Source of the DNA: a virus
Lineage: Duplodnaviria; Caudoviricetes
Length of the DNA: 64,000 nucleotides
Direction: 5' to 3' (one strand)
Virus record (IMG/VR): IMGVR_UViG_3300025390_000003
Location: 32,001-96,000 of that record
Part shown: piece by piece, positions 1 through 64,000 of the stretch
Position numbering within the stretch: the first letter of the stretch is position 1
How the letters are laid out: each line of letters starts with the position of its first letter
Notes under the pieces: generated by a model
Databases searched by the model: none
The model's input: only the letters and a program-made list of their open reading frames with translations
What the model was told of the DNA's origin: nothing
Translations under genes and position numbers: made by a program

Positions 1-1
1 T

Positions 2-154
2 TATAATAATTCTATACTATTTACTATAGAAGGTATTGGTGGAGTCACAAAGTTCATACTACCAAAAAACCAAACATATAACTATTCTTGGTATTTCAAA
101 AATAATATAGGAATAACAGAAATCTCTAACATTTATTTGATAGGATATATATAA
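2..154 (+). CDS. 3' end of a gene cut by the window edge; paralog of the 159..827 protein
   Basis: Open frame YNNSILF...FILPKNQTYNYSWYF...NIYLIGYI* resembles the C-terminus of 159..827 (YIMLPKQALYTWNWRF...VEIIGYF*). Confidence 0.6.
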   Translation, partial: YNNSILFTIEGIGGVTKFILPKNQTYNYSWYFKNNIGITEISNIYLIGYI

Positions 155-158
155 CAAT

Positions 159-827
159 ATGAGTAATTTAAATTTAACACAACAAATACAAGAAACTATG
201 TGTATTGGTGATTCATTACCAATATTAAACAACAATTTTACGAATTTAGATAACATAACATGCAATCTTAGTTCTATTTCATCTTCTATTATTACTAATA
301 TAACTGCATTAGGAAATCTCTTCTCGACTAATATATCAGGAATAACTAATCTATTGAACAATGCAGTAGTTGGAGTATCCGCAACAGGAATTACATCACT
401 ATCATCGACTATTAATATGTTTAGTAGAACTATGGTAAGTGTAAGAGGATCAACTCAATGTTATATGCCTAATGATGCATATCCTTTTGTGGGATATACT
501 GGAACCATAACACTACCAACAAATGTTCCAAATACTGCAAATTATATTATTTTACGAGCGAATATTTCCGACCAAAGTTATGTTGATCTATCACAAGTAA
601 ATAGTCACGATGCGCCAGCAGAATTCAAAATCAATGGATATACAATCCCTGTCACAAAAAATCCTATCTCAACACTTAATGGCGCATCGTATATAATGTT
701 ACCAAAACAAGCATTATACACTTGGAATTGGAGGTTTTTTTATACACAATCGATAACTACAGGATATTGCACACCAATGTCTTGCGTGAATACCCCATTT
801 AATGTAGAAATTATTGGATATTTTTAA
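159..827 (+). CDS. Putative tail fibre/appendage structural protein
   Basis: N-terminal CIGDSLxxLNNNFxNLD module shared with 19199..19633; S/T/N-rich; ends in IGYF. Confidence 0.5.
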   Translation: MSNLNLTQQIQETMCIGDSLPILNNNFTNLDNITCNLSSISSSIITNITALGNLFSTNISGITNLLNNAVVGVSATGITSLSSTINMFSRTMVSVRGSTQCYMPNDAYPFVGYTGTITLPTNVPNTANYIILRANISDQSYVDLSQVNSHDAPAEFKINGYTIPVTKNPISTLNGASYIMLPKQALYTWNWRFFYTQSITTGYCTPMSCVNTPFNVEIIGYF

Positions 828-857
828 TACAACAAACAAAAAAGATACAAAAAGAGA

Positions 858-863
858 TAAATA
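858..863 (+). promoter_or_regulatory. T4 late-promoter-like TAAATA box (representative of many copies)
   Basis: TAAATA 11 nt before ATG 875; same motif precedes many structural genes. Confidence 0.6.
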
Positions 864-874
864 ATATTATAACT

Positions 875-1753
875 ATGAAAAATGAACTATCAAACATTTA
901 TACAAACCAAGTGTTAATCAGCGAATCAAAAACAAAGAATTCTGCTAAATCAGCACCTACAGTAAAAGGTAACAAAGGCGCAACCACCAAGGGAGAATTG
1001 GAAGGTGCCGCAAAAGCTAAACCTACCAAAGGCGCAACAGAAAAGGTATCAAAAGATATCAAAAAACCAACTGAAGACAAAAAAATGTCACAAGTAAAAG
1101 GAAAACCAACTAAAATGAAAGAAAGTGCAATTCCACAAGCGTTCGACCAAATATTCCAAAGCATTATCAACGAAGAATTTGGTGATGATTTTGCAATAGA
1201 TGGGGATAAAGTAGAAGATGATCTTTCTGCTGGTGATGAATATGGTGATGAATTAGGAGACGATACCGATAAATCCACAGAAGAAGAAACCGAAGAAGGT
1301 GGAGAAGAGGAAGCAGAAGAAAGTGAAGATCAAGTTGCGGATGATTTAAAGGCTGTTGTTGCTCAATTACAAGACTTAATTTCTAAACTTACTGGTGCGG
1401 AAGAAGAGGAAGAAGCACACGAAGAAGGCGAAGGTGAAGAAGAAGAAAAGGAGGAGGAAGAAACCGAAGTAGCACCTGAAAAGGAAGAAGAGGCTGCTCC
1501 ATATGAAGAATCATTAGATTTAAAAGGAACTCTTTCTGAATTAAGCAAGAGTTTAGGTCAACTTCTTCAAAAGAAGGACAATAAAGTAAAAGGAACATTA
1601 GGAAAAGCCAAAGGTGGTAAAGCAAGTGAAGGAAACATCCCCGAACAAGATGGAACACCAAAAGCGTTCAATCCTGACATTAAGAAATTACAGAACCCAA
1701 AAGGTGCAAATACAGTTTCAACAATCAAGAAAGGCGAATACCTTTTCAAATAA
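875..1753 (+). CDS. Highly charged low-complexity protein, possible prohead core/scaffold or internal head protein
   Basis: K-rich ends, long E/D-rich centre, late promoter, adjacent to neck gene. Confidence 0.45.
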   Translation: MKNELSNIYTNQVLISESKTKNSAKSAPTVKGNKGATTKGELEGAAKAKPTKGATEKVSKDIKKPTEDKKMSQVKGKPTKMKESAIPQAFDQIFQSIINEEFGDDFAIDGDKVEDDLSAGDEYGDELGDDTDKSTEEETEEGGEEEAEESEDQVADDLKAVVAQLQDLISKLTGAEEEEEAHEEGEGEEEEKEEEETEVAPEKEEEAAPYEESLDLKGTLSELSKSLGQLLQKKDNKVKGTLGKAKGGKASEGNIPEQDGTPKAFNPDIKKLQNPKGANTVSTIKKGEYLFK

Positions 1754-1773
1754 AATAAAAATATAGTTCATTC

Positions 1774-1807
1774 AAACCCGCTCATTGTTATGATGAGCGG
1801 GTTTTTT
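1774..1807 (+). terminator. Intrinsic terminator
   Basis: aaacccgctcat / atgagcgggttt inverted repeat followed by a T run. Confidence 0.85.
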
Positions 1808-1822
1808 CGTTAAATAATATAT

Positions 1823-2509
1823 ATGGATAAAGTTCGTTATTTAAATAAAGATATTAACGCAAACGAGCGTAATAATTTTAGTCTATGGTGGAAAGAACAA
1901 ATTGAACATTACGGAACCGAAACGAATTATTATACTAATGGATATACGTTAACTTCTCAAGATTTTATATACGGAGAAGACCCAACTGCGAAATTCTTAA
2001 GTGCTGGAAAGATTATAATGGTAACAAATATCACTAACGATTCAATTTTATTATCAAAATTTGGTGTTATGGCAGATTGTGATATGACTGCGGTAATACA
2101 TATATCAAGTTTTTATGAGAATTTTGGCCCAGGAACAGAACCAAAAGCAGGTGATTTAATTGAATTGTCTGAATATGGGGGATATGGAGATAGACCAAAT
2201 GGAAGGGGAGCACCCATATATGAAATCACAGAAAGAGATGATGAATATCTTCCAATGACTAATAGATTATTGGGACATTATGTTTTTTACATTAAATGTA
2301 AGAGATTCGAATACAGTTTCGAATCTGGTGTTCATGCAGAACCTCTTAATAATCAAGTTAACGATACTACTGCATTTGGTAGATTGTCGGGTGGTTCTAA
2401 TCCTGAAGAAATCACACCATCTCCAAATGCATCAAATGCTGATATCGAAGGTGCTAAATTATTCGACTACAATCAGAATACGTTATCTAGTCCATATGGG
2501 AACTATTAA
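1823..2509 (+). CDS. gp14: Neck protein, T4 gp14-like
   Basis: IYGEDPTAKF, SKFG and PKAGDLI motifs typical of gp14 homologs. Confidence 0.75.
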   Translation: MDKVRYLNKDINANERNNFSLWWKEQIEHYGTETNYYTNGYTLTSQDFIYGEDPTAKFLSAGKIIMVTNITNDSILLSKFGVMADCDMTAVIHISSFYENFGPGTEPKAGDLIELSEYGGYGDRPNGRGAPIYEITERDDEYLPMTNRLLGHYVFYIKCKRFEYSFESGVHAEPLNNQVNDTTAFGRLSGGSNPEEITPSPNASNADIEGAKLFDYNQNTLSSPYGNY

Positions 2510-2775
2510 AGCCCCCAAGAATTATTCGAGGATCGAGCAGCAGTAACATCCGTAATATCAAAATATATTGTAGTAGAAGTTCCGACAGATTCGACTAAAA
2601 ATGCTCGGACTTTTTGCATTTTACGAGTTTGTGGGTCTATTCTATCTATCGTTGTCTCGTTTCCAATAAAATATTCTTTATTTCCAAACTCTCTAGCAAT
2701 AGCAGTTCTTAAAAATTGTGAAATGTCTTCGCTTCCTACTTGTGCTGCGGATACTTTATAAACTTTAGGTTCCAT
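2506..2775 (-). CDS. Hypothetical protein
   Basis: 89-aa ORF preceded by TTGAAT-N16-TAAATT. Confidence 0.7.
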   Translation of the reverse strand: MEPKVYKVSAAQVGSEDISQFLRTAIAREFGNKEYFIGNETTIDRIDPQTRKMQKVRAFLVESVGTSTTIYFDITDVTAARSSNNSWGL

Positions 2776-2824
2776 ATTATTAATTTATACTATCGTTTAA
2801 AAAATTCAACTAAAATATACATAT

Positions 2825-2852
2825 TTGATTTTATTATTATACATGATAGAAT
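2825..2852 (+). promoter_or_regulatory. Sigma70-like early promoter with 16-bp spacer
   Basis: TTGATT-N16-TAGAAT, 6 nt before ATG 2859. Confidence 0.65.
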
Positions 2853-2858
2853 CGGTGT

Positions 2859-3758
2859 ATGAAAAAAAGATTAATAATAGATGGATCAAATGCTTTACAT
2901 AGAGCATATTGGATCGCTAACAACAAAAAAGACGTATTTGATAGAATAGGGACAATATTTATTTTTTTAAAATCCCTAAAAACTACAGTCGATAGATTTA
3001 AACCTGATGAAACATGGATAACTTGGGATAAAAAAATAAAATACCCATCAACAAACTTCAGAAAAGAATTAACAGGAAATGTATATAAAATACAGAGAGA
3101 TAAAACCAGAACTGAACAGGTGCATGAATGTCACGATAAATTAGTAGAATGGATAAAGCTTCTTGGTGTGTATCAATTATATCCATATGTTTTGGAAGCA
3201 GACGATGTTATTAGTTGGTTGACACAAAACAATAAAGATGGAACGAATATTATTGTGTCTATGGATAAAGACCTATTGCAATTAGTATCTGCAAACACTA
3301 TCATATACAATCCAATAAAGAGAGTTGACACAACAGCGTTAACATTTGAAGATACTATCGGAGTTGATATTAAGAATTATTTATATTACAAAGCATTATT
3401 GGGAGACACTTCAGATAATGTTGAAGGTATATACGGATATGGAAAGCAAAAAAGTAAAAAATTTGCGACTTTAGGGTTAGCTGCAATTTCCGAAGAATTA
3501 TCACCAGAAGAACTAGCAATATTCCAGAAAAATTTAAAGATAATGGATTTATCAGATTCTTTCACAAAAGAAATTGGTGAAGTGGAATGTTATCAACAAC
3601 AATTCATAGAGCAAACCCAAAACATAACACCAAAACTATCAGAATTTGAGAAAAAATGTGATAACAACGGATTTTTACAATTCTCTCGAAAGATTAATGA
3701 ATGGAAGGACGTATTTGAACATAAGGATAAATTACTCAATATTTTGCATGATTTGTAA
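2859..3758 (+). CDS. rnh: RNase H / 5'-3' flap exonuclease (T4 rnh-like)
   Basis: IIDGSN, EADDVI, SMDKDLLQL and GDTSDNVEGIYGYG motifs of the FEN/T4 RNase H family. Confidence 0.92.
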   Translation: MKKRLIIDGSNALHRAYWIANNKKDVFDRIGTIFIFLKSLKTTVDRFKPDETWITWDKKIKYPSTNFRKELTGNVYKIQRDKTRTEQVHECHDKLVEWIKLLGVYQLYPYVLEADDVISWLTQNNKDGTNIIVSMDKDLLQLVSANTIIYNPIKRVDTTALTFEDTIGVDIKNYLYYKALLGDTSDNVEGIYGYGKQKSKKFATLGLAAISEELSPEELAIFQKNLKIMDLSDSFTKEIGEVECYQQQFIEQTQNITPKLSEFEKKCDNNGFLQFSRKINEWKDVFEHKDKLLNILHDL

Positions 3759-3929
3759 TTATTTCAAACCTTCTAAAACAAAATACACATAATTTTCAAC
3801 ATCTAATTTTGTGACTTTTTGTTTTTTATAGTGTTTACATACCACATTTTCAAACTCCTTATCGTATATTATTTGTAGTGAGCATGTATCTTCGCTATTT
3901 TTATCTATATCTAATATTTCAAATTTCAT
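3759..3929 (-). CDS. Small hypothetical protein (56 aa), not in the ORF track
   Basis: MKFEILDIDKNSEDTCSLQ...VLEGLK* fills the gap between rnh and 3931..4317. Confidence 0.6.
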   Translation of the reverse strand: MKFEILDIDKNSEDTCSLQIIYDKEFENVVCKHYKKQKVTKLDVENYVYFVLEGLK

Positions 3930-3930
3930 A

Positions 3931-4317
3931 TTATTGGAGTTTCTTAAATTTTATTTTTGGTAAAGCCTTTTCAAGCAATTTTCTATATTGTCTAATCGTC
4001 AATCGGTTTATTAATGAGGCTTCCAAGGATAATACTTCATTTTCACTCAATTCTGGCAATAATGAATGTATAAGTTCATGTACAAGTGTTGGTAATATAG
4101 GTTCTCTAGGATCGAGTTCTATATATGAAACATTTTTTGCTGGTAATGTAACAAAATATCCCCAATTTGTTCTTAGTTTTCTAAAAACTATATAATCAAC
4201 ATTATCTAATTGTTTATATAATAACGTAAAATACTTCAAAACTTCGGGTTTTGTCAATTTAAACGGACGCGGATCATCAGGTTTACACTTTTTCTGTAAT
4301 TTACTAATAATCGACAT
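3931..4317 (-). CDS. Putative zincin-like metallopeptidase
   Basis: PTLVHELIH (HExxH) followed by an acidic residue; TAAATA 5 nt upstream. Confidence 0.5.
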   Translation of the reverse strand: MSIISKLQKKCKPDDPRPFKLTKPEVLKYFTLLYKQLDNVDYIVFRKLRTNWGYFVTLPAKNVSYIELDPREPILPTLVHELIHSLLPELSENEVLSLEASLINRLTIRQYRKLLEKALPKIKFKKLQ

Positions 4318-4385
4318 AAAACTATTTATCCCAACTTAAAAATAAAACAAATGAGATAATATTTAAATAAACGCTAAATAGTGAT

Positions 4386-4655
4386 ATGGAATTTGATAAT
4401 TTAGAGCTACAGAGTCACGAAGGGAAAGCAAAAAAACGCGCACCTTTCCCATTAGAAAACATTGACGAAGAATTAGCAGAAATATACTTCAAACTTAACA
4501 GTATAAAGGAACGTATACATCAAGCAAAGGTTAAAAATGCAGTGAATACAATATCAAAACGTAAAAAATTACTAAACCATATGTCGTTTAAAATTAATAC
4601 GTTATTAGGGGTTACAAAGGCTCTTGTATTTGATTTGGAGTGTCTGAAATTTTAG
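4386..4655 (+). CDS. Hypothetical late protein
   Basis: 89 aa, TAAATA 5 nt upstream. Confidence 0.6.
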   Translation: MEFDNLELQSHEGKAKKRAPFPLENIDEELAEIYFKLNSIKERIHQAKVKNAVNTISKRKKLLNHMSFKINTLLGVTKALVFDLECLKF

Positions 4656-5094
4656 CAACTATATTTTCTAAAGGATTCTTTGTAGTTTCTATGGGTGTCG
4701 TTAATTGTGTGGTAAAGAATTGTAATTTAATTCCATTAACCTGACCACAATGTTCACAAGGAAATCTATTGTCTCTATTTAAAAATACTGGAACTATATT
4801 ATTTTTCTTACAATACGCACACTGCACTTGTATAGAAATCTTAGAAAGTGTCTCTAATGTCTCATTCTCTAATTTAGACATAGATATAAATTCTTTTTTT
4901 TGTATTATACTATTAATAACAATAAACCCAACATATTGTATTCCTATAGTTATGAAAAATGGAGGCCAAAATACACCTTTCCATAAATATATACCATAAG
5001 AAATGCAAGATGCAACAAATAATGTAAGTAATATAGAAACGCTTAGAATTTTAAATTCTAAACTTACAAAGAACGATTTGATTTTTTCAAACAT
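4612..5094 (-). CDS. Membrane protein with C-terminal zinc ribbon
   Basis: Two hydrophobic segments then CAYC...CEHC. Confidence 0.65.
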   Translation of the reverse strand: MFEKIKSFFVSLEFKILSVSILLTLFVASCISYGIYLWKGVFWPPFFITIGIQYVGFIVINSIIQKKEFISMSKLENETLETLSKISIQVQCAYCKKNNIVPVFLNRDNRFPCEHCGQVNGIKLQFFTTQLTTPIETTKNPLENIVAKISDTPNQIQEPL

Positions 5095-5124
5095 AACCTT
5101 ATTTATGTAATGAACTACAATATA

Positions 5125-5397
5125 TCAAGGTTTGTTTTTATATGTTTTCGAAATGTTAATTGGTGAAGATTTGAAGTTTTGATAATATATAACATCCGAA
5201 GCATTATCCACATATTTTAAAATTTCTAGGGGTTTTAGTTCAACTGTTTCGAAATCTATATTCCTTTCATCACATTTATCACCAATTATTTCCATAGCTT
5301 CTTGCAATGCTGCCCATCTGCTTATCTCATAATCACTAAGTTTGGATATGTTTATGTTAGATGGTTTTGTTGTCGTATCCGTCTCGTTTTTATTCAT
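5125..5397 (-). CDS. Hypothetical protein
   Basis: 90-aa ORF in the coding direction. Confidence 0.65.
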   Translation of the reverse strand: MNKNETDTTTKPSNINISKLSDYEISRWAALQEAMEIIGDKCDERNIDFETVELKPLEILKYVDNASDVIYYQNFKSSPINISKTYKNKP

Positions 5398-5445
5398 AAT
5401 TTATAGTATGCCAGAAAATCTATACTAAGTCAATTATATTTTTTG

Positions 5446-5712
5446 TTATTTAGAATTTTTATTATCTAAATTAGCAATACATACAGTATACACATCTTCT
5501 GGTAATTGTTCTATATATTCTAAAAGTTTAGTTGAAATAGAAGATTCGAAGGTTTTTTTACTAAGAGATATTGGAAATCTATCGGGTAGTTGCATGAAGT
5601 TATAACATAAATCATCGTTTTCTATATATATCAAAAATTCGCCTCGTTTATTTCTTGTGAATGCGTAAATTCCCCTTTTTTTAGGAATCGGAGTAAAAAG
5701 TTCTTTAATCAT
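5446..5712 (-). CDS. Hypothetical protein
   Basis: 88-aa ORF preceded by TTGACT-N16-TATATT-N6-ATG. Confidence 0.7.
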   Translation of the reverse strand: MIKELFTPIPKKRGIYAFTRNKRGEFLIYIENDDLCYNFMQLPDRFPISLSKKTFESSISTKLLEYIEQLPEDVYTVCIANLDNKNSK

Positions 5713-5752
5713 TAATATAATATATAAAAAATCAACAAAAAGTCAACAAAAA

Positions 5753-8700
5753 TTAATGTAATATGTTATAAACTATCATTTCTCGTAAGCTGCATGTTGG
5801 TAAGTTTTCTATATATACTTCAACTAGAGTATTATCACCACTAACATTTTTTATAATAGTAGAGTATACATATTCTTTTGTATTGTAATTATAGCTAATA
5901 ACTGGCCTATCGATAATCGACTGTGTTCCTTGTAATCCTTCAAACTCTAACACATCAACAGGTAAAACTGGAAAAGTTTTTATAAGTTTATGAGTATTTA
6001 AATCAAGGCTATATAATTCAGGATGGAATATACCAGAACTTAACCAAGCAACACTTATTATTATTTTTTTCTCCTCTGGAAAAAACCAAGTTTCTCCTGT
6101 TTTTGCAACATCATATCCACTTAATGAACCTAACGACAATTCTCTATTAAGATTTAATTCTATTGGTAGTGCAAGAGATATAAAGTTCGATTTATTTGTA
6201 TTGCTACTAATTTCTCCAAGAGTATAATCATAATTTAGTTTCTCGAATATAACAACACCAGAGGTTTCAAACATTATAGTATCATAAAACACATCAACAT
6301 TTCTAAGTTTAGTTGATAATTCTGCATATAAATTAGAATTTGAGTATGATAAAAACACCGAAGATAAAGATTCCATTGCTGGTTTGACTATCTGATTATT
6401 CGCTCTCGTCCATAATTCACCAAAAACTTCCTTTCTATCAACAGGAGAAACATTTTTTATATTCTTATACAATCCATATTGATTTCCGAATATATCTGAA
6501 CACCAAACATCAAGTTGATTTCCAGATTTTTTAAGAACTTGTGACTCTTCCCATGCTGGAACATTAACCTGACCAGCAAAGTTTACTGGATGATTGTTAA
6601 TATCGACCCATTGGCTATCCTGTACGCCTCCCCAAGGGCTTTGTTTACTATTTGGGGTAATAAGTCCCACATTACTATTTTTATGGGTTTCTATGCTTGA
6701 TTGATAAGGGATGAACTTCTGATATTGTTTAGAAACAGTTTTTTTAATATCTCCTGCTGCTTGTCCTGTAATCACCAAATTTTTCATCCATGTATTATCA
6801 TCTTTGATTATTTTATATGGTGTTGGTTGATCTGTTTTAGACAATCCTCTACCACCAATTCTACGAGTAGCATCCTCTGTAATATTCGACAACTGAGATG
6901 ATGAAATATCATATACATAAGTATAATTTTTTCCTGTATACACTGAAGTCCCTAAATTGTTTGGAATGAAATATCCACCACTTTCATCTTCTGTATATAT
7001 ATCTTGTAAAGTTGGTAATATCGCAAGGGAAGGATAATTTCTATTAGTCAAATTTGCCCAAGGCTGTTGACTTACGATAGCAGAACTTAGCGAAAAATCA
7101 TTCTGTGTTAATACTTGTTGATATTCTCTATTTGCTGTTATATCCCATGTGAATGACCCTAAAGCATTATAATATACTCTAACAGGCTTATTGTCCACAA
7201 AGTTACTAAGAGTTATATCGCTCGGAACATTTAATGCACTTGAAGCATTAATTAGTGAAACGTTCGATATTGTAGCCAGATTTGATATACCTTCATCATT
7301 AATTAAAATTTTATTCCAACTTAATGAATTTACCAAAATTTTTAATGTTACTGGTTGATCCCAAGTAAAATCAATATCGTTGTTTTGATACTCGACATAC
7401 ACACCAGTATGGAAACTCATATCGGATATTATTGGTTGAGTAACGATATTATGAATATCAACAACTCTTGGTATTGTTCCCCAACTCTCTACTGTATTGT
7501 TACCAGTAACTATAGATTTATCAGTAAATCCTTTAACCCAAATAGGTCTTGCTCCTAAATACTTGCCATCATATTTATATGTATTATAGTTCCATCCGTA
7601 TAAATTAGTAGCCAATACAAATCCAGGTACTGGTGTATTATATGAAGTAAGAGACGTTGAATATGTTTGTGTTACTGTTGATGTTATTGCTGGAATTTGT
7701 GTGAATATATATGATCCTCCACCAACAAGACCAGCAATAAGAGTTACGTTATATGTGCCTGTGACCGTTGGAGAAAATGTTAATATTGTTGTATTATCTC
7801 CAGTTTTGTTATATGAGACACCACTTGGATCGATAAGTGTCCAATTTAAAGAAGATATCGCTGATAATGCCACTGTAGGATATTGTGCGTCATTTGCTTG
7901 CAGGGCAGATGCATTAACTACATCCACAACAGGATACGCAACATTCACCGTAGGTATAGGAAATTGATCCATCACTACTAAATCATAGGTAGACCATATA
8001 CTGTGTCCATTAAGATTTATGTTTGTATCGTTTGGTGCTAAACCAGACAATGTAAAATTCGAAGTTGGTGCCTTTTCGTATAATAAAACATCTCCAGCAT
8101 TCAACTGCATATTAGAAGGAACCTTTGCATTATACCAATTCCCATTAGCATCTTTCAATGCTTTTATCCACTTAGCAGAAGTTGTATTAAATGGATATCT
8201 AACTACATAATCAGGAAATGGAATATCGTCTAAATCTTGCAATTTAGCTGTTGTTCTATAATATACATAAGATTTTCCGGTTTCTAGTGTAAATGTTTTG
8301 TTGGAAACTATAGTATTTGTAGACACCCAACTACCATTACCCCAATTCGGAGTAATTTCATTAGTTTTGAACCAAGTGAATCCTATACTATTTTGGTAAT
8401 CGTTTCCATCCAAACCTTTCCAATTATTCAAATCAAATTCGTTTGGTGAAAATGTATCTTCAGCTATAAAATCACCAAAACCGCCGAAATCTGTATATAT
8501 ATTACCATTATGCCCAAATGGGGTAAATTGAACTTGTCTACACTTACACAATGTATGATCTTTAGCATTTAATGTTTTTAGATATGGACAATTATTTTCA
8601 TGTAATAAAGATTTAAATGCTGTATTTGCTGAAGTTGGCTCTCCTGTCCATGCAAATCTAGTAACTAATCCTGATGCGAAATTTGATGTGAATCCATTCT

Positions 8701-10438
8701 GTTTTATAGATGCGACCTTTCCGTTTTGTATATAATCTCCTGATAACCATGCTGCTTCTAATGCGTCAGAATATGAAGATTGATAATTAGGAACTTTGTA
8801 TATTACATCCGCAGAACTTAAACTGTCGGAAGCTGTCGCATAAGGAACATATATAGTAGATAGTAACATTGATGCACATATGTCAAATGTATTATTATCA
8901 GGATATGCGCTTACTGAACTTACATTAGTATTATTGACTGTAAGATAGGGCCAAGAAATGGTTGTGTTACTACCAGAAATAATAGACAATTCAGTTTTTG
9001 TCACTTTATACAACCAAGCTTCTTGAACTTCACCAGTATATGTTGATGCATCATATGTAACTGGTGTGTCCCACATTCGTATTTTATCAGAGAATTTATA
9101 ATCTACGTTTGGATACGCACCTGAATCTACCAATGTTGCATTATTGATAGCGACTAATTCTACTGCACTCAAGCTAAAATCACTATTCCAATATTCAGTT
9201 TCTACTCCCTTTCTATAAACAACATTTAAAAAATCATAACTAGGATCAGAACTTAATGAAGGTCCAGTCCAAGCCAGCCCATCGCCACTTAACCCATATC
9301 CAATAAACGGAAATCTAAAAATCGTCTTTTGGTTTCCGTTTAATAGTGCATGCATTTTTAAATTCTCATACACATCATAATCATTGAAGTTTAACCACGC
9401 ACCCTGAATTCCCCTGTTAGTTTCTACAAATATAGTATCAGAAGTGTCAATACTCGATCCAGCAACACCCAAAGTTTCGATATTAGCAGAACTCAATGCA
9501 CTAGATTTATATATTGGGAGGCTTGTCGCATTGGTTACATACGCGCCGTAAGGATAATAGAAAACATTCGTTCCATTTGCGATATCAACTGTATAAAAAT
9601 CCGAAGAAACATTAGTAACTAGATTATTAACATTAAATTTAGATTCTGCTAAATATTTACTAGAAAAATCTACTAAATTATCTGAAGATAGATTGAATGT
9701 TCCTGCTTCATATGCCCAATTTAATGATGATAATGACAACCCCTTCGATTTAAAATATGCATCAGTTGTAATATCTTGTGTATCAATATATGCAGATAAC
9801 GGAACATCCACACTTCTATCAAAATATTGGTGATCGTCATACACATCCTCAATTTCTACACTAATCGAATCTTTGATAGCACTCAAATCTGGTAATGTAT
9901 TCCACACATTTGCTGGAACTGTAATATACGAATTATCAATTTTGCTATAATTTGATAATATAATCTCTTTTAACTCTTGAACAATACCTCTTGGTGATCC
10001 TGCAATATTATATTTTAATTTTGTATTCTTTAAATTTTTACGTAAACGCAAATAATATAAAGCAATATTTTTAAGTTTTTTAGCAAAGAAAGGGATAGCA
10101 AGCAATAATTCCTTTTCATCATTTAAATTTACTTGATTATACCAATTTTGTTTTTCATCATCAGTAAGATATATTTGAAGTCCATTTAAAAGGTTTAAAT
10201 ATTTCAACCTAAGTTTCTCTAAAGATGTTGTGGTTTTATCGGGTTTTTTAGTATACCAAGATATTAAGTATTGATTATATTGTTGATATTCCTGATTTGG
10301 GATAATACTTTTGAACGAAGCATACCAATTTTTAAAAGACAATGGAGCATCTTGATCAAAATCAGTAGATATCAATCTTTCTGGATTTGCATATTTGTCT
10401 AATTGCGTTAAAGCTTGGTTTTGATTATTCGTTTGCAC
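5753..10438 (-). CDS. Very large baseplate/tail-associated structural protein
   Basis: 1561 aa, beta-rich S/T/N composition, downstream of gp25-gp6, TAAATA upstream. Confidence 0.7.
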   Translation of the reverse strand: MQTNNQNQALTQLDKYANPERLISTDFDQDAPLSFKNWYASFKSIIPNQEYQQYNQYLISWYTKKPDKTTTSLEKLRLKYLNLLNGLQIYLTDDEKQNWYNQVNLNDEKELLLAIPFFAKKLKNIALYYLRLRKNLKNTKLKYNIAGSPRGIVQELKEIILSNYSKIDNSYITVPANVWNTLPDLSAIKDSISVEIEDVYDDHQYFDRSVDVPLSAYIDTQDITTDAYFKSKGLSLSSLNWAYEAGTFNLSSDNLVDFSSKYLAESKFNVNNLVTNVSSDFYTVDIANGTNVFYYPYGAYVTNATSLPIYKSSALSSANIETLGVAGSSIDTSDTIFVETNRGIQGAWLNFNDYDVYENLKMHALLNGNQKTIFRFPFIGYGLSGDGLAWTGPSLSSDPSYDFLNVVYRKGVETEYWNSDFSLSAVELVAINNATLVDSGAYPNVDYKFSDKIRMWDTPVTYDASTYTGEVQEAWLYKVTKTELSIISGSNTTISWPYLTVNNTNVSSVSAYPDNNTFDICASMLLSTIYVPYATASDSLSSADVIYKVPNYQSSYSDALEAAWLSGDYIQNGKVASIKQNGFTSNFASGLVTRFAWTGEPTSANTAFKSLLHENNCPYLKTLNAKDHTLCKCRQVQFTPFGHNGNIYTDFGGFGDFIAEDTFSPNEFDLNNWKGLDGNDYQNSIGFTWFKTNEITPNWGNGSWVSTNTIVSNKTFTLETGKSYVYYRTTAKLQDLDDIPFPDYVVRYPFNTTSAKWIKALKDANGNWYNAKVPSNMQLNAGDVLLYEKAPTSNFTLSGLAPNDTNINLNGHSIWSTYDLVVMDQFPIPTVNVAYPVVDVVNASALQANDAQYPTVALSAISSLNWTLIDPSGVSYNKTGDNTTILTFSPTVTGTYNVTLIAGLVGGGSYIFTQIPAITSTVTQTYSTSLTSYNTPVPGFVLATNLYGWNYNTYKYDGKYLGARPIWVKGFTDKSIVTGNNTVESWGTIPRVVDIHNIVTQPIISDMSFHTGVYVEYQNNDIDFTWDQPVTLKILVNSLSWNKILINDEGISNLATISNVSLINASSALNVPSDITLSNFVDNKPVRVYYNALGSFTWDITANREYQQVLTQNDFSLSSAIVSQQPWANLTNRNYPSLAILPTLQDIYTEDESGGYFIPNNLGTSVYTGKNYTYVYDISSSQLSNITEDATRRIGGRGLSKTDQPTPYKIIKDDNTWMKNLVITGQAAGDIKKTVSKQYQKFIPYQSSIETHKNSNVGLITPNSKQSPWGGVQDSQWVDINNHPVNFAGQVNVPAWEESQVLKKSGNQLDVWCSDIFGNQYGLYKNIKNVSPVDRKEVFGELWTRANNQIVKPAMESLSSVFLSYSNSNLYAELSTKLRNVDVFYDTIMFETSGVVIFEKLNYDYTLGEISSNTNKSNFISLALPIELNLNRELSLGSLSGYDVAKTGETWFFPEEKKIIISVAWLSSGIFHPELYSLDLNTHKLIKTFPVLPVDVLEFEGLQGTQSIIDRPVISYNYNTKEYVYSTIIKNVSGDNTLVEVYIENLPTCSLREMIVYNILH

Positions 10439-10467
10439 AATATTTCAATTATTTAATGTAGAAAATC

Positions 10468-13400
10468 TTATTGAACATCTACCCATAGATTTTTTGTTAG
10501 TAAATAATTGAAAATCGTCTCAATTATGCCATTATCCGCATACCAATCAGCAGAAAGCGTTCGGTCTAATGTAGTATATGGACTATCCCAATCTATAATA
10601 TTATTCACATTTACACCACTAATTTGATTGCCCCATAATTTATATTTAGATATAGAAGCCAAATCTAACATATTTTGTATATCAGTAGGAAAATCTACAC
10701 CATACGTAAAATTACTTTGGTCTATTTCTGCTGCTAATGATTGTAATTGTGATATTTCGCAGGTATCAATATCCGAAACATTAGTGTTAAAATTCGCAAT
10801 CTTTTCATATAACATTTTTCCAATGTCCTCAAAAGTATTATCATTACTCGATCCCGCATCACCAACAACAGCAGGAAGAAATTCATCAAACATTTTAGTA
10901 TTATTATACAAAACTTCAGGAAACGCCAAAGATTTCATATATGCAGCAAGATCGAAACTTTCATTAACCTTTCGAATTTCGTAACTATTATTAAAATTAT
11001 TAATAGAGAACGGAACGGAAACGCCAGAAATATTTATAAACTCTGTTGAATCCGAAGCATATTTTTGATACCAAACATTACCAGTCCAATCGCCAGTAAC
11101 ACTTGCTGATTTTGCGTAATTCGAGGATAAAACATCAACTGTAGTATTATCATCAGAAAGATAATACAATATGTTTGGTGATCTTTTAGCATTAATGACC
11201 TTTAATCCTTGCACACCATCAAAAGAAGAATCAGCATTAAAAATATATGCATTATTTGTAATTGCATCGATTACCCAAACTCTATTATAAACATCAACAG
11301 CCAATCCACCAATTTCTTCATCTTCCATCCCATCAAAATCTGATTCGAACGCAGGAGTTATTATATTTCTAACATTATTACTATTATTAAAATATACTGG
11401 AGTTAAAGACCAAGTTTTAACGTTTCCGCTTAATCTATCAACATAACCAAAACTTCTAACACCAAAAGAGAACCAAGGATTATTGTCTCTATCTAATGCT
11501 ATATATACTGGTCTATTAATTCCTGATATTGAACTCATTAACACTCCATTGGTGCTATACTTTTCGATTAATCCTCCTGAAATGGTGGAATTAAAAGATT
11601 CTGTTACCCATATATCATTTTGTTTATCAACTACAATATTAGTAGGAACTGAATTTGATGATAAAGAAATGGTATGCATTATCAAACCCCCTGATGAATA
11701 TTTTACCATTGTGCTAGAATTAGGATTACTGTATGTAACCCAAACATCTCCATTCCTATCAGTTTCTACAACAGGAGGCTTCATTAAATAATCATCTTCA
11801 TATATCCCAATTTCACTAGGAGTAATTGAAAATAATAAATTTAGATTGTTGTCGAACTTCAAAACTGATAATGAATTGTATAAAGATACCCATATGTTAC
11901 GATCTTTGTCTAGACTAATATATGATGGAGTAGTTCCTGACACAGATGGAATATTATCATCAAACACACTAGATAAGTTTAACGTGCTCAATAATTCACC
12001 ATAACTAGAAAATTTATATATTGCATCTTGTTCTCCATCTACCGCAATTATATCAAAATTATATGGATCAATAGCCAATCCATAAATACCAGAAAATCCT
12101 GATATAGAATAATTAAACGTATTATTACTTGATAGAATAGGAACCGTAAATTTATCAACAGTTCCTTCTATTAACAACCCATTATCTCTATAATAATCAA
12201 CGACTGGACACGCACCCGATACTGGTTGTGGTGTGTATGCTATTTTACTAACACTTCCTATATCTGGAGTAGGAACAATTACAAAGAAATTCGGAGCTAA
12301 ATTTGTTGGATATGCAAAATTATATGTCCCTGCTGATACGTTATTAATAGTAGTAGAAACATAAATCGACACAGTATCAAAGGCACTAGAAGAATTAATA
12401 GTAGTAAATTTATATCCACTATTATTATTAAATCCATTTTCATCAGTAGTTGTGAAATATAATGGAGCATCTTCACAAGAAATTGGAATCATTCCTGTAG
12501 AGGTAGAAAGTGCAAAATATATAGAACTTAATTGTCCTATTGCATTTGTCTCAGGATATGTAAAAACGATATTGCTTTGTGATGCGGTTTCAATATCTCC
12601 ACCAAAATTATATTCTCTACCATAACTATGTAATGTTATCATGGTAGGAATTTTAACATCTGTCCAATTTCTACTATAAATTTCATCGATGTAATTTCCA
12701 GTGACTCGCATAAAGTTAGGAAAAGAAACTCCCACTTGCCACACAGTAACCGCTCTCGATACTTTACTATTCGCAAAACTATTATAATCGTATATATTAG
12801 AATCATTCGGATAACTAAATCCTGATGTTTGTAAAGTTGCGGATATTAGTAAAGGACAATCAACTGTAGGCTTTCCGCTTCCTATACTATCCACATAATA
12901 CACTGATGCTTCTGCTGACATACCAACAATAGTAGTTTTTCCATCAACAGTCAAATAAATCGGGGAACCGCTTAATTCCAAATTTTCTACCGTATTAAGT
13001 CCTAAATCGTCTGTAGTAAATCTCCAAGTCGGATTAATAAAATTCCACTTTGATGGTATTTGACTATATGGGATAGATTTTGAATCCGCCGCAAATAAAT
13101 TAACTACTAATGGTTTATCTACTTGAAATGTTTGTAGATATATTACAAATGGGGTGTCTGTAGGTTTACCTGCAAGTCCATAAGATTTAGGCAATTTAGA
13201 AAACGTAATAAAATCATCAACATACGACTTTGCTGTTAGTTCTATATTTTGAGTGCTGCTATTGTTAGAAGAATCAAATCCAGATAACGTCACATTATAT
13301 ACACCAGGGTAGTTGTATACGTGAGTAAAATCAATTTCGTTATAAACAAAATTTCCATCACCCATATCCCATATTCTTTTAACGACATCACTCGAAGAAG

Positions 13401-13473
13401 TATCTACAAACCTAAAATCCGTCGCATAGATAAATCCTACATTATCAGAAGAAAGTGTAAAATTTGCAATCAT
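10468..13473 (-). CDS. Baseplate-associated protein with PKD domain and NHL-like beta-propeller
   Basis: WDMGDG...HVYNYPGVYNVTL (PKD) and repeated D..G..WV blades; follows gp6. Confidence 0.75.
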   Translation of the reverse strand: MIANFTLSSDNVGFIYATDFRFVDTSSSDVVKRIWDMGDGNFVYNEIDFTHVYNYPGVYNVTLSGFDSSNNSSTQNIELTAKSYVDDFITFSKLPKSYGLAGKPTDTPFVIYLQTFQVDKPLVVNLFAADSKSIPYSQIPSKWNFINPTWRFTTDDLGLNTVENLELSGSPIYLTVDGKTTIVGMSAEASVYYVDSIGSGKPTVDCPLLISATLQTSGFSYPNDSNIYDYNSFANSKVSRAVTVWQVGVSFPNFMRVTGNYIDEIYSRNWTDVKIPTMITLHSYGREYNFGGDIETASQSNIVFTYPETNAIGQLSSIYFALSTSTGMIPISCEDAPLYFTTTDENGFNNNSGYKFTTINSSSAFDTVSIYVSTTINNVSAGTYNFAYPTNLAPNFFVIVPTPDIGSVSKIAYTPQPVSGACPVVDYYRDNGLLIEGTVDKFTVPILSSNNTFNYSISGFSGIYGLAIDPYNFDIIAVDGEQDAIYKFSSYGELLSTLNLSSVFDDNIPSVSGTTPSYISLDKDRNIWVSLYNSLSVLKFDNNLNLLFSITPSEIGIYEDDYLMKPPVVETDRNGDVWVTYSNPNSSTMVKYSSGGLIMHTISLSSNSVPTNIVVDKQNDIWVTESFNSTISGGLIEKYSTNGVLMSSISGINRPVYIALDRDNNPWFSFGVRSFGYVDRLSGNVKTWSLTPVYFNNSNNVRNIITPAFESDFDGMEDEEIGGLAVDVYNRVWVIDAITNNAYIFNADSSFDGVQGLKVINAKRSPNILYYLSDDNTTVDVLSSNYAKSASVTGDWTGNVWYQKYASDSTEFINISGVSVPFSINNFNNSYEIRKVNESFDLAAYMKSLAFPEVLYNNTKMFDEFLPAVVGDAGSSNDNTFEDIGKMLYEKIANFNTNVSDIDTCEISQLQSLAAEIDQSNFTYGVDFPTDIQNMLDLASISKYKLWGNQISGVNVNNIIDWDSPYTTLDRTLSADWYADNGIIETIFNYLLTKNLWVDVQ

Positions 13474-13475
13474 AA

Positions 13476-15305
13476 TTAATAACCTAAAAATCCTTTATTG
13501 GTTTGTGTTGGTTGTATAACGATTTTATTTGCCAGATTATTATAATCAAATAGATATGGATATTCAAACAACCTAAACTGCATATTATTTGAAGTTTGTG
13601 TTAAATCTATTGTAGAATAATCAGGGTTCCATACAAACAAAGACAAACCTTGGAATAATACATCACTATCCACTCTTCCAGTATAGAAAGTATGCACACC
13701 ATCTATTTCTAATATTTTTTGTGTTATGATTTTTATATCCAATGTCTGTCCAAGTGTAATACTAGTTCTATCAAAATAATCTTTAAACACCCCAACTACA
13801 TCATTAACTATTGCAACATTATCTCTATTAGAATTTGGAGACTTACTAATATATAATCTACTAACACTTTCATCCGTCACTACAAAAGGATCGCCAATAT
13901 TGTATATACCAATTGCAACCGCTTTATACACTGGATCAGCATAAGCAATTTCCGCAGACATACATTTAGATGGTTGTATTGATGTGCTTATTAACTCTTT
14001 CTGTGCTGGTAATAAGTAAGATAAAGTTATATTATCCGTAGTTTTTGGCACCACAAATAAATATACATTATTAAAATTGCAAGCATCCGAAAATTGAATC
14101 TGATTAAATAATGCTCTACTAGACATTGTAGGATCGGTTAATCCCAAATCATAAAAATATTGTAAATATTCTGTAGTATATACCCAATTATTAACCACGA
14201 CAACATCTGAAATCAAATTCGCAAAATTTGTTTTTATAAACTTTGTATAATCCGCTTCATTTATTAGTCTATACTGACTTCTAAAAATTGCTGGAGCATT
14301 TTCTCTTATTTCATCCGCAGTTTCTACATCTTGTATAGGAGTTGATGCAGTATAGTTTGTAATTTTAACATTTGATAGATCATTATTTGATATACTATTC
14401 AAATAACTATTATTCAAAACATCCGAAAGAATTTGTGTGAACTGTGCGGTATTAAAAATTTGTGGCGAGGCATTTTTTAACGCTTGCTGACCAATAACTC
14501 CAGTGGTTCCATCACTTTTTAAATAATACAAAGCAACTACATCCCCTTCTTGCAGTTTTCTACCATTAATATCATTACCGAAAACTATTTCATATTGTTT
14601 ATTACCATTCAAACGGATTTCATATTTTTCCGCATTGCTACTTTCTAGATATAAATTAATAGTTTTTGTATATTGCACCCATGTTCCTGTAGTATATGGC
14701 TTGACATACACATCAACATTAAAATGATCAATATTAGTTCCAATTGGTGGAGATAATAACACAAGTTCATTACCTTCTCCTGTTGCGGTATATATTGGAT
14801 ATTCTTGGTATGATCCCTGAAACAACAAAGTTTGATTACTTAAATCGTCTAGTCCTTCAGTTACACCTGATAATGTCTTCACAAATGTAGCTTCAGTATT
14901 AAACGAAAATTTTACATTATTAACACTAACATACGAATATCTTGGTATCGTGTATATTCCTGCATTTAACTTCCCGACAGTAGCAGAGAAAGATAATGTA
15001 GATGTTTGATATCCTATTGGATTATAGTCTAACAATTTTACAATTCTATTTATATTCTCATAAAGTTGTGCTTCTGTAAACATAGATTCAGAAGCAGTTC
15101 TATTTAGATAATAAATTAATGTATTGAAAGAATATGCAACAATATCTATTATAGATGCTAAATTACTACCAATATAGTTTTGGTCTGTAAATACTTGTTT
15201 ACTATTAAGTCTATCGATAATCAATTGTCGTAATGAAGTGGCATCAAAAGCGGCATATCCACCTTTTGGTATATCGAAATTATTAAAATTGTTTATTGTT
15301 GACAT
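13476..15305 (-). CDS. gp6: Baseplate wedge subunit gp6-like
   Basis: FTDQNYIGSNL..IIDIVAY, YEIVFGND..G and ETADEIRENAP..FRSQYRL motifs. Confidence 0.9.
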   Translation of the reverse strand: MSTINNFNNFDIPKGGYAAFDATSLRQLIIDRLNSKQVFTDQNYIGSNLASIIDIVAYSFNTLIYYLNRTASESMFTEAQLYENINRIVKLLDYNPIGYQTSTLSFSATVGKLNAGIYTIPRYSYVSVNNVKFSFNTEATFVKTLSGVTEGLDDLSNQTLLFQGSYQEYPIYTATGEGNELVLLSPPIGTNIDHFNVDVYVKPYTTGTWVQYTKTINLYLESSNAEKYEIRLNGNKQYEIVFGNDINGRKLQEGDVVALYYLKSDGTTGVIGQQALKNASPQIFNTAQFTQILSDVLNNSYLNSISNNDLSNVKITNYTASTPIQDVETADEIRENAPAIFRSQYRLINEADYTKFIKTNFANLISDVVVVNNWVYTTEYLQYFYDLGLTDPTMSSRALFNQIQFSDACNFNNVYLFVVPKTTDNITLSYLLPAQKELISTSIQPSKCMSAEIAYADPVYKAVAIGIYNIGDPFVVTDESVSRLYISKSPNSNRDNVAIVNDVVGVFKDYFDRTSITLGQTLDIKIITQKILEIDGVHTFYTGRVDSDVLFQGLSLFVWNPDYSTIDLTQTSNNMQFRLFEYPYLFDYNNLANKIVIQPTQTNKGFLGY

Positions 15306-15308
15306 ATA

Positions 15309-15818
15309 TTATAAATTGTTTTGTTGTTGTATTACTACAAAAGATTGACTTTTAACATTGAATACAAAAGAAGATTGTACTGATGATATATTCAAAACTG
15401 GTATTTCCATCGTAATAGTTATTGTATATTGATTATCATCAGGTTGCGCTATTACATTTATATTTAATATATTTACTCTTGGTTCGTAAATAGCGACTTT
15501 ATTAAGTATTGTATTGCCGATTAACGAAGCTGTAGTTTCTGTAATTGGCTGAAATAAATAATATTCCAGATTCATTCCATACTCTGGAAATAAAAAACGT
15601 TGTCCAGGAAGTGTAGAAAACAAATTTTGTAATGAGTTTTCAATAGCTGCAACATCTTGACTTTGTTTTATATCTGCACCAATAATAGGATTTGGATATA
15701 TCACACCATTTGTCAAGGTTTTAGAAAATACCAAATCTAAGTATAAATCTCTGTAAAGAGTGTTATACTGAGTCTTTGTATTTGATATGTTTTCTAAACT
15801 TTTTATACGGATTGCCAT
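15309..15818 (-). CDS. gp25: Baseplate wedge subunit gp25-like (start reassigned to MAIRIK)
   Basis: AIENSLQNL.ST.PGQRFLFPEYG...YEPRV; TAAATA just upstream of 15818. Confidence 0.9.
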   Translation of the reverse strand: MAIRIKSLENISNTKTQYNTLYRDLYLDLVFSKTLTNGVIYPNPIIGADIKQSQDVAAIENSLQNLFSTLPGQRFLFPEYGMNLEYYLFQPITETTASLIGNTILNKVAIYEPRVNILNINVIAQPDDNQYTITITMEIPVLNISSVQSSFVFNVKSQSFVVIQQQNNL

Positions 15819-15869
15819 ATTATCTATATTATTTATTATAAAAATTGCTAAATAATAACACAAACAATT

Positions 15870-16415
15870 ATGAATACGAAATTTGATCTATTATACGAGA
15901 ACATGTTAGGAAGATATCAACAAGGAGGATATATTGTTGGTGATAGAGTAAGATTCTCAAAAGATGCGTTAAAACACCCTTCTATGAAGGATAAAGCAGA
16001 AGGATTTGTCAATCTTATCAAATCATGTATGGATGATGGATTTGATAAGATATTGAGAATTAGTGCATTAAAAAGTATACATCCTACTACAACTTCCGGC
16101 AACTTTCGTGGGGGAACAGAAGCACCTAGCGATATTTACGCGGATATTGTTATCGAAACAAATCCCGGACTATATGTATCTCCTATGACAGTTTCAGTTG
16201 GTATGTTAGAACTGCAAGATGATCAAGATGGAAGAGGTCCCGTTCCTGATAGTCTAAAAAGAAAGGAAAAATTAAACTATCCAGAGAAAGGAAAAGCTAA
16301 AAAGACTGATGGCGATGAAGACGAACACCTTAATAATGCAACCAAAAATACAAAATTAGACCACGGAAATAAGTGGGACGATAAAAAACCTGGTGGCGGA
16401 AATTTCAAAGCGTAA
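15870..16415 (+). CDS. Hypothetical late protein, possible internal head protein
   Basis: Begins MNTKFDLLYE; TAAATA at 15849; basic tail. Confidence 0.6.
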   Translation: MNTKFDLLYENMLGRYQQGGYIVGDRVRFSKDALKHPSMKDKAEGFVNLIKSCMDDGFDKILRISALKSIHPTTTSGNFRGGTEAPSDIYADIVIETNPGLYVSPMTVSVGMLELQDDQDGRGPVPDSLKRKEKLNYPEKGKAKKTDGDEDEHLNNATKNTKLDHGNKWDDKKPGGGNFKA

Positions 16416-16433
16416 TCAAACAGCTTAAACATA

Positions 16434-16477
16434 GAAAACAAAAAATCTCAATATTATGTTGAGATTTTTTTGTTTTC
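16434..16477 (+). terminator. Intrinsic terminator overlapping the nrdJ promoter
   Basis: gaaaacaaaaaatctcaa / ttgagatttttttgttttc; TTGAGA-N16-TATAAT spans 16459..16486. Confidence 0.75.
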
Positions 16478-16542
16478 AGGTATAATTAATTGTTACAAGA
16501 GGTTGCAAAATAAATGCAATCACAGTAACAATAATTTTAAAT

Positions 16543-19125
16543 ATGTCAACAAAATCAACAACAGATGTGTTCACGAATGATTTTTCTCGTGAAATATGGG
16601 CAGATACGTATAAAGCAAATAAAGATAATACAATTTATGATTCATTCCGAAGAGTTGCAAATGCAATAGCTTCTGTAGAAGATGTAGAAAAACAAAAATA
16701 TTGGGAAGATAAATTTTATGATTTGTTGCTAGATTTTAAATTTGTTCCTGGAGGAAGGATATTAGCAAATGCAGGAACCGAATTCAAAGGAACGTCACTT
16801 ATTAATTGTTTTACTGGTGGTCATGCTACTTACGATTGCGATTCTATAGACGGTATTATGGAAGCACTTCGGTATCAAGTAAAAACATTAAAAAGCGAAG
16901 GGGGATATGGCGACAATTATTCTTTTATTAGACCAAGAGGAGCATTCATAAAAGGAATTGGAGTTGAATCTCCTGGCCCAATAAAATTCATGGAAATGTT
17001 CGATAAAAGTTCTGAAATTATTACTGCGGGGTCTGGTGAAGAAGCGAATAACAAAAACGCTAAGAAAAAAATAAGAAAAGGCGCACAAATGGGTATAATG
17101 GATTGTGTTCATCCATCTATTGAAGAATTTATTACAGCAAAACAAACTGAAGGAAGATTAACAAAATTTAACCTATCCGTAAATTTTAGCGATGAATATA
17201 TGGACAGGATCATTGAGATTAATAGGCTCGAAGAACTTGAACAAACAGAGGATATAAAGAACCAAATCACCAAAATGGACAAATGGGACTTGTGGTTCCC
17301 CGACACCACATTTGAAAAATATAAAGAAGAATGGGATGGGAATTTCAAATTATGGAAAGAAAAGCAATATCCATATAATGTGTATAAAACAATCTCTGTT
17401 AAAGGATTATGGGATTTAGTGATGAATTCTACATATAAAAGGGCAGAACCTGGAGTATTATTTCTTGATGTTGCAAACAAAACACATTGCTGGAATTATG
17501 CAGGAACAAGATCATGGATTTCTAGCACTAATGCATGCTCTGAACAAACGATGCCACAATTTTCAAGTTGTGATTTAGGAACCATAAATTTAACACAATT
17601 TATAAACAAAACCAAAACAGGGTTTGATATAGAAAAAATTAAAAAATCTGTAAAAATCGCCGTTCGGTTTTTAGATAATGTAAATTCATATACTACAGCA
17701 CCACTACCACAATATATGGATTCTATAACAAATCGTCGTAGAATAGGATTGGGAGTTATGGGTTGGGGGTCTTCTTTATATATACTCAAAACAAAATTTG
17801 CATCAGGAAAGGCGGAAAAAATAAAAGAAGAATTGATGCATGCCTTTACTGAAGCGGGTATTGAAGAATCTATTAATCTAGCAGAAGAAAAGGGTATGTT
17901 TAAAGATTGCGAACCTGAAAAACATGCGAAAGCATATTTTTGGGATCAGATTAACTTAAACCAAGAGTTAAGAAACAAAATGAAAAAATACGGAATTAGA
18001 AATTCTGCACTATTTTCCTGCCAACCTAATGGGAACACTTCGATATTAGCAAATATTATAACTGGTGGAATCGAGCCATTATTCTTACACTCATATATTA
18101 GAACATCTATCGTTAACGTATTACCAGAACATATACGAGAAGTATGCCCGAAATATTGGACGGGTGAATTTATCGAAACCGAATTGTTCAAATTTGTAAA
18201 AGAAGGATCGGATACTATTCTTAGGGGAGTAGATTCTGATGGAACTGTGTATAAAATCGATAAAAATAGAGGGCTTACCAAGGAAACTTTATGTGAAGAT
18301 TATGGGGTTAGTATACTCAAAAACGCCGGAGAATGGAACGAAAATGCTGACTATGCGGTTACAACATCAAATTTAACAGTAGAAGAACATTTAATAGATT
18401 TACGTGGTTGGGGGAAATGGTTAGATGCGAGTTGTAGCAAAACTGTAAATATACCAAAAGATTATAAATTTGAAGATTTTAAAAATGTATATTTAGATGC
18501 GTATAAATCAAAAGTATTAAAGGGTATCACAACATATCGAGCAGGTATCATGACGAATGTATTGGCTGCTACTACTAACGGAGAAGACACCACAAATTCA
18601 ATACCAAAACCAACCGCACCAAAAAGAGGAAAAAGACTTAATGCGGATATGCACCACATAACCATTAAGGGGAATAGATATTATGTTGCTGTTGGATTGA
18701 TGGACGGAATGTTATATGAAGTTTTCACTGGTAGTAATCATAATCACGAAGGGGATATAATCATCCCCAAAACCGTTAAATCAGGAATAGTGGTAAAACA
18801 CGGAACAGGAAAATATGTGTTCATCAGTGAAGATAAGGAATATTCATTAACGAATGGGCATAATGACCCCACTGCGGATGCCCTTACCCGAATGATTTCC
18901 ATAGGACTTCGGCATGGAGTTGAAATTAGTAATATAGTAAAACAATTAGAAAATACTACAGGGGATATGTTCACATTCTCTAAAGTATTATCAAGAACGT
19001 TAAAGAAATATATTAAAGATGGAACAGTTGTAGATGGAGAAAAATGTCCAACATGCGGAGGTAATATAATCAGAATGTCGGGTTGCTATACTTGCATGGA
19101 TTGTGGATATAGTAAATGTCAATAA
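16543..19125 (+). CDS. nrdJ: Class II (adenosylcobalamin-dependent) ribonucleotide reductase
   Basis: PGGRILANAG, NCF, RKGAQMG, EPGVLF, TNACSEQ, RRIGLG; C-terminal TSCPD-like domain and Zn ribbon; no nrdB nearby. Confidence 0.9.
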   Translation: MSTKSTTDVFTNDFSREIWADTYKANKDNTIYDSFRRVANAIASVEDVEKQKYWEDKFYDLLLDFKFVPGGRILANAGTEFKGTSLINCFTGGHATYDCDSIDGIMEALRYQVKTLKSEGGYGDNYSFIRPRGAFIKGIGVESPGPIKFMEMFDKSSEIITAGSGEEANNKNAKKKIRKGAQMGIMDCVHPSIEEFITAKQTEGRLTKFNLSVNFSDEYMDRIIEINRLEELEQTEDIKNQITKMDKWDLWFPDTTFEKYKEEWDGNFKLWKEKQYPYNVYKTISVKGLWDLVMNSTYKRAEPGVLFLDVANKTHCWNYAGTRSWISSTNACSEQTMPQFSSCDLGTINLTQFINKTKTGFDIEKIKKSVKIAVRFLDNVNSYTTAPLPQYMDSITNRRRIGLGVMGWGSSLYILKTKFASGKAEKIKEELMHAFTEAGIEESINLAEEKGMFKDCEPEKHAKAYFWDQINLNQELRNKMKKYGIRNSALFSCQPNGNTSILANIITGGIEPLFLHSYIRTSIVNVLPEHIREVCPKYWTGEFIETELFKFVKEGSDTILRGVDSDGTVYKIDKNRGLTKETLCEDYGVSILKNAGEWNENADYAVTTSNLTVEEHLIDLRGWGKWLDASCSKTVNIPKDYKFEDFKNVYLDAYKSKVLKGITTYRAGIMTNVLAATTNGEDTTNSIPKPTAPKRGKRLNADMHHITIKGNRYYVAVGLMDGMLYEVFTGSNHNHEGDIIIPKTVKSGIVVKHGTGKYVFISEDKEYSLTNGHNDPTADALTRMISIGLRHGVEISNIVKQLENTTGDMFTFSKVLSRTLKKYIKDGTVVDGEKCPTCGGNIIRMSGCYTCMDCGYSKCQ

Positions 19126-19132
19126 CTGAAAA

Positions 19133-19168
19133 TGCGCACCCAATGAATCTATATTGATTGGGTGCGCA
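19133..19168. terminator. Hairpin between convergent genes, probable terminator
   Basis: tgcgcacccaat / attgggtgcgca 12-bp inverted repeat. Confidence 0.75.
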
Positions 19169-19198
19169 AAGCGGTTCTGGTGGAAAATGTGAGCTTGT

Positions 19199-19633
19199 TT
19201 AATAACCTAAAACAAACCAACTTATACCACCCGCAGAAAATGGGTCTACATTAGCATTCTGTATTTGTATCGACAGATTTGTTTGTGTGGCATTAGTAAT
19301 TATTTGAACCCAAGTATCATCAGCATTACCAACATTACCAACACCAGGAGAACTCTTTATCCACGTTGCTTGTTGATGAATACAAGCATTAGGAAAAACA
19401 ACGGGAAACGAAACTGTTACAACATTTTGACTATTATATATTAATGGTGTTTCACCCCACTGCATTATCAATCCACTACCAAATGTTTGATACCCAACAG
19501 AAGAAAGTGACGCACTACCACTCAATTGATGTATGAGATTGTCGAAATTGTTAGCATTAAAATTTATAGAAGACAACGAAGTTCCTATGCATTCCGTTGG
19601 CTGAATTGTAACTGTTCCGTAATAATTGCTCAT
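19199..19633 (-). CDS. Small tail fibre-like protein
   Basis: GYQTFGSGLIMQWG...VSFPVVFPNAC...WFVLGY is a common tail-fibre C-terminal domain. Confidence 0.7.
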   Translation of the reverse strand: MSNYYGTVTIQPTECIGTSLSSINFNANNFDNLIHQLSGSASLSSVGYQTFGSGLIMQWGETPLIYNSQNVVTVSFPVVFPNACIHQQATWIKSSPGVGNVGNADDTWVQIITNATQTNLSIQIQNANVDPFSAGGISWFVLGY

Positions 19634-19639
19634 TTGTTA

Positions 19640-20164
19640 TTATTTATCCATTATTTCAACTTCAGTGGGTATAAATTCTCTACCTCTAATTATTTTTTCC
19701 TCTGGTTCTTCTAATCCTAACATTTGTTTAATTATTTCTTCTCTGGATGCTACTATAACTTGTGTGTTATTAGTAATAGTATTTGTTGGTGATGAGGCGG
19801 GTAATGCTTTCACCATTTCTTTTTTATTAGAAAAATCCAAAGCTTTTATTTCCTTTGTCATTTCATGTTTTTTACGGAGGATGTTTAATTTATTCAGTGA
19901 TTCGAGTGCTCCTGTAGTTGAAGTTATTAATGCTGCAAGTGCTGCGATTTCATCAGGGTTTTGGCCTTGTGTTATATAATCCTTTAATTCCTTTACTGAA
20001 TCCAAACTTAAATCTATCAATGCACTAGATTTCTTTAATATAAAATTCGACAATTCATCTTCCGTTGGTGCTGCTGCCTCTGGTGTAATATTTGGAATTT
20101 TTGGTGGATATCCAGCAGAAAGTTGATTTAGTAAAGTATCAATATTGTCAATTTCGTCATTCAT
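19640..20164 (-). CDS. Probable terminase small subunit (gp16-like)
   Basis: Helical core with C-terminal TITNNTQVIVASREEIIKQML resembling gp16 homologs. Confidence 0.55.
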   Translation of the reverse strand: MNDEIDNIDTLLNQLSAGYPPKIPNITPEAAAPTEDELSNFILKKSSALIDLSLDSVKELKDYITQGQNPDEIAALAALITSTTGALESLNKLNILRKKHEMTKEIKALDFSNKKEMVKALPASSPTNTITNNTQVIVASREEIIKQMLGLEEPEEKIIRGREFIPTEVEIMDK

Positions 20165-20223
20165 GTAAAAATACTTAATTAAATAACTTGCAAAATCAAA
20201 CTATATATAATAATTATAATCAT

Positions 20224-20382
20224 ATGGAAACTATTATTAATACAATTCAAGGAACCTTCATCGTCCCAAAAGAAAAAGAATCAGCACTTATAAACTGGCT
20301 ACAAGCTAATGCGATTCGTCAAGGTTCTCAAAGAGTAGAAGAAGGTAATAATTATAACGGAACGCAATTAATTCACGATTAA
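20224..20382 (+). CDS. Small hypothetical protein (start reassigned to METIINT)
   Basis: ATG at 20224 within the tracked TTG-start ORF. Confidence 0.55.
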   Translation: METIINTIQGTFIVPKEKESALINWLQANAIRQGSQRVEEGNNYNGTQLIHD

Positions 20383-20419
20383 TTTGATTTTTGGTAATTT
20401 TGATATATAATTTCTTTAT

Positions 20420-21349
20420 ATGTTGAAATCTGATGAATTTAAAAATCTGTGGTGTGAAAAATATCGACCAAAACAATTTAGTGATTTAATTCTAAGTCCT
20501 GAAGATAAGGAATATTTTCAATCTCTAAAAGACAAACAAGAAATACCGCATTTATTGTTTGTTGGTCCTGCGGGTGTTGGTAAAACTGCATCTAGCAAAA
20601 TTATCGTCACTGATATTTTAGATTGTCAATATCTTTATATCAATGCTTCTGATGAAAACGGTATTGATACTATCCGTAATAAAGTCAATGGATTTGCACA
20701 AACGAAATCTATGGATGGTAAAATGAAAGTTGTATTGTTAGATGAGGCCGATGCTCTTTCAAATTCTGCTATGGACGCTTTAAGAAACGTTATTGAAGAG
20801 TTTGCTAAGAATTGTAGGTTTATTTTCACTGGAAACTACTTACATAAAATCAGCGCACCTATCAAATCGCGTTGCACACCAATAAATCTACTTCCTCCTA
20901 TTAAAGAAATTGGCGAGCGGGTATTTCACATTTTAACAGAAGAAAAAATCAAAGTTCCAGAAGAAGAACGCCATAAATTAATCAAACTGATCAAAGATAA
21001 TTACCCTGACATAAGAAGTATTATTGGAAGACTCCAACAATATTCACATACTGGTATCTTGTGTATTAAAGATATTTCATCTAAAACTATTGCAAAGATA
21101 ATATGCGATAAAATAGTAAAGAAAGAAGACATGTTTAAAATTAGAGAATATGTTATCGAACGAGAAGCAGAATTTTCTACTAACTATTTAAATTTACTAA
21201 AAGAAATGTTTGAAGTTTGGTATAAAGACTCTACATTAAACACTGATGATAAAACAAATAAGTTATTACAATTATCGGAAGGTATGTATAGAGATGCAAT
21301 TGTGATAGACAAAGAAATTAATTGGTTCTCTACTTGTTTGAAGCTATAA
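20420..21349 (+). CDS. gp44: Clamp loader AAA+ subunit (gp44/RFC-like)
   Basis: WCEKYRP, GPAGVGKT, INASDENG, LLDEAD and SRC motifs. Confidence 0.95.
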   Translation: MLKSDEFKNLWCEKYRPKQFSDLILSPEDKEYFQSLKDKQEIPHLLFVGPAGVGKTASSKIIVTDILDCQYLYINASDENGIDTIRNKVNGFAQTKSMDGKMKVVLLDEADALSNSAMDALRNVIEEFAKNCRFIFTGNYLHKISAPIKSRCTPINLLPPIKEIGERVFHILTEEKIKVPEEERHKLIKLIKDNYPDIRSIIGRLQQYSHTGILCIKDISSKTIAKIICDKIVKKEDMFKIREYVIEREAEFSTNYLNLLKEMFEVWYKDSTLNTDDKTNKLLQLSEGMYRDAIVIDKEINWFSTCLKL

Positions 21350-21357
21350 TTATTAAT

Positions 21358-21597
21358 ATGGCGAATTATTTTACAAATATTATTAATGAAGATGGATTAT
21401 TTGTTGGTATAATTTATGATGCAGCAACAACACAGGAAGTAAAAAGAACGGAAAAACTCACTAATAAGAATGATGTTGTGTTGTTGGTGCATGAATATCT
21501 AGCATCACTTTCTAAAGCTAAAAATAATATTAAATCTAGTTCATTGCGTTTTAATAATCCAACAACACCACAGCCTAATAAATGTAAGGTTTGTTAA
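21358..21597 (+). CDS. Hypothetical protein
   Basis: ATG at 21358 just after the gp44 stop; ends CKVC. Confidence 0.55.
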   Translation: MANYFTNIINEDGLFVGIIYDAATTQEVKRTEKLTNKNDVVLLVHEYLASLSKAKNNIKSSSLRFNNPTTPQPNKCKVC

Positions 21598-23345
21598 ATG
21601 TCTCCTTCGTCTTTTGGTATTGCAGTAAAGTTATGAATTTTAACAGCAGTGATATCGTTGTAATATGATGTTCCCTCGAAGATATGTTTAACATCAATAA
21701 CAAAATATTGACCTAATAGTTTATCATCAAAAGTAGAATCAGGATCAGCACCATTTAGTTTATCAATACCGATAAAAACTCCTGTATTTCTTAATGTTAA
21801 TCCTGTAACTCTAAAATTGATACCAGTATTTAAAAATATACCAAGTTTTAATAGATTTTGTATACCATAAGATTGCCTAATTCCATCTTCATCAATACCT
21901 CCATATAAACAAGAAGTTGGATTCATATTAGATAATCCCTTTGTTCTATTAAGATTTATCAAAAAATAATCTTCTTCACTTCCCGTTCCGTTATAAGATG
22001 CTTTATATAAATTCTTGATATATTTTTGTGCAATAAATCTTCTTGATGTTTCTACTCTATTCTCTAACAAATCCAATTTAAACATTCCTGTTTTCACGTC
22101 TGTACTATGAACAGGAGTAGTTTTAAATAATCGAGAATTTACATCACCCGACATATCCAATATGGTATATTTCAATATTTCGCTATATCCTTTTAGTTTA
22201 AAGTCTTTTTTTGCATTATTTGCTTTATTGACTGGAGCACGAACTGGATATACTTTCGCAGAATTTTTAGGATTTGTGCTATTTGTTAATGTATCAGAAA
22301 CAAAAAAATGTTCTCGTTGAAAATCCCCAGGAGTATCACCAGTATTTCCCGCTTTCTCAAAATATTTACTCATAGGTATTAAAGATACCTTACCTAGATA
22401 CATAGGTTGAGACTCCGAAGTTATGTTCATACCTCCAGTATTTCTATCTCTTCCATTGGATAATATACAAAAATCATGAATGTTTGCGCTTCCAGATTTA
22501 GGTTTACCAGATACTGATCCTATTTCTCCTTCGGTAAAAGCTACAGTGTCTGTTATTACACTAGTATGGTGAGATAGTGCATATTCTAAATCATCGGATG
22601 CCATAGAATCCGCAGTTGATGTATAAAATAATTTATCTGATCCATCATCCCACATATCACGTTCTTCGATTTTTGGCAATGCCTCTTGTAGTCCTGATAA
22701 TCTAAACAAATCACGAATTATCCATCCAGTAGCCTTTTTTCCATCCGGTCTACTATTTGGTGCTTCATTTTCTGACGCCATATAACTAGAGTATAATAAA
22801 TTTGTAGTTTTTAACTTTTGATATTTATAATCAACTAAATATAATTTTTTACATTTATTGGTTTGTGATGTTGGCATACCTTCCATACCTACTGGACTAT
22901 CTATATCTTCAATTTTCGTAATCGCAAAGGTATATTCCAATTTCCAATCTGTTATATCTAATCCTTGTGACACTAATGGAGCAAATGATTTTTCATTGGG
23001 TACAATTCTAACATATAAAATATCGTTACCATCATTTTTCAAAACTTTTAGTTTGGTTTTTTGTGCTTTGTTTGTGTTTAATAAATCTATAGTATCTTCC
23101 AACGCAGAACGAAAAACCAATTCTGCATTAGTCCACCATTTCGATAAACTGTCAGCTATAGTAAAACTAATAATACTTTGTGGGCTTAATCCTACTTTAT
23201 ATCTTACTTTTGGAGCATCCGAAGAATTAGGATCAAAAGACCCAAGATCAACATCCATCAAATAAAATTGTATATCATATATGTTATTAGCATAATCATG
23301 AGATATTATTTTATCAAAAATTGAAGTTTGATTATTTGTTGGCAT
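21594..23345 (-). CDS. Probable baseplate hub protein (gp27-like)
   Basis: C-terminal G..LRNTG.FI...KLLGQYFVIDVKHIF; follows gp53. Confidence 0.6.
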   Translation of the reverse strand: MPTNNQTSIFDKIISHDYANNIYDIQFYLMDVDLGSFDPNSSDAPKVRYKVGLSPQSIISFTIADSLSKWWTNAELVFRSALEDTIDLLNTNKAQKTKLKVLKNDGNDILYVRIVPNEKSFAPLVSQGLDITDWKLEYTFAITKIEDIDSPVGMEGMPTSQTNKCKKLYLVDYKYQKLKTTNLLYSSYMASENEAPNSRPDGKKATGWIIRDLFRLSGLQEALPKIEERDMWDDGSDKLFYTSTADSMASDDLEYALSHHTSVITDTVAFTEGEIGSVSGKPKSGSANIHDFCILSNGRDRNTGGMNITSESQPMYLGKVSLIPMSKYFEKAGNTGDTPGDFQREHFFVSDTLTNSTNPKNSAKVYPVRAPVNKANNAKKDFKLKGYSEILKYTILDMSGDVNSRLFKTTPVHSTDVKTGMFKLDLLENRVETSRRFIAQKYIKNLYKASYNGTGSEEDYFLINLNRTKGLSNMNPTSCLYGGIDEDGIRQSYGIQNLLKLGIFLNTGINFRVTGLTLRNTGVFIGIDKLNGADPDSTFDDKLLGQYFVIDVKHIFEGTSYYNDITAVKIHNFTAIPKDEGDI

Positions 23346-23346
23346 T

Positions 23347-23691
23347 TTATTGTATAAGTTGTGTTAAAATTTCTTGCACTACTTGCGTTGTTGGTATTTT
23401 AAGAACTGTTCCTGGTATCAATGGAGCAAGAGGATTATCAATTTTATTCGCAAGTAAAATAATCCACCATAAATCTATAGTATCATAATTGCGATATGAA
23501 ACCAAAGGCCACGCATCTTGAGGAGTTATAACATATTGAGTAAAAAACGAATCTGGTAAATTATCAGGAAATATTATAGATTGTAATAAATTATAAAAAT
23601 AATATCCACTATCATCTTGATAAACATTAAAAACATTTTCAAAACGTGTAGCTTTTATATTAGGTAACTCGTATATTAAATTTTGGTTCAT
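23347..23691 (-). CDS. gp53: Baseplate wedge gp53-like (LysM-like)
   Basis: SYRNYDTIDLWWIILLANKIDNP....PGTVLKIP. Confidence 0.85.
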   Translation of the reverse strand: MNQNLIYELPNIKATRFENVFNVYQDDSGYYFYNLLQSIIFPDNLPDSFFTQYVITPQDAWPLVSYRNYDTIDLWWIILLANKIDNPLAPLIPGTVLKIPTTQVVQEILTQLIQ

Positions 23692-23693
23692 AA

Positions 23694-24806
23694 TTATCGT
23701 CCTCCAATATATGGATTAGTTATAGAATCGCTGATAGATGGTTGAGAAAACGATTTTGCAATTCCTACTGGTGCTTGTGGTTGTCTTAATGGAGATGATG
23801 GAAGTTGTGTTGATTGGGTTTGTGTTGTTATTTTATTATTTTCTTTAAAAACTCTATTCAATAAATTCCTACTAGGCATAACCATATCAGTTAATGTAAT
23901 AGAAATCTCATATGCATCAGGAATATTAGCCTCCATGCCATTATCCAATATCATCCTTCTTATATTTCCCCTATTTTGAATTTTTAAATCTGAAATATAT
24001 GAACCGATTGAAGAATACTGACCAGGAATATTAACCATATAAAATACTGGAGGATACGCGGAAATGAATGTTATTTTTGCGTATAAATTTTGATATACAA
24101 TTTGATTACAAAATTCCCAATTCCTAAGAATATCACTAGATTTTATAGTATTAAACAGATAAAAATTTATAGTAAAAGTTTTATTTCCTGTGTTCTGCCA
24201 AATCATAGGTTTATCTAAAAATCCGGTTTTTGGATATTTGATACCTTCCGCGAATATTGCTGCTCCTGCAACCATATCAACACCATCACCAAGAATTTTT
24301 ACCCCTTCTCCAAATTTTCCTGATTGTGCTGCACTTTTTACCTTTTCTATCGCATCAGAAGCTGCCCATGTATTATTAACGCTAAAATTATCTTCAGTAT
24401 AATATGGAAACCAATAATTATAGTTAGTTGGTGCGCTATAATCAAACATACCTTCATATGCAACGTCTTTATTACTATGTTTTGAAAAATGTGATGTTAC
24501 ATCCACACTATTCAACAATCCGCCACCAACAGCCTTTACATTACTAGAATAATAACTAAAAGCATTTGTCAACATACTTTTTGTCATTTGATACTCTTGT
24601 AGATAAATTACTGGAGTTTTATTTTTCAATGCTTCTGTCATTGGTGATAATGTCCACGTATAATCATTAACGATATCCACATTTGTTAATGATTTTGCTC
24701 TTAACACCATCGATTCTAATACGTTACTTTCTACATTAGCATTAAATATGTCTATTTGTTTTTGATACCACGCAAGGTCTTGTGTTGTATTATTAGGTTC
24801 ACTCAT
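23694..24806 (-). CDS. Baseplate tail-tube cap (gp48-like)
   Basis: KTFTINFYLFNT...YPPVF...ISITLTDM tube-like fold; located between tape measure and gp53. Confidence 0.55.
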   Translation of the reverse strand: MSEPNNTTQDLAWYQKQIDIFNANVESNVLESMVLRAKSLTNVDIVNDYTWTLSPMTEALKNKTPVIYLQEYQMTKSMLTNAFSYYSSNVKAVGGGLLNSVDVTSHFSKHSNKDVAYEGMFDYSAPTNYNYWFPYYTEDNFSVNNTWAASDAIEKVKSAAQSGKFGEGVKILGDGVDMVAGAAIFAEGIKYPKTGFLDKPMIWQNTGNKTFTINFYLFNTIKSSDILRNWEFCNQIVYQNLYAKITFISAYPPVFYMVNIPGQYSSIGSYISDLKIQNRGNIRRMILDNGMEANIPDAYEISITLTDMVMPSRNLLNRVFKENNKITTQTQSTQLPSSPLRQPQAPVGIAKSFSQPSISDSITNPYIGGR

Positions 24807-24810
24807 AATA

Positions 24811-27105
24811 TTAAGCGTATATTGAAGTTAAGAATTGGTTACGAACAGCATCTATAGCACTTGCAGTAGATTCTAATGCTTGCGCTTTCTGTTCTTGTTT
24901 TTGTTGTGTTGGATATACATTTACTCCTTGGGAATTTATTTGTTTACTCAATACTTCGATTAAAGCAAACATAGATTCCCCCAAAACTTTTAATCCGTTA
25001 TTTGCATTACCAGTGTTTTTATCAATGGATTCTAAAACTTTTGTATTATCTATATCACCACCACTTTTACCCAACATTTTATCGATTGCACCACCCGCTT
25101 TAAACCCAATAACAGAATCTTCACTGGAGAATTTAATAGTAGGAGAATTTGGACGAGAAATGAAATCATCAGCTTTATCTATATTATTTGGAGAAGCTTT
25201 AGTTTGTTCTTTTTCGTTTCCACCACCCGTTATATATTTCCATGCGTTAGCAACTTTATCTTTTACATTACCAATTATTTTAGAACCAATTTTTTTAACA
25301 TTTTCCACTACAGAATCTTTAATCCATGTTATCATATCCTCCAACACATCAAAACTATTCGCTACTTGGGATTCTCCTCCTGTTGCTGCATTAGTTTCTT
25401 TTAATAACCCAAATGCATCTAATACCATACCAACAACAGGAATTGCATGAGCTAAACTTATAAAACCTTCTTTATAATTTCCTTGTTTGAATTGTTCTAT
25501 AGAATTTATCAAAGATCCGATAAAAGGAATGTTACTAAGATTTTCCTTCATCCAATCATACATCATTGAAATACCATCCGTGACAAAATTAAATCCACTA
25601 TCTACTGTCGATCTTATATCTGATGCTGTAGCTTTTGCGTTATCATCATCCATACCAAAAGCACTTAATATAGAATCAATGGATGGAATACAATCACCCA
25701 AACGTTTAAAACCTTCTTTATAATTTCCTTGTTTGAATTGTTCTATAGAATTTATCAAAGATCCGATAAAAGGAATGTTACTAAGATTTTCCTTCATCCA
25801 ATCATACATCATTGAAATACCATCCGTGACAAAATTAAATCCACTATCTACTGTCGATCTTATATCTGATGCTGTAGCTTTTGCGTTATCATCATCCATA
25901 CCAAAAGCACTTAATATAGAATCAATGGATGGAATACAATCACCCAAACGTTTAAAACCTTCTTTATAATTTCCTCCAGAAAAAAGACCAATAGCATCAA
26001 CTAACGGACCAATAACTGGAAGGTCTTTTACTTTTTCTCCTATCCATTTACCAAAATCTTTAAGATACCCCATTATGATCAACCCCTTTCCTTTTCCACC
26101 GCCAGAAGGAGTTCCACCAGCTTTTACATCTAAAAACATATTGAGTGCGTCTATCGCATACGAAAGCACTGTTCCTAATCCTGGAACAGCCAAATTAACA
26201 CTATTTGCTAATGCTGATAGCAAATCCAATATACCACCAACAATATCACCTTGCTTAAATCTAGAAATCGCAAATCCCATACTGATTATCCCACCAAGAA
26301 CAGGAACCCCTTTAATACTTTTTGCTAAAAATCCTGCTACTTTACCGAAAATAGTTTTCAAAACCCCCTTTCCTGCTGATTTTTCCAACACAACAGCACC
26401 TTCCTTCGCAACACCACCACCAAAAAGACCCTTTAATCCACTAAATGCTTTACCAAAAATTCCCTTTACGGATTTACCAATAGCACCAAAAATTTTAGCA
26501 GGAAACTTCATAAAAGATTTGATATTCTTTAAAAATGTAGTTGCTGCCTTTTCCATCAATTTCAAACCACCTTGTATCCCAACTCGACTAACAAGTTTCA
26601 ACAATCCTTTAAACGGACCATCGGTTTCTAATCCCTTAACCAACGCAAAAATACCACCAGCAAGCAACGCAAGACCACCCAAAAATGCCATACCCCCCCC
26701 TCCACCTTTATCCGGTTCTTTATCCGGTTCTTTATCAGGAATTTTTTTACTAACAAAAGAAGGCAACACATCCTTCAATTCATGTAATCCTTCCTGTGTA
26801 AATCCTCCAATTGTAACAACCTTTGGCTTATCATCAGTATCTGTAATAGTCTTAGTTTCTTTATTTACATTATTCGCAGTTTTACCAATTCCAATATCAC
26901 TAAATAACTTACTTAAGGTATTTTTATCTTCTATATTATTATTTTTTGTAGAATTTGTTGTTGGAGTATTGTCTTTAATTTTAAGCGCAGCAACCTTACT
27001 TTCAATAGTTTTTGAAAGTTTATCCACAAATGTCTTACCAATCCCTTCAAAAAAAGAGTTTGGTAAAATTTTTGTAATGTCTATTGGTTGTGCTGCTGTT
27101 GCCAT
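24811..27105 (-). CDS. Tape measure protein
   Basis: G/A/K-rich helical repeats (IPFIG, LPVIGP) inside the tail module. Confidence 0.75.
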   Translation of the reverse strand: MATAAQPIDITKILPNSFFEGIGKTFVDKLSKTIESKVAALKIKDNTPTTNSTKNNNIEDKNTLSKLFSDIGIGKTANNVNKETKTITDTDDKPKVVTIGGFTQEGLHELKDVLPSFVSKKIPDKEPDKEPDKGGGGGMAFLGGLALLAGGIFALVKGLETDGPFKGLLKLVSRVGIQGGLKLMEKAATTFLKNIKSFMKFPAKIFGAIGKSVKGIFGKAFSGLKGLFGGGVAKEGAVVLEKSAGKGVLKTIFGKVAGFLAKSIKGVPVLGGIISMGFAISRFKQGDIVGGILDLLSALANSVNLAVPGLGTVLSYAIDALNMFLDVKAGGTPSGGGKGKGLIIMGYLKDFGKWIGEKVKDLPVIGPLVDAIGLFSGGNYKEGFKRLGDCIPSIDSILSAFGMDDDNAKATASDIRSTVDSGFNFVTDGISMMYDWMKENLSNIPFIGSLINSIEQFKQGNYKEGFKRLGDCIPSIDSILSAFGMDDDNAKATASDIRSTVDSGFNFVTDGISMMYDWMKENLSNIPFIGSLINSIEQFKQGNYKEGFISLAHAIPVVGMVLDAFGLLKETNAATGGESQVANSFDVLEDMITWIKDSVVENVKKIGSKIIGNVKDKVANAWKYITGGGNEKEQTKASPNNIDKADDFISRPNSPTIKFSSEDSVIGFKAGGAIDKMLGKSGGDIDNTKVLESIDKNTGNANNGLKVLGESMFALIEVLSKQINSQGVNVYPTQQKQEQKAQALESTASAIDAVRNQFLTSIYA
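25461..25975. repeat. Exact 246-bp tandem duplication (82 aa) in the tape measure gene
   Basis: Unit taaaaccttctttataatttcc recurs at 25461, 25707 and 25953; identical 78-aa antisense ORFs lie 246 bp apart. Confidence 0.95.
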
Positions 27106-27186
27106 AATAAATAGGTATTACTATTATTTATTATGGATTTAATGAAATATAACAAAATTAGAACATTCTTAATAAATATTAAAAAT

Positions 27187-27609
27187 ATGAACAATTTTGA
27201 TGAATTATATCTAGAAATCTTAAATAAAATATCGTCACCAAAAATAATCACTACATATAAGGGCTTTGAAGGGAAAATCGACCCAACACAATACAATTCA
27301 AAAGAAAATATTATATATGTTAAACCTTCTTATAACCAGAAAAGTGATCCAGAAGGATGGATGGTTCATGAATATTCTCATGCGGATTCAAACGCAAAAG
27401 GAATTAAAGATGATAATAAACAATATCCCACAAACAATATTGAAATTTTGGCGTATACAAAACAATTCAAATGGTTAAAAGAAACGGGAAAATGTAGAAA
27501 ATTCAAAGATTTGAAAGATGTTAAAAAATTCCCCACATTAGCACAAAAATTCACAAGATATGATGGAGAATACGAACCAATACTAAAGAAATGTTGGGAT
27601 AATGCATAA
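27187..27609 (+). CDS. Putative zincin metallopeptidase (start reassigned to MNNFDELY)
   Basis: MVHEYSH...YPTNNIEILAY (HExxH...E); TAAATA at 27173. Confidence 0.6.
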   Translation: MNNFDELYLEILNKISSPKIITTYKGFEGKIDPTQYNSKENIIYVKPSYNQKSDPEGWMVHEYSHADSNAKGIKDDNKQYPTNNIEILAYTKQFKWLKETGKCRKFKDLKDVKKFPTLAQKFTRYDGEYEPILKKCWDNA

Positions 27610-27611
27610 AC

Positions 27612-27648
27612 GAACAATGCCAATAATATTTGATTATTGGCATTGTTC
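27612..27648. terminator. Hairpin terminator between convergent genes
   Basis: gaacaatgccaataat / attattggcattgttc perfect 16-bp inverted repeat. Confidence 0.8.
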
Positions 27649-27654
27649 AAATTT

Positions 27655-28110
27655 CTATTTTATAAGAAACCTTAAAGTTCTTATGTTTTCATCATAAGTA
27701 TAATTTATATAATCAGGATGAATGCGACGTAATCCATCAGCAATATAATAAACATATAATCCCTTACTATCTTTATCGGATTTTATAAAACTACTCATTT
27801 CTTCTTCCGTATTAAAATGTTTACTCATAACTTCATGAATTTTACCACCATAACTTACGATTGGACTTATAATATAACCCGATATGAAATCTTTATATTC
27901 TGATATATCATATCTTATGTTGAAGAATTCAGTTTTGTGTGACGAATTTATTTTTACCCATTCGTCATAATCGTAAATGATTCCGGCATCTGGAATTCCT
28001 TCTCCTTGTTCAAACTTCAATTCTCCCATTTCTTTTCCTAGTTCATAAATCACTGGAACTATATTTTCTGTCATATTATTTGTTGTTGTCATATTATTTG
28101 TTGTTGTCAT
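27655..28110 (-). CDS. Hypothetical protein with N-terminal 18-bp tandem repeat
   Basis: MTTTNN-MTTTNN-MT start. Confidence 0.65.
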   Translation of the reverse strand: MTTTNNMTTTNNMTENIVPVIYELGKEMGELKFEQGEGIPDAGIIYDYDEWVKINSSHKTEFFNIRYDISEYKDFISGYIISPIVSYGGKIHEVMSKHFNTEEEMSSFIKSDKDSKGLYVYYIADGLRRIHPDYINYTYDENIRTLRFLIK

Positions 28111-28113
28111 ATT
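28068..28113. repeat. 18-bp tandem repeat, about 2.5 copies
   Basis: (tgtcatattatttgttgt) repeated. Confidence 0.9.
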
Positions 28114-28192
28114 TTAATATTTATAATTTCTATATTTTCTGGAATTTGTTTCATATGTTTGTATTTTATCATATTTCCATAGTTTGTCAACT

Positions 28193-29047
28193 TTAATCAT
28201 TGAAAAAAGAAGCATCCATCGGAAGTTCCCTTTTCAATTGCGCCACAACATCATTACCTTCCACATCCTTTTTAACAACTTCCACACTTATACTTGTCAA
28301 TTTTTCAGTAAGTGTCTTAAAATTTTCCATATATTTCAGAATCTTATTAATTATCGTCGTTGGAAATTTTGACACTATTGAAATTCTAGTTTTAAAATCT
28401 AATGTATCAAAATCAATTATCTGACCATCCGTAACCGATAAAGTCTTAATATATTTAGTAACTTCATTTATAAAAGCATTACCTACCAATTCCCTTAAAT
28501 CTTCTGATGTCTTAAGTTCAGATTTCGCAAGCTTTCCAACCTCATTCTCTAACTTATTTTCTGTTTTAATATTAGGAACGCCACAGACTATCTTATATGG
28601 AGGAACATCATCAATAATCAGTGTCTCAATCGCTCCCAAACCCTCTACAAAGCGTTCTAATACATCCGACAGGTCAACCACACCATCCTCTACAATCAAC
28701 CCATTTTCTTCAATTTCTTCCTTAGTATATTTAAAATTATAATCTTTAGATATACTGTTTATTCGTAATGTAACAAAATAAATAATCTTATCTAATGCTG
28801 TTAAATCATCAACTTTAAATGTTTCAGTAGTTATCACATTTTCCTTCATTATTTCATTAAAAGTAAGATTGAAAATAGATGTCTGTAATGGAGAATCAAC
28901 TAAACTTTTATACAACCGCTTTAATTGATCTGTGTTTAAAATTTTTGAAGGGATATTAACACCCAAAGAAGGAGCAAAAAATTCAAATGTGATTGTATCG
29001 TTAATTGTATCTAACGAACTTAAAATATTCTTAACATCTTGATTCAT
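28193..29047 (-). CDS. Baseplate hub assembly protein (gp26-like)
   Basis: LTALDKIIYFVTLRINSIS motif; tail module position. Confidence 0.6.
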   Translation of the reverse strand: MNQDVKNILSSLDTINDTITFEFFAPSLGVNIPSKILNTDQLKRLYKSLVDSPLQTSIFNLTFNEIMKENVITTETFKVDDLTALDKIIYFVTLRINSISKDYNFKYTKEEIEENGLIVEDGVVDLSDVLERFVEGLGAIETLIIDDVPPYKIVCGVPNIKTENKLENEVGKLAKSELKTSEDLRELVGNAFINEVTKYIKTLSVTDGQIIDFDTLDFKTRISIVSKFPTTIINKILKYMENFKTLTEKLTSISVEVVKKDVEGNDVVAQLKRELPMDASFFND

Positions 29048-29073
29048 AATTATTATATTTAATAGCCATATTG

Positions 29074-30015
29074 TTATAAATCAACATAAGAATCGTCATT
29101 TATCGCAGTTTGTTCTCCTATATTTGAAGATTCTTGATTTGAATTTTCTTTCTGTATTGACATTTCCAACCGTTTTACAAATATTTGAAATTCTCCTGGT
29201 GTGCAATTTTCTACATATTCCGCAGACATATTAACATTCTTCGATAAATTATATATGTTATCATATAGAGATAATAAATCATCCAAAAATAAAATCTTGA
29301 CCAAAAATGAAAGATTATATACATTAACGTCTATTGGAATATTATACGTATCTGATATCATTTTATTGTTTAATATATCTAAAATATTAACACTCTTAAT
29401 ATTTAATATTTGTTGTTGTGTAGTTTTTAACAATTTGGTCGTTACTATTACTGGCAACTTACTAAATATTGCGCTTCTTTCTTCTATTGAAAGGTTTTTA
29501 TTTATTTCTAAGTTTAAAGTTTTGAATTTGGAACTTTTAATAAACTTTATAAAGATTATACCATCCAACCCAATGTCTGTCAAATTTAAATACGATAAAA
29601 GTTCGAAAATCGTTGGAAGTCGCAATTCAATTTCAAAATCTCCTGCTTGTATATACTTTGTTTGTATAAATGATTTCTTCACATCCTCAAACTTAGATAT
29701 TATTTTATTGATATCTAATGTAATTTTAGTTGGCATATCATTTTGAGTAAGCGTTAAATTTAAAACATTACCCAAACTAATACTACGTAAATTGAATAAT
29801 AATATAAAAAAGTCTATAAAATCCAATTCATCTAAATCTTGTGCTGAAAGTTCTACACGTTCTTGTAATATATTCCTAAGATTTAAAAATATAATCTTTG
29901 GATTTGGAACATCACCAAATAAACTTTTCAGTATTATTTTATAGTCCTTCACAAGAAGTTCTGAATATTGAATTTCTTTACCAAAAATATCAACAGTATT
30001 TAAAAATTTTGACAT
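29074..30015 (-). CDS. Baseplate hub assembly protein (gp26/gp51-like)
   Basis: LDFIDFFILLFNLRSISLG, IELRLPT and C-terminal YVENCTPGE. Confidence 0.65.
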   Translation of the reverse strand: MSKFLNTVDIFGKEIQYSELLVKDYKIILKSLFGDVPNPKIIFLNLRNILQERVELSAQDLDELDFIDFFILLFNLRSISLGNVLNLTLTQNDMPTKITLDINKIISKFEDVKKSFIQTKYIQAGDFEIELRLPTIFELLSYLNLTDIGLDGIIFIKFIKSSKFKTLNLEINKNLSIEERSAIFSKLPVIVTTKLLKTTQQQILNIKSVNILDILNNKMISDTYNIPIDVNVYNLSFLVKILFLDDLLSLYDNIYNLSKNVNMSAEYVENCTPGEFQIFVKRLEMSIQKENSNQESSNIGEQTAINDDSYVDL

Positions 30016-30021
30016 TTACTA

Positions 30022-30831
30022 TTACAAATTTATCCCTGCGTTTATCGATAATCCATTTCTTGTCGTTAATCCCACATTTATAGAGTTTTCATAACTTGCG
30101 GATTCACTAGGAAAAAATGGAGGATTCCCATCAAATTTACCGTTTGCAATAATATCAGCACTGGAATCTATGTTGTAATAATTATATGCAAATGTAGAGA
30201 TTCTAATATGTGGTGCGGATGCTGCTGTGTAATTTTGTTCTTCTCCAGATATACTTACTGGACATACACCATAAAAACTATATTTTTGTCGAATATGTGG
30301 TGCAATTCCAAGAGAGGTCACACCTAATTTATAAACATATATATTAGTTCTATAATCCAAATCACTACCTTTAGGATATGCAATCATACCTAAATGTGAA
30401 GTCACTATCGTCCAAGGTCGCAACACATTTTCCGTAAAACTAACATTATTATCAACAAATGTTATTCTTAACGTATCAAAATCCTGTCTACCACCACCTA
30501 CGGTAGTTCGTATCAATCCTCCATACTGTGTCCCAACTGGATTTGGAGTAAACCCATCACTTGGTAATGTAACTGCTTGCGCAAACATACACCCTTTGTT
30601 AAATTGAAATACGGGCATTGTTGCAGTTTTTAATGCATTCTGTATATTCCACCCCTGTCCTCCAAATTTCGGTTCGTATTTCGCAACATTACCAATTACA
30701 CTAGGAAATTCATCAAAATATATAATCCATTGTGCTCCTTTTGGTAACGCGCCAGCAGGTTTCGACAATACTTGACTGAAAAAGTATCCTATTTGTTCGG
30801 AATTTTGACTGTAATATGCGGATTCTGCCAT
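30022..30831 (-). CDS. Tail tube initiator (gp54-like)
   Basis: AQAVTLP, LRITFVD and YSFYGVCPVSI tube-family motifs. Confidence 0.6.
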   Translation of the reverse strand: MAESAYYSQNSEQIGYFFSQVLSKPAGALPKGAQWIIYFDEFPSVIGNVAKYEPKFGGQGWNIQNALKTATMPVFQFNKGCMFAQAVTLPSDGFTPNPVGTQYGGLIRTTVGGGRQDFDTLRITFVDNNVSFTENVLRPWTIVTSHLGMIAYPKGSDLDYRTNIYVYKLGVTSLGIAPHIRQKYSFYGVCPVSISGEEQNYTAASAPHIRISTFAYNYYNIDSSADIIANGKFDGNPPFFPSESASYENSINVGLTTRNGLSINAGINL

Positions 30832-30863
30832 AATAATATAACTACTTATTATGGAATTTTAAA

Positions 30864-31391
30864 TTACTGTAATTTATACGCTCTCCAATAATGATATGCA
30901 AGAGTCGCAGGAATAGTAACAACAGTTCCCGCATCTTTAATGTCATAATTTGCTGTTGCAATATTTGTCACATAAGCACCATATAATCTATAACTACGTA
31001 TTGCTTGGTTTTGTTTGTTCATTAAACGTAAATCAATAAGAGATTCTGGCCCCGCAATATTATAATTTCCAGTGCTTGTCGCATCATCAAAAGTCGCAAT
31101 TTGATTTGCCTCTAATGCACTACGTATATCATATTTCGCATCACATCTAAAAGTAACTTGATATCCCGCAGACCCTGGATATTTTGCAGTCCCTGGAACA
31201 TTAAAATCCAATCCCATGAAAGGAACTGCAACATTATTAATTGCTCTATCTGGCAATACTGCGCTCTCAACATACACAAAATCATCCTCATTCAAAATTA
31301 CAGTACCTAATTGATAAAGTCTAAATTGAAATTGACGAGCGAAATCTCTTTCTTGCGAAACCCTATAGAAATCTGAAATATTTTGTGACAT
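30864..31391 (-). CDS. gp19: Tail tube protein
   Basis: FARQFQF, SAVLPDR....VPFMG...NVPG, YRLYGAY, TLAYHYW. Confidence 0.9.
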   Translation of the reverse strand: MSQNISDFYRVSQERDFARQFQFRLYQLGTVILNEDDFVYVESAVLPDRAINNVAVPFMGLDFNVPGTAKYPGSAGYQVTFRCDAKYDIRSALEANQIATFDDATSTGNYNIAGPESLIDLRLMNKQNQAIRSYRLYGAYVTNIATANYDIKDAGTVVTIPATLAYHYWRAYKLQ

Positions 31392-31432
31392 ATACTATTA
31401 TTTATCATAGAAGTATTATTTTCTTTGACTTT

Positions 31433-33553
31433 TTATAAATTTTTATTACTGGTATTAGAATTCCACTCAAAAACATAATTACCACAATCATAAATCTTTA
31501 AATATCCCGCATTTTTCATGTTTTCCTCCGCTGTTTTATTTGGATCGAAATTACTCCCCAATCTTTTTGCCAACATATGCTTCTGAAACCCTACTCTATG
31601 TAACAACCTATCTCTTATTCTTGATGTAAAATACCAAAAATTAGGTGGAGAAATTCTAAGTAAATCGAATCCCAATTTATTATAAAGCCCCCCATTACTA
31701 TATCGCCTGTTCGCATAACTTATTATTTTTTGTGGATTATATGATCTTATAAAATATGAAAACAATTTAGACGCACCACCAACAACACAAGTATTCTGTT
31801 TGCAGCAATATCTCATCAATTCTAAAGTTGGTTTTGATCCAGTAATTTTTCTACTACCAAATGTCATAACTGATATTAATTCATCAGTTTTCTTATCAAA
31901 CAGCCCTATTTTATATTTTGAATTATCCTTCCCTTGTATATGATGCTCTATTAAAAACATATTCTTTGTATTATTATCAATATCTTTCACATAACAATTC
32001 CTAGCGAATATTTTATTTTTATATATTCCTAATTTACTAAGTATTATAGATTTCACCAATTCTTTTGAAGTGTTCCATTCATTTTCAAATATGTGAATAA
32101 GTTGTATCCCCAATTTTTCGCACATTTTAGTTTTATTTATATGATATTTATTTTCTTTGTGTTCGCTACTATGCCAATATAATCCATCAAATTCTATTGC
32201 CACCCATTTTTCTGGAATGTATATATCAAGTTCTAATGGTGGTATTATTCTTTTACTGCTCGTTATGATATCAAATGTTGTAAATGATTTTAACATATCA
32301 CTTATTTCAATTTCTGGTTTGGATATTGATATTTTACTACATCTTGGACATCTAACATCAAATGCAACCTCTCTGGTATACACAAATTCACAAATACTGC
32401 ATTTAAAATCTATCTCTCCAGTAGATATATAATGAGATTTATCAGTTAACATTTTTTCCGTTCTATTCTGCATTCTATCTTCCCAAATATCAAAACTCTT
32501 ATCTCGAATAGATATTATTGCATTTTTTCGATTTCTTTCTACATTTACCTTTGCTGAACAATTTACAGAACAACATTCAGAATATCCTTTATCAAATGTA
32601 TTAAATCTGACAATTTTATCATTACAATAACTACATATCGGGATACTATCAAGATTATTGTGTAGTAAATATATCCGTTCATTAAATTTTATATTTTTTC
32701 TTTGTATGTTTCTTGTATGATATATGATACTCTTATACAATCGTAAATCTAAATTGAATATACTTGTATAAAATGAGTGTGATGTAACTTTATCAACCCA
32801 TCCTTTTATACCTTTTATTGTATCTTCCTTAGATAGAAATTCACAACTTTCTGATAATTTAGCTGCTTTATTTTTTTTATGCTCTATTTGAATGCAATTA
32901 AAATTTTTACATTTCCCATAGCCTTTTTGTATGGATAAAAATGGTAATATTTCATTACAATTTTCACACTTACACTTTTTTGTATTATGTATCATCAAAT
33001 ATATACCTTCACTAAAATCTTCAGAATATTTTTTAATTACAAAATTATACCACTTTGGATGTTTATATATAAAATGCACCTTTAAATCGTTTAATGATCT
33101 ATTAGAAATATACGATAGAATATCTTTTTCAACTACAGTAGAAATATCCGTTTTTAAAGCATCATCGATTAACCCCCTTTGAATATCTGAAGAACATATA
33201 TTTAATCCCTTTCTAGTATTCCCTCTTCTAATTAACATTTCAGTGTCTTTATGTGTGCATTTCTTCGAGCAATATTTATTGTATTCCCATTTTCTATTTA
33301 CACCAAATATTGGAATAACATTACCGCACGATTTACACAACGGAAGGGTTTTCATATCACATACATAATGATACAACAATTGTGATTTATTAATAATATC
33401 TAAATTATTATACTTCCCAAAATTTATAATATCATTCTCTAATGTTATATATTTTTTATATAACTCTTTTAAAAAAAATTGTTTATGTATTTTTCTATAC
33501 TCGATAACTTGTTGTTTATCTAAAACCTCATATAATTCAGTTTTCATATACAT
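31433..33553 (-). CDS. Hef-like free-standing homing endonuclease (Zn-finger repeats, PD-(D/E)XK-type nuclease, GNAT-like C-terminus)
   Basis: ELDIYIPE..VAIEFDGLYWHS, KIFARNC, GGASKL and KIYDCG motifs; inserted between gp18 and gp19. Confidence 0.8.
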   Translation of the reverse strand: MYMKTELYEVLDKQQVIEYRKIHKQFFLKELYKKYITLENDIINFGKYNNLDIINKSQLLYHYVCDMKTLPLCKSCGNVIPIFGVNRKWEYNKYCSKKCTHKDTEMLIRRGNTRKGLNICSSDIQRGLIDDALKTDISTVVEKDILSYISNRSLNDLKVHFIYKHPKWYNFVIKKYSEDFSEGIYLMIHNTKKCKCENCNEILPFLSIQKGYGKCKNFNCIQIEHKKNKAAKLSESCEFLSKEDTIKGIKGWVDKVTSHSFYTSIFNLDLRLYKSIIYHTRNIQRKNIKFNERIYLLHNNLDSIPICSYCNDKIVRFNTFDKGYSECCSVNCSAKVNVERNRKNAIISIRDKSFDIWEDRMQNRTEKMLTDKSHYISTGEIDFKCSICEFVYTREVAFDVRCPRCSKISISKPEIEISDMLKSFTTFDIITSSKRIIPPLELDIYIPEKWVAIEFDGLYWHSSEHKENKYHINKTKMCEKLGIQLIHIFENEWNTSKELVKSIILSKLGIYKNKIFARNCYVKDIDNNTKNMFLIEHHIQGKDNSKYKIGLFDKKTDELISVMTFGSRKITGSKPTLELMRYCCKQNTCVVGGASKLFSYFIRSYNPQKIISYANRRYSNGGLYNKLGFDLLRISPPNFWYFTSRIRDRLLHRVGFQKHMLAKRLGSNFDPNKTAEENMKNAGYLKIYDCGNYVFEWNSNTSNKNL

Positions 33554-33584
33554 ATAATTATCACATTTTTACATTATAACAACA

Positions 33585-33619
33585 AAAACGCTACTAATAA
33601 AAAATATTAGTAGCGTTTT
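33585..33619 (-). terminator. Intrinsic terminator after the tail sheath gene
   Basis: aaaacgctactaata / tattagtagcgtttt. Confidence 0.8.
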
Positions 33620-33642
33620 GATATTTTATCTAATTTCTGATA

Positions 33643-35760
33643 TTACCCAACCAATTCTTGGAAGTTTTGGCTGGTTCTAGTAGCCACGAAATTTATTAGG
33701 ATAAATTCTGCTGCCCTAACTGGCTTTAAATATATATCCACATGCAATTCATTTGCATCGATAGAATCCGGGGTGTTGTTCCTAGAGTCGCAAACCACCA
33801 AATAATCGTATACCCCTTGAGTGTTCTTTGCGTTTTCAAATATTGGTGTTAATGCATTTACAACTCTGGTTCTAGTGAAATCTGTGTTTGGTTCAAACAC
33901 AAAGTATTTCATTATATCCTGTGTGGATTTTTCAAGAGATAGGAACAATCTACGAACATTTACACGATCAAAAGCGGATGGTTTCTTTTGAAGGGTTTTT
34001 TGTCCGTATACCACATATCCATCATTAGGGAAGAACACCACTGGATTAATAGAAATAGTATATAAGAAATCTCTTTGTTTCTGGTTAGGATTGAAAGCGA
34101 TATCTGTAATACCTTTAACTATTCCTCTAGTAAGACCAGCAGGAGCAATCCAAGGGTATGTTGCTTTATCAGAATTTGCGTATATATTAGCAGCAAATCC
34201 AGAGAAAGGACACCAGAATTGTTTATCAGAATTTGCATCATACACTTTAACCCAATTTCCGTAGGTAGCAGCATAATTACTATTCGTTCCACCAAATAAG
34301 GTTTTCAATGGAGTATAAACATTTTGAGAAAAGGTATTTCCAGGAATTGAAACTATCTTTGTATCACTACCATTAATAAAGATTTGGCGTAATGGATCAA
34401 CAATAATCATACAATCCTTTCTGGTTTCGCTAGTGAAAGCATCATATAATCCATAAACTGAAGACCAAGATTGATAACATGGTGCGAAAGCAGAAGATAA
34501 TTGAGTGATGTCAACATACACAGAATCATCATATATTCCACTTACTGCATTTGCTGCTATTGTAGTAAGACCCGCATCAACAACGATATCTAATGGATAA
34601 ATTTCAGGATTATCCACTAAAGAAAGAGCGCGATCAACTTTACTAGCAACATTTCCAATATCGTTATAGTTTACATTAGAAACTACTGGAGTATAAACAC
34701 CTTCTGCAAACAATGCTTTAGCGGAACCATCAACACTAACAGAGGATAATGGATTGTTTGTGCTTAAGCTTGTCCAAGAAGTGTGTTTAGATATTGCAGG
34801 ATTCACAAGCAATGTCAAATTTGAAGAACTATTATTAACAATATCCGACAAGTAGAAAGAGCGAGGAATACCACCTTGGGATGTTGATGTTTTCTTATTC
34901 GCATCCAAAGAACCGATACGACTTTCAACTAATGATATTGACAACATTTGTGGATCATATATGGATTGACGAACTTTAAATAAATTCAAAATCAAACTGT
35001 CTTGATAATATGAATCACCGAAATCGAATAATGGAGTAGTTTCAATTATTTCAGATACAGAATTGTTACTTCCTCCGATATTAGAACCAGAAAGATTAAA
35101 CGCCAACTTAGATGTTGGTAATGTATACCAATTTGTTAATGTATCGCCAGTATTCACTAAACTATACATACTAGTCACAGCAGTAAATGAAGTATCAGGT
35201 CCTAAGTCTGTATTATCTTTCAGAGAAATGTAATATCCCTCGAAAATATCGTTAATCGTTGTTTGGCTATCGTTGATTATGATAATACCCGCGTTTGCAT
35301 TAACAGTATCCCATGATGCTGCTGTTGTTGAGCTTGAAATGCTACTCCATGCAAAATTATTCTGTGCTAATTGATTATATTCAGCATTGCTTAAAGTATA
35401 TTGAGATGGGTTTCCTATTGTAAATCCCCCTGTTGAAGATGCGACAGGATAGAATAATGCACTATAGCTATCAGAAAATCCTAATCCAGCAGCGGAACCA
35501 TAGGGTAAACGTGTGGTTAATAAATTTCCTGCGGATTGCACGACTTGTTTTGCAGATTGATAAAAATATCTTTCTGCTGCATTTGTAGGAAGACCGAAAA
35601 TCTGTTCAAATTCCGAAATAGTGGAAATAGAAACAACTTCGTCCGTAGGTCCTTGGGAAGCAAACCCCATAACATATACATTAGTTCCTACCACTGTTTG
35701 AGTAGTATCGGATAAGTCAATTTCTGTGATTTGAACACCTGGTGAATTAATAGTTCTCAT
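33643..35760 (-). CDS. gp18: Contractile tail sheath protein
   Basis: SPGVQITEIDLS, PWIAPAGLTRG, SAFDRVNVRRLF, FVFEPN, KPVRAAEFI. Confidence 0.97.
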   Translation of the reverse strand: MRTINSPGVQITEIDLSDTTQTVVGTNVYVMGFASQGPTDEVVSISTISEFEQIFGLPTNAAERYFYQSAKQVVQSAGNLLTTRLPYGSAAGLGFSDSYSALFYPVASSTGGFTIGNPSQYTLSNAEYNQLAQNNFAWSSISSSTTAASWDTVNANAGIIIINDSQTTINDIFEGYYISLKDNTDLGPDTSFTAVTSMYSLVNTGDTLTNWYTLPTSKLAFNLSGSNIGGSNNSVSEIIETTPLFDFGDSYYQDSLILNLFKVRQSIYDPQMLSISLVESRIGSLDANKKTSTSQGGIPRSFYLSDIVNNSSSNLTLLVNPAISKHTSWTSLSTNNPLSSVSVDGSAKALFAEGVYTPVVSNVNYNDIGNVASKVDRALSLVDNPEIYPLDIVVDAGLTTIAANAVSGIYDDSVYVDITQLSSAFAPCYQSWSSVYGLYDAFTSETRKDCMIIVDPLRQIFINGSDTKIVSIPGNTFSQNVYTPLKTLFGGTNSNYAATYGNWVKVYDANSDKQFWCPFSGFAANIYANSDKATYPWIAPAGLTRGIVKGITDIAFNPNQKQRDFLYTISINPVVFFPNDGYVVYGQKTLQKKPSAFDRVNVRRLFLSLEKSTQDIMKYFVFEPNTDFTRTRVVNALTPIFENAKNTQGVYDYLVVCDSRNNTPDSIDANELHVDIYLKPVRAAEFILINFVATRTSQNFQELVG

Positions 35761-35802
35761 ATTTATATTATTATTTATGCTTTTTCAACTATTTTTATGA
35801 GG

Positions 35803-36381
35803 CTATAACAGAGAAGGTGTCAATAAATTAAAGTTGACCCTACTAAATTGGAAGGTAACAGTAGATTCTATCCAGTCATTAGTTCTATTATCATACGTAA
35901 TTCCACCTAATCCAGTAATAAAAGCATTTACATATACCCAAGATGCAATTTTTTGATTATATTCATCTAACGCATAAACAGAAAAAGAAGTTTGATATTC
36001 GGGTGTCATACTAGTTTTTGATGTTGTAGGACTTCCACCATAAATACTTCCATCCGCAGTATTCAAAACATTCAACCATTGCCATAACACATAATAGTTC
36101 ACAAATTTATTGTCTACCACAAAATTTATTGTAATTGGTTCATAATTTGGGCGAGTGTAGCTACTAATATTTGATACCTGCCCACCAAAAGGTAAAGCAA
36201 TAGAAGGAACTGCAATCGTTGGAACTACTGTACCATACACACTAAAATTTAAAGTATCTAATCCATTCGGAATAGACAAATTAGGCGTATTCTTCATAAC
36301 AATAGGTAAATCCAATACAAGTAAAAATTTGTCTTTACTTGCCCTATTAAGCACCGATTGTTCAGTTGGATTTACGTTCAT
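35803..36381 (-). CDS. Tail completion/tube terminator (gp3-like)
   Basis: YEPITINFVVD..FVNY..LWQW tube-family motif. Confidence 0.65.
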   Translation of the reverse strand: MNVNPTEQSVLNRASKDKFLLVLDLPIVMKNTPNLSIPNGLDTLNFSVYGTVVPTIAVPSIALPFGGQVSNISSYTRPNYEPITINFVVDNKFVNYYVLWQWLNVLNTADGSIYGGSPTTSKTSMTPEYQTSFSVYALDEYNQKIASWVYVNAFITGLGGITYDNRTNDWIESTVTFQFSRVNFNLLTPSLL

Positions 36382-36396
36382 TTGTATTATTTAACT

Positions 36397-38670
36397 TTAT
36401 GGTTGATATATAGTAAACCCAAGTTCCATTAATCCATCAATATCCAAATCATCCGTATGTAAATCATTACCACCCATTATTGGTTGATATTTTTGTGGGG
36501 TATTTGGTTTAGGATAATTTGATGGAACTATTATTTCTCCTGTCGTGAGGTCTTTTAATGAATATAACGTATCATCAGTATATTCCATATCAGTTCTCGA
36601 TACTTTCAATGGTTTATTCTGATCATCAAATTCATCTACAGTAAAGTATTGTTGGCATACATCAGTTTCTAATACAAATAATGCCCAAACTAATGCCATA
36701 ACAAAATCATCTCTGTGTTTATCCGTCTTTTTGCGATACGTTCCATTCGGATATTTCACGAAGGTTTCAAATTCTGATATTGTATCATCATCATTTATTT
36801 TAACCGCATGTAAGAAATTAATCCAATACCTCAAATTACTAACAGCATTAAAACGTAAATTATTGTGACTAAAAATTCCCAAATGTCTTGTATTTTTTCT
36901 TCCATCAGTGCTAGAAGTTTTGCTATAACTTACAATTTTATCATAATAATGGGTGTGAACTAATGCATCCAATATCTGCGCACCACAATTATTTCTTTCT
37001 ATCAATAAAGGCGGATTTCCCCAAGATGCTGCCAAATTCACCAATCTATTCGCAAAATGATATGGTTCTAACACATTTGTTCCATATACCGCAACTTGTT
37101 TAATTTCTGTCAAATCCGTAATATCTAAAACTTGAGCGGTTGATGCAGCCCTTCCAATACCTTCCCCAACATCAACACCAATAACATATATCCTATCTTT
37201 ATCAGGCATCTCATACACTTTATATGTAGAATCTGATGATGCCCATAAAGTAGGTTTCTTATTGGTTTTAAACTCCTCTATAACCTCCGCACCCACTGCA
37301 CCATCCGAAGAGTCTAAGAATTTATTTCCAAATTCCTGCTCAAATGCTGCTTCTGACCCCAAAGCTGAAATCATACCCGCTTTCCATTTTTCATTTCTAC
37401 CAGGAACATCCCACCAATCAATCCTTTCAGTCTTCCAATCATTCTTCCCCTTTTCTGCATCACTATAAATTTCGTAAAATTTATTAAAAACCCCATTTGG
37501 CGTGCTCACCATGAAAATTTTAGTTTTTTTACCGGATGATACTGTAGGAATTACAGACTTCCAAAATTCCTCCATCAAATGTGTATTATGACTTAATACA
37601 TCATTCGTATAATATTTATTTCCTTTTTTAACATCAACTAAATCATAAACAAAATCTTCACTGTCTTTTGTTATATATTCTACTTTTGTTACTCCTGTTT
37701 TAGTTTTTATATATTTATTTACTGCGTTTTTTGCAAATATTTTCCTTCCTGATTTAGAAATAAAACAATGATTAGGAGATACTACTATACTATTACCACC
37801 TTCAAAACACACCTTTATTAATTTGCGGCGGGAATACTCAGCAACACCACTGAAATCCGACCAACCATTATGCGTTAATACCTCCCATTCTTCATTTTCT
37901 TCGTATCTAATTAAATCTGCGTTCATCTGCACAGAAGTTTTGAAAAACAAATCAGCAATTTCTACAATTTTTGTTTCGCCCGTTATTTTATTTCTCAAAT
38001 CAACTTTAGTATTTCTATTGACACAATCAATAAATGCTGCTTCATCGATCACCAAAATACTTGCTGTATCCCCGCGAGCAGCAGTAGATGTAGTAGTTGA
38101 TATACCAATACTACTACCGTTCGCAAAAACACAACCAGTTTTTCCCCATTCCTTAATACCAGGTTTTAAATAGTTGGGTAATAATTCATATGCAAGTCGT
38201 ATCTTTTTAAAAATATTAATTGCAGTGTTTTCTTTATTTGCGACAATCATTACTCGTTGATCATCCAAAAAACATGTATTCCATAATGCATATACCGTAG
38301 TAAGTGTTGTATTATGACTTAGAATACCATTAGAAAAATATGTATGTTTATCGGATTTTAAAGAAACGTCATACATGTTTTCTGGTGGTAACTCTAATTT
38401 TTCCACACTTCTTACAATCTCAACACCAGTTTCTGTAATAATTTTATCTCCAACTTCTAAATCATAAACATATATTTCTTCTCCATTTTCGCCAATTACT
38501 ATATGCTCATCCGCACATTCTAAAAAATAATTATCCGTCTCTAATTTCCAAACATCATAAGGAATCGTCTTATGAACGGCTTCTATATCTTCCCATCCAC
38601 TATCCGTCCAAATTTCGTAATTATCTACACTACGAGTATCTATAATCTTTTCATCACTAATATCAATCAT
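36397..38670 (-). CDS. gp17: Terminase large subunit C-terminal part: split-intein IntC, ATPase with mini-intein, nuclease domain
   Basis: Starts with a HINT C-part ending SNGILSHN|TT; VIDEAAFI Walker B, STPNG, FEQEF, IGVDVGEG, HRDDFV. Confidence 0.95.
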   Translation of the reverse strand: MIDISDEKIIDTRSVDNYEIWTDSGWEDIEAVHKTIPYDVWKLETDNYFLECADEHIVIGENGEEIYVYDLEVGDKIITETGVEIVRSVEKLELPPENMYDVSLKSDKHTYFSNGILSHNTTLTTVYALWNTCFLDDQRVMIVANKENTAINIFKKIRLAYELLPNYLKPGIKEWGKTGCVFANGSSIGISTTTSTAARGDTASILVIDEAAFIDCVNRNTKVDLRNKITGETKIVEIADLFFKTSVQMNADLIRYEENEEWEVLTHNGWSDFSGVAEYSRRKLIKVCFEGGNSIVVSPNHCFISKSGRKIFAKNAVNKYIKTKTGVTKVEYITKDSEDFVYDLVDVKKGNKYYTNDVLSHNTHLMEEFWKSVIPTVSSGKKTKIFMVSTPNGVFNKFYEIYSDAEKGKNDWKTERIDWWDVPGRNEKWKAGMISALGSEAAFEQEFGNKFLDSSDGAVGAEVIEEFKTNKKPTLWASSDSTYKVYEMPDKDRIYVIGVDVGEGIGRAASTAQVLDITDLTEIKQVAVYGTNVLEPYHFANRLVNLAASWGNPPLLIERNNCGAQILDALVHTHYYDKIVSYSKTSSTDGRKNTRHLGIFSHNNLRFNAVSNLRYWINFLHAVKINDDDTISEFETFVKYPNGTYRKKTDKHRDDFVMALVWALFVLETDVCQQYFTVDEFDDQNKPLKVSRTDMEYTDDTLYSLKDLTTGEIIVPSNYPKPNTPQKYQPIMGGNDLHTDDLDIDGLMELGFTIYQP
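37585..38025 (-). mobile_element. 147-aa contiguous mini-intein just after the TerL Walker B motif
   Basis: DEAAFID|CVNRNT...VSPNH...VYDL...YYTNDVLSHN|THL. Confidence 0.92.
38311..38670 (-). mobile_element. Split intein C-fragment (120 aa)
   Basis: ECADEH block B, MYDV block F, SNGILSHN|T block G; no N-terminal Cys block. Confidence 0.92.
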
Positions 38671-38681
38671 TATAATTTTAT

Positions 38682-39944
38682 TTAATCATTATGAATAAAA
38701 TCTAAACAATCTTGTAATATCTTTTGCTTGTCTTTATAATACTCCAATTCTTTAACATTAAAAACTTTACATTTTAATGTTTTTACTATTTCATCTTCCC
38801 GCATTTGATCATTTTCTACTCTATAATTAACTTGTTTATTTGCAATACTATGCCAATACGCACCATTAAATTCTATGACTTTGTTTACATCTTTAATATA
38901 AAAATCTAATGATCTACTAGTTTTATGTGTCTTTACTTTATATTCGTGATTCTTTCCGTCCGTTGATATATTACCGTCATATATAGTCGCAAAATAAATT
39001 TCTTTGTATTCGGATTTTATATTATCGTATATATTCCAAAATAACTCTTGTGATACCTTGGAATAATTTTGTTTTGGAAATGATGTCAACCATTTTTCTG
39101 TTATCCCCTTTCGAATTTCTATTGCTTTGGTTTTGTTGCATCCACTTCGCTTCATAATAGCATCTATAGAATTTGTAGTCTGTCGTTCTCTTAACTTCTG
39201 TATGGCTTCTTCTTCAGTAAACCCCATCTTAGTCCAATATCCCTTTTGTGTAGAATTACATTGCGTGTCTTGTATGGTTTTACTAATCGCTTCACCACAG
39301 TCACTTCTGTTATTATATTTGTTATGATAATTCACACCACAACTAGTATTATAACAAAATTTATTATATCCCTCCCAAATACTATTAAATTTCATTAAAT
39401 TGCCACACCATAAACATTTTCCCAATTCATTAGTTTTTTGTATATGTTTATGATAATATGATTCTTCTGAATCATGAACGTCTTTAATATGTTTCGATAA
39501 ATCTTCTTTTCTATAATATGAAATTCCACATTCTTTACATACAATATTAAAATTTTCTGGTAAAAGCTTTCCACTTTTTATTTTTTTCTGTTGATTACTA
39601 TGAGTAATACAACACGCTCCAACTGCAATCATACTAAATGGTATTAAATTTTTACATGAAACCAAACAGCATTTAGTTTTCGATAATACATATTTATTAT
39701 AAATTTCTTCTTTGTTGTGTGTCGTCTTGTTAAGAGATACTGATATATCCTTCCATCCTTCAAAATAAGAATTCAATTCTTCAACAAAAATATAAGAATG
39801 TAATAATTCTTTGGTTTTGTTTATATCTCTGTTATTTTGTTTATACAATTTTCTAACTAACGACCCCGCAAATAATCCATAGGTTTTATGTTGAAATTCC
39901 GTTAATTTTAATCCAGTTACTTTACAAATATAGGTTTTGTCCAT
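38682..39944 (-). CDS. Free-standing homing endonuclease between the two terL halves (start probably MDKTY)
   Basis: C2H2-like CKECG...HIKDVH, CLWC module, SLDFYI...VIEFNGAYWHS nuclease motif; TAAATA 5 nt before ATG 39944. Confidence 0.8.
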   Translation of the reverse strand: MDKTYICKVTGLKLTEFQHKTYGLFAGSLVRKLYKQNNRDINKTKELLHSYIFVEELNSYFEGWKDISVSLNKTTHNKEEIYNKYVLSKTKCCLVSCKNLIPFSMIAVGACCITHSNQQKKIKSGKLLPENFNIVCKECGISYYRKEDLSKHIKDVHDSEESYYHKHIQKTNELGKCLWCGNLMKFNSIWEGYNKFCYNTSCGVNYHNKYNNRSDCGEAISKTIQDTQCNSTQKGYWTKMGFTEEEAIQKLRERQTTNSIDAIMKRSGCNKTKAIEIRKGITEKWLTSFPKQNYSKVSQELFWNIYDNIKSEYKEIYFATIYDGNISTDGKNHEYKVKTHKTSRSLDFYIKDVNKVIEFNGAYWHSIANKQVNYRVENDQMREDEIVKTLKCKVFNVKELEYYKDKQKILQDCLDFIHND

Positions 39945-39986
39945 ACCTATATTTATCATAAATTAAGTAAATGTCCAACTTGAAAT

Positions 39987-40424
39987 TCATCCAACACGTT
40001 TATAAAAATTTTCTATCGTAACCTCTTCAGTTTCAAGTGTTTGTTTATTCCGAATAGTTAACATAACACCACATTTAAGGCATTTACCTACTTGTCTTGA
40101 TGCTAAGACCGTAACGAACCGGTTCTTCGCTAGGCTTTTTAATACTCTTTTTTGAGCAGGGTAGAGTTCTATTTTTTCTTTACCTCTGTCGATATTTACG
40201 ATATAGAAATGTTTTTCAGCGAAGTGTGTGATATCTTCCTTACATTTTTTCATTTCCTTTACCATTGCAGGAGTGAACGCAAATTGTGCATTCTCTCTTG
40301 GTAATTTTTTATCTCCTCTATAGTATTGTCTATCACCTATAGGGTTTTCGTTAATTACATCATCTTCAATCTCTTTAACATCCTCTAGATAAGAATCTTC
40401 TGGACATGTGTTATCATCACTCAT
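39987..40424 (-). CDS. gp17: Terminase large subunit N-terminal part ending in split-intein IntN
   Basis: EMKKCKEDITHFAE, LYPAQ, ASRQVGK (Walker A) then CLKCG...*. Confidence 0.93.
   Translation of the reverse strand: MSDDNTCPEDSYLEDVKEIEDDVINENPIGDRQYYRGDKKLPRENAQFAFTPAMVKEMKKCKEDITHFAEKHFYIVNIDRGKEKIELYPAQKRVLKSLAKNRFVTVLASRQVGKCLKCGVMLTIRNKQTLETEEVTIENFYKRVG
39990..40082 (-). mobile_element. Split intein N-fragment (31 aa)
   Basis: GK|CLKCGVMLTIRNKQTLETEEVTIENFYKRVG* matches the block A pattern. Confidence 0.88.
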
Positions 40425-40445
40425 ATTAGTTTTATTTAACTAATA

Positions 40446-40850
40446 TTAGATATCTTCTTCTAGATTTCCACCTTCTCCCATACCGCCTTGTTCTGGATTA
40501 AAGATATTAAACATTGTGCAGCGCAAGTTTTCTAGTAATGCATCTCTATCTTGAGCGTTCGCAGCATGCATCATAAAAACCTTATCACCGTGTAGATCAT
40601 ATCCGATAGTCATATATGCTTTTAAGTATTCTGTGGTGATGTTATTTAATTGTGCGATATCGTCACTTCTATCTTTTTCTATTGAGACTTTATCATAGAA
40701 TTGGATAAAAGCTTGTTTGATTAAGCTTTGCACATCAGCATCTACGGTAGGGGGAACATTTTCAGGAACTATTTTTTTAGTTTCTGTTTTTTTACGACTA
40801 ATCTTTTTTTTCCCTGTCATTTTATTTTTATTTGGGTCATTAGCAGACAT
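40446..40850 (-). CDS. Hypothetical protein
   Basis: 134 aa, TAAATA upstream. Confidence 0.7.
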   Translation of the reverse strand: MSANDPNKNKMTGKKKISRKKTETKKIVPENVPPTVDADVQSLIKQAFIQFYDKVSIEKDRSDDIAQLNNITTEYLKAYMTIGYDLHGDKVFMMHAANAQDRDALLENLRCTMFNIFNPEQGGMGEGGNLEEDI

Positions 40851-40861
40851 AGCATCTACTA

Positions 40862-41203
40862 CTATTTATTCGTAATTGTATTTTTAGTATACTCCGCAGC
40901 TTTATTATTAATGCCATATTTTACCAGATGTTCCACTAAAATTTCAAACGACAATGTTTTAATTTTTAGTCGGGTTGGTAGATATTGGCCTCCGTCTGAC
41001 AATTCCAAATATGATTCATTATCTCCGAAATTTGGATCACCGGAGAAGCAAGTACAAAAAATAGAACTTACTTTAGGATCGATAACAATAGTCCAAGACC
41101 GTGCATCCGCTTTACTATAATCATCAAATAATTTATATGCGTAATATCCGCTATCTCTGAGTCTTTTTAAGAAGTATCCTAATGTAGTTAATTTATTAGC
41201 CAT
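40862..41203 (-). CDS. Hypothetical protein
   Basis: 113 aa, TTGTAA-N16-TAAATT upstream. Confidence 0.7.
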   Translation of the reverse strand: MANKLTTLGYFLKRLRDSGYYAYKLFDDYSKADARSWTIVIDPKVSSIFCTCFSGDPNFGDNESYLELSDGGQYLPTRLKIKTLSFEILVEHLVKYGINNKAAEYTKNTITNK

Positions 41204-41231
41204 AATGTTATATTAATTTATCAAATTCTGA

Positions 41232-41975
41232 TTATTTTACAAGTGCGGATATTATAAATTTCACAAGAATATTATCTTCTTGAATTTCGAACACTGTAAT
41301 TTTCAAAGAGTTATTAAATTTGACATTAATTTTACTAGTTTTAATTCCACTGATTAAACGTAAGTGTTCTAGATTTAATGGAACAGCGGGTTCAATAGAT
41401 TCACCAGTATATTCTTCGTTAATCAGATATGTAATATTATTTGAATTTGGGGTTTCTCTATCGTTCAATTCCCCATACACAGAACCATTTTTAGTATACA
41501 AATAAAATTTATTAGAATCTGTGACTATTGATGCTGCCTTCATTATTTCATTAAACTTTCCAACAGTAAGTTCAAATTCGGTATCAAATTGCAACTTATT
41601 TATTTTTGTTACGTTCAACGGGCATTTTGGTATATATCCATCTTCTGATAGGTGATATACGAAATTAAAACTTTTGTTATCATTATAAGTGATATTATTA
41701 TTTTTTACAGTTAAAGAAATGTCACCAACTTTTTCTATACAACCCAACAGTCTAATAAATTTGTCAATATCCAACAGATTCAGTTTTAATGGTGTTTCTA
41801 TATCTATAGCAGTATTTAATTTTGCATATACAATGAAACTTCCATCTTGTGAAGTGCATATTGTATTAATATCGTCCTTTTCTACATTAAGGACGATATT
41901 ACTTGCAACCTTACTAATTGGAGATAAAAACTTCTGAACTAATGTTCCTTTATCTATAGATATTACGGTATCCAT
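41232..41975 (-). CDS. gp45: Sliding clamp (gp45-like)
   Basis: Size, two-domain pattern (LLDIDKFIRLL, FELT...FNEIMKAAS) and replication cluster position. Confidence 0.7.
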   Translation of the reverse strand: MDTVISIDKGTLVQKFLSPISKVASNIVLNVEKDDINTICTSQDGSFIVYAKLNTAIDIETPLKLNLLDIDKFIRLLGCIEKVGDISLTVKNNNITYNDNKSFNFVYHLSEDGYIPKCPLNVTKINKLQFDTEFELTVGKFNEIMKAASIVTDSNKFYLYTKNGSVYGELNDRETPNSNNITYLINEEYTGESIEPAVPLNLEHLRLISGIKTSKINVKFNNSLKITVFEIQEDNILVKFIISALVK

Positions 41976-42400
41976 TATTTTGAATTTGTGACATATTTGA
42001 TATATCTATCAACACTAATACTGATTCTATCAATAGCTTTTGCAAAAATTACGCTCGCATCCGCAAATTTTATTAAAGTTTTTGGATCAATACTACTAAA
42101 AGCAACTGGAGATGGAGAAGGTCTTTGTGTTGGTTGAGGTTGTGGTGCGGATGGATTTCCGTTACTCATTGGGGGTGGCATTGGATATCTTTCCATAGCC
42201 TCCTTATTTAATTGCGCTACTATATTATCCCTATTATTTCTTTCTTGTTGTATTGCACTAGTCAAGAAATTTCTAGGATCGATTTTCTTTGCAGGGCCTG
42301 CGGAACTTTGTTGGAGAGTATCTTTATCAACTTGTCCTAAATTTGCCCCCACAAGTCCAGCCATCATTGCTGCTGCCATTTCATCTTCGGATATTGCCAT
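41975..42400 (-). CDS. Hypothetical proline-rich protein
   Basis: 141 aa, stop overlaps the clamp start. Confidence 0.7.
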   Translation of the reverse strand: MAISEDEMAAAMMAGLVGANLGQVDKDTLQQSSAGPAKKIDPRNFLTSAIQQERNNRDNIVAQLNKEAMERYPMPPPMSNGNPSAPQPQPTQRPSPSPVAFSSIDPKTLIKFADASVIFAKAIDRISISVDRYIKYVTNSK

Positions 42401-42413
42401 ATTATTTTGGGTT

Positions 42414-42452
42414 AAAAGGGTTAGGGATTTTAATGTCCCTAACCCTATTTTT
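42414..42452 (-). terminator. Intrinsic terminator after gp32
   Basis: agggttaggga / tccctaaccct with flanking A/T runs. Confidence 0.75.
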
Positions 42453-42454
42453 TA

Positions 42455-43336
42455 TTAATCTAAGTCTGCAAGTAATGCCTTCAACTTAGCATCAGTGTCT
42501 TCGTCCGTTTCGCTAGTCACCGGATTATTGGATTCAACTTCTCTCTTTTCTGGTCTAGAACTAGAGGCATTCGTTGGTTCATCATCTTCCTCAACTTCTT
42601 CCTTTGCATCCGCATCCTTGATGCATAGGAAGTGAACATCCAACATTCTTTGTAATTCTGCTGCCTTCTTTGGTTTCATGAAGGAAGTAAGATCAAAAAC
42701 GCTATTATGGATTTCATCCAACTTTTCTTCAGTTATTCCGTCTAACGTAGATGGTGCCAAAAATTTAGAAGATACATAAGTCGTGGAAACAGCACTTGCG
42801 TTCTTCTTATCAGTTTTCGATTCACATTTAATTCTTAATGTGCATCCATCCAAGACATCAAATATCTTCGCGCCGAACTCTTCTGCGTCATCACCCTTGA
42901 GCGCACTTTCAATGATTTTATTCAATTCGCTACCATATCGAATGACCTTAACCTTTCCGTTATTTTCAGGGGTAACTGGATCGTTGATAACATACGCATT
43001 TACCATCCAGTTATCTTTTCTGGAAATTAAACGGTTTGCCTTTTTTTGTTCTTCAGTTCCATTATTATAGATATTGAAGATATAATTGTCTATAGGGCAA
43101 GATTCGCCATAAGTCTTAGGACAAAGAGCAGAAACAAATTGCCCTGTAGATACACTCTTCCAACTGTGGTGAAAGTAATGATATGTAGATTGTTTTGGGT
43201 CAGTTACTGTAGGAACTAGACGAACTAGGTATGTATTTCCTGCTGCGAACTTCATTACGTCTTTAAATAAAGATTCGGATTTTGGGTTATATGAGTTTTT
43301 AATCTCATCGAACATTGATTTTGCGTTGTATTTCAT
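42455..43336 (-). CDS. gp32: Single-stranded DNA-binding protein
   Basis: H...CP.TYGESCPI, NAYVINDP..PENNGKVKV..YG and acidic tail. Confidence 0.92.
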   Translation of the reverse strand: MKYNAKSMFDEIKNSYNPKSESLFKDVMKFAAGNTYLVRLVPTVTDPKQSTYHYFHHSWKSVSTGQFVSALCPKTYGESCPIDNYIFNIYNNGTEEQKKANRLISRKDNWMVNAYVINDPVTPENNGKVKVIRYGSELNKIIESALKGDDAEEFGAKIFDVLDGCTLRIKCESKTDKKNASAVSTTYVSSKFLAPSTLDGITEEKLDEIHNSVFDLTSFMKPKKAAELQRMLDVHFLCIKDADAKEEVEEDDEPTNASSSRPEKREVESNNPVTSETDEDTDAKLKALLADLD

Positions 43337-43388
43337 AATTTTTATATTTGATTTATTTGTATTATATATTAGTTTTTTGTGTTTTCAA

Positions 43389-44039
43389 CTATTTCTTCAA
43401 AGTATTTTTAATAAACGCACTTATTTTCTTAATTGCTAGTTTGAGAAAGGGTTTAAGTGGTGAATTTAAATATTTGATTTTTTTGTCGAAAAAGTCTGTA
43501 TATGTAGCTCCAAAAAACAGGAATTGTTCATCCTCTGGTATCTCGCTAATGTATTCAAGCAAGTTTGGAAACTCCATTAAAGTGTATATGTTAATTTTAT
43601 TTAATTTTAAGTGATACATCCAATCAGGGTGCATACCTTGTGTTTTGTTATTAATATATTTATCTAAAGATATTTTATTTTCTATGCAATATTTGGTTAT
43701 AAATCCTAAAGATTTTTTAACATCAGATATATGTTGTTCAGGTGCCAACTTTTCTAATTCATTTTTATATAATGAATAACTTTTTATTGCTCTTAACGAG
43801 GAGAAATATTGTAGGTCGAAATATTCTACATCAGGGTATAATTTATAAGGAGCAATAAAATATAAATTCATATCAATTTCAGGATACTTACCAAAGAGTA
43901 TTGCAATTCTCTTTATATATGGGTATCGTTCATCATCTTCAAATCCAGTAAAGTCTTTCTTTAATTTGAAAGATTTTTTTCTTAAAGATCGGGATACTGC
44001 TAGATGTTTGTTATAAATTGTTTTTTCTATCTCGGTCAT
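43389..44039 (-). CDS. Hypothetical protein, possibly gp59-like helicase loader
   Basis: Size, basic composition and position next to gp32 only. Confidence 0.35.
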   Translation of the reverse strand: MTEIEKTIYNKHLAVSRSLRKKSFKLKKDFTGFEDDERYPYIKRIAILFGKYPEIDMNLYFIAPYKLYPDVEYFDLQYFSSLRAIKSYSLYKNELEKLAPEQHISDVKKSLGFITKYCIENKISLDKYINNKTQGMHPDWMYHLKLNKINIYTLMEFPNLLEYISEIPEDEQFLFFGATYTDFFDKKIKYLNSPLKPFLKLAIKKISAFIKNTLKK

Positions 44040-44346
44040 TTTTTCCCTTTGATTTCTCGAAAATTCTTTTTGTGTTTTTGGATTTTACTAATACTGGATA
44101 TATTTCCATAATTTGCAAAAGCGCATGTCTTACAGTTTCTGCTCCAGTTATTTCCATAAATATATCACGTAATTTAGAATTTTCAAGGATCGACATGAAT
44201 AAAACGGATGCATTGATCCTTTTATTATTAACTATTGACAAATACGCACCAAATTTTAATACATTTATTACAAATTCTTTATTACATATATTATCTAATG
44301 GGTCGTTGCCGCTTATAATGTTGTCTAATATTTTGTCGTTTAACAT
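44011..44346 (-). CDS. Hypothetical protein (start probably MLNDK)
   Basis: ORF within the replication operon. Confidence 0.55.
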   Translation of the reverse strand: MLNDKILDNIISGNDPLDNICNKEFVINVLKFGAYLSIVNNKRINASVLFMSILENSKLRDIFMEITGAETVRHALLQIMEIYPVLVKSKNTKRIFEKSKGKNDRDRKNNL

Positions 44347-44393
44347 ATAATTACAAAAATAATTATACAACATTTAAACAATTGCAAATATTA

Positions 44394-45278
44394 TTATATC
44401 GGTTTTAATGTTTTTGTAAAGGATACGAACGCTTCACTCATACGACCACCACTTGCCGCAGGATGTCCACCACCATCTAACAATTTTTCCGCTAACTTAG
44501 ATAAATCCACTGGACATGAATCTTTTTTACGAACACACACTTTATCATAATCCAATACTACAATAAATACAATATCAACATCATACTTCTCTAAAAGATA
44601 GTCACTCATCTCTTGTATATATTCCTTACCTATTACAGAAATTACTTTGTAATCAACACCCTTTATTGTCAATTTTCCTCTATATACCGTTCTATCTTCA
44701 TTTAAATATGCATCTCTATCTTTCTTATAAAAATCTATAATATTCTTTTGGAATTTATCAAAATTTTTAAAACCTTGACGAAAGTTTACAATGAATGAAT
44801 CTACTTTATTATTAGTGTTATGAAAGACAATATTTAAATCATTGGATAATGGAGTTTTCTTAGTATGTGCATCAAAATCATCCGCTAACCCAATCAATAA
44901 TTTTTGATCGTTAGTAAAATTGGTGTTCTTCCCTAATGTATCTTTTAGCAACTTAGAGCATGAAGTATATTCTTTAATGATGTTTGTTGCACTCTTATAT
45001 TCGTAATTATGTGATTGGCGATGATCGATAATAACAACATTAGGAAAATCTATCATATCTCCGATTTCTGAAGTGTCCAAATCCAAAAAGAACACCTTTT
45101 TATAATCCGTTAGTTGATTTCCCTTCAGCCAGATTTTAACATTTTCAAATAATGAATATGGAGTTGTAGTTTCTATTTTGGGTAGTTTCCCTAAAATCCA
45201 ACTAAGTGTAAGATATGAAGAGATTCCATCTAAATCTCTATGGGTAAAAACTATAATGTTTGAATCTATATTGTCCAT
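44394..45278 (-). CDS. DHH/DHHA1-family phosphoesterase
   Basis: THRDLDG, FLDL, IIDHR and GGGHPAASGG. Confidence 0.88.
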   Translation of the reverse strand: MDNIDSNIIVFTHRDLDGISSYLTLSWILGKLPKIETTTPYSLFENVKIWLKGNQLTDYKKVFFLDLDTSEIGDMIDFPNVVIIDHRQSHNYEYKSATNIIKEYTSCSKLLKDTLGKNTNFTNDQKLLIGLADDFDAHTKKTPLSNDLNIVFHNTNNKVDSFIVNFRQGFKNFDKFQKNIIDFYKKDRDAYLNEDRTVYRGKLTIKGVDYKVISVIGKEYIQEMSDYLLEKYDVDIVFIVVLDYDKVCVRKKDSCPVDLSKLAEKLLDGGGHPAASGGRMSEAFVSFTKTLKPI

Positions 45279-45286
45279 AATTTATA

Positions 45287-46681
45287 TTATTTATTTTCTT
45301 TGCTATCCGCTATTTTATCTAATAACGAAGATATGTCGTTATTGTCTTTATCATCGTCTTCTTCTGTTGGTTCATCTTCCACAAACATATCTTCATTAGT
45401 TTCCGATAATGATAAAGTTTGATAATCAATATTAAATCTCCATCCTCCAGTATTTCTACCAAATCGATTTTTTATCATATTCATATTGATAGAACTCACA
45501 TCAACCTCATCTTTGGGTTTCCATATATTACACATCACATCACATGTTGCTGCTAATGCTATGCTTTCAGAAACCCCTTCCATTCCAGGATTATCTTTAT
45601 TAAATGAATCTCGTTTTAATTGACTTGCGGAAACAACAGGAATATTAAACTTAAACGCCATTGCTCTAAGATGTTCCGCAATTTCCTTAATTTCCGAATA
45701 TGTATTTAAATTCTTACCTATTGGTTTTAGTAGATTTATATAATCGATAACCACAACATCAGGTTTAAACCCTTTATGTTTTAATTTTTTAATATATGCT
45801 TCTAAATGTCTGACAGTAACGGATTTTGGTGCGTATTCTTTAATGACTAATTTATTTCCGTCTAATCTATCTCCGATATTGATAATTTTCTCTTTAAGTT
45901 TATCTGTATACTGCACCAATTCATTGTGTGGTATTTTAGATAATTGAGCACTAATCCGTTTGCTATACATAAACTCAGACATTTCACAAGATATCAATAA
46001 TACATTTCTACCTTTCAGTGTCATGTTTGTCGCTATATTTCCTAAAACAATACTCTTACCAACATTAACTTGTCCTAAGAAACATACCAAAGTTTTCGGA
46101 AATAAACCACCTTCAATTTTATCATCCAGACTTTTCCATCCTGTAGGCATTGGATTATATATAGCTTTCAAATCCTGAATATGAGCATCAATATTTTCAA
46201 AATACCAATGTCCTAAATCTTCATTCAAAGATATTGCATATATTTTTTCAAATTCTTGAAGTGAATCACCAATCTCTCGCTTTCCTTTGGTGTAGTTTTC
46301 AGCCATATCCTCAAGAGTTTTATGTAATCCTCTTTCCTTTAGAAATTTTTCAGTATTTTCATAAAGTTCTTCCTTATTGAATTTGTCACCCAATATGTTT
46401 TTATTTCGAGTTAATACATCCCGCAATGCCAATTTATCTTCATCAGAAATCAATTTAGCCTTAATTTCTGCATACGTTGGACACACACCACGATCATTAA
46501 AAAATTCTACAATCTTATTAAAAATTAATCGTATTTGTTTATCCACGAAATATGCTGGATTCGCATGATCAACAATAGCTGCTAGATATTGCTCATCATT
46601 AATACAATTAACAAGAATGATATTTTCGTAATACTCTAAATCTAGTTTTTTTTCTTCTAATATTTCTTTTTTTTCGTTCAC
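45287..46681 (-). CDS. gp41: Replicative helicase (DnaB/gp41-like)
   Basis: PTGW, GQVNVGKS, SCEM, VIDYINL, SASQ, KNRFG. Confidence 0.93.
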   Translation of the reverse strand: MNEKKEILEEKKLDLEYYENIILVNCINDEQYLAAIVDHANPAYFVDKQIRLIFNKIVEFFNDRGVCPTYAEIKAKLISDEDKLALRDVLTRNKNILGDKFNKEELYENTEKFLKERGLHKTLEDMAENYTKGKREIGDSLQEFEKIYAISLNEDLGHWYFENIDAHIQDLKAIYNPMPTGWKSLDDKIEGGLFPKTLVCFLGQVNVGKSIVLGNIATNMTLKGRNVLLISCEMSEFMYSKRISAQLSKIPHNELVQYTDKLKEKIINIGDRLDGNKLVIKEYAPKSVTVRHLEAYIKKLKHKGFKPDVVVIDYINLLKPIGKNLNTYSEIKEIAEHLRAMAFKFNIPVVSASQLKRDSFNKDNPGMEGVSESIALAATCDVMCNIWKPKDEVDVSSINMNMIKNRFGRNTGGWRFNIDYQTLSLSETNEDMFVEDEPTEEDDDKDNNDISSLLDKIADSKENK

Positions 46682-46723
46682 AATATAATTCCTATATTAT
46701 ACCACATCACTTTAAGAAATCTA

Positions 46724-47908
46724 TTATTCTTCGCTAGATTCATCATCTTCATCAATATCATCTACATCTTCTGCAAGTTTAGCCATTTCCTTGTCGATAA
46801 TAGCTGAAGGTGTTTCTGCTTCTCCACCATACTTGAGTTTTTCTTGGAGCACCTTTTCCAATTCTGGCATGATCATCTCCCAAATTTCAGCATTCTTTTC
46901 GATGTTTTTTCTAAATCCTATAGACTTATCACCAAACTTATATGATCTACCTTCTTTTTGTATTAATCCAAATGCTTCAGCCATATCAAACAATCCAGCA
47001 TAAGGATCTAATCCAGTTTGAAAGTTTAAATACAATTCAGTTTTTAAATATGATGGAATGAAACGGTTCTTAGTTGTTAATGCACCCAAAGTAACACCAG
47101 AAACATTATGTGATATTTCTACTGCGGCTTCATCAGGATTTTCTGAAGATTTTTCTTGCTTTGTGCTTAATTGGACTAACACCGAAGCGAGATATGTTGG
47201 TGCCTTTCCTCCACTCGTAGTTTTAACCAAAGAAGGATACATGTCACCAGGATTATCATAAATATGATTACTGAACAAAATTGGAACTCTAGCTTTCGCA
47301 GATTTATATGTCAAAGCTCGCATCATACTCCGAATACTCTTACTTCTTGTACCCATGTCTGCGGCACTTTTACCTTCTTGTGCATCTTTAATTTCTTTAG
47401 CGGATGATAAATTACCTAAAGAATCGATAGATATGATAAATTTATTTTTCTCTTTGTTTGATGGGTCTTCTGAATTGGATTTAATAACATTATCCAAAAA
47501 CATACAAATTTGGTTTCTACAGTCTTCAATAGCTTCTACTGGATAATATTTAACTTTCTTTGGATTTCCGCCTACAGACTTTATGTTGTCTTTATCAACT
47601 GCAACTTCAGAGTCCCAAATAACTCCAATATAACCTTCTTTTTGTGCATTAGCAATTACTTTATTAATAATCAAAGTTTTACCAGACATACTCGGACCTG
47701 AAAATCCTGTAATACGACTTTTTGGAATACCGCCATATAGTGATCCTGATATAATTGCGTTTAATGCATAACAACCAGTGGAAATATAACCATCAGGTGT
47801 TGATAATGTGGAATCTGATAATATTTCTGCATCAGGATTTAATTTATCCACTGATCCAAAAATTCCACTAAATCCTTTCAATTCATTTTTTTCTTTTTTA
47901 ATAGCCAT
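46724..47908 (-). CDS. uvsX: RecA-like recombinase
   Basis: ISTG..ALN..ISG, GPSMSGKT, IDSLGNL, ADMGTR, SGG. Confidence 0.93.
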   Translation of the reverse strand: MAIKKEKNELKGFSGIFGSVDKLNPDAEILSDSTLSTPDGYISTGCYALNAIISGSLYGGIPKSRITGFSGPSMSGKTLIINKVIANAQKEGYIGVIWDSEVAVDKDNIKSVGGNPKKVKYYPVEAIEDCRNQICMFLDNVIKSNSEDPSNKEKNKFIISIDSLGNLSSAKEIKDAQEGKSAADMGTRSKSIRSMMRALTYKSAKARVPILFSNHIYDNPGDMYPSLVKTTSGGKAPTYLASVLVQLSTKQEKSSENPDEAAVEISHNVSGVTLGALTTKNRFIPSYLKTELYLNFQTGLDPYAGLFDMAEAFGLIQKEGRSYKFGDKSIGFRKNIEKNAEIWEMIMPELEKVLQEKLKYGGEAETPSAIIDKEMAKLAEDVDDIDEDDESSEE

Positions 47909-47936
47909 AATGTATTTATATGTTGATGCGAAAGCT

Positions 47937-47972
47937 AATGGTAGTGGATGGCATCAAACATCCACTACCATT
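47937..47972. terminator. Hairpin, probable terminator
   Basis: aatggtagtggatg / catccactaccatt. Confidence 0.7.
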
Positions 47973-47986
47973 TTTAATATTTCCTA

Positions 47987-48361
47987 TTACTTCACATCAT
48001 CGAACAACTTAATAGTAGGCGGTTCGTTACTTGCTTGTGGGATAATGATTGGTGATGGATTAAAAATCTGTGCATACTGTGCAGGAAGTTTAAAGTCATA
48101 AACAATATCTTCGCTTTCTGTGATATTGTTCCGCTTATACTTCCAAACAGTTCCAGAATCTTTGTCAGCCAAAAACTCACGGAAAAACAATGGCAATATT
48201 TGCAATTGTATCTGTCCAGTTTGAGGATTTGGGACAATATGAATCAACGCAGGATTCTTAATTGCCAATACTTCGTTATTTGATTGTTCTGCAACCGCTT
48301 CGCCAATAATAGTTCTGCCGATTGTGTCAAGGAATGTAGTTAATTTAATAGTTTCGCTCAT
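47987..48361 (-). CDS. Hypothetical protein
   Basis: 124 aa, TTGATT-N16-TAAATT upstream. Confidence 0.7.
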   Translation of the reverse strand: MSETIKLTTFLDTIGRTIIGEAVAEQSNNEVLAIKNPALIHIVPNPQTGQIQLQILPLFFREFLADKDSGTVWKYKRNNITESEDIVYDFKLPAQYAQIFNPSPIIIPQASNEPPTIKLFDDVK

Positions 48362-48406
48362 AATATTTCAAATATAATTTATGTATAGTATTTCCAAAAT
48401 CAAGGG

Positions 48407-51400
48407 TTAATCAGAAAATAAATCAAATAAGTTTGTAGTAGTTTGATTGCACACATCAGGCATCATCCAATTCACTCCATCATATAATCTTTCTATTGCT
48501 GGTAATATCTGTTTTTCAAACATCTTTTCTTTATCTACAACTAGTTTTGTAAATTCTTTAGGGTATTCACTAGGATAAGCAATGGCATCTAAACCATATA
48601 CATTCTTCTTGAGATATACCCATTTAACCTTTTGATTTGAATTTATTCTCTCGTATTTATCTTCGATTTTTAATAATTTCAAGAGTAAATTATATGCAAT
48701 TGCTGCTTTTACATGCACTGGTGTTCCTGATTCGAATTTTGTCAGTGTTGAAGTCTTCGCATATTTTTCATAATTGTTTACTGAAATACGAAACGCCATA
48801 TCATCCAAACTTAATTGTTTAAAATCATCATACACCTTTATATACACTTCATTTGTAGACTTTAATGTTTTCAAAGATAATAAAGTATTCATTATCCGTT
48901 TGATAAATTCTTTAACTTCCTTAGATATTGTAGATTTCGCAACTTCAACTCCAACATATTTAAATTCATCAGTTTTCTTACCTTCTTTATCATTGATGTG
49001 TAATATATAACGTTTTTTCATCAAAAATACTCCTGCATCCGCAATAACTTCTCTTTTAAATACGAATCTTGGATCAGTAGTATGCAATTCTCGTTTTGCC
49101 CACACATTAATCTCATCGTTTAATACATTGTCAATCTCATCAATAACAATAGCCGCATCTTTTGCGATATCACCATTATCTTCTAATAGTTTATAATTTT
49201 TAATATCTAGTATTGGTGCAACAGTCAAGTAAATTGAATTATGGACTAATATATCATTTGCAAAATATGTTTGTTCCACTGGATTTTCTGTATCCATTTC
49301 AAAATCGTATACATATTCATCATCGAAAACATCAAGCTGTTCTACTTTAAATTTATCTGTAATTATAGTTTTAAGTATGCTCGTTATATTATCTGATATA
49401 TACAATATTTTATCACTTTCTGCAATTTCTTTAGGTGATATTCTTGTTAGTTTATCATTCCTAACAACTACCATATCATGATCTTCCGTTATGACCACAC
49501 TTTTACCGTCTACCGTAATCTTATATCGTTTCTTGGTTACTTTATGCCGAATTATGTGTTTAATTTTACCATAAACTGGTATATTATTTTTATATGTTAA
49601 AATTTCTATACCATTAGTATGTTTCATTTCATGTCCAGATGATGTTTTTAGAATGATATTATCATTATTCTCCCAAAGTTTTTCTATTGTATCCTCACCA
49701 TTCTTGTGTCGAATTATACTATCAAAAGCTACTGAGTCCGTATCACCGTACACCACAATACTTTTACCTGTCACTCCGTATTTTTCCTTTGCGTGGCGAT
49801 CTACAATATTTGCAGCCTCTTGTCCAACTGCTCTACCCGTTGCGGTGACTGATCTTGCAGCATCAATATCCGCAAAAATACAGTAATTATTCGCAAACGC
49901 CCCATATAAAGAATTAAGAAAAATCTTTACAGTATATTGCAAAGTGTCAAGATAAATAAGTTCATATTCATCTTCGTCGGTTTTCATTTTTTTCTTATCT
50001 ATTTTTTTATATTTTGCTTTTGCATCTACTCGTTTTGTATAAAGATCGTCAACTAATTTTGGAATGATGCCTTTATTTTTTTGTGAATATATTACATTAG
50101 CATTTGATATACACATCTGTTCACTTATCAAAAACTTTTTCAATTTTGATATAGAGAGTGTATAAGATTTTCCTGTTACCAATACCAATTCCGCAACATC
50201 ATCAGGATTATTAAAATCAGGATTGTTTATAAGTTTTCCCACTTTTGTCTCTGGTGATATGTTTAATGTAATAATGGTGTTTGGGTATAGACTATTAGCA
50301 TCGAAGCTTACAATGGCTTCCTGGAGTCCTGTAATAGGCTCTCTGACGAATCCACCAGGAAGTTCACCATTAAGATTAGGAGGGAATGTCGGAATGGTTA
50401 ATCCTTCCTTTTTAGCTTGAATTGCAATAGCACCAACAACCAATGTTACTTTACCCAAAGCACTTTCAAAGTTCGAACAACCTTGGTATGAAAGCAATCT
50501 TGCGATTTGAATATATTTTAATTTCTCCTCAAGTTTAACAAGCAATGCAACATCTTGAATATTATACTCAACAAAATTTTTCCAATCTGTGTCTGCTAAT
50601 GTCGAAAGATTTGTGGCATTTATTTCCAATTTCCCTTCGTTCAATTCTACTTCTCCAATATAATTTAATTTATACGATTCTCGTTTATCTCTTGCGAAGG
50701 TTTTATATAATAACATATAGTCCAATATACTCACGCCTTGGATATGCCATTTTATAAATTGTTGTCCAAAGTCATTTGTTGCATTAGATGAATATAGTTT
50801 TCTGAATGGTGAAAGTCTTTTTGCTGCTGCTTCACCCATAACATTAGTAATACGATTGATTATATATGGAACGTCAAAACCATCACAATTATGGGTTTTT
50901 ATACCATTACACACAAAATAATGAGTGGACGTTTCAATATCTGCCATTTCTGTGGGGGTTTCGGTTTTATATATTTTTCTTATTTTTACTAAAATATTAT
51001 CTTCCTTGATAAAGTATTTAATTTTATCACTAGAATTATTACATTTTTCAAAAAAACATACCCCTCCATCAATTTTTCTATTTGGGTGTATAATATCAAG
51101 ACCACGTAGAAAACTTTCATTTTCTAATATAAAAGGTATCCTATTTAATGTTTTAGTTTTTGTAGATATTACATTATTCCACAATAATAATTGTTGTAAA
51201 TTTGATAAGTTTTCTTCTATGCTATTACAGACGCCTAACGTTTTTTGGATATTAGAAAAACATCCATCGCCATCAACCAAACCTGAATAAAAACTTTTAA
51301 ATTGTTCATAAGATAGCATCGATATTGGGGTTATTGATATTTTTTTCTTGTTGTTTATATCGTAAATAAAAGGCAATAATATCCCAATTTTATTATTAAC

Positions 51401-52969
51401 CGTCAAAGATTTATAATAACAACCATCCTTTACCTTTTGTGGTTTAGATAATTTTAATTGTTTATTGAATATTTTATTATATTTGTCAGTATAATATTCT
51501 GTGACTTCTTTATAAACACTACTATATGTATTCGAAAATTCTTTAAAATCTATACATCCATCAGTAAAAGTAAACCCGATAAATTTTAAAATATCATTAT
51601 CTATAATCTCGTCTATATCAACATCAAATCCCCCCCCATTAGTTGGGCAAAATTTTATTACAGATTCACCAGAAATATATTCTAAAATCATATCATCAGG
51701 AATATATTTTTGTAGATTTTTATAATTCCAACCTTTACGTCTCCAAAATTTGTTGCTGTGCCAATACTCTGGTTTTATTATTTCTTTAACTGGAGTATTC
51801 TTTAAATAATTTCTAATTTTTTCAGACTTTATGATAAAATCGAAATATTCATAGTTTTTTATATTTTCAAAATTTTCTATTATATATTTTTTATACGTTA
51901 AATTTTGGTTGTTGTTTATTCTTTTATTAAGGACTATATAACAATCATCATTTAAATCTATATTTTTTAGTTTTGTGTCTTCTATTGTCCGATATAAAGA
52001 ATTTTGGTTTTTATACAATTCCCTTCCTTTTTTACAAATCGGAAAAATATGCTCATTTGAGCAAAATATAGTATTGCCAAATTCTGTCTCTATACAATAT
52101 TCATCTTTGTTTCCTGTATCCTTAAAATCAACAACTTTGTTACTATCTCCATTAGCATCAAAAAGTTTGCTCCCCTTCTTTACATCACCAAATTTTATGA
52201 TCTTATCAGTATTCCAAATATATTGATTCTTAGAAATACAATTCCAACCGACGAGAATATCCGGGTGATCTCTTTTCCAATGTTTAATAAATCCGTCTAA
52301 CAATTCAAATTCTGAATCACACTTATGATAATAGACATTGGATTTTGTGGGTGTATAATCTTTAACCCCCCAAGTATGATATTCATTAGATATTGAATCA
52401 TAAACAGTAATCAACAATACTGGAAATTTTGCATCAGAAGGATTTGGAAATTCTTGGGTTTGATAACAAGAACTCATGATTCTCGACCATTCCTTGGTTT
52501 CCTCGTCCATTACAGTATACGAATCTTTGTCTAGTGTTAATAAATCTCCAACACATACAGTAGATATTTCTCCATCATTCCTTTTTACTTCGACTTTATG
52601 TTGGTCACTAAAACGGTTACACTTAGTTTCTATGTCTATATAGAAAACCTTTAATGCAAACTTACTAAAATCCTTATCATCAATCTTATCGTAATATTCA
52701 TCAATTAGATATTGTTGTTCAACTGGAAGGTTATTAAATATCCGTTCGTTTGGATTAAATTTAACATACTCTTTTCTCTCATAAGAATTTTTAAAATTTT
52801 TACGAAACAATGGTGTTTTAAAAATTGATAGACCGTCTTTAGCATCTTCCCTTTCAACATATAGATAAGGTTTATAGGGTATTTCTGTATCTATTCTATC
52901 TCCATCTGGTGTCCAAGTTCTGAGATACACCAATCCCTCTTTACTGTCGTAATAACAATTTCTATACAT
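48407..52969 (-). CDS. gp43: Family B DNA polymerase with two inteins
   Basis: DIET ExoI, GWN..FD ExoII, YNIQD ExoIII, SFDANSLYP, K..LNSLYG, YGDTDS, KKRY. Confidence 0.97.
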   Translation of the reverse strand: MYRNCYYDSKEGLVYLRTWTPDGDRIDTEIPYKPYLYVEREDAKDGLSIFKTPLFRKNFKNSYERKEYVKFNPNERIFNNLPVEQQYLIDEYYDKIDDKDFSKFALKVFYIDIETKCNRFSDQHKVEVKRNDGEISTVCVGDLLTLDKDSYTVMDEETKEWSRIMSSCYQTQEFPNPSDAKFPVLLITVYDSISNEYHTWGVKDYTPTKSNVYYHKCDSEFELLDGFIKHWKRDHPDILVGWNCISKNQYIWNTDKIIKFGDVKKGSKLFDANGDSNKVVDFKDTGNKDEYCIETEFGNTIFCSNEHIFPICKKGRELYKNQNSLYRTIEDTKLKNIDLNDDCYIVLNKRINNNQNLTYKKYIIENFENIKNYEYFDFIIKSEKIRNYLKNTPVKEIIKPEYWHSNKFWRRKGWNYKNLQKYIPDDMILEYISGESVIKFCPTNGGGFDVDIDEIIDNDILKFIGFTFTDGCIDFKEFSNTYSSVYKEVTEYYTDKYNKIFNKQLKLSKPQKVKDGCYYKSLTVNNKIGILLPFIYDINNKKKISITPISMLSYEQFKSFYSGLVDGDGCFSNIQKTLGVCNSIEENLSNLQQLLLWNNVISTKTKTLNRIPFILENESFLRGLDIIHPNRKIDGGVCFFEKCNNSSDKIKYFIKEDNILVKIRKIYKTETPTEMADIETSTHYFVCNGIKTHNCDGFDVPYIINRITNVMGEAAAKRLSPFRKLYSSNATNDFGQQFIKWHIQGVSILDYMLLYKTFARDKRESYKLNYIGEVELNEGKLEINATNLSTLADTDWKNFVEYNIQDVALLVKLEEKLKYIQIARLLSYQGCSNFESALGKVTLVVGAIAIQAKKEGLTIPTFPPNLNGELPGGFVREPITGLQEAIVSFDANSLYPNTIITLNISPETKVGKLINNPDFNNPDDVAELVLVTGKSYTLSISKLKKFLISEQMCISNANVIYSQKNKGIIPKLVDDLYTKRVDAKAKYKKIDKKKMKTDEDEYELIYLDTLQYTVKIFLNSLYGAFANNYCIFADIDAARSVTATGRAVGQEAANIVDRHAKEKYGVTGKSIVVYGDTDSVAFDSIIRHKNGEDTIEKLWENNDNIILKTSSGHEMKHTNGIEILTYKNNIPVYGKIKHIIRHKVTKKRYKITVDGKSVVITEDHDMVVVRNDKLTRISPKEIAESDKILYISDNITSILKTIITDKFKVEQLDVFDDEYVYDFEMDTENPVEQTYFANDILVHNSIYLTVAPILDIKNYKLLEDNGDIAKDAAIVIDEIDNVLNDEINVWAKRELHTTDPRFVFKREVIADAGVFLMKKRYILHINDKEGKKTDEFKYVGVEVAKSTISKEVKEFIKRIMNTLLSLKTLKSTNEVYIKVYDDFKQLSLDDMAFRISVNNYEKYAKTSTLTKFESGTPVHVKAAIAYNLLLKLLKIEDKYERINSNQKVKWVYLKKNVYGLDAIAYPSEYPKEFTKLVVDKEKMFEKQILPAIERLYDGVNWMMPDVCNQTTTNLFDLFSD
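49238..49735 (-). mobile_element. 166-aa mini-intein in the PolB YGDTD|S motif
   Basis: YGDTD|SVAFDS...ITEDH...VYDF...YFANDILVHN|SIY. Confidence 0.93.
50888..52240 (-). mobile_element. 451-aa intein with LAGLIDADG endonuclease in PolB ExoII
   Basis: GWN|CISK...CSNEH...IGFTFTDG...SGLVDGDG...CNGIKTHN|CDGFD. Confidence 0.93.
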
Positions 52970-52976
52970 TTCTCAA

Positions 52977-53004
52977 ATTATAATCCCCTTCCGCAAAAAA
53001 TCAA
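52977..53004 (-). promoter_or_regulatory. Early promoter of the DNA polymerase gene
   Basis: TTGATT-N16-TATAAT-N7-ATG. Confidence 0.7.
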
Positions 53005-53012
53005 ACTACTTC

Positions 53013-54266
53013 TTATGCGTTATATGGAATCTCTGATAAAAACTTTCTATCAGGCGATCCATAAGGAGTAAAGTATGCTTCGTAATGTTTTTGGAGATTT
53101 TCTGGAGATTCTAGCCAATATTTATCTGCTATTGCTCTGTGTTTTTTCACCAAGTCTGCATATCTCGTTTGATCTTTTAGTGCGTATTTTACTTGGTCTA
53201 TAAACTCATCTCCCGTATCATATTTTAAAATCGCATCAGAATACGTACACATATTCGGACAAATTACAGGAATACCAAGAGCACCACCTTCAATTAATTT
53301 TATGTTGCTTTTTGCAAAATTAAAGTTATTTTTTTGTAAAGCAGCAAAGCAAAGTTGTGTTCCAGAATTTGCCATTGCTTCCGGGAAATTAGGCAGGTCA
53401 ACCCAAGGACTATGAATAATCTCACCACTATCTATAAATGGTTTCAATGGTAATGGATAAGAGCCATAGAACTGCCAAGTATATTCTTTTCTAGTTTTAA
53501 TTACTGCTTGAACAATTGCCTCGAAATCATCCTTTTGGTTTACACGATTAACAACATCAACATGAGTTCCTGATGCGAATATAGAAATTACAGGTTTCTT
53601 TTTATTCTTTTCAAATTTCTTTACCATGTCCCCCAAATTGTAATACCTATCAAACCACCATTTCAACAAGTAATTAGGAATAACGGTAACGTTTTTGTTG
53701 TTCGTTTTACTCTTGAAATAATCTGCCATGAAGTCACATGTCACAGTAATTTCCTCGCATAATTCGAGGATATCAACAATACTACCACGAATAGAAGGAT
53801 CAACAAAAGCATCTCTATTTCTATTATACATTGGGATATCCTCATGGAATACTATATCATCAATCTCGTAAATAAGTTTGAATCCATATTTCTGTGAATA
53901 AGATTTCAACATTTTTACAAACTCTTTTTGTATTGGAGTAGCTTGTCTTTGAAGTTTTACGGCTTTAACTCCAGTATAAAATCTTTCATCAAGAATCATT
54001 GTAGTAGATTCCATAATTACTGCTTTGTTGTATAGGTTCAACATTAAATTTGGAGCCATACAACGATACCAACTACAACCACCATAATCCGCCATATAAT
54101 TTACTGCTCTTGGTAATCCTTGTCCTGGAATATCCATAGAGGGTGGTTGTGGTGCGGATTTCGTAGTTATTATATGATTTATGTGTGATGTTGAAGGAAT
54201 ATACGGAAGTCCTATTGGAGCACCTAACATATTATGCAATCCAGTATCTACGGTAGAATGAGTCAT
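53013..54266 (-). CDS. GT-B-fold glycosyltransferase-like protein
   Basis: GGCSWYR, LIYEIDD, ITVTCDFM...IPNY, FNFAKSNIKLIEG...GIPVI. Confidence 0.7.
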   Translation of the reverse strand: MTHSTVDTGLHNMLGAPIGLPYIPSTSHINHIITTKSAPQPPSMDIPGQGLPRAVNYMADYGGCSWYRCMAPNLMLNLYNKAVIMESTTMILDERFYTGVKAVKLQRQATPIQKEFVKMLKSYSQKYGFKLIYEIDDIVFHEDIPMYNRNRDAFVDPSIRGSIVDILELCEEITVTCDFMADYFKSKTNNKNVTVIPNYLLKWWFDRYYNLGDMVKKFEKNKKKPVISIFASGTHVDVVNRVNQKDDFEAIVQAVIKTRKEYTWQFYGSYPLPLKPFIDSGEIIHSPWVDLPNFPEAMANSGTQLCFAALQKNNFNFAKSNIKLIEGGALGIPVICPNMCTYSDAILKYDTGDEFIDQVKYALKDQTRYADLVKKHRAIADKYWLESPENLQKHYEAYFTPYGSPDRKFLSEIPYNA

Positions 54267-54292
54267 ATTATGTTTTATTTATAATTCTAAAT

Positions 54293-54495
54293 CTAAATTG
54301 CAACCTGATATTTTATATGATTTGAACTTTTATACCCCTTTAAAATGGTATCAGTATATTCCCAATCAAAAATAGATGTAAACTTAGGAGTTTCTATTGT
54401 TGGTAAATCATATGTATCTTGAGTTAACTGCAATTTAACACCTTCGATATGCGATCTATAAATATGTGCATCCATTAGGAATCCAATCAATTTAC
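54293..54495 (-). pseudogene. thyA: Thymidylate synthase C-terminal remnant truncated at the IS left end
   Basis: KLIGFLMDAHIYRSH..GVKLQL...LP...IFDW...GY....IKYQVAI matches the ThyA C-terminus; the upstream part is absent. Confidence 0.85.
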
Positions 54496-54541
54496 ATTAG
54501 GGAGGTAAGAAAGCCCACTGATCTTTAGTCAGTGGGATGAA

Positions 54542-54937
54542 TTACCCCTGATTTTCTATATAAGATTTAATAGTTTCAGGATTTGAATTACCTATTGAAC
54601 ATACAAAATATCCATCAGCCCATAATATTTCTTTCTTCCAATAGTATTTCTTAAGAATATCAGAATATAATCTCCACATTTTATTTGTAGTTTCTTGTTT
54701 TAAATGCCTTACTATTTGTGATATAGACAATGAAGGTTCATATGTAATCATAAAATGTATATGATCTTTGTCTGTTTCATGTTGTATAATATGATATTTG
54801 GATTCTATTGTATTCAATATATTCTTTAATCCAATATCTAAAGTATTAATATTAAAACATTTCCTTCTATATTTCGTAAAAAAAATTAAATGACATAATA
54901 ATAACGATTTGCTTCGATTTTTTGTACAATATTGCAT
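54542..54937 (-). CDS. tnpA: Y1 HUH transposase (start probably MQYCT)
   Basis: HLIFFTKYR, DHIH, LWADGYF, YIENQG. Confidence 0.93.
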   Translation of the reverse strand: MQYCTKNRSKSLLLCHLIFFTKYRRKCFNINTLDIGLKNILNTIESKYHIIQHETDKDHIHFMITYEPSLSISQIVRHLKQETTNKMWRLYSDILKKYYWKKEILWADGYFVCSIGNSNPETIKSYIENQG

Positions 54938-54951
54938 AAATATAATTATAC

Positions 54952-56211
54952 ATGATAGTGAAAGCATATAAGTTTAGACTTTATCCTACAGAAGAACAAA
55001 AGGTTCTTCTATCCAAACATTTTGGATGCGTAAGATTAACTTATAATTGGGCTTTAGATTATAAAACAAAACACTATAAAGAAACTAAAGAAAATATACA
55101 TTGGAAGTTCCTTTCTTCATCTAAAGATTTTTTTAATTATAAAAATGAAAATTCCTTCATAAAAGAAGTTAATAGCCAGTCTATAATATCCGCTATCGGA
55201 AATCTGGATAATGCGTATAAGAACTTCTTTGAAGGTAGAGCGGAATTTCCTAAACATAAAGAGAAACATAATAAACAATCCTTTCAAGTTCCTCAACATG
55301 GTAAAATTGACATCAAAAAGGGACTACTTTTAATACCAAAATTCAAAGGCGGTATTAAATGCATCTTCCATAGAGAAATTCCAAATGGAAAACACGGAAC
55401 TTATACGGTTAGTAAAAATAGAGCAGGAGAATATCATGTATCAGTCATGATACATACTGATATTAAACCAAAAGATAAATTACCAATGAAAAATGCTATT
55501 GGTTTAGATTTTGGATTAAAAACTTTTATTACTACATCCAAAGGAGAATCTATAAAATCTCCTTTGTTCTTTAAGAAATCAAAAAGAAAACTAAGAATCA
55601 AACAAAGACAACTTTCAAAAACAAAAAAACATGGTAAAAATAGAAACAAAAAAAGAATAAAAGTAGCTAGACTATATAACAAAATAACAAACCAAAGACA
55701 GGACTTCTTACATAAACTAAGTCACAAATTAATCAGTGATAATCAAATTGATACTATTTGTATTGAGGACTTAAACATAGAAGCAATGAAAAAACTTTGG
55801 GGTAACAAGATCAGTGATCTATCATGGTATACTTTCACAACAATGTTAGCTTATAAAGCAGACTTGTATGGTAAAAATATCATTAAAATAGGTAGATTTG
55901 ATCCTAGTAGTAAATTATGTTCTAAATGTGGACACATATACAGAAATCTTTCTTTAAAAGAAAGAACTTGGACATGTTCAAGTTGTCATACCACTCATAA
56001 TAGAGACATTAATGCTGCTATAAATATAAGAGATTTTGGTATGAATAAATACCAACTAAGTAGGGAACCTACTGATGTAATGCCTTTGGAGAAGAAAGCT
56101 CTGGCTAGAAGAAATCGAAAGAAATCTTCTAGTGAAACTGGATTCGATGAATTAGGAAAAAAGAAGTTCTTTTTAGAACCGAAGCCCATCCGATCTTTAG
56201 TCGGTGGGTAG
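54952..56211 (+). CDS. tnpB: RNA-guided endonuclease TnpB
   Basis: AYKFRLYPT, IGLDFG (RuvC I), IEDL (RuvC II), CSKC..CSSC, RDINAA (RuvC III). Confidence 0.95.
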   Translation: MIVKAYKFRLYPTEEQKVLLSKHFGCVRLTYNWALDYKTKHYKETKENIHWKFLSSSKDFFNYKNENSFIKEVNSQSIISAIGNLDNAYKNFFEGRAEFPKHKEKHNKQSFQVPQHGKIDIKKGLLLIPKFKGGIKCIFHREIPNGKHGTYTVSKNRAGEYHVSVMIHTDIKPKDKLPMKNAIGLDFGLKTFITTSKGESIKSPLFFKKSKRKLRIKQRQLSKTKKHGKNRNKKRIKVARLYNKITNQRQDFLHKLSHKLISDNQIDTICIEDLNIEAMKKLWGNKISDLSWYTFTTMLAYKADLYGKNIIKIGRFDPSSKLCSKCGHIYRNLSLKERTWTCSSCHTTHNRDINAAINIRDFGMNKYQLSREPTDVMPLEKKALARRNRKKSSSETGFDELGKKKFFLEPKPIRSLVGG

Positions 56212-56243
56212 TTCACATCATTCACTTCTATTGTTTTCATATT

Positions 56244-58067
56244 TTATATTTCTTTTACTATATTCGAGAATCCATTACGTTTTTCTATACAAATTACATT
56301 ATCTACTTTTCCTGATACTGCTTGTCCTCTGTGTGTTATTATATAAGATGATTCTTCATAATCATCAACTCTATCTCGTAAAACATCCAATACTAATTCT
56401 ATACCCTTTGAATCTAATGAAGAATCAATCAATTCATCATAAAAGGTATGAGAGAACATAACATCACCTTGCAATCTTCTTATATCCAAAAATGCAAACA
56501 AACAAGCAAGATCAATTCTTTTCCTTTCTCCTGCTGAAAAACTATAATATGACTTCTTTTCTTTACGTTCGTCTATCATTTGTTCCTCAAAAAATTCATC
56601 AAACACACAAAAACATGGAGCTTCGAATTTTTGTAAATAATATTGTAGTCTCTGATTTAATATAGATAGTATTCTTTTTACTATATAACTTTTCACTCCA
56701 TCTTCTGATACTACGAATTTAACACAATCAAGAATTGCTAGTTTTTTATCTATCTCTATCAATTCTTCTTTTTGTTGTGCTAGAGTTTCTTCACTATCTA
56801 TAACGGTTTGCTCTAATATAGAATTTGTTTCTTTATCTATTTTTAATTTATCTGATTGATAATTCTTTATAGATTCTTCGTTATACTCTATTCTTGATTG
56901 TGTTTTTTCATTTGCATTACGAAGTTCTCTAATTCCATCTCGTTTTACTTTTATTGCATCAAGTTCCTTTTTAACGGATAATTTCTTTTCGTTTATAGGA
57001 ACAAAACGCAATTCTTCTTCACTTTCAGATTTTCTTAATGTTGACAACTTATCATACAATTCAGCTTTACACTTTTCCCTATGTTCATTATCTTCTTCTG
57101 CATAAGGGCGTTTACAAGTTGGACATCCAGCACCAACCTTTTCTATATCTCTAATCTGTCCATTTATTACCTTTATGTTTGCTTGTATTTCCGCAATTCC
57201 TTTTGATATTTCGAAGTATTTATCTACTAGTCGAATTGATGCTGCATTAAAGGCATCTTCTTTAGACTTCAATGTTTCCTCTATATTTTCAGGAATTTCT
57301 TTGAATGTTAATTTCAAATCTTTAATATTGGAAGTTGACATTGAAATTTTATCATCAAGATCAGATAACCGCTTTTGTTTATTACTTTCGAATAACTCCA
57401 ATTGTTGTTTATTGAGATTATAAGATTTCTCCAATACTTCCTTTTTTGTAAATATCAATTCGTAACTTCTTCTTAGCTCATTATATTCATCTCTAGCTTT
57501 TAATAACATTACAGAAAACACTTCGAGGTTAAGTATATTTTCGATAAACTTTCTCTTCTCTACTTTTTCTTGTGCCATGAAAGGTTTAGTGTCGTTTATC
57601 GTCATGATTACTGAATTTTGAAAAACTTTACCTGTAGAGTTAAGAAGTTTTTGTATATATTCTGTAGTTTTAGCTATAGTAGATTTCGTTGCATCAATAC
57701 TATATTCTTTCGTGGTTTCGTCAAATTTAAACAAAGAACATTTCGATGGAGCAATTTGTCTCGTCAATTTATATTTTATAGTTTCTGTTGTATCTTCAAT
57801 AGAGAAGTATAATATAACTTCGCATTGTTTCTTGTTAATAGAATTTACAATAAGGTCTTTGTTTAATTCTCTTATTGTAGTTCCAAAAAGTGCAAAATAT
57901 GGTGCTTCTATTGCTACTGTTGATTTTCCTGCGCCATTTGCACCATCTTTATCAAAATTCTTACCTGTTATTATATTAATTCCTGGCTGGAAATCTAATA
58001 TAACTGGTGTATCTCCAATTGATAGGAAGTTACGAACTGAAATACTATTAAAAATTACTTTACGCAC
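56244..58067 (-). CDS. gp46: Rad50/SbcC-like recombination endonuclease ATPase subunit
   Basis: RNFLSIG, NGAGKST, CPTC zinc hook, FSAGE, DE..DSSLD, ITH. Confidence 0.95.
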   Translation of the reverse strand: MRKVIFNSISVRNFLSIGDTPVILDFQPGINIITGKNFDKDGANGAGKSTVAIEAPYFALFGTTIRELNKDLIVNSINKKQCEVILYFSIEDTTETIKYKLTRQIAPSKCSLFKFDETTKEYSIDATKSTIAKTTEYIQKLLNSTGKVFQNSVIMTINDTKPFMAQEKVEKRKFIENILNLEVFSVMLLKARDEYNELRRSYELIFTKKEVLEKSYNLNKQQLELFESNKQKRLSDLDDKISMSTSNIKDLKLTFKEIPENIEETLKSKEDAFNAASIRLVDKYFEISKGIAEIQANIKVINGQIRDIEKVGAGCPTCKRPYAEEDNEHREKCKAELYDKLSTLRKSESEEELRFVPINEKKLSVKKELDAIKVKRDGIRELRNANEKTQSRIEYNEESIKNYQSDKLKIDKETNSILEQTVIDSEETLAQQKEELIEIDKKLAILDCVKFVVSEDGVKSYIVKRILSILNQRLQYYLQKFEAPCFCVFDEFFEEQMIDERKEKKSYYSFSAGERKRIDLACLFAFLDIRRLQGDVMFSHTFYDELIDSSLDSKGIELVLDVLRDRVDDYEESSYIITHRGQAVSGKVDNVICIEKRNGFSNIVKEI

Positions 58068-58107
58068 GTATATATTATACCAGATTTATTTTCATTTTCA
58101 ACCAATA

Positions 58108-58797
58108 TTAATAATATGTTATCCAATTGTTTGATTGTTTGATTATTTCTAACGGCAAAATATCTTTAATACCATGCACTGAAAATACTTCATTAGTTTT
58201 CAATCTCTCTCGAAGTTCTGGATGATGCTCTGGTCTAATTGGATCATGACTATATCCATGTAAAGTAGATATATTTATATTTTCATACTCGCAAGTTGCA
58301 GCAATCCATCTATCGAGAAATCCCAATTCTGTTGGTGTGTATTTACTATCCGACAATTTTATCCACGTATCTTGTGTGGCTATCCAAGGAGAATGCCCAA
58401 AAAATGATGCATTAAACCTACTTTCATCATTTTTCCAAATTTCTCCCATATACATAGTTCCATCTAATATTTCTATATTAGTATTGGGGGTTAATAAGAT
58501 TGTATCATATTCTATCAACACATTTATTCCAGAAAGTTTAGCAAGGGTATCTACAGAAAATTTCGTCCGTTTTATACAATCATCACCGTAAAGCTGAGAA
58601 ACCCCACATGCGTATTCGGTATATTTTGGTAGATTTGGTGTTTCCATATTTTGTATGAATTCTATACCATTTACTGGATCATCCTCTGGACAAATCATAT
58701 AAATATTATCAGTAAAAAATATCCAATTATAATAATGTCTGATTATAACATCTCTCACCTTTCCATGTGCCATTACTACAATATTATCAAATTTCAT
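58108..58797 (-). CDS. Putative glycosyltransferase-like protein
   Basis: LIEYD (DxD-like), ELGFLDRW and VHGIK; last gene of the glycan cassette. Confidence 0.45.
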   Translation of the reverse strand: MKFDNIVVMAHGKVRDVIIRHYYNWIFFTDNIYMICPEDDPVNGIEFIQNMETPNLPKYTEYACGVSQLYGDDCIKRTKFSVDTLAKLSGINVLIEYDTILLTPNTNIEILDGTMYMGEIWKNDESRFNASFFGHSPWIATQDTWIKLSDSKYTPTELGFLDRWIAATCEYENINISTLHGYSHDPIRPEHHPELRERLKTNEVFSVHGIKDILPLEIIKQSNNWITYY

Positions 58798-58806
58798 ATT
58801 TATTAT

Positions 58807-59490
58807 TTAATCTGACATATCTACCGAATCCACTGTAATGTTATCATCTTTCACGTATAACCTATCATGAATAAACCAAGGTGTTTCTCCACCATATATC
58901 CATTTGTTCATACCATATCTAATTGCGATAACAGACATTGCCGTTTGGTCGTGTCTATGCCCCTTTACTCTTGTGTCTTTTGATGCCAATAACATATTGT
59001 TATTATGAGGACCAGGAAAGGTAATCCCATCATTTGCCAATTGCATCATATCTCCAAAAAAATCATATATCACTTTATAATTAAAATTCAATCCGAAATT
59101 AGTCCCTTGCATACACGGCATAGTAAAAGATTCTTCTCGTGTGATGTTAAGTGTTTTTAATGCTTTATCATGACAATAACTACCCAAATCATGATTATAC
59201 AGAAAGAAATACCCATCGGTGTTTATACGATTAAACGCATCATCAAGATTTTTTTTTATTATTACGCTGCTATCCAACCATAATATTCTTTTATATCCAT
59301 TTTCTAATGCATCTCGTATACAATAATATTTAAACGCAAATGGAGATTCTTGATGTGTTGGACATCCTTTAGGGTATTCATTAAATCCTAAAAATGGGAC
59401 ACCCAAAGCTTCGCATTGTAATCTAAGTCGATCTACTCCCTTAATAAAGTTATATCCAACACCAAAACTTACAACACAAGATTCGTTCAT
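58807..59490 (-). CDS. Putative GT-A glycosyltransferase
   Basis: FAFKYY, RILWLDSS, HRHDQTAMS; ATGA overlap with the upstream gene. Confidence 0.65.
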   Translation of the reverse strand: MNESCVVSFGVGYNFIKGVDRLRLQCEALGVPFLGFNEYPKGCPTHQESPFAFKYYCIRDALENGYKRILWLDSSVIIKKNLDDAFNRINTDGYFFLYNHDLGSYCHDKALKTLNITREESFTMPCMQGTNFGLNFNYKVIYDFFGDMMQLANDGITFPGPHNNNMLLASKDTRVKGHRHDQTAMSVIAIRYGMNKWIYGGETPWFIHDRLYVKDDNITVDSVDMSD

Positions 59491-60167
59491 AAAACAATCC
59501 AATTTTTTTTAGAAATATTATATAAAAAATTATCATTATATAATCTCGCGTATTTATGATAGTATAATTTTTTACTTTTTACTTCTATTGACTCTATTAT
59601 ATGTTTAAAACTAGAATCTATAACGTGTATTTCCGTCGCATTTTCAATGATCTTTAAATAATCAAATATATTATTTGTAAATCTAATATCAGGAGTAACC
59701 ACTTGAACATTTTGTGGTATATGGGTTTTATCTATATTAAAATTTCTTTGTGTATCTTCGTGTATAAAAATGTAATCCCCCTTTATTTCAAATTTGTCAT
59801 ATAATTCTTGTTCTCTTTTATTATCGCGCAATATATAAAAATCGCTCCATCGTTTATCAAAGTCCAATCCAACACTATGATAAAAAAATTTATCATAATT
59901 TTGAATACAATCTAGATATTGATGTCCTATAACGAGATGGGTTTCTTGTGGAACGTTTTTCAGTATGTTCTGTGCGTCTTTATCATCAGCTTTTACTATC
60001 GATAAATTATGTATATCCCTAAACATAAATCCCACACTTTCTACATTATGTGGTTTACAAAAAAGGTTTACTTTTTCTACCCTTTTACAAATATTTCTAA
60101 TTAATCCATTACATATAATGTGATCCCCTAATCCCAAATGCTGATATACATAAAGTTCTTTATTCAT
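59487..60167 (-). CDS. Putative GT-B glycosyltransferase-like protein
   Basis: HLGLGDHIICNG, IFIHED, IENATEIHVIDSSF. Confidence 0.55.
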   Translation of the reverse strand: MNKELYVYQHLGLGDHIICNGLIRNICKRVEKVNLFCKPHNVESVGFMFRDIHNLSIVKADDKDAQNILKNVPQETHLVIGHQYLDCIQNYDKFFYHSVGLDFDKRWSDFYILRDNKREQELYDKFEIKGDYIFIHEDTQRNFNIDKTHIPQNVQVVTPDIRFTNNIFDYLKIIENATEIHVIDSSFKHIIESIEVKSKKLYYHKYARLYNDNFLYNISKKNWIVL

Positions 60168-60171
60168 ATTA

Positions 60172-60789
60172 CTAACGTAAAAATATATCTGAGTAATTAT
60201 ACACCCTCTCTACTGAGTTTCTCGTGAATATATAGTGCCAAGTATATTCAAATATTCTACTAGTAGTAAAATTATCTAGATGAGTTTCTATTAAAAAATC
60301 CACCAAACTTTGATAAAATTCTATTGGATATTGTAATATTAAGCCTTTATCTACTACAAATTGCGCACATGAATAATAAGAAAAAATTGAAGGAAACGTA
60401 AGATATTTTTCAAACAGTCTCCAATTATCTTTGAGAAATGCTATATATATTTCACGATTCGCATTCATACTAATCTCTTTTTGATAAAAATCACGTTTAT
60501 TTACCGAAAAAAATAAATCCGCATTCCAATTCACTTTTAATATAATATCATCCATATTAAAGTCTTGATGATACGACATCCTATGATCATGTGAAAATAA
60601 AGTCTTATCTGGAAGATTATTATAATTATCTATGATATATCGCAAATAACAAAGAGATTCTTGTCCCTTGTTTGGTTCTATGAAATTATAATTTTTATTG
60701 GTTTTAGAATATATAAATTTTTTAATATTTATGTTATCCACCCAACCAATATCGTGATCATAATGAGCGACTAATATTGCAGTATCCAT
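60172..60789 (-). CDS. DUF3431-like putative glycosyltransferase
   Basis: VAHY...W, PNKGQE...YLRYIIDNY..LPD...F.HDH, CAQFVV, FEYTWHYIF. Confidence 0.7.
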   Translation of the reverse strand: MDTAILVAHYDHDIGWVDNINIKKFIYSKTNKNYNFIEPNKGQESLCYLRYIIDNYNNLPDKTLFSHDHRMSYHQDFNMDDIILKVNWNADLFFSVNKRDFYQKEISMNANREIYIAFLKDNWRLFEKYLTFPSIFSYYSCAQFVVDKGLILQYPIEFYQSLVDFLIETHLDNFTTSRIFEYTWHYIFTRNSVERVYNYSDIFLR

Positions 60790-60793
60790 TATA

Positions 60794-61402
60794 TTAATTA
60801 ATCTTTTCGTATACTAAATACCCATTTCTTTCATTTAAATTGTCATCTATAATCCTATAAATCAATGGATGGTTTAATACCTCTTCTCTTATTTTTCTAC
60901 ACTTCAATTCTTTCGTATCATCTAAAGCGCAATACCGACTCCTATCTTTTAATAAATTCCATTCCATATATGTAGAAAACTCTCCACCATCTAGAACCAA
61001 AAAATCTATTTTATCATGGACTTTATAATAAACATTAGGCAAATCTTTCATCCAATTATAATCCTGTTGCAACCAACTTTTTTGGTCTGAAGATAAAATA
61101 GAAACATCAAACCAACTGCTTAACAGAGATTCATCCACCAATTTTCCGAAAATAATATCAAAATTTGAATTTAAATTTTGTTTATTATTCTTGGTAGCCA
61201 AGATAAACATTTCAGGATTACATTCAAACGAACGAAAATTATAAACAACTTTATCTTTTAATCCTTCTAATATACATCTGGTAGTCCCCATACCATTCCA
61301 AGTTCCAACTTCTAATATATTATTTACATCAGAGATATTTGCAATATCTCTGATATGTTTACCTAAATTGGTAGTTTCAAAATTTATTTGTCCGTATTCC
61401 AT
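60794..61402 (-). CDS. Class I SAM-dependent methyltransferase
   Basis: ILEVGTWNGMGT, IDFLVLDGG, ALDDT. Confidence 0.75.
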   Translation of the reverse strand: MEYGQINFETTNLGKHIRDIANISDVNNILEVGTWNGMGTTRCILEGLKDKVVYNFRSFECNPEMFILATKNNKQNLNSNFDIIFGKLVDESLLSSWFDVSILSSDQKSWLQQDYNWMKDLPNVYYKVHDKIDFLVLDGGEFSTYMEWNLLKDRSRYCALDDTKELKCRKIREEVLNHPLIYRIIDDNLNERNGYLVYEKIN

Positions 61403-61436
61403 ATTTTAATTTTATTTATATACATTAAAAATAAAA

Positions 61437-62192
61437 TCAACATCGTATAATTTTATATACATCATCTTCCATTATCAAATCTATCATGTTTTTATTTTCT
61501 AAACTATTCCACCCCGTTTTTGGTAATGCGTTTATGATTGTTTCCGCATCAGATAAAAACCCCGCCCAAAAACTAAATGTTCCTTGGCTTAATATGAGTT
61601 TTTTATGGTGAGATAAAAAATCCAACGTTTTTTTGGAATTCATGGTTATTACATTACATTTATAATTATCGGTTAATATTTTTATATATTCGTGATTAGG
61701 AGAATCAGTAGTGATATTGATAATATCATAATCCTTTATCGCATCTATAGCTTCAATATAGTAGGATATTGGAAGTAAATGTTGTCTACTATTATAATCC
61801 ATCAAATCCCCCAATCTAATATGCATCCCTATATCATTATCATTAACAATATATGGAGTTATATTACACCATTTTTTTATGTTACTTTTATATGGTATGT
61901 AATATTCTTTTTTTTGAAAATAATGATCCAATACAATACGTCTTGGTGTATTATCATTAATAATATCACACAAATTAAAGTTACAATTATCTAAATATTG
62001 AATCGGAGTATTATAACATTGTAATGATTTATTACAATAATCTAAATGAAATTCATCTAACAAAGTATGTTCATTTAAGTTTCTTAACTGAAACCCTAAA
62101 CTTTGTGATATTATTTTACCCAAAAATAATGTAAACATTTGATTACCTAACCTACCTATAGGATTAATTTTATTGTATATATCCACACTCAT
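61437..62192 (-). CDS. GT11-family alpha-1,2-fucosyltransferase-like protein
   Basis: GRLGNQMF, YFQ, MHIRLGD, SQGTFSFWAG. Confidence 0.85.
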   Translation of the reverse strand: MSVDIYNKINPIGRLGNQMFTLFLGKIISQSLGFQLRNLNEHTLLDEFHLDYCNKSLQCYNTPIQYLDNCNFNLCDIINDNTPRRIVLDHYFQKKEYYIPYKSNIKKWCNITPYIVNDNDIGMHIRLGDLMDYNSRQHLLPISYYIEAIDAIKDYDIINITTDSPNHEYIKILTDNYKCNVITMNSKKTLDFLSHHKKLILSQGTFSFWAGFLSDAETIINALPKTGWNSLENKNMIDLIMEDDVYKIIRC

Positions 62193-63016
62193 AACAAAAC
62201 ATCTCTTTGATTTATTATAACATTAATCCAATATGGCATAGTCAATTTTTCGATATTACTAAAACACTCTCCGTTCTTATATTTTTCTATCGTTTCTGTT
62301 ATAGTAAATTCGTCTATATATTTCCAATCATCTATTTGTATAATAGGCAAATCTTTAAATGTATCATACATAAAATGCCGTTCTACAATAGGTATCGACC
62401 CAAGATATAATGTTTCCCAAGTGCGATGGCAATCTATACCATTTCCTTTAGGTGATGCAACAAACAAAAACCTTTTAACTTCTTCACAATATTCTTTATA
62501 TGTATTTTTTCTATCAAATATCCCGTTACCATTTTCAGTTAATATTTTAATAACATCATATCTATTAATATTTGTAATAGGATTAAAATTACAATATATT
62601 TTATTTATAATTTTATTACTAATAGATAGAGGTTTTATATAATCTTTAATAAATTCGAAATCTGTATTTTGTCCTCTATTACATCCTTTATCATTTTCTA
62701 TCCCTATAGGTAGAGGAACCAAATCTTTATGTTTATAGTTGACATTTTGTGCATACCATTTATATATACATTTTGGTTTGTTTATAAATTTAAATTCATT
62801 TATCTCATAATCACTACAATGTGATATTAATATATATTTATTATCGTTATTTTTTATTTTATCAAATAATTCGGGTATAAAATCCGTCTTACACCATATT
62901 ATTGAACCATCTTTTAATACACTTAAATCATCAAACCTGTTAATATCTATAATAACATCAGCAATAGTTTGAAACTTTATTCCACATATAAATTCTTCTT
63001 TAAAATTTTCTATCAT
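62189..63016 (-). CDS. Exostosin (GT47)-like glycosyltransferase
   Basis: WYAQN, PLPIG, FVASPKGNGIDCHRTWETLYLGSIPIV. Confidence 0.8.
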   Translation of the reverse strand: MIENFKEEFICGIKFQTIADVIIDINRFDDLSVLKDGSIIWCKTDFIPELFDKIKNNDNKYILISHCSDYEINEFKFINKPKCIYKWYAQNVNYKHKDLVPLPIGIENDKGCNRGQNTDFEFIKDYIKPLSISNKIINKIYCNFNPITNINRYDVIKILTENGNGIFDRKNTYKEYCEEVKRFLFVASPKGNGIDCHRTWETLYLGSIPIVERHFMYDTFKDLPIIQIDDWKYIDEFTITETIEKYKNGECFSNIEKLTMPYWINVIINQRDVLL

Positions 63017-63018
63017 AT

Positions 63019-63936
63019 TTAATCTTTTGTAGTAATTACGTTTTTAAAATTTTGTGTGTTTTTTAATGTATTAGAAACGATTAATGTATCATCAGTAATT
63101 TGTGTTTCTGTATTTGTTGTTTGTTGTATATGATATATAAAATCATCATATAAAGACCTTCCAACATTATTCCAAAATTTGTTTTTCATAAAAACACAAT
63201 CCTCATCCAGTTTTTCTATATTTATGATTCGCCTATATTTATAATTTTCTTGCTTTATAATATTTGTAATTTTAGTAAAAAGTTTATACATATATTCATC
63301 TAATATAGGGATTCTTTGCCCCACATAAGAACCATAAACCACCCTTTCATGTTTTGGGAACTTTATGGTGTCTTTATAAATATGACCAAAATATTCATCA
63401 TGTTGTATCACATCATCAATTATTAATGGATATATATAATCTCTAGCAAAATCCATATCTGTACCATATGCAAGATTATTAGTATGTCTCATATATGATG
63501 AGATTTTTTCTTTTATGTTAAAGATATTTGCTGTCCCGCCCCACATACCAGTTAATATATTACCACTATGTCCTCCAGGATGATCGCGCATAATATGAAA
63601 TTTTTTAGTTGAACGAATCCAATCTTCAACTGCTGCTGCTTCTCTACTATTAATAAGAGAATCAGTATCTCTTATTATATATCTATCAACTTCCAAATCA
63701 TCATTAACCAAAAATCGCCAAAATGTACCTTCGGTATCTTTATTTTCTTCACATAAAAATATTTCAGAGCCTAGATTTTTAAGTTCTGATACTACGTCAT
63801 TAGGAACCGTGTGGTCTATATAAAATCTGGTAATCCAAGATGGATAAATGGTTCTTGCTAGATGCACATTTTTTATTGCTAATGCATTATATTCTTTATG
63901 CGCTCCCCATAAACTAAATGATATTACATTTTTCAT
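63019..63936 (-). CDS. Putative GT-A glycosyltransferase
   Basis: VISFSLWG, FWRF, IRDTDS (DxD), FHIMRDHP.H, GMWGG. Confidence 0.65.
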   Translation of the reverse strand: MKNVISFSLWGAHKEYNALAIKNVHLARTIYPSWITRFYIDHTVPNDVVSELKNLGSEIFLCEENKDTEGTFWRFLVNDDLEVDRYIIRDTDSLINSREAAAVEDWIRSTKKFHIMRDHPGGHSGNILTGMWGGTANIFNIKEKISSYMRHTNNLAYGTDMDFARDYIYPLIIDDVIQHDEYFGHIYKDTIKFPKHERVVYGSYVGQRIPILDEYMYKLFTKITNIIKQENYKYRRIINIEKLDEDCVFMKNKFWNNVGRSLYDDFIYHIQQTTNTETQITDDTLIVSNTLKNTQNFKNVITTKD

Positions 63937-64000
63937 CTTTAAATCCAGTCAATCTCCTTCTTTGATATGTTTCATAATCTATTTTTTCTAACTTATTATT

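Follow-up and report, generated by a model that had tools for sequence, protein, structure and literature searches.

The window, meaning the whole 64,000-nucleotide stretch of DNA that was analysed, is part of a 128-kb record (CheckV completeness ~61%) from a phage whose clade consists of uncultured myophages that are distantly T4-like. It carries genes for tail, baseplate, fibre and neck proteins, as well as part of a glycosyltransferase (GT) island (Table 1). The two largest of these virion proteins are encoded after a gp6-like inner baseplate wedge subunit; in many relatives, homologues of the 1561-aa protein also occur downstream of gp6. The 1001-aa protein consists of a PKD domain (Pfam), beta domains, an NHL-type beta-propeller (residues ~460–820) and a conserved C-terminal helical domain; its AF2 model has a pLDDT of 69, and the propeller matches NHL, Pizza and virginiamycin B lyase propellers in Foldseek and in a profile search of PDB sequences. 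The 1561-aa protein matched no Pfam or PHROG family, and a fold search with a fragment model (pLDDT 62, falling below 50 in the region densest in the motif described below) gave no clear PDB match. Among the smaller proteins, the 222-aa fibre-like ORF has an N-terminal 40 residues similar to other small fibre ORFs (BLAST), and this N-terminal anchor is common to it and the 144-aa fibre.

Table 1. Features of the window and its immediate continuation, with observed and expected numbers of Leu-Ser-(Ser/Ala/Gly) tripeptides
Feature	Position	Strand	Observed	Expected	Context or family match
222-aa fibre-like protein	159..827	+	2	0.4	
228-aa T4 neck-protein-like ORF	1823..2509	+	3	0.2	Pfam T4_neck-protein
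1561-aa baseplate-distal protein	5753..10438	-	16	2.7	second gene after gp6
1001-aa baseplate protein	10468..13473	-	10	1.7	directly after gp6
gp6-like inner baseplate wedge subunit	13476..15305	-	1	0.8	PHROG_219, E 4e-36; anchor, internal control
144-aa fibre, gp53-like C-terminal tip	19199..19633	-	3	0.25	Pfam Gp53-like_C, E 1e-13
Tail sheath	33643..35760	-	3	1.4	Pfam Phage_sheath_1 and Phage_sheath_1C, residues 493-694
12-ORF glycosyltransferase island, window part	58108..64000	-			between gp46 and gp47; continues to ~66866
Clade-conserved 283-aa GT-A	65317-66168 (window-equivalent, just outside window)				adjoins gp47

The ordered tripeptide Leu-Ser-(Ser/Ala/Gly), here LS[SAG] or equivalently LS[AGS], occurs at 4–6 times its chance frequency in those tail, baseplate, fibre and neck proteins that face outwards, and does so clade-wide. 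Genome-wide (128 kb), 60 copies fall in ten outer virion proteins (10.9 expected) and eight in the core virion proteins (6.3 expected); the major capsid protein and a tube-like 192-aa ORF have none each, and the gp6-like subunit is not enriched. Within the 1561-aa protein, ten of the sites fall between residues 185 and 565, and all three in the 144-aa fibre lie in its N-terminal 45 residues. The three sheath sites (residues 223, 338 and 421) are all N-terminal to the Pfam sheath-domain matches, and the sheath count is not significant taken alone. Counts made by eye in an earlier note on this DNA (16, 10, 3, 3 and 2 for the 1561-aa protein, the 1001-aa protein, the 144-aa fibre, the sheath and ORF 159–827, and zero in each of the 1520-aa polymerase, the 860-aa NrdJ and gp46) were reproduced exactly. 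The bias towards structural proteins that it described persists when composition is corrected for: LSA, LSS and LSG rank first to third in over-representation among the virion-arm tripeptides with real counts (77 observed, 22 expected), and the rest of the genome, with 20 observed and 21 expected, is not depleted. The I/V variants (ISG, VSS, VSA and the like) that had been thought to add to the signal are present, with an excess of only ~2×.

Several sources for such an excess were eliminated. None of 20,000 composition-preserving shuffles matched the observed count in the 1561-aa or in the 1001-aa protein, and shuffling within blocks of 10, 20 or 40 residues left 12–14 copies (maximum 28) across the ten outer proteins compared to the 60 observed. 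The reverse order, [SAG]SL, stands at 0.97×, making the excess directional; the shuffles and this control together rule out a compositional artefact, global or local. At the motif sites serine is encoded by TCN as well as AGY codons and leucine by four different codons, so that the signal lies at the protein level, and a DNA- or mRNA-level signal is ruled out by this free variation. Tandem or internal repeats are likewise excluded, since neither Tandem Repeats Finder nor self-BLAST detected any, in agreement with the earlier description of the copies as dispersed. The coefficient of variation (CV) of the gaps between sites is 0.99 for the 1561-aa protein; the 1001-aa protein, with a CV of 0.39, has its sites spaced more evenly than at random, and three to five of them occupy equivalent positions across the NHL blades, a partial exception. 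Identity with a known sequon was also rejected, as none of four tested patterns is enriched: the Bacteroidota O-glycosylation sequon D-[ST]-[AILVMT], N-X-S/T, D/E-X-N-X-S/T (PglB) and S-G-X-G (GAG) range from 0.4 to 1.65× in the outer proteins of this phage and from 0.66 to 0.94× in the clade set.

The excess recurs in 74 metagenomic relatives (526 observed, 126 expected in the non-redundant set; z ~35 for 87 non-redundant clade proteins), including a complete 209-kb relative (G006) and a distant one (G005). Overall enrichment is 4.2–5.5×, directional and limited to outer proteins: the relatives' proteins downstream of gp6 hold 693 copies (161 expected) compared to 38 in their gp6 proteins (55.5 expected), and the neck-protein homologue of G006 has four (0.3 expected). 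Across the 87 proteins the motif is position-specific, with leucine at 4.2× in position 1, serine at 4.2× in position 2 (threonine, 1.4×; asparagine and aspartate, ~1×), and alanine (5.6×), glycine (4.3×) and serine (3.4×) in position 3, other residues there being ~1×. Hydrophobic residues alternate along the flanks (−2, 0, +3 and +5), and proline is depleted at +3. The enriched families, at least six, have no mutual relation by BLAST or HHalign; common ancestry of the two large ones is rejected at an HHalign probability of 1.8%. Replacement segments without homology in relatives (L054 and L015) are likewise motif-rich.

Motif serines are retained above the average serine (for example, 0.47 compared to 0.26 at 30–40% identity); below 30% identity, site retention drops to 12–18% with constant counts, a figure to which alignment error may contribute. 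Sites private to one sequence are at chance level (47 observed, 33.7 expected, and 35 observed, 35.6 expected), and the excess thus consists of long-lived, conserved sites. Rapid, glycan-shield-like turnover of sites is for this reason not supported at the tips, and it was dropped as an argument. Among modelled sites, seven of nine motif serines lie in coil compared to 70% of all serines, as judged from DSSP strings only, and secondary structure did not separate motif sites from other sites.

Outside the clade, the outer proteins of the T4-like phages P-SSM2, Cr30 and pf16 together hold 28 copies (20 expected), and the 5195-aa gp7 of P-SSM2 has eight (6.8 expected), ruling out a generic trait of T4-like outer proteins. 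These phages have biases of their own: a dispersed [SA]NT excess of comparable size in the outer proteins of Cr30, which has no clear GT, and an over-represented YPR in those of P-SSM2.

The GT island is surrounded by early and DNA-metabolism/recombination genes (gp46, gp47, gp55), near where alpha-gt lies on the T4 map. Where about nine glycan enzymes had been predicted, the island proved to have 12 ORFs, for which Pfam supports, above its cut-off, only two GT2, one GT11 and a DUF3431, with a weak RXYLT1_C match below it; DUF3431, GT11 and the RXYLT1-like gene fall within the window, and the two GT2 genes beyond it. Island content is hypervariable, from 4 to 12 genes across genomes, and the islands of relatives add GT10, GT7C and GDP-sugar synthesis genes, together with GT1 and GT-D-like matches below the cut-off. 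A GT cluster is present in all five assessable ingroup genomes (G000, G001, G002, G004 and G006). The co-occurrence of motif and cassette suggested by the earlier note thus holds in five of five, which amounts to a single phylogenetic contrast; a relative without the cassette that keeps the proteins was searched for among the relatives, and none was found. The loci L112–L116, in which gp47 abuts gp46, were considered as lacking the cassette and then rejected, since the complete G006 has no island between these two genes and carries its cluster elsewhere in the genome.

One member of the island stands out as conserved. The 283-aa GT-A (GT2) was found in G001, G002, G004 and G006, and its family (A4) is present in five of five ingroup genomes and in none of the three T4-like outgroups P-SSM2, Cr30 and pf16 (again one phylogenetic contrast); it is virus-restricted in the ESM Atlas. 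When the family alignment was used as a profile against PDB sequences, nothing came back beyond generic matches to the GT-A N-terminus, of which GalT1 (5HEA) was the best. BLASTP against Che8 gp108, gp109 and gp110 gave E values of at least 0.038 over a fragment of the DxD region only, with no significant similarity, and tblastn matches include another GT in 567 mycobacteriophage records at ~29% identity. Phages with homologues of roughly 30% identity have no motif excess (Velveteen, 6 observed and 4.3 expected; ECP1, at expectation). As for other enzymes, a search of the 128-kb record for a route to hydroxymethylated bases or 5mC oxidation yielded only a 65-aa remnant of the thymidylate-synthase family beside an IS200/605 element; PF12851 (Tet/JBP) and PF00145 (C5-methyltransferase) had no match, although the PF12851 control also matched no genome. 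Among the roughly 60 ORFs of the window and island that were scanned, no further candidate for reading the motif turned up, whether a kinase, an acyltransferase or something else.

The reading that we prefer, with a probability of somewhat under 40%, is that LS[AGS] is a sequon for a cytoplasmic serine-modifying enzyme, with O-glycosylation the best candidate, kept by selection in the outer virion proteins. The conserved, virus-restricted GT-A beside gp47 would read the motif and attach the initial sugar, and the glycan would then be extended by the variable transferases encoded alongside. This extending set may comprise the GT11 and GT10 fucosyltransferase-like, GT2, RXYLT1-like and methyltransferase genes, supplied in relatives by GDP-sugar synthesis genes, and the parts of the virion that contact the host would end up with a glycan coat specific to the lineage. 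Of the sequon-directed glycosylation put forward in the earlier note, what stands as observed is a real motif, confined to outer proteins, specific in position and direction, conserved in the clade and accompanied by a GT family; modification of the serine, its nature as a glycan and the identity of the enzyme that recognises the motif are what we infer from it. The fuller proposition, in which the clade reads its own sequon through the GT-A to O-glycosylate its outer proteins and hypervariable accessory transferases diversify the glycan between strains, is somewhat doubtful.

A quite possible alternative is that the serine is unmodified and the motif is a structural idiom, in which L-S-small forms a strand-end or bulge element, with a buried leucine, a capping serine hydroxyl and a small residue permitting tight packing, that became fixed in the beta-rich outer tail domains of this clade and was inherited. 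A structural role would also predict an excess made of long-lived conserved sites, and the sites in excess are those shared within subclades. Many sites of the 1561-aa family lie in blocks conserved family-wide (GYGLSGE, ECAWLSG, VPLSAY), several sites occupy equivalent NHL-blade positions or a paralogous fibre anchor, and these features, the regular spacing in the 1001-aa protein and the alternating hydrophobic flanks with few prolines at +3 all fit such an element, as do the private tripeptide biases of Cr30 and P-SSM2. It is harder to reconcile with the same ordered tripeptide at 4–6× in at least six unrelated families and in the non-homologous replacement segments, and with the finding that comparable beta-rich proteins in P-SSM2, Cr30 and pf16 stay at expectation. 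Further, the serine position, presumably exposed, is stricter than the hydrophobic one, and glycine, alanine and serine interchange freely within alignment columns at position 3, which argues against a glycine-specific backbone turn.

It is unlikely, in our estimation, that the motif is read in trans by something other than the island (phosphorylation, acylation, a flagellin-type host cytoplasmic glycosyltransferase or a tail-assembly chaperone for which it is the binding site) and that DNA or glycans of the host surface are what the island modifies. The early and recombination genes around the island are consistent with this, as is the report of DNA hypermodified with a range of glycans by phage GT clusters (bioRxiv 10.1101/2023.12.21.572611); the island also varies in content where the motif is constant, and phages that carry distant GT homologues show no motif excess. 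Against it stand the lack of hydroxymethylpyrimidine, Tet/JBP and C5-methyltransferase genes in the 128-kb record at its ~61% completeness, the scan that yielded no kinase or acyltransferase candidate, and the one GT-A that is conserved in all five assessable genomes, even where the cluster has moved. That the excess is a chance or compositional artefact of proteins rich in serine and leucine, or a DNA-level signal, has a next to negligible probability: the outer proteins are indeed rich in serine, threonine, asparagine and glycine, and some excess is to be expected among 8000 tripeptides (the non-virion set reaches z ~5.8), but the shuffles never reach the observed counts, the reverse motif is at expectation, three related tripeptides occupy ranks 1 to 3, the excess replicates in the 87 non-redundant clade proteins with z ~35 and the codons vary.

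Virion glycosylation in phages is, to our knowledge, known only from a few mycobacteriophages. A tripeptide acceptor on receptor-binding hardware would, if true, be new and would make glycan sites predictable from sequence alone; it would also explain hypervariable GT islands beside conserved core genes, and would bear on host range, resistance to proteases and defences, non-specific adsorption and the antigenicity of therapeutic phages. If this holds, and possibly also for [SA]NT in the cultured Cr30, sequon-directed glycan coats on phage tails would be widespread and unrecognised. Should the motif be purely structural, it would still be useful as a caution: a tripeptide bias specific to one lineage can make tail proteins look as if they carry a sequon.

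Glycosylated mycobacteriophage virions, reportedly described originally by Freeman et al. 2023, offer the first comparison. In Che8, Corndog and Myrna, phage-encoded glycosyltransferases O-glycosylate virion proteins, with the glycans at the C-terminal ends of the capsid and tail-tube subunits; no linear sequon is reported in the citing papers (PMC11256854, PMC12363180, PMC12619734). A wider literature search found no LS[AGS]-type sequon and no glycosylated T4-like virions. The two systems are alike in encoding soluble phage GTs, in having virion proteins as the proposed substrate and in a proposed cytoplasmic modification before assembly. They differ in that the candidate sites here are dispersed over baseplate, fibre and neck, with none in the major capsid protein, in that the GT-A has no significant similarity to Che8 gp108–110 (GTs reported to be essential), and in that Velveteen, a mycobacteriophage with a homologous GT, has no motif excess. 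The phage described here is known from a metagenomic contig alone. The DNA glycosylation of phages (the T4 alpha- and beta-glucosyltransferases, and the GT clusters that depend on a methyltransferase and 5mYOX; bioRxiv 10.1101/2023.12.21.572611) is similar in its multi-GT clusters, T4-like genome, DNA-metabolism neighbours and repurposing of LPS-like GT families. In contrast, no gene for hydroxymethylated bases or 5mC oxidation was detected here, and DNA glycosylation would leave a motif in proteins unexplained.

Among bacterial systems directed by sequons, the cytoplasmic NGT/HMW1C enzymes act at N-X-S/T and O-glycosylation in Bacteroidota at D-[ST]-[AILVMT]. The similarity lies in a linear motif of three residues around a hydroxyl or amide acceptor, enriched in surface proteins; the motif itself differs, with D[ST][AILVMT], N-X-S/T and PglB at or below expectation here, and the enzyme proposed here, a small GT-A, is restricted to viruses, no homologue of GT41, GT9-like heptosyltransferases or oligosaccharyltransferases having been identified. 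The autotransporter heptosyltransferases Aah and TibC act on serines in beta-helix repeats; working in the cytoplasm on beta-rich proteins that resemble adhesins, they offer the closest analogy in mechanism. Chloroviruses and giant viruses glycosylate their own capsid or fibril proteins with self-encoded enzymes at non-canonical sites, and share with this clade eukaryote-like GT families (fucosyltransferases, exostosin/RXYLT1-like proteins and methyltransferases) and a lineage-specific acceptor motif. Their glycans are N-linked or of unknown linkage and belong to eukaryotic viruses, whereas here the acceptor would be a serine hydroxyl in the virion of a tailed phage.

The motif-bearing proteins are encoded on a single viral contig of 128,251 bp (31% G+C; the window is bases 32001–96000), for which the closest cultured relatives are T4-like cyanophages at identities of ~31% (sheath) and 22–26% (gp6), which marks the source as an uncultured, distantly T4-like myovirus. 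The earlier note had proposed the tripeptide Leu-Ser-(Ser/Ala/Gly), LS[SAG], as a candidate O-glycosylation sequon on outer virion proteins, and its by-eye counts were all exact: 16 copies in the 1561-aa protein and 10 in the 1001-aa protein (2.7 and 1.7 predicted from the residue composition of each), three each in the 144-aa fibre and the sheath, two in the ORF at 159–827, and, as it had claimed, none in the 1520-aa polymerase, the 860-aa NrdJ or gp46. None of 20,000 residue shuffles of the 1001-aa protein, and none of 20,000 of the 1561-aa protein, matched the observed count. Across the whole genome, the virion arm held 77 copies (22 expected) and the remainder 20 (21 expected), with LSA, LSS, and LSG the top three over-represented tripeptides with meaningful counts. 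Ten assigned outer-tail proteins (baseplate periphery, fibres, collar, and neck) accounted for 60 copies (10.9 expected); the portal, major capsid protein, gp6, gp25, sheath, tube, and tape-measure-like proteins together had 8 (6.3 expected). In the ten outer proteins, shuffling inside blocks of 10, 20 or 40 residues, as a control for local composition, yielded just 12–14 copies. Chance is excluded as an explanation. The copies are dispersed, as had been described, with no tandem or internal repeats found. Leu at the motif is encoded by four codons and Ser by both the TCN and AGY boxes, in genome-typical proportions, and the signal therefore lies in the protein rather than in the DNA or mRNA. 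The note's observation holds, and more strongly than a reading of the sequence alone could reveal.

Features discussed in the text (window coordinates)
Feature	Position	Strand	Remark
1561-aa protein	5753–10438	-	Large gene downstream of the gp6-like baseplate wedge gene
1001-aa protein	10468–13473	-	Large gene downstream of the gp6-like baseplate wedge gene
764-aa protein	24811–27105	-	Probably tape-measure-like
706-aa ORF	31433–33553	-	Homing-endonuclease-like; PHROG_3339, E 6e-116
Thymidylate-synthase-family remnant	54293–54490	-	C-terminal, 65 aa; directly adjoins the IS200/IS605 element
TnpA of IS200/IS605 element	54542–54967	-	
TnpB/OrfB of IS200/IS605 element	54952–56211	+	

Elsewhere in the window, the 764-aa protein contains an identical 89-residue stretch from residues 378 and 460, indicating tandem duplication of an 82-aa unit, and the 706-aa ORF has two paralogues adjoining the capsid gene (genome 10489–13709).

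Genes downstream of gp6 in 74 IMG/VR relatives gave a pooled, non-redundant set of 87 proteins (75.5 thousand residues), in which LS[SAG] occurred 526 times against 126 expected. Enrichment was strongest for L at position 1 (4.2×; V, 2.1×; I, 2.5×, a value inflated by ISG runs), for S at position 2 (4.2×; T, just 1.4×), and for A, G, and S at position 3 (5.6×, 4.3×, and 3.4×; T, 1.5×; others, ~1× or below), while the reversed motif [SAG]SL stood at 0.97×. The flanks are weak (≤2×), favoring hydrophobic residues at -2, +3, and +5 and small residues or Pro at -1, with Pro and Lys almost excluded at +3. Of the known sequons tested (Bacteroidota D[ST][AILVMT], N-X-S/T, the PglB motif, and SGxG), none was enriched. 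Some homologues (relatives' outer-protein loci L001–L074) contain low-complexity runs (TPTPT, SGYSGY, and ISGISG), and these take over the uncorrected ranking of tripeptides in the pooled relatives.

The relatives' proteins downstream of gp6 held 693 copies (161 expected), compared to 38 (55.5 expected) in gp6 itself. The excess was present in every larger record examined, namely four relatives (G001–G004), a distant relative with a 33% identical gp6 (G005), and a complete 209-kb genome (G006), and was always limited to a few large proteins of the tail, baseplate, fibres, and neck. The outer proteins of the cultured T4-like outgroups P-SSM2, Cr30, and pf16 were at expectation (28 vs 20 combined; 8 vs 6.8 in the 5195-aa gp7 of P-SSM2), and the bias is therefore clade-specific, not general to beta-rich tail proteins. 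Among the control proteins, an excess was seen solely in gp212 of the Pseudomonas phage pf16 (locus L106, 15715–17286; 5 vs 0.6), the product of the gene after its gp6-like protein.

The enriched families of this genome had no BLAST relation except for a ~40-residue N-terminal anchor of the small fibres, and profile–profile comparison found the 1001-aa and 1561-aa families unrelated. Motif Ser was retained more often than the average Ser (0.47 vs 0.26 in the 1561-aa family at 30–40% identity), and in motif-majority columns Ser made up 76–80% and Thr 9–14%, with S, G, and A interchanging freely at position 3. Sites were retained as LS[SAG] in 25–38% of cases at 30–40% identity and 12–18% below 30%, yet copies per protein held steady (8–9 and ~14). 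Sites private to a single sequence occurred at chance frequency (47 vs 33.7 and 35 vs 35.6 expected), and the excess therefore consists of long-lived sites rather than rapid gain; exceptions are divergent or non-homologous segments of three relatives' loci (L054, L015, and L055), which carry many motif sites of their own.

The best single explanation is that LS[SAG] would belong to a phage-encoded, sequon-directed O-glycosylation system, at a probability of roughly 0.38. A purely structural idiom is nearly as probable. The model of the 1001-aa protein (pLDDT 69) has a PKD domain, beta domains, an NHL-type propeller, and a conserved helical C-terminal domain, and three to five sites fall at equivalent propeller-blade positions, which is a structural contribution. 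As modeled, secondary structure at the sites does not discriminate: motif Leu ends a strand at 4 of 9 sites (24% for all Leu) and motif Ser is in coil at 7 of 9 (70% for all Ser). A model of residues 160–1000 of the 1561-aa protein (pLDDT 62; <50 in the site-dense part, 185–423) had no PDB fold match.

The proposed enzymes lie in a glycosyltransferase (GT) island between gp46 and gp47, here 12 small ORFs with Pfam matches to two GT2, one GT11, and DUF3431, and a weak RXYLT1-like match. The interval holds five ORFs in G001 (GT2, GT11, GT10, and GT7C), four in G004, and 11 in G002 (GT10 with FucT_N, FkbM methyltransferase, GT1, a HAD-nucleotidyltransferase fusion, GDP-mannose-dehydratase-like, RXYLT1-like, GT-D, and DUF6492). 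In another sublineage gp47 adjoins gp46 (about 118018–122404 in its complete genome, G006; loci L119–L129), and a cluster with homologues of three island genes lies 17 kb away (138–144 kb). The gp46 of G006 has a ~1.5 kb insert, possibly an intein or endonuclease. The sole gene common to all five genomes (this one, G001, G002, G004, and G006) encodes a 283-aa GT-A (32–41% identity among them), from a family nearly all viral in ESM Atlas and absent from P-SSM2, Cr30, and pf16. Members at ~30% identity occur in 567 mycobacteriophage records and some HK97-like coliphages; Velveteen and ECP1, which carry such distant members, had no LS[SAG] excess.

It seems rather unlikely that the motif has a different reader and the island another target. 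Phage GT clusters are able to glycosylate DNA (bioRxiv 10.1101/2023.12.21.572611), and the island sits among early and recombination genes, but in this record (~61% complete by CheckV) no route to a reactive base was found, with just the thymidylate-synthase remnant and neither a C5-methyltransferase nor Tet/JBP, for which the control search was likewise empty in every genome. The incoming IS200/IS605 element apparently either destroyed the thymidylate-synthase-family gene or displaced it. The thymidylate synthase of G005 (L108/L109, 68176–69744) is one open frame of 534 aa with what looks like an intein, a ~235-aa insert between profile positions 104 and 104. The island might conceivably remodel host-surface glycans.

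Other phages' outer proteins have over-represented tripeptides of their own. The cultured Caulobacter phage Cr30 (NC_025422, L076) has dispersed [SA]NT at ~6× (locus 24096–33264), with 35 copies (~5.5 expected) over four outer tail proteins (gp249, gp250, gp251, and gp253), none in gp5 or the tail protein OZ74_gp240, and 2 (0.7 expected) in gp6; its GT content is only a sub-threshold GT2-like ORF. On phage tails, either lineage-specific sequons or lineage-specific structural idioms would be common. The 283-aa GT-A had no significant BLASTP similarity to gp108–110 of the mycobacteriophage Che8, and sequon-directed O-glycosylation through LS[SAG], if true, would be a form of phage virion glycosylation set apart by its substrate class, its defined sequon, and its enzymes.
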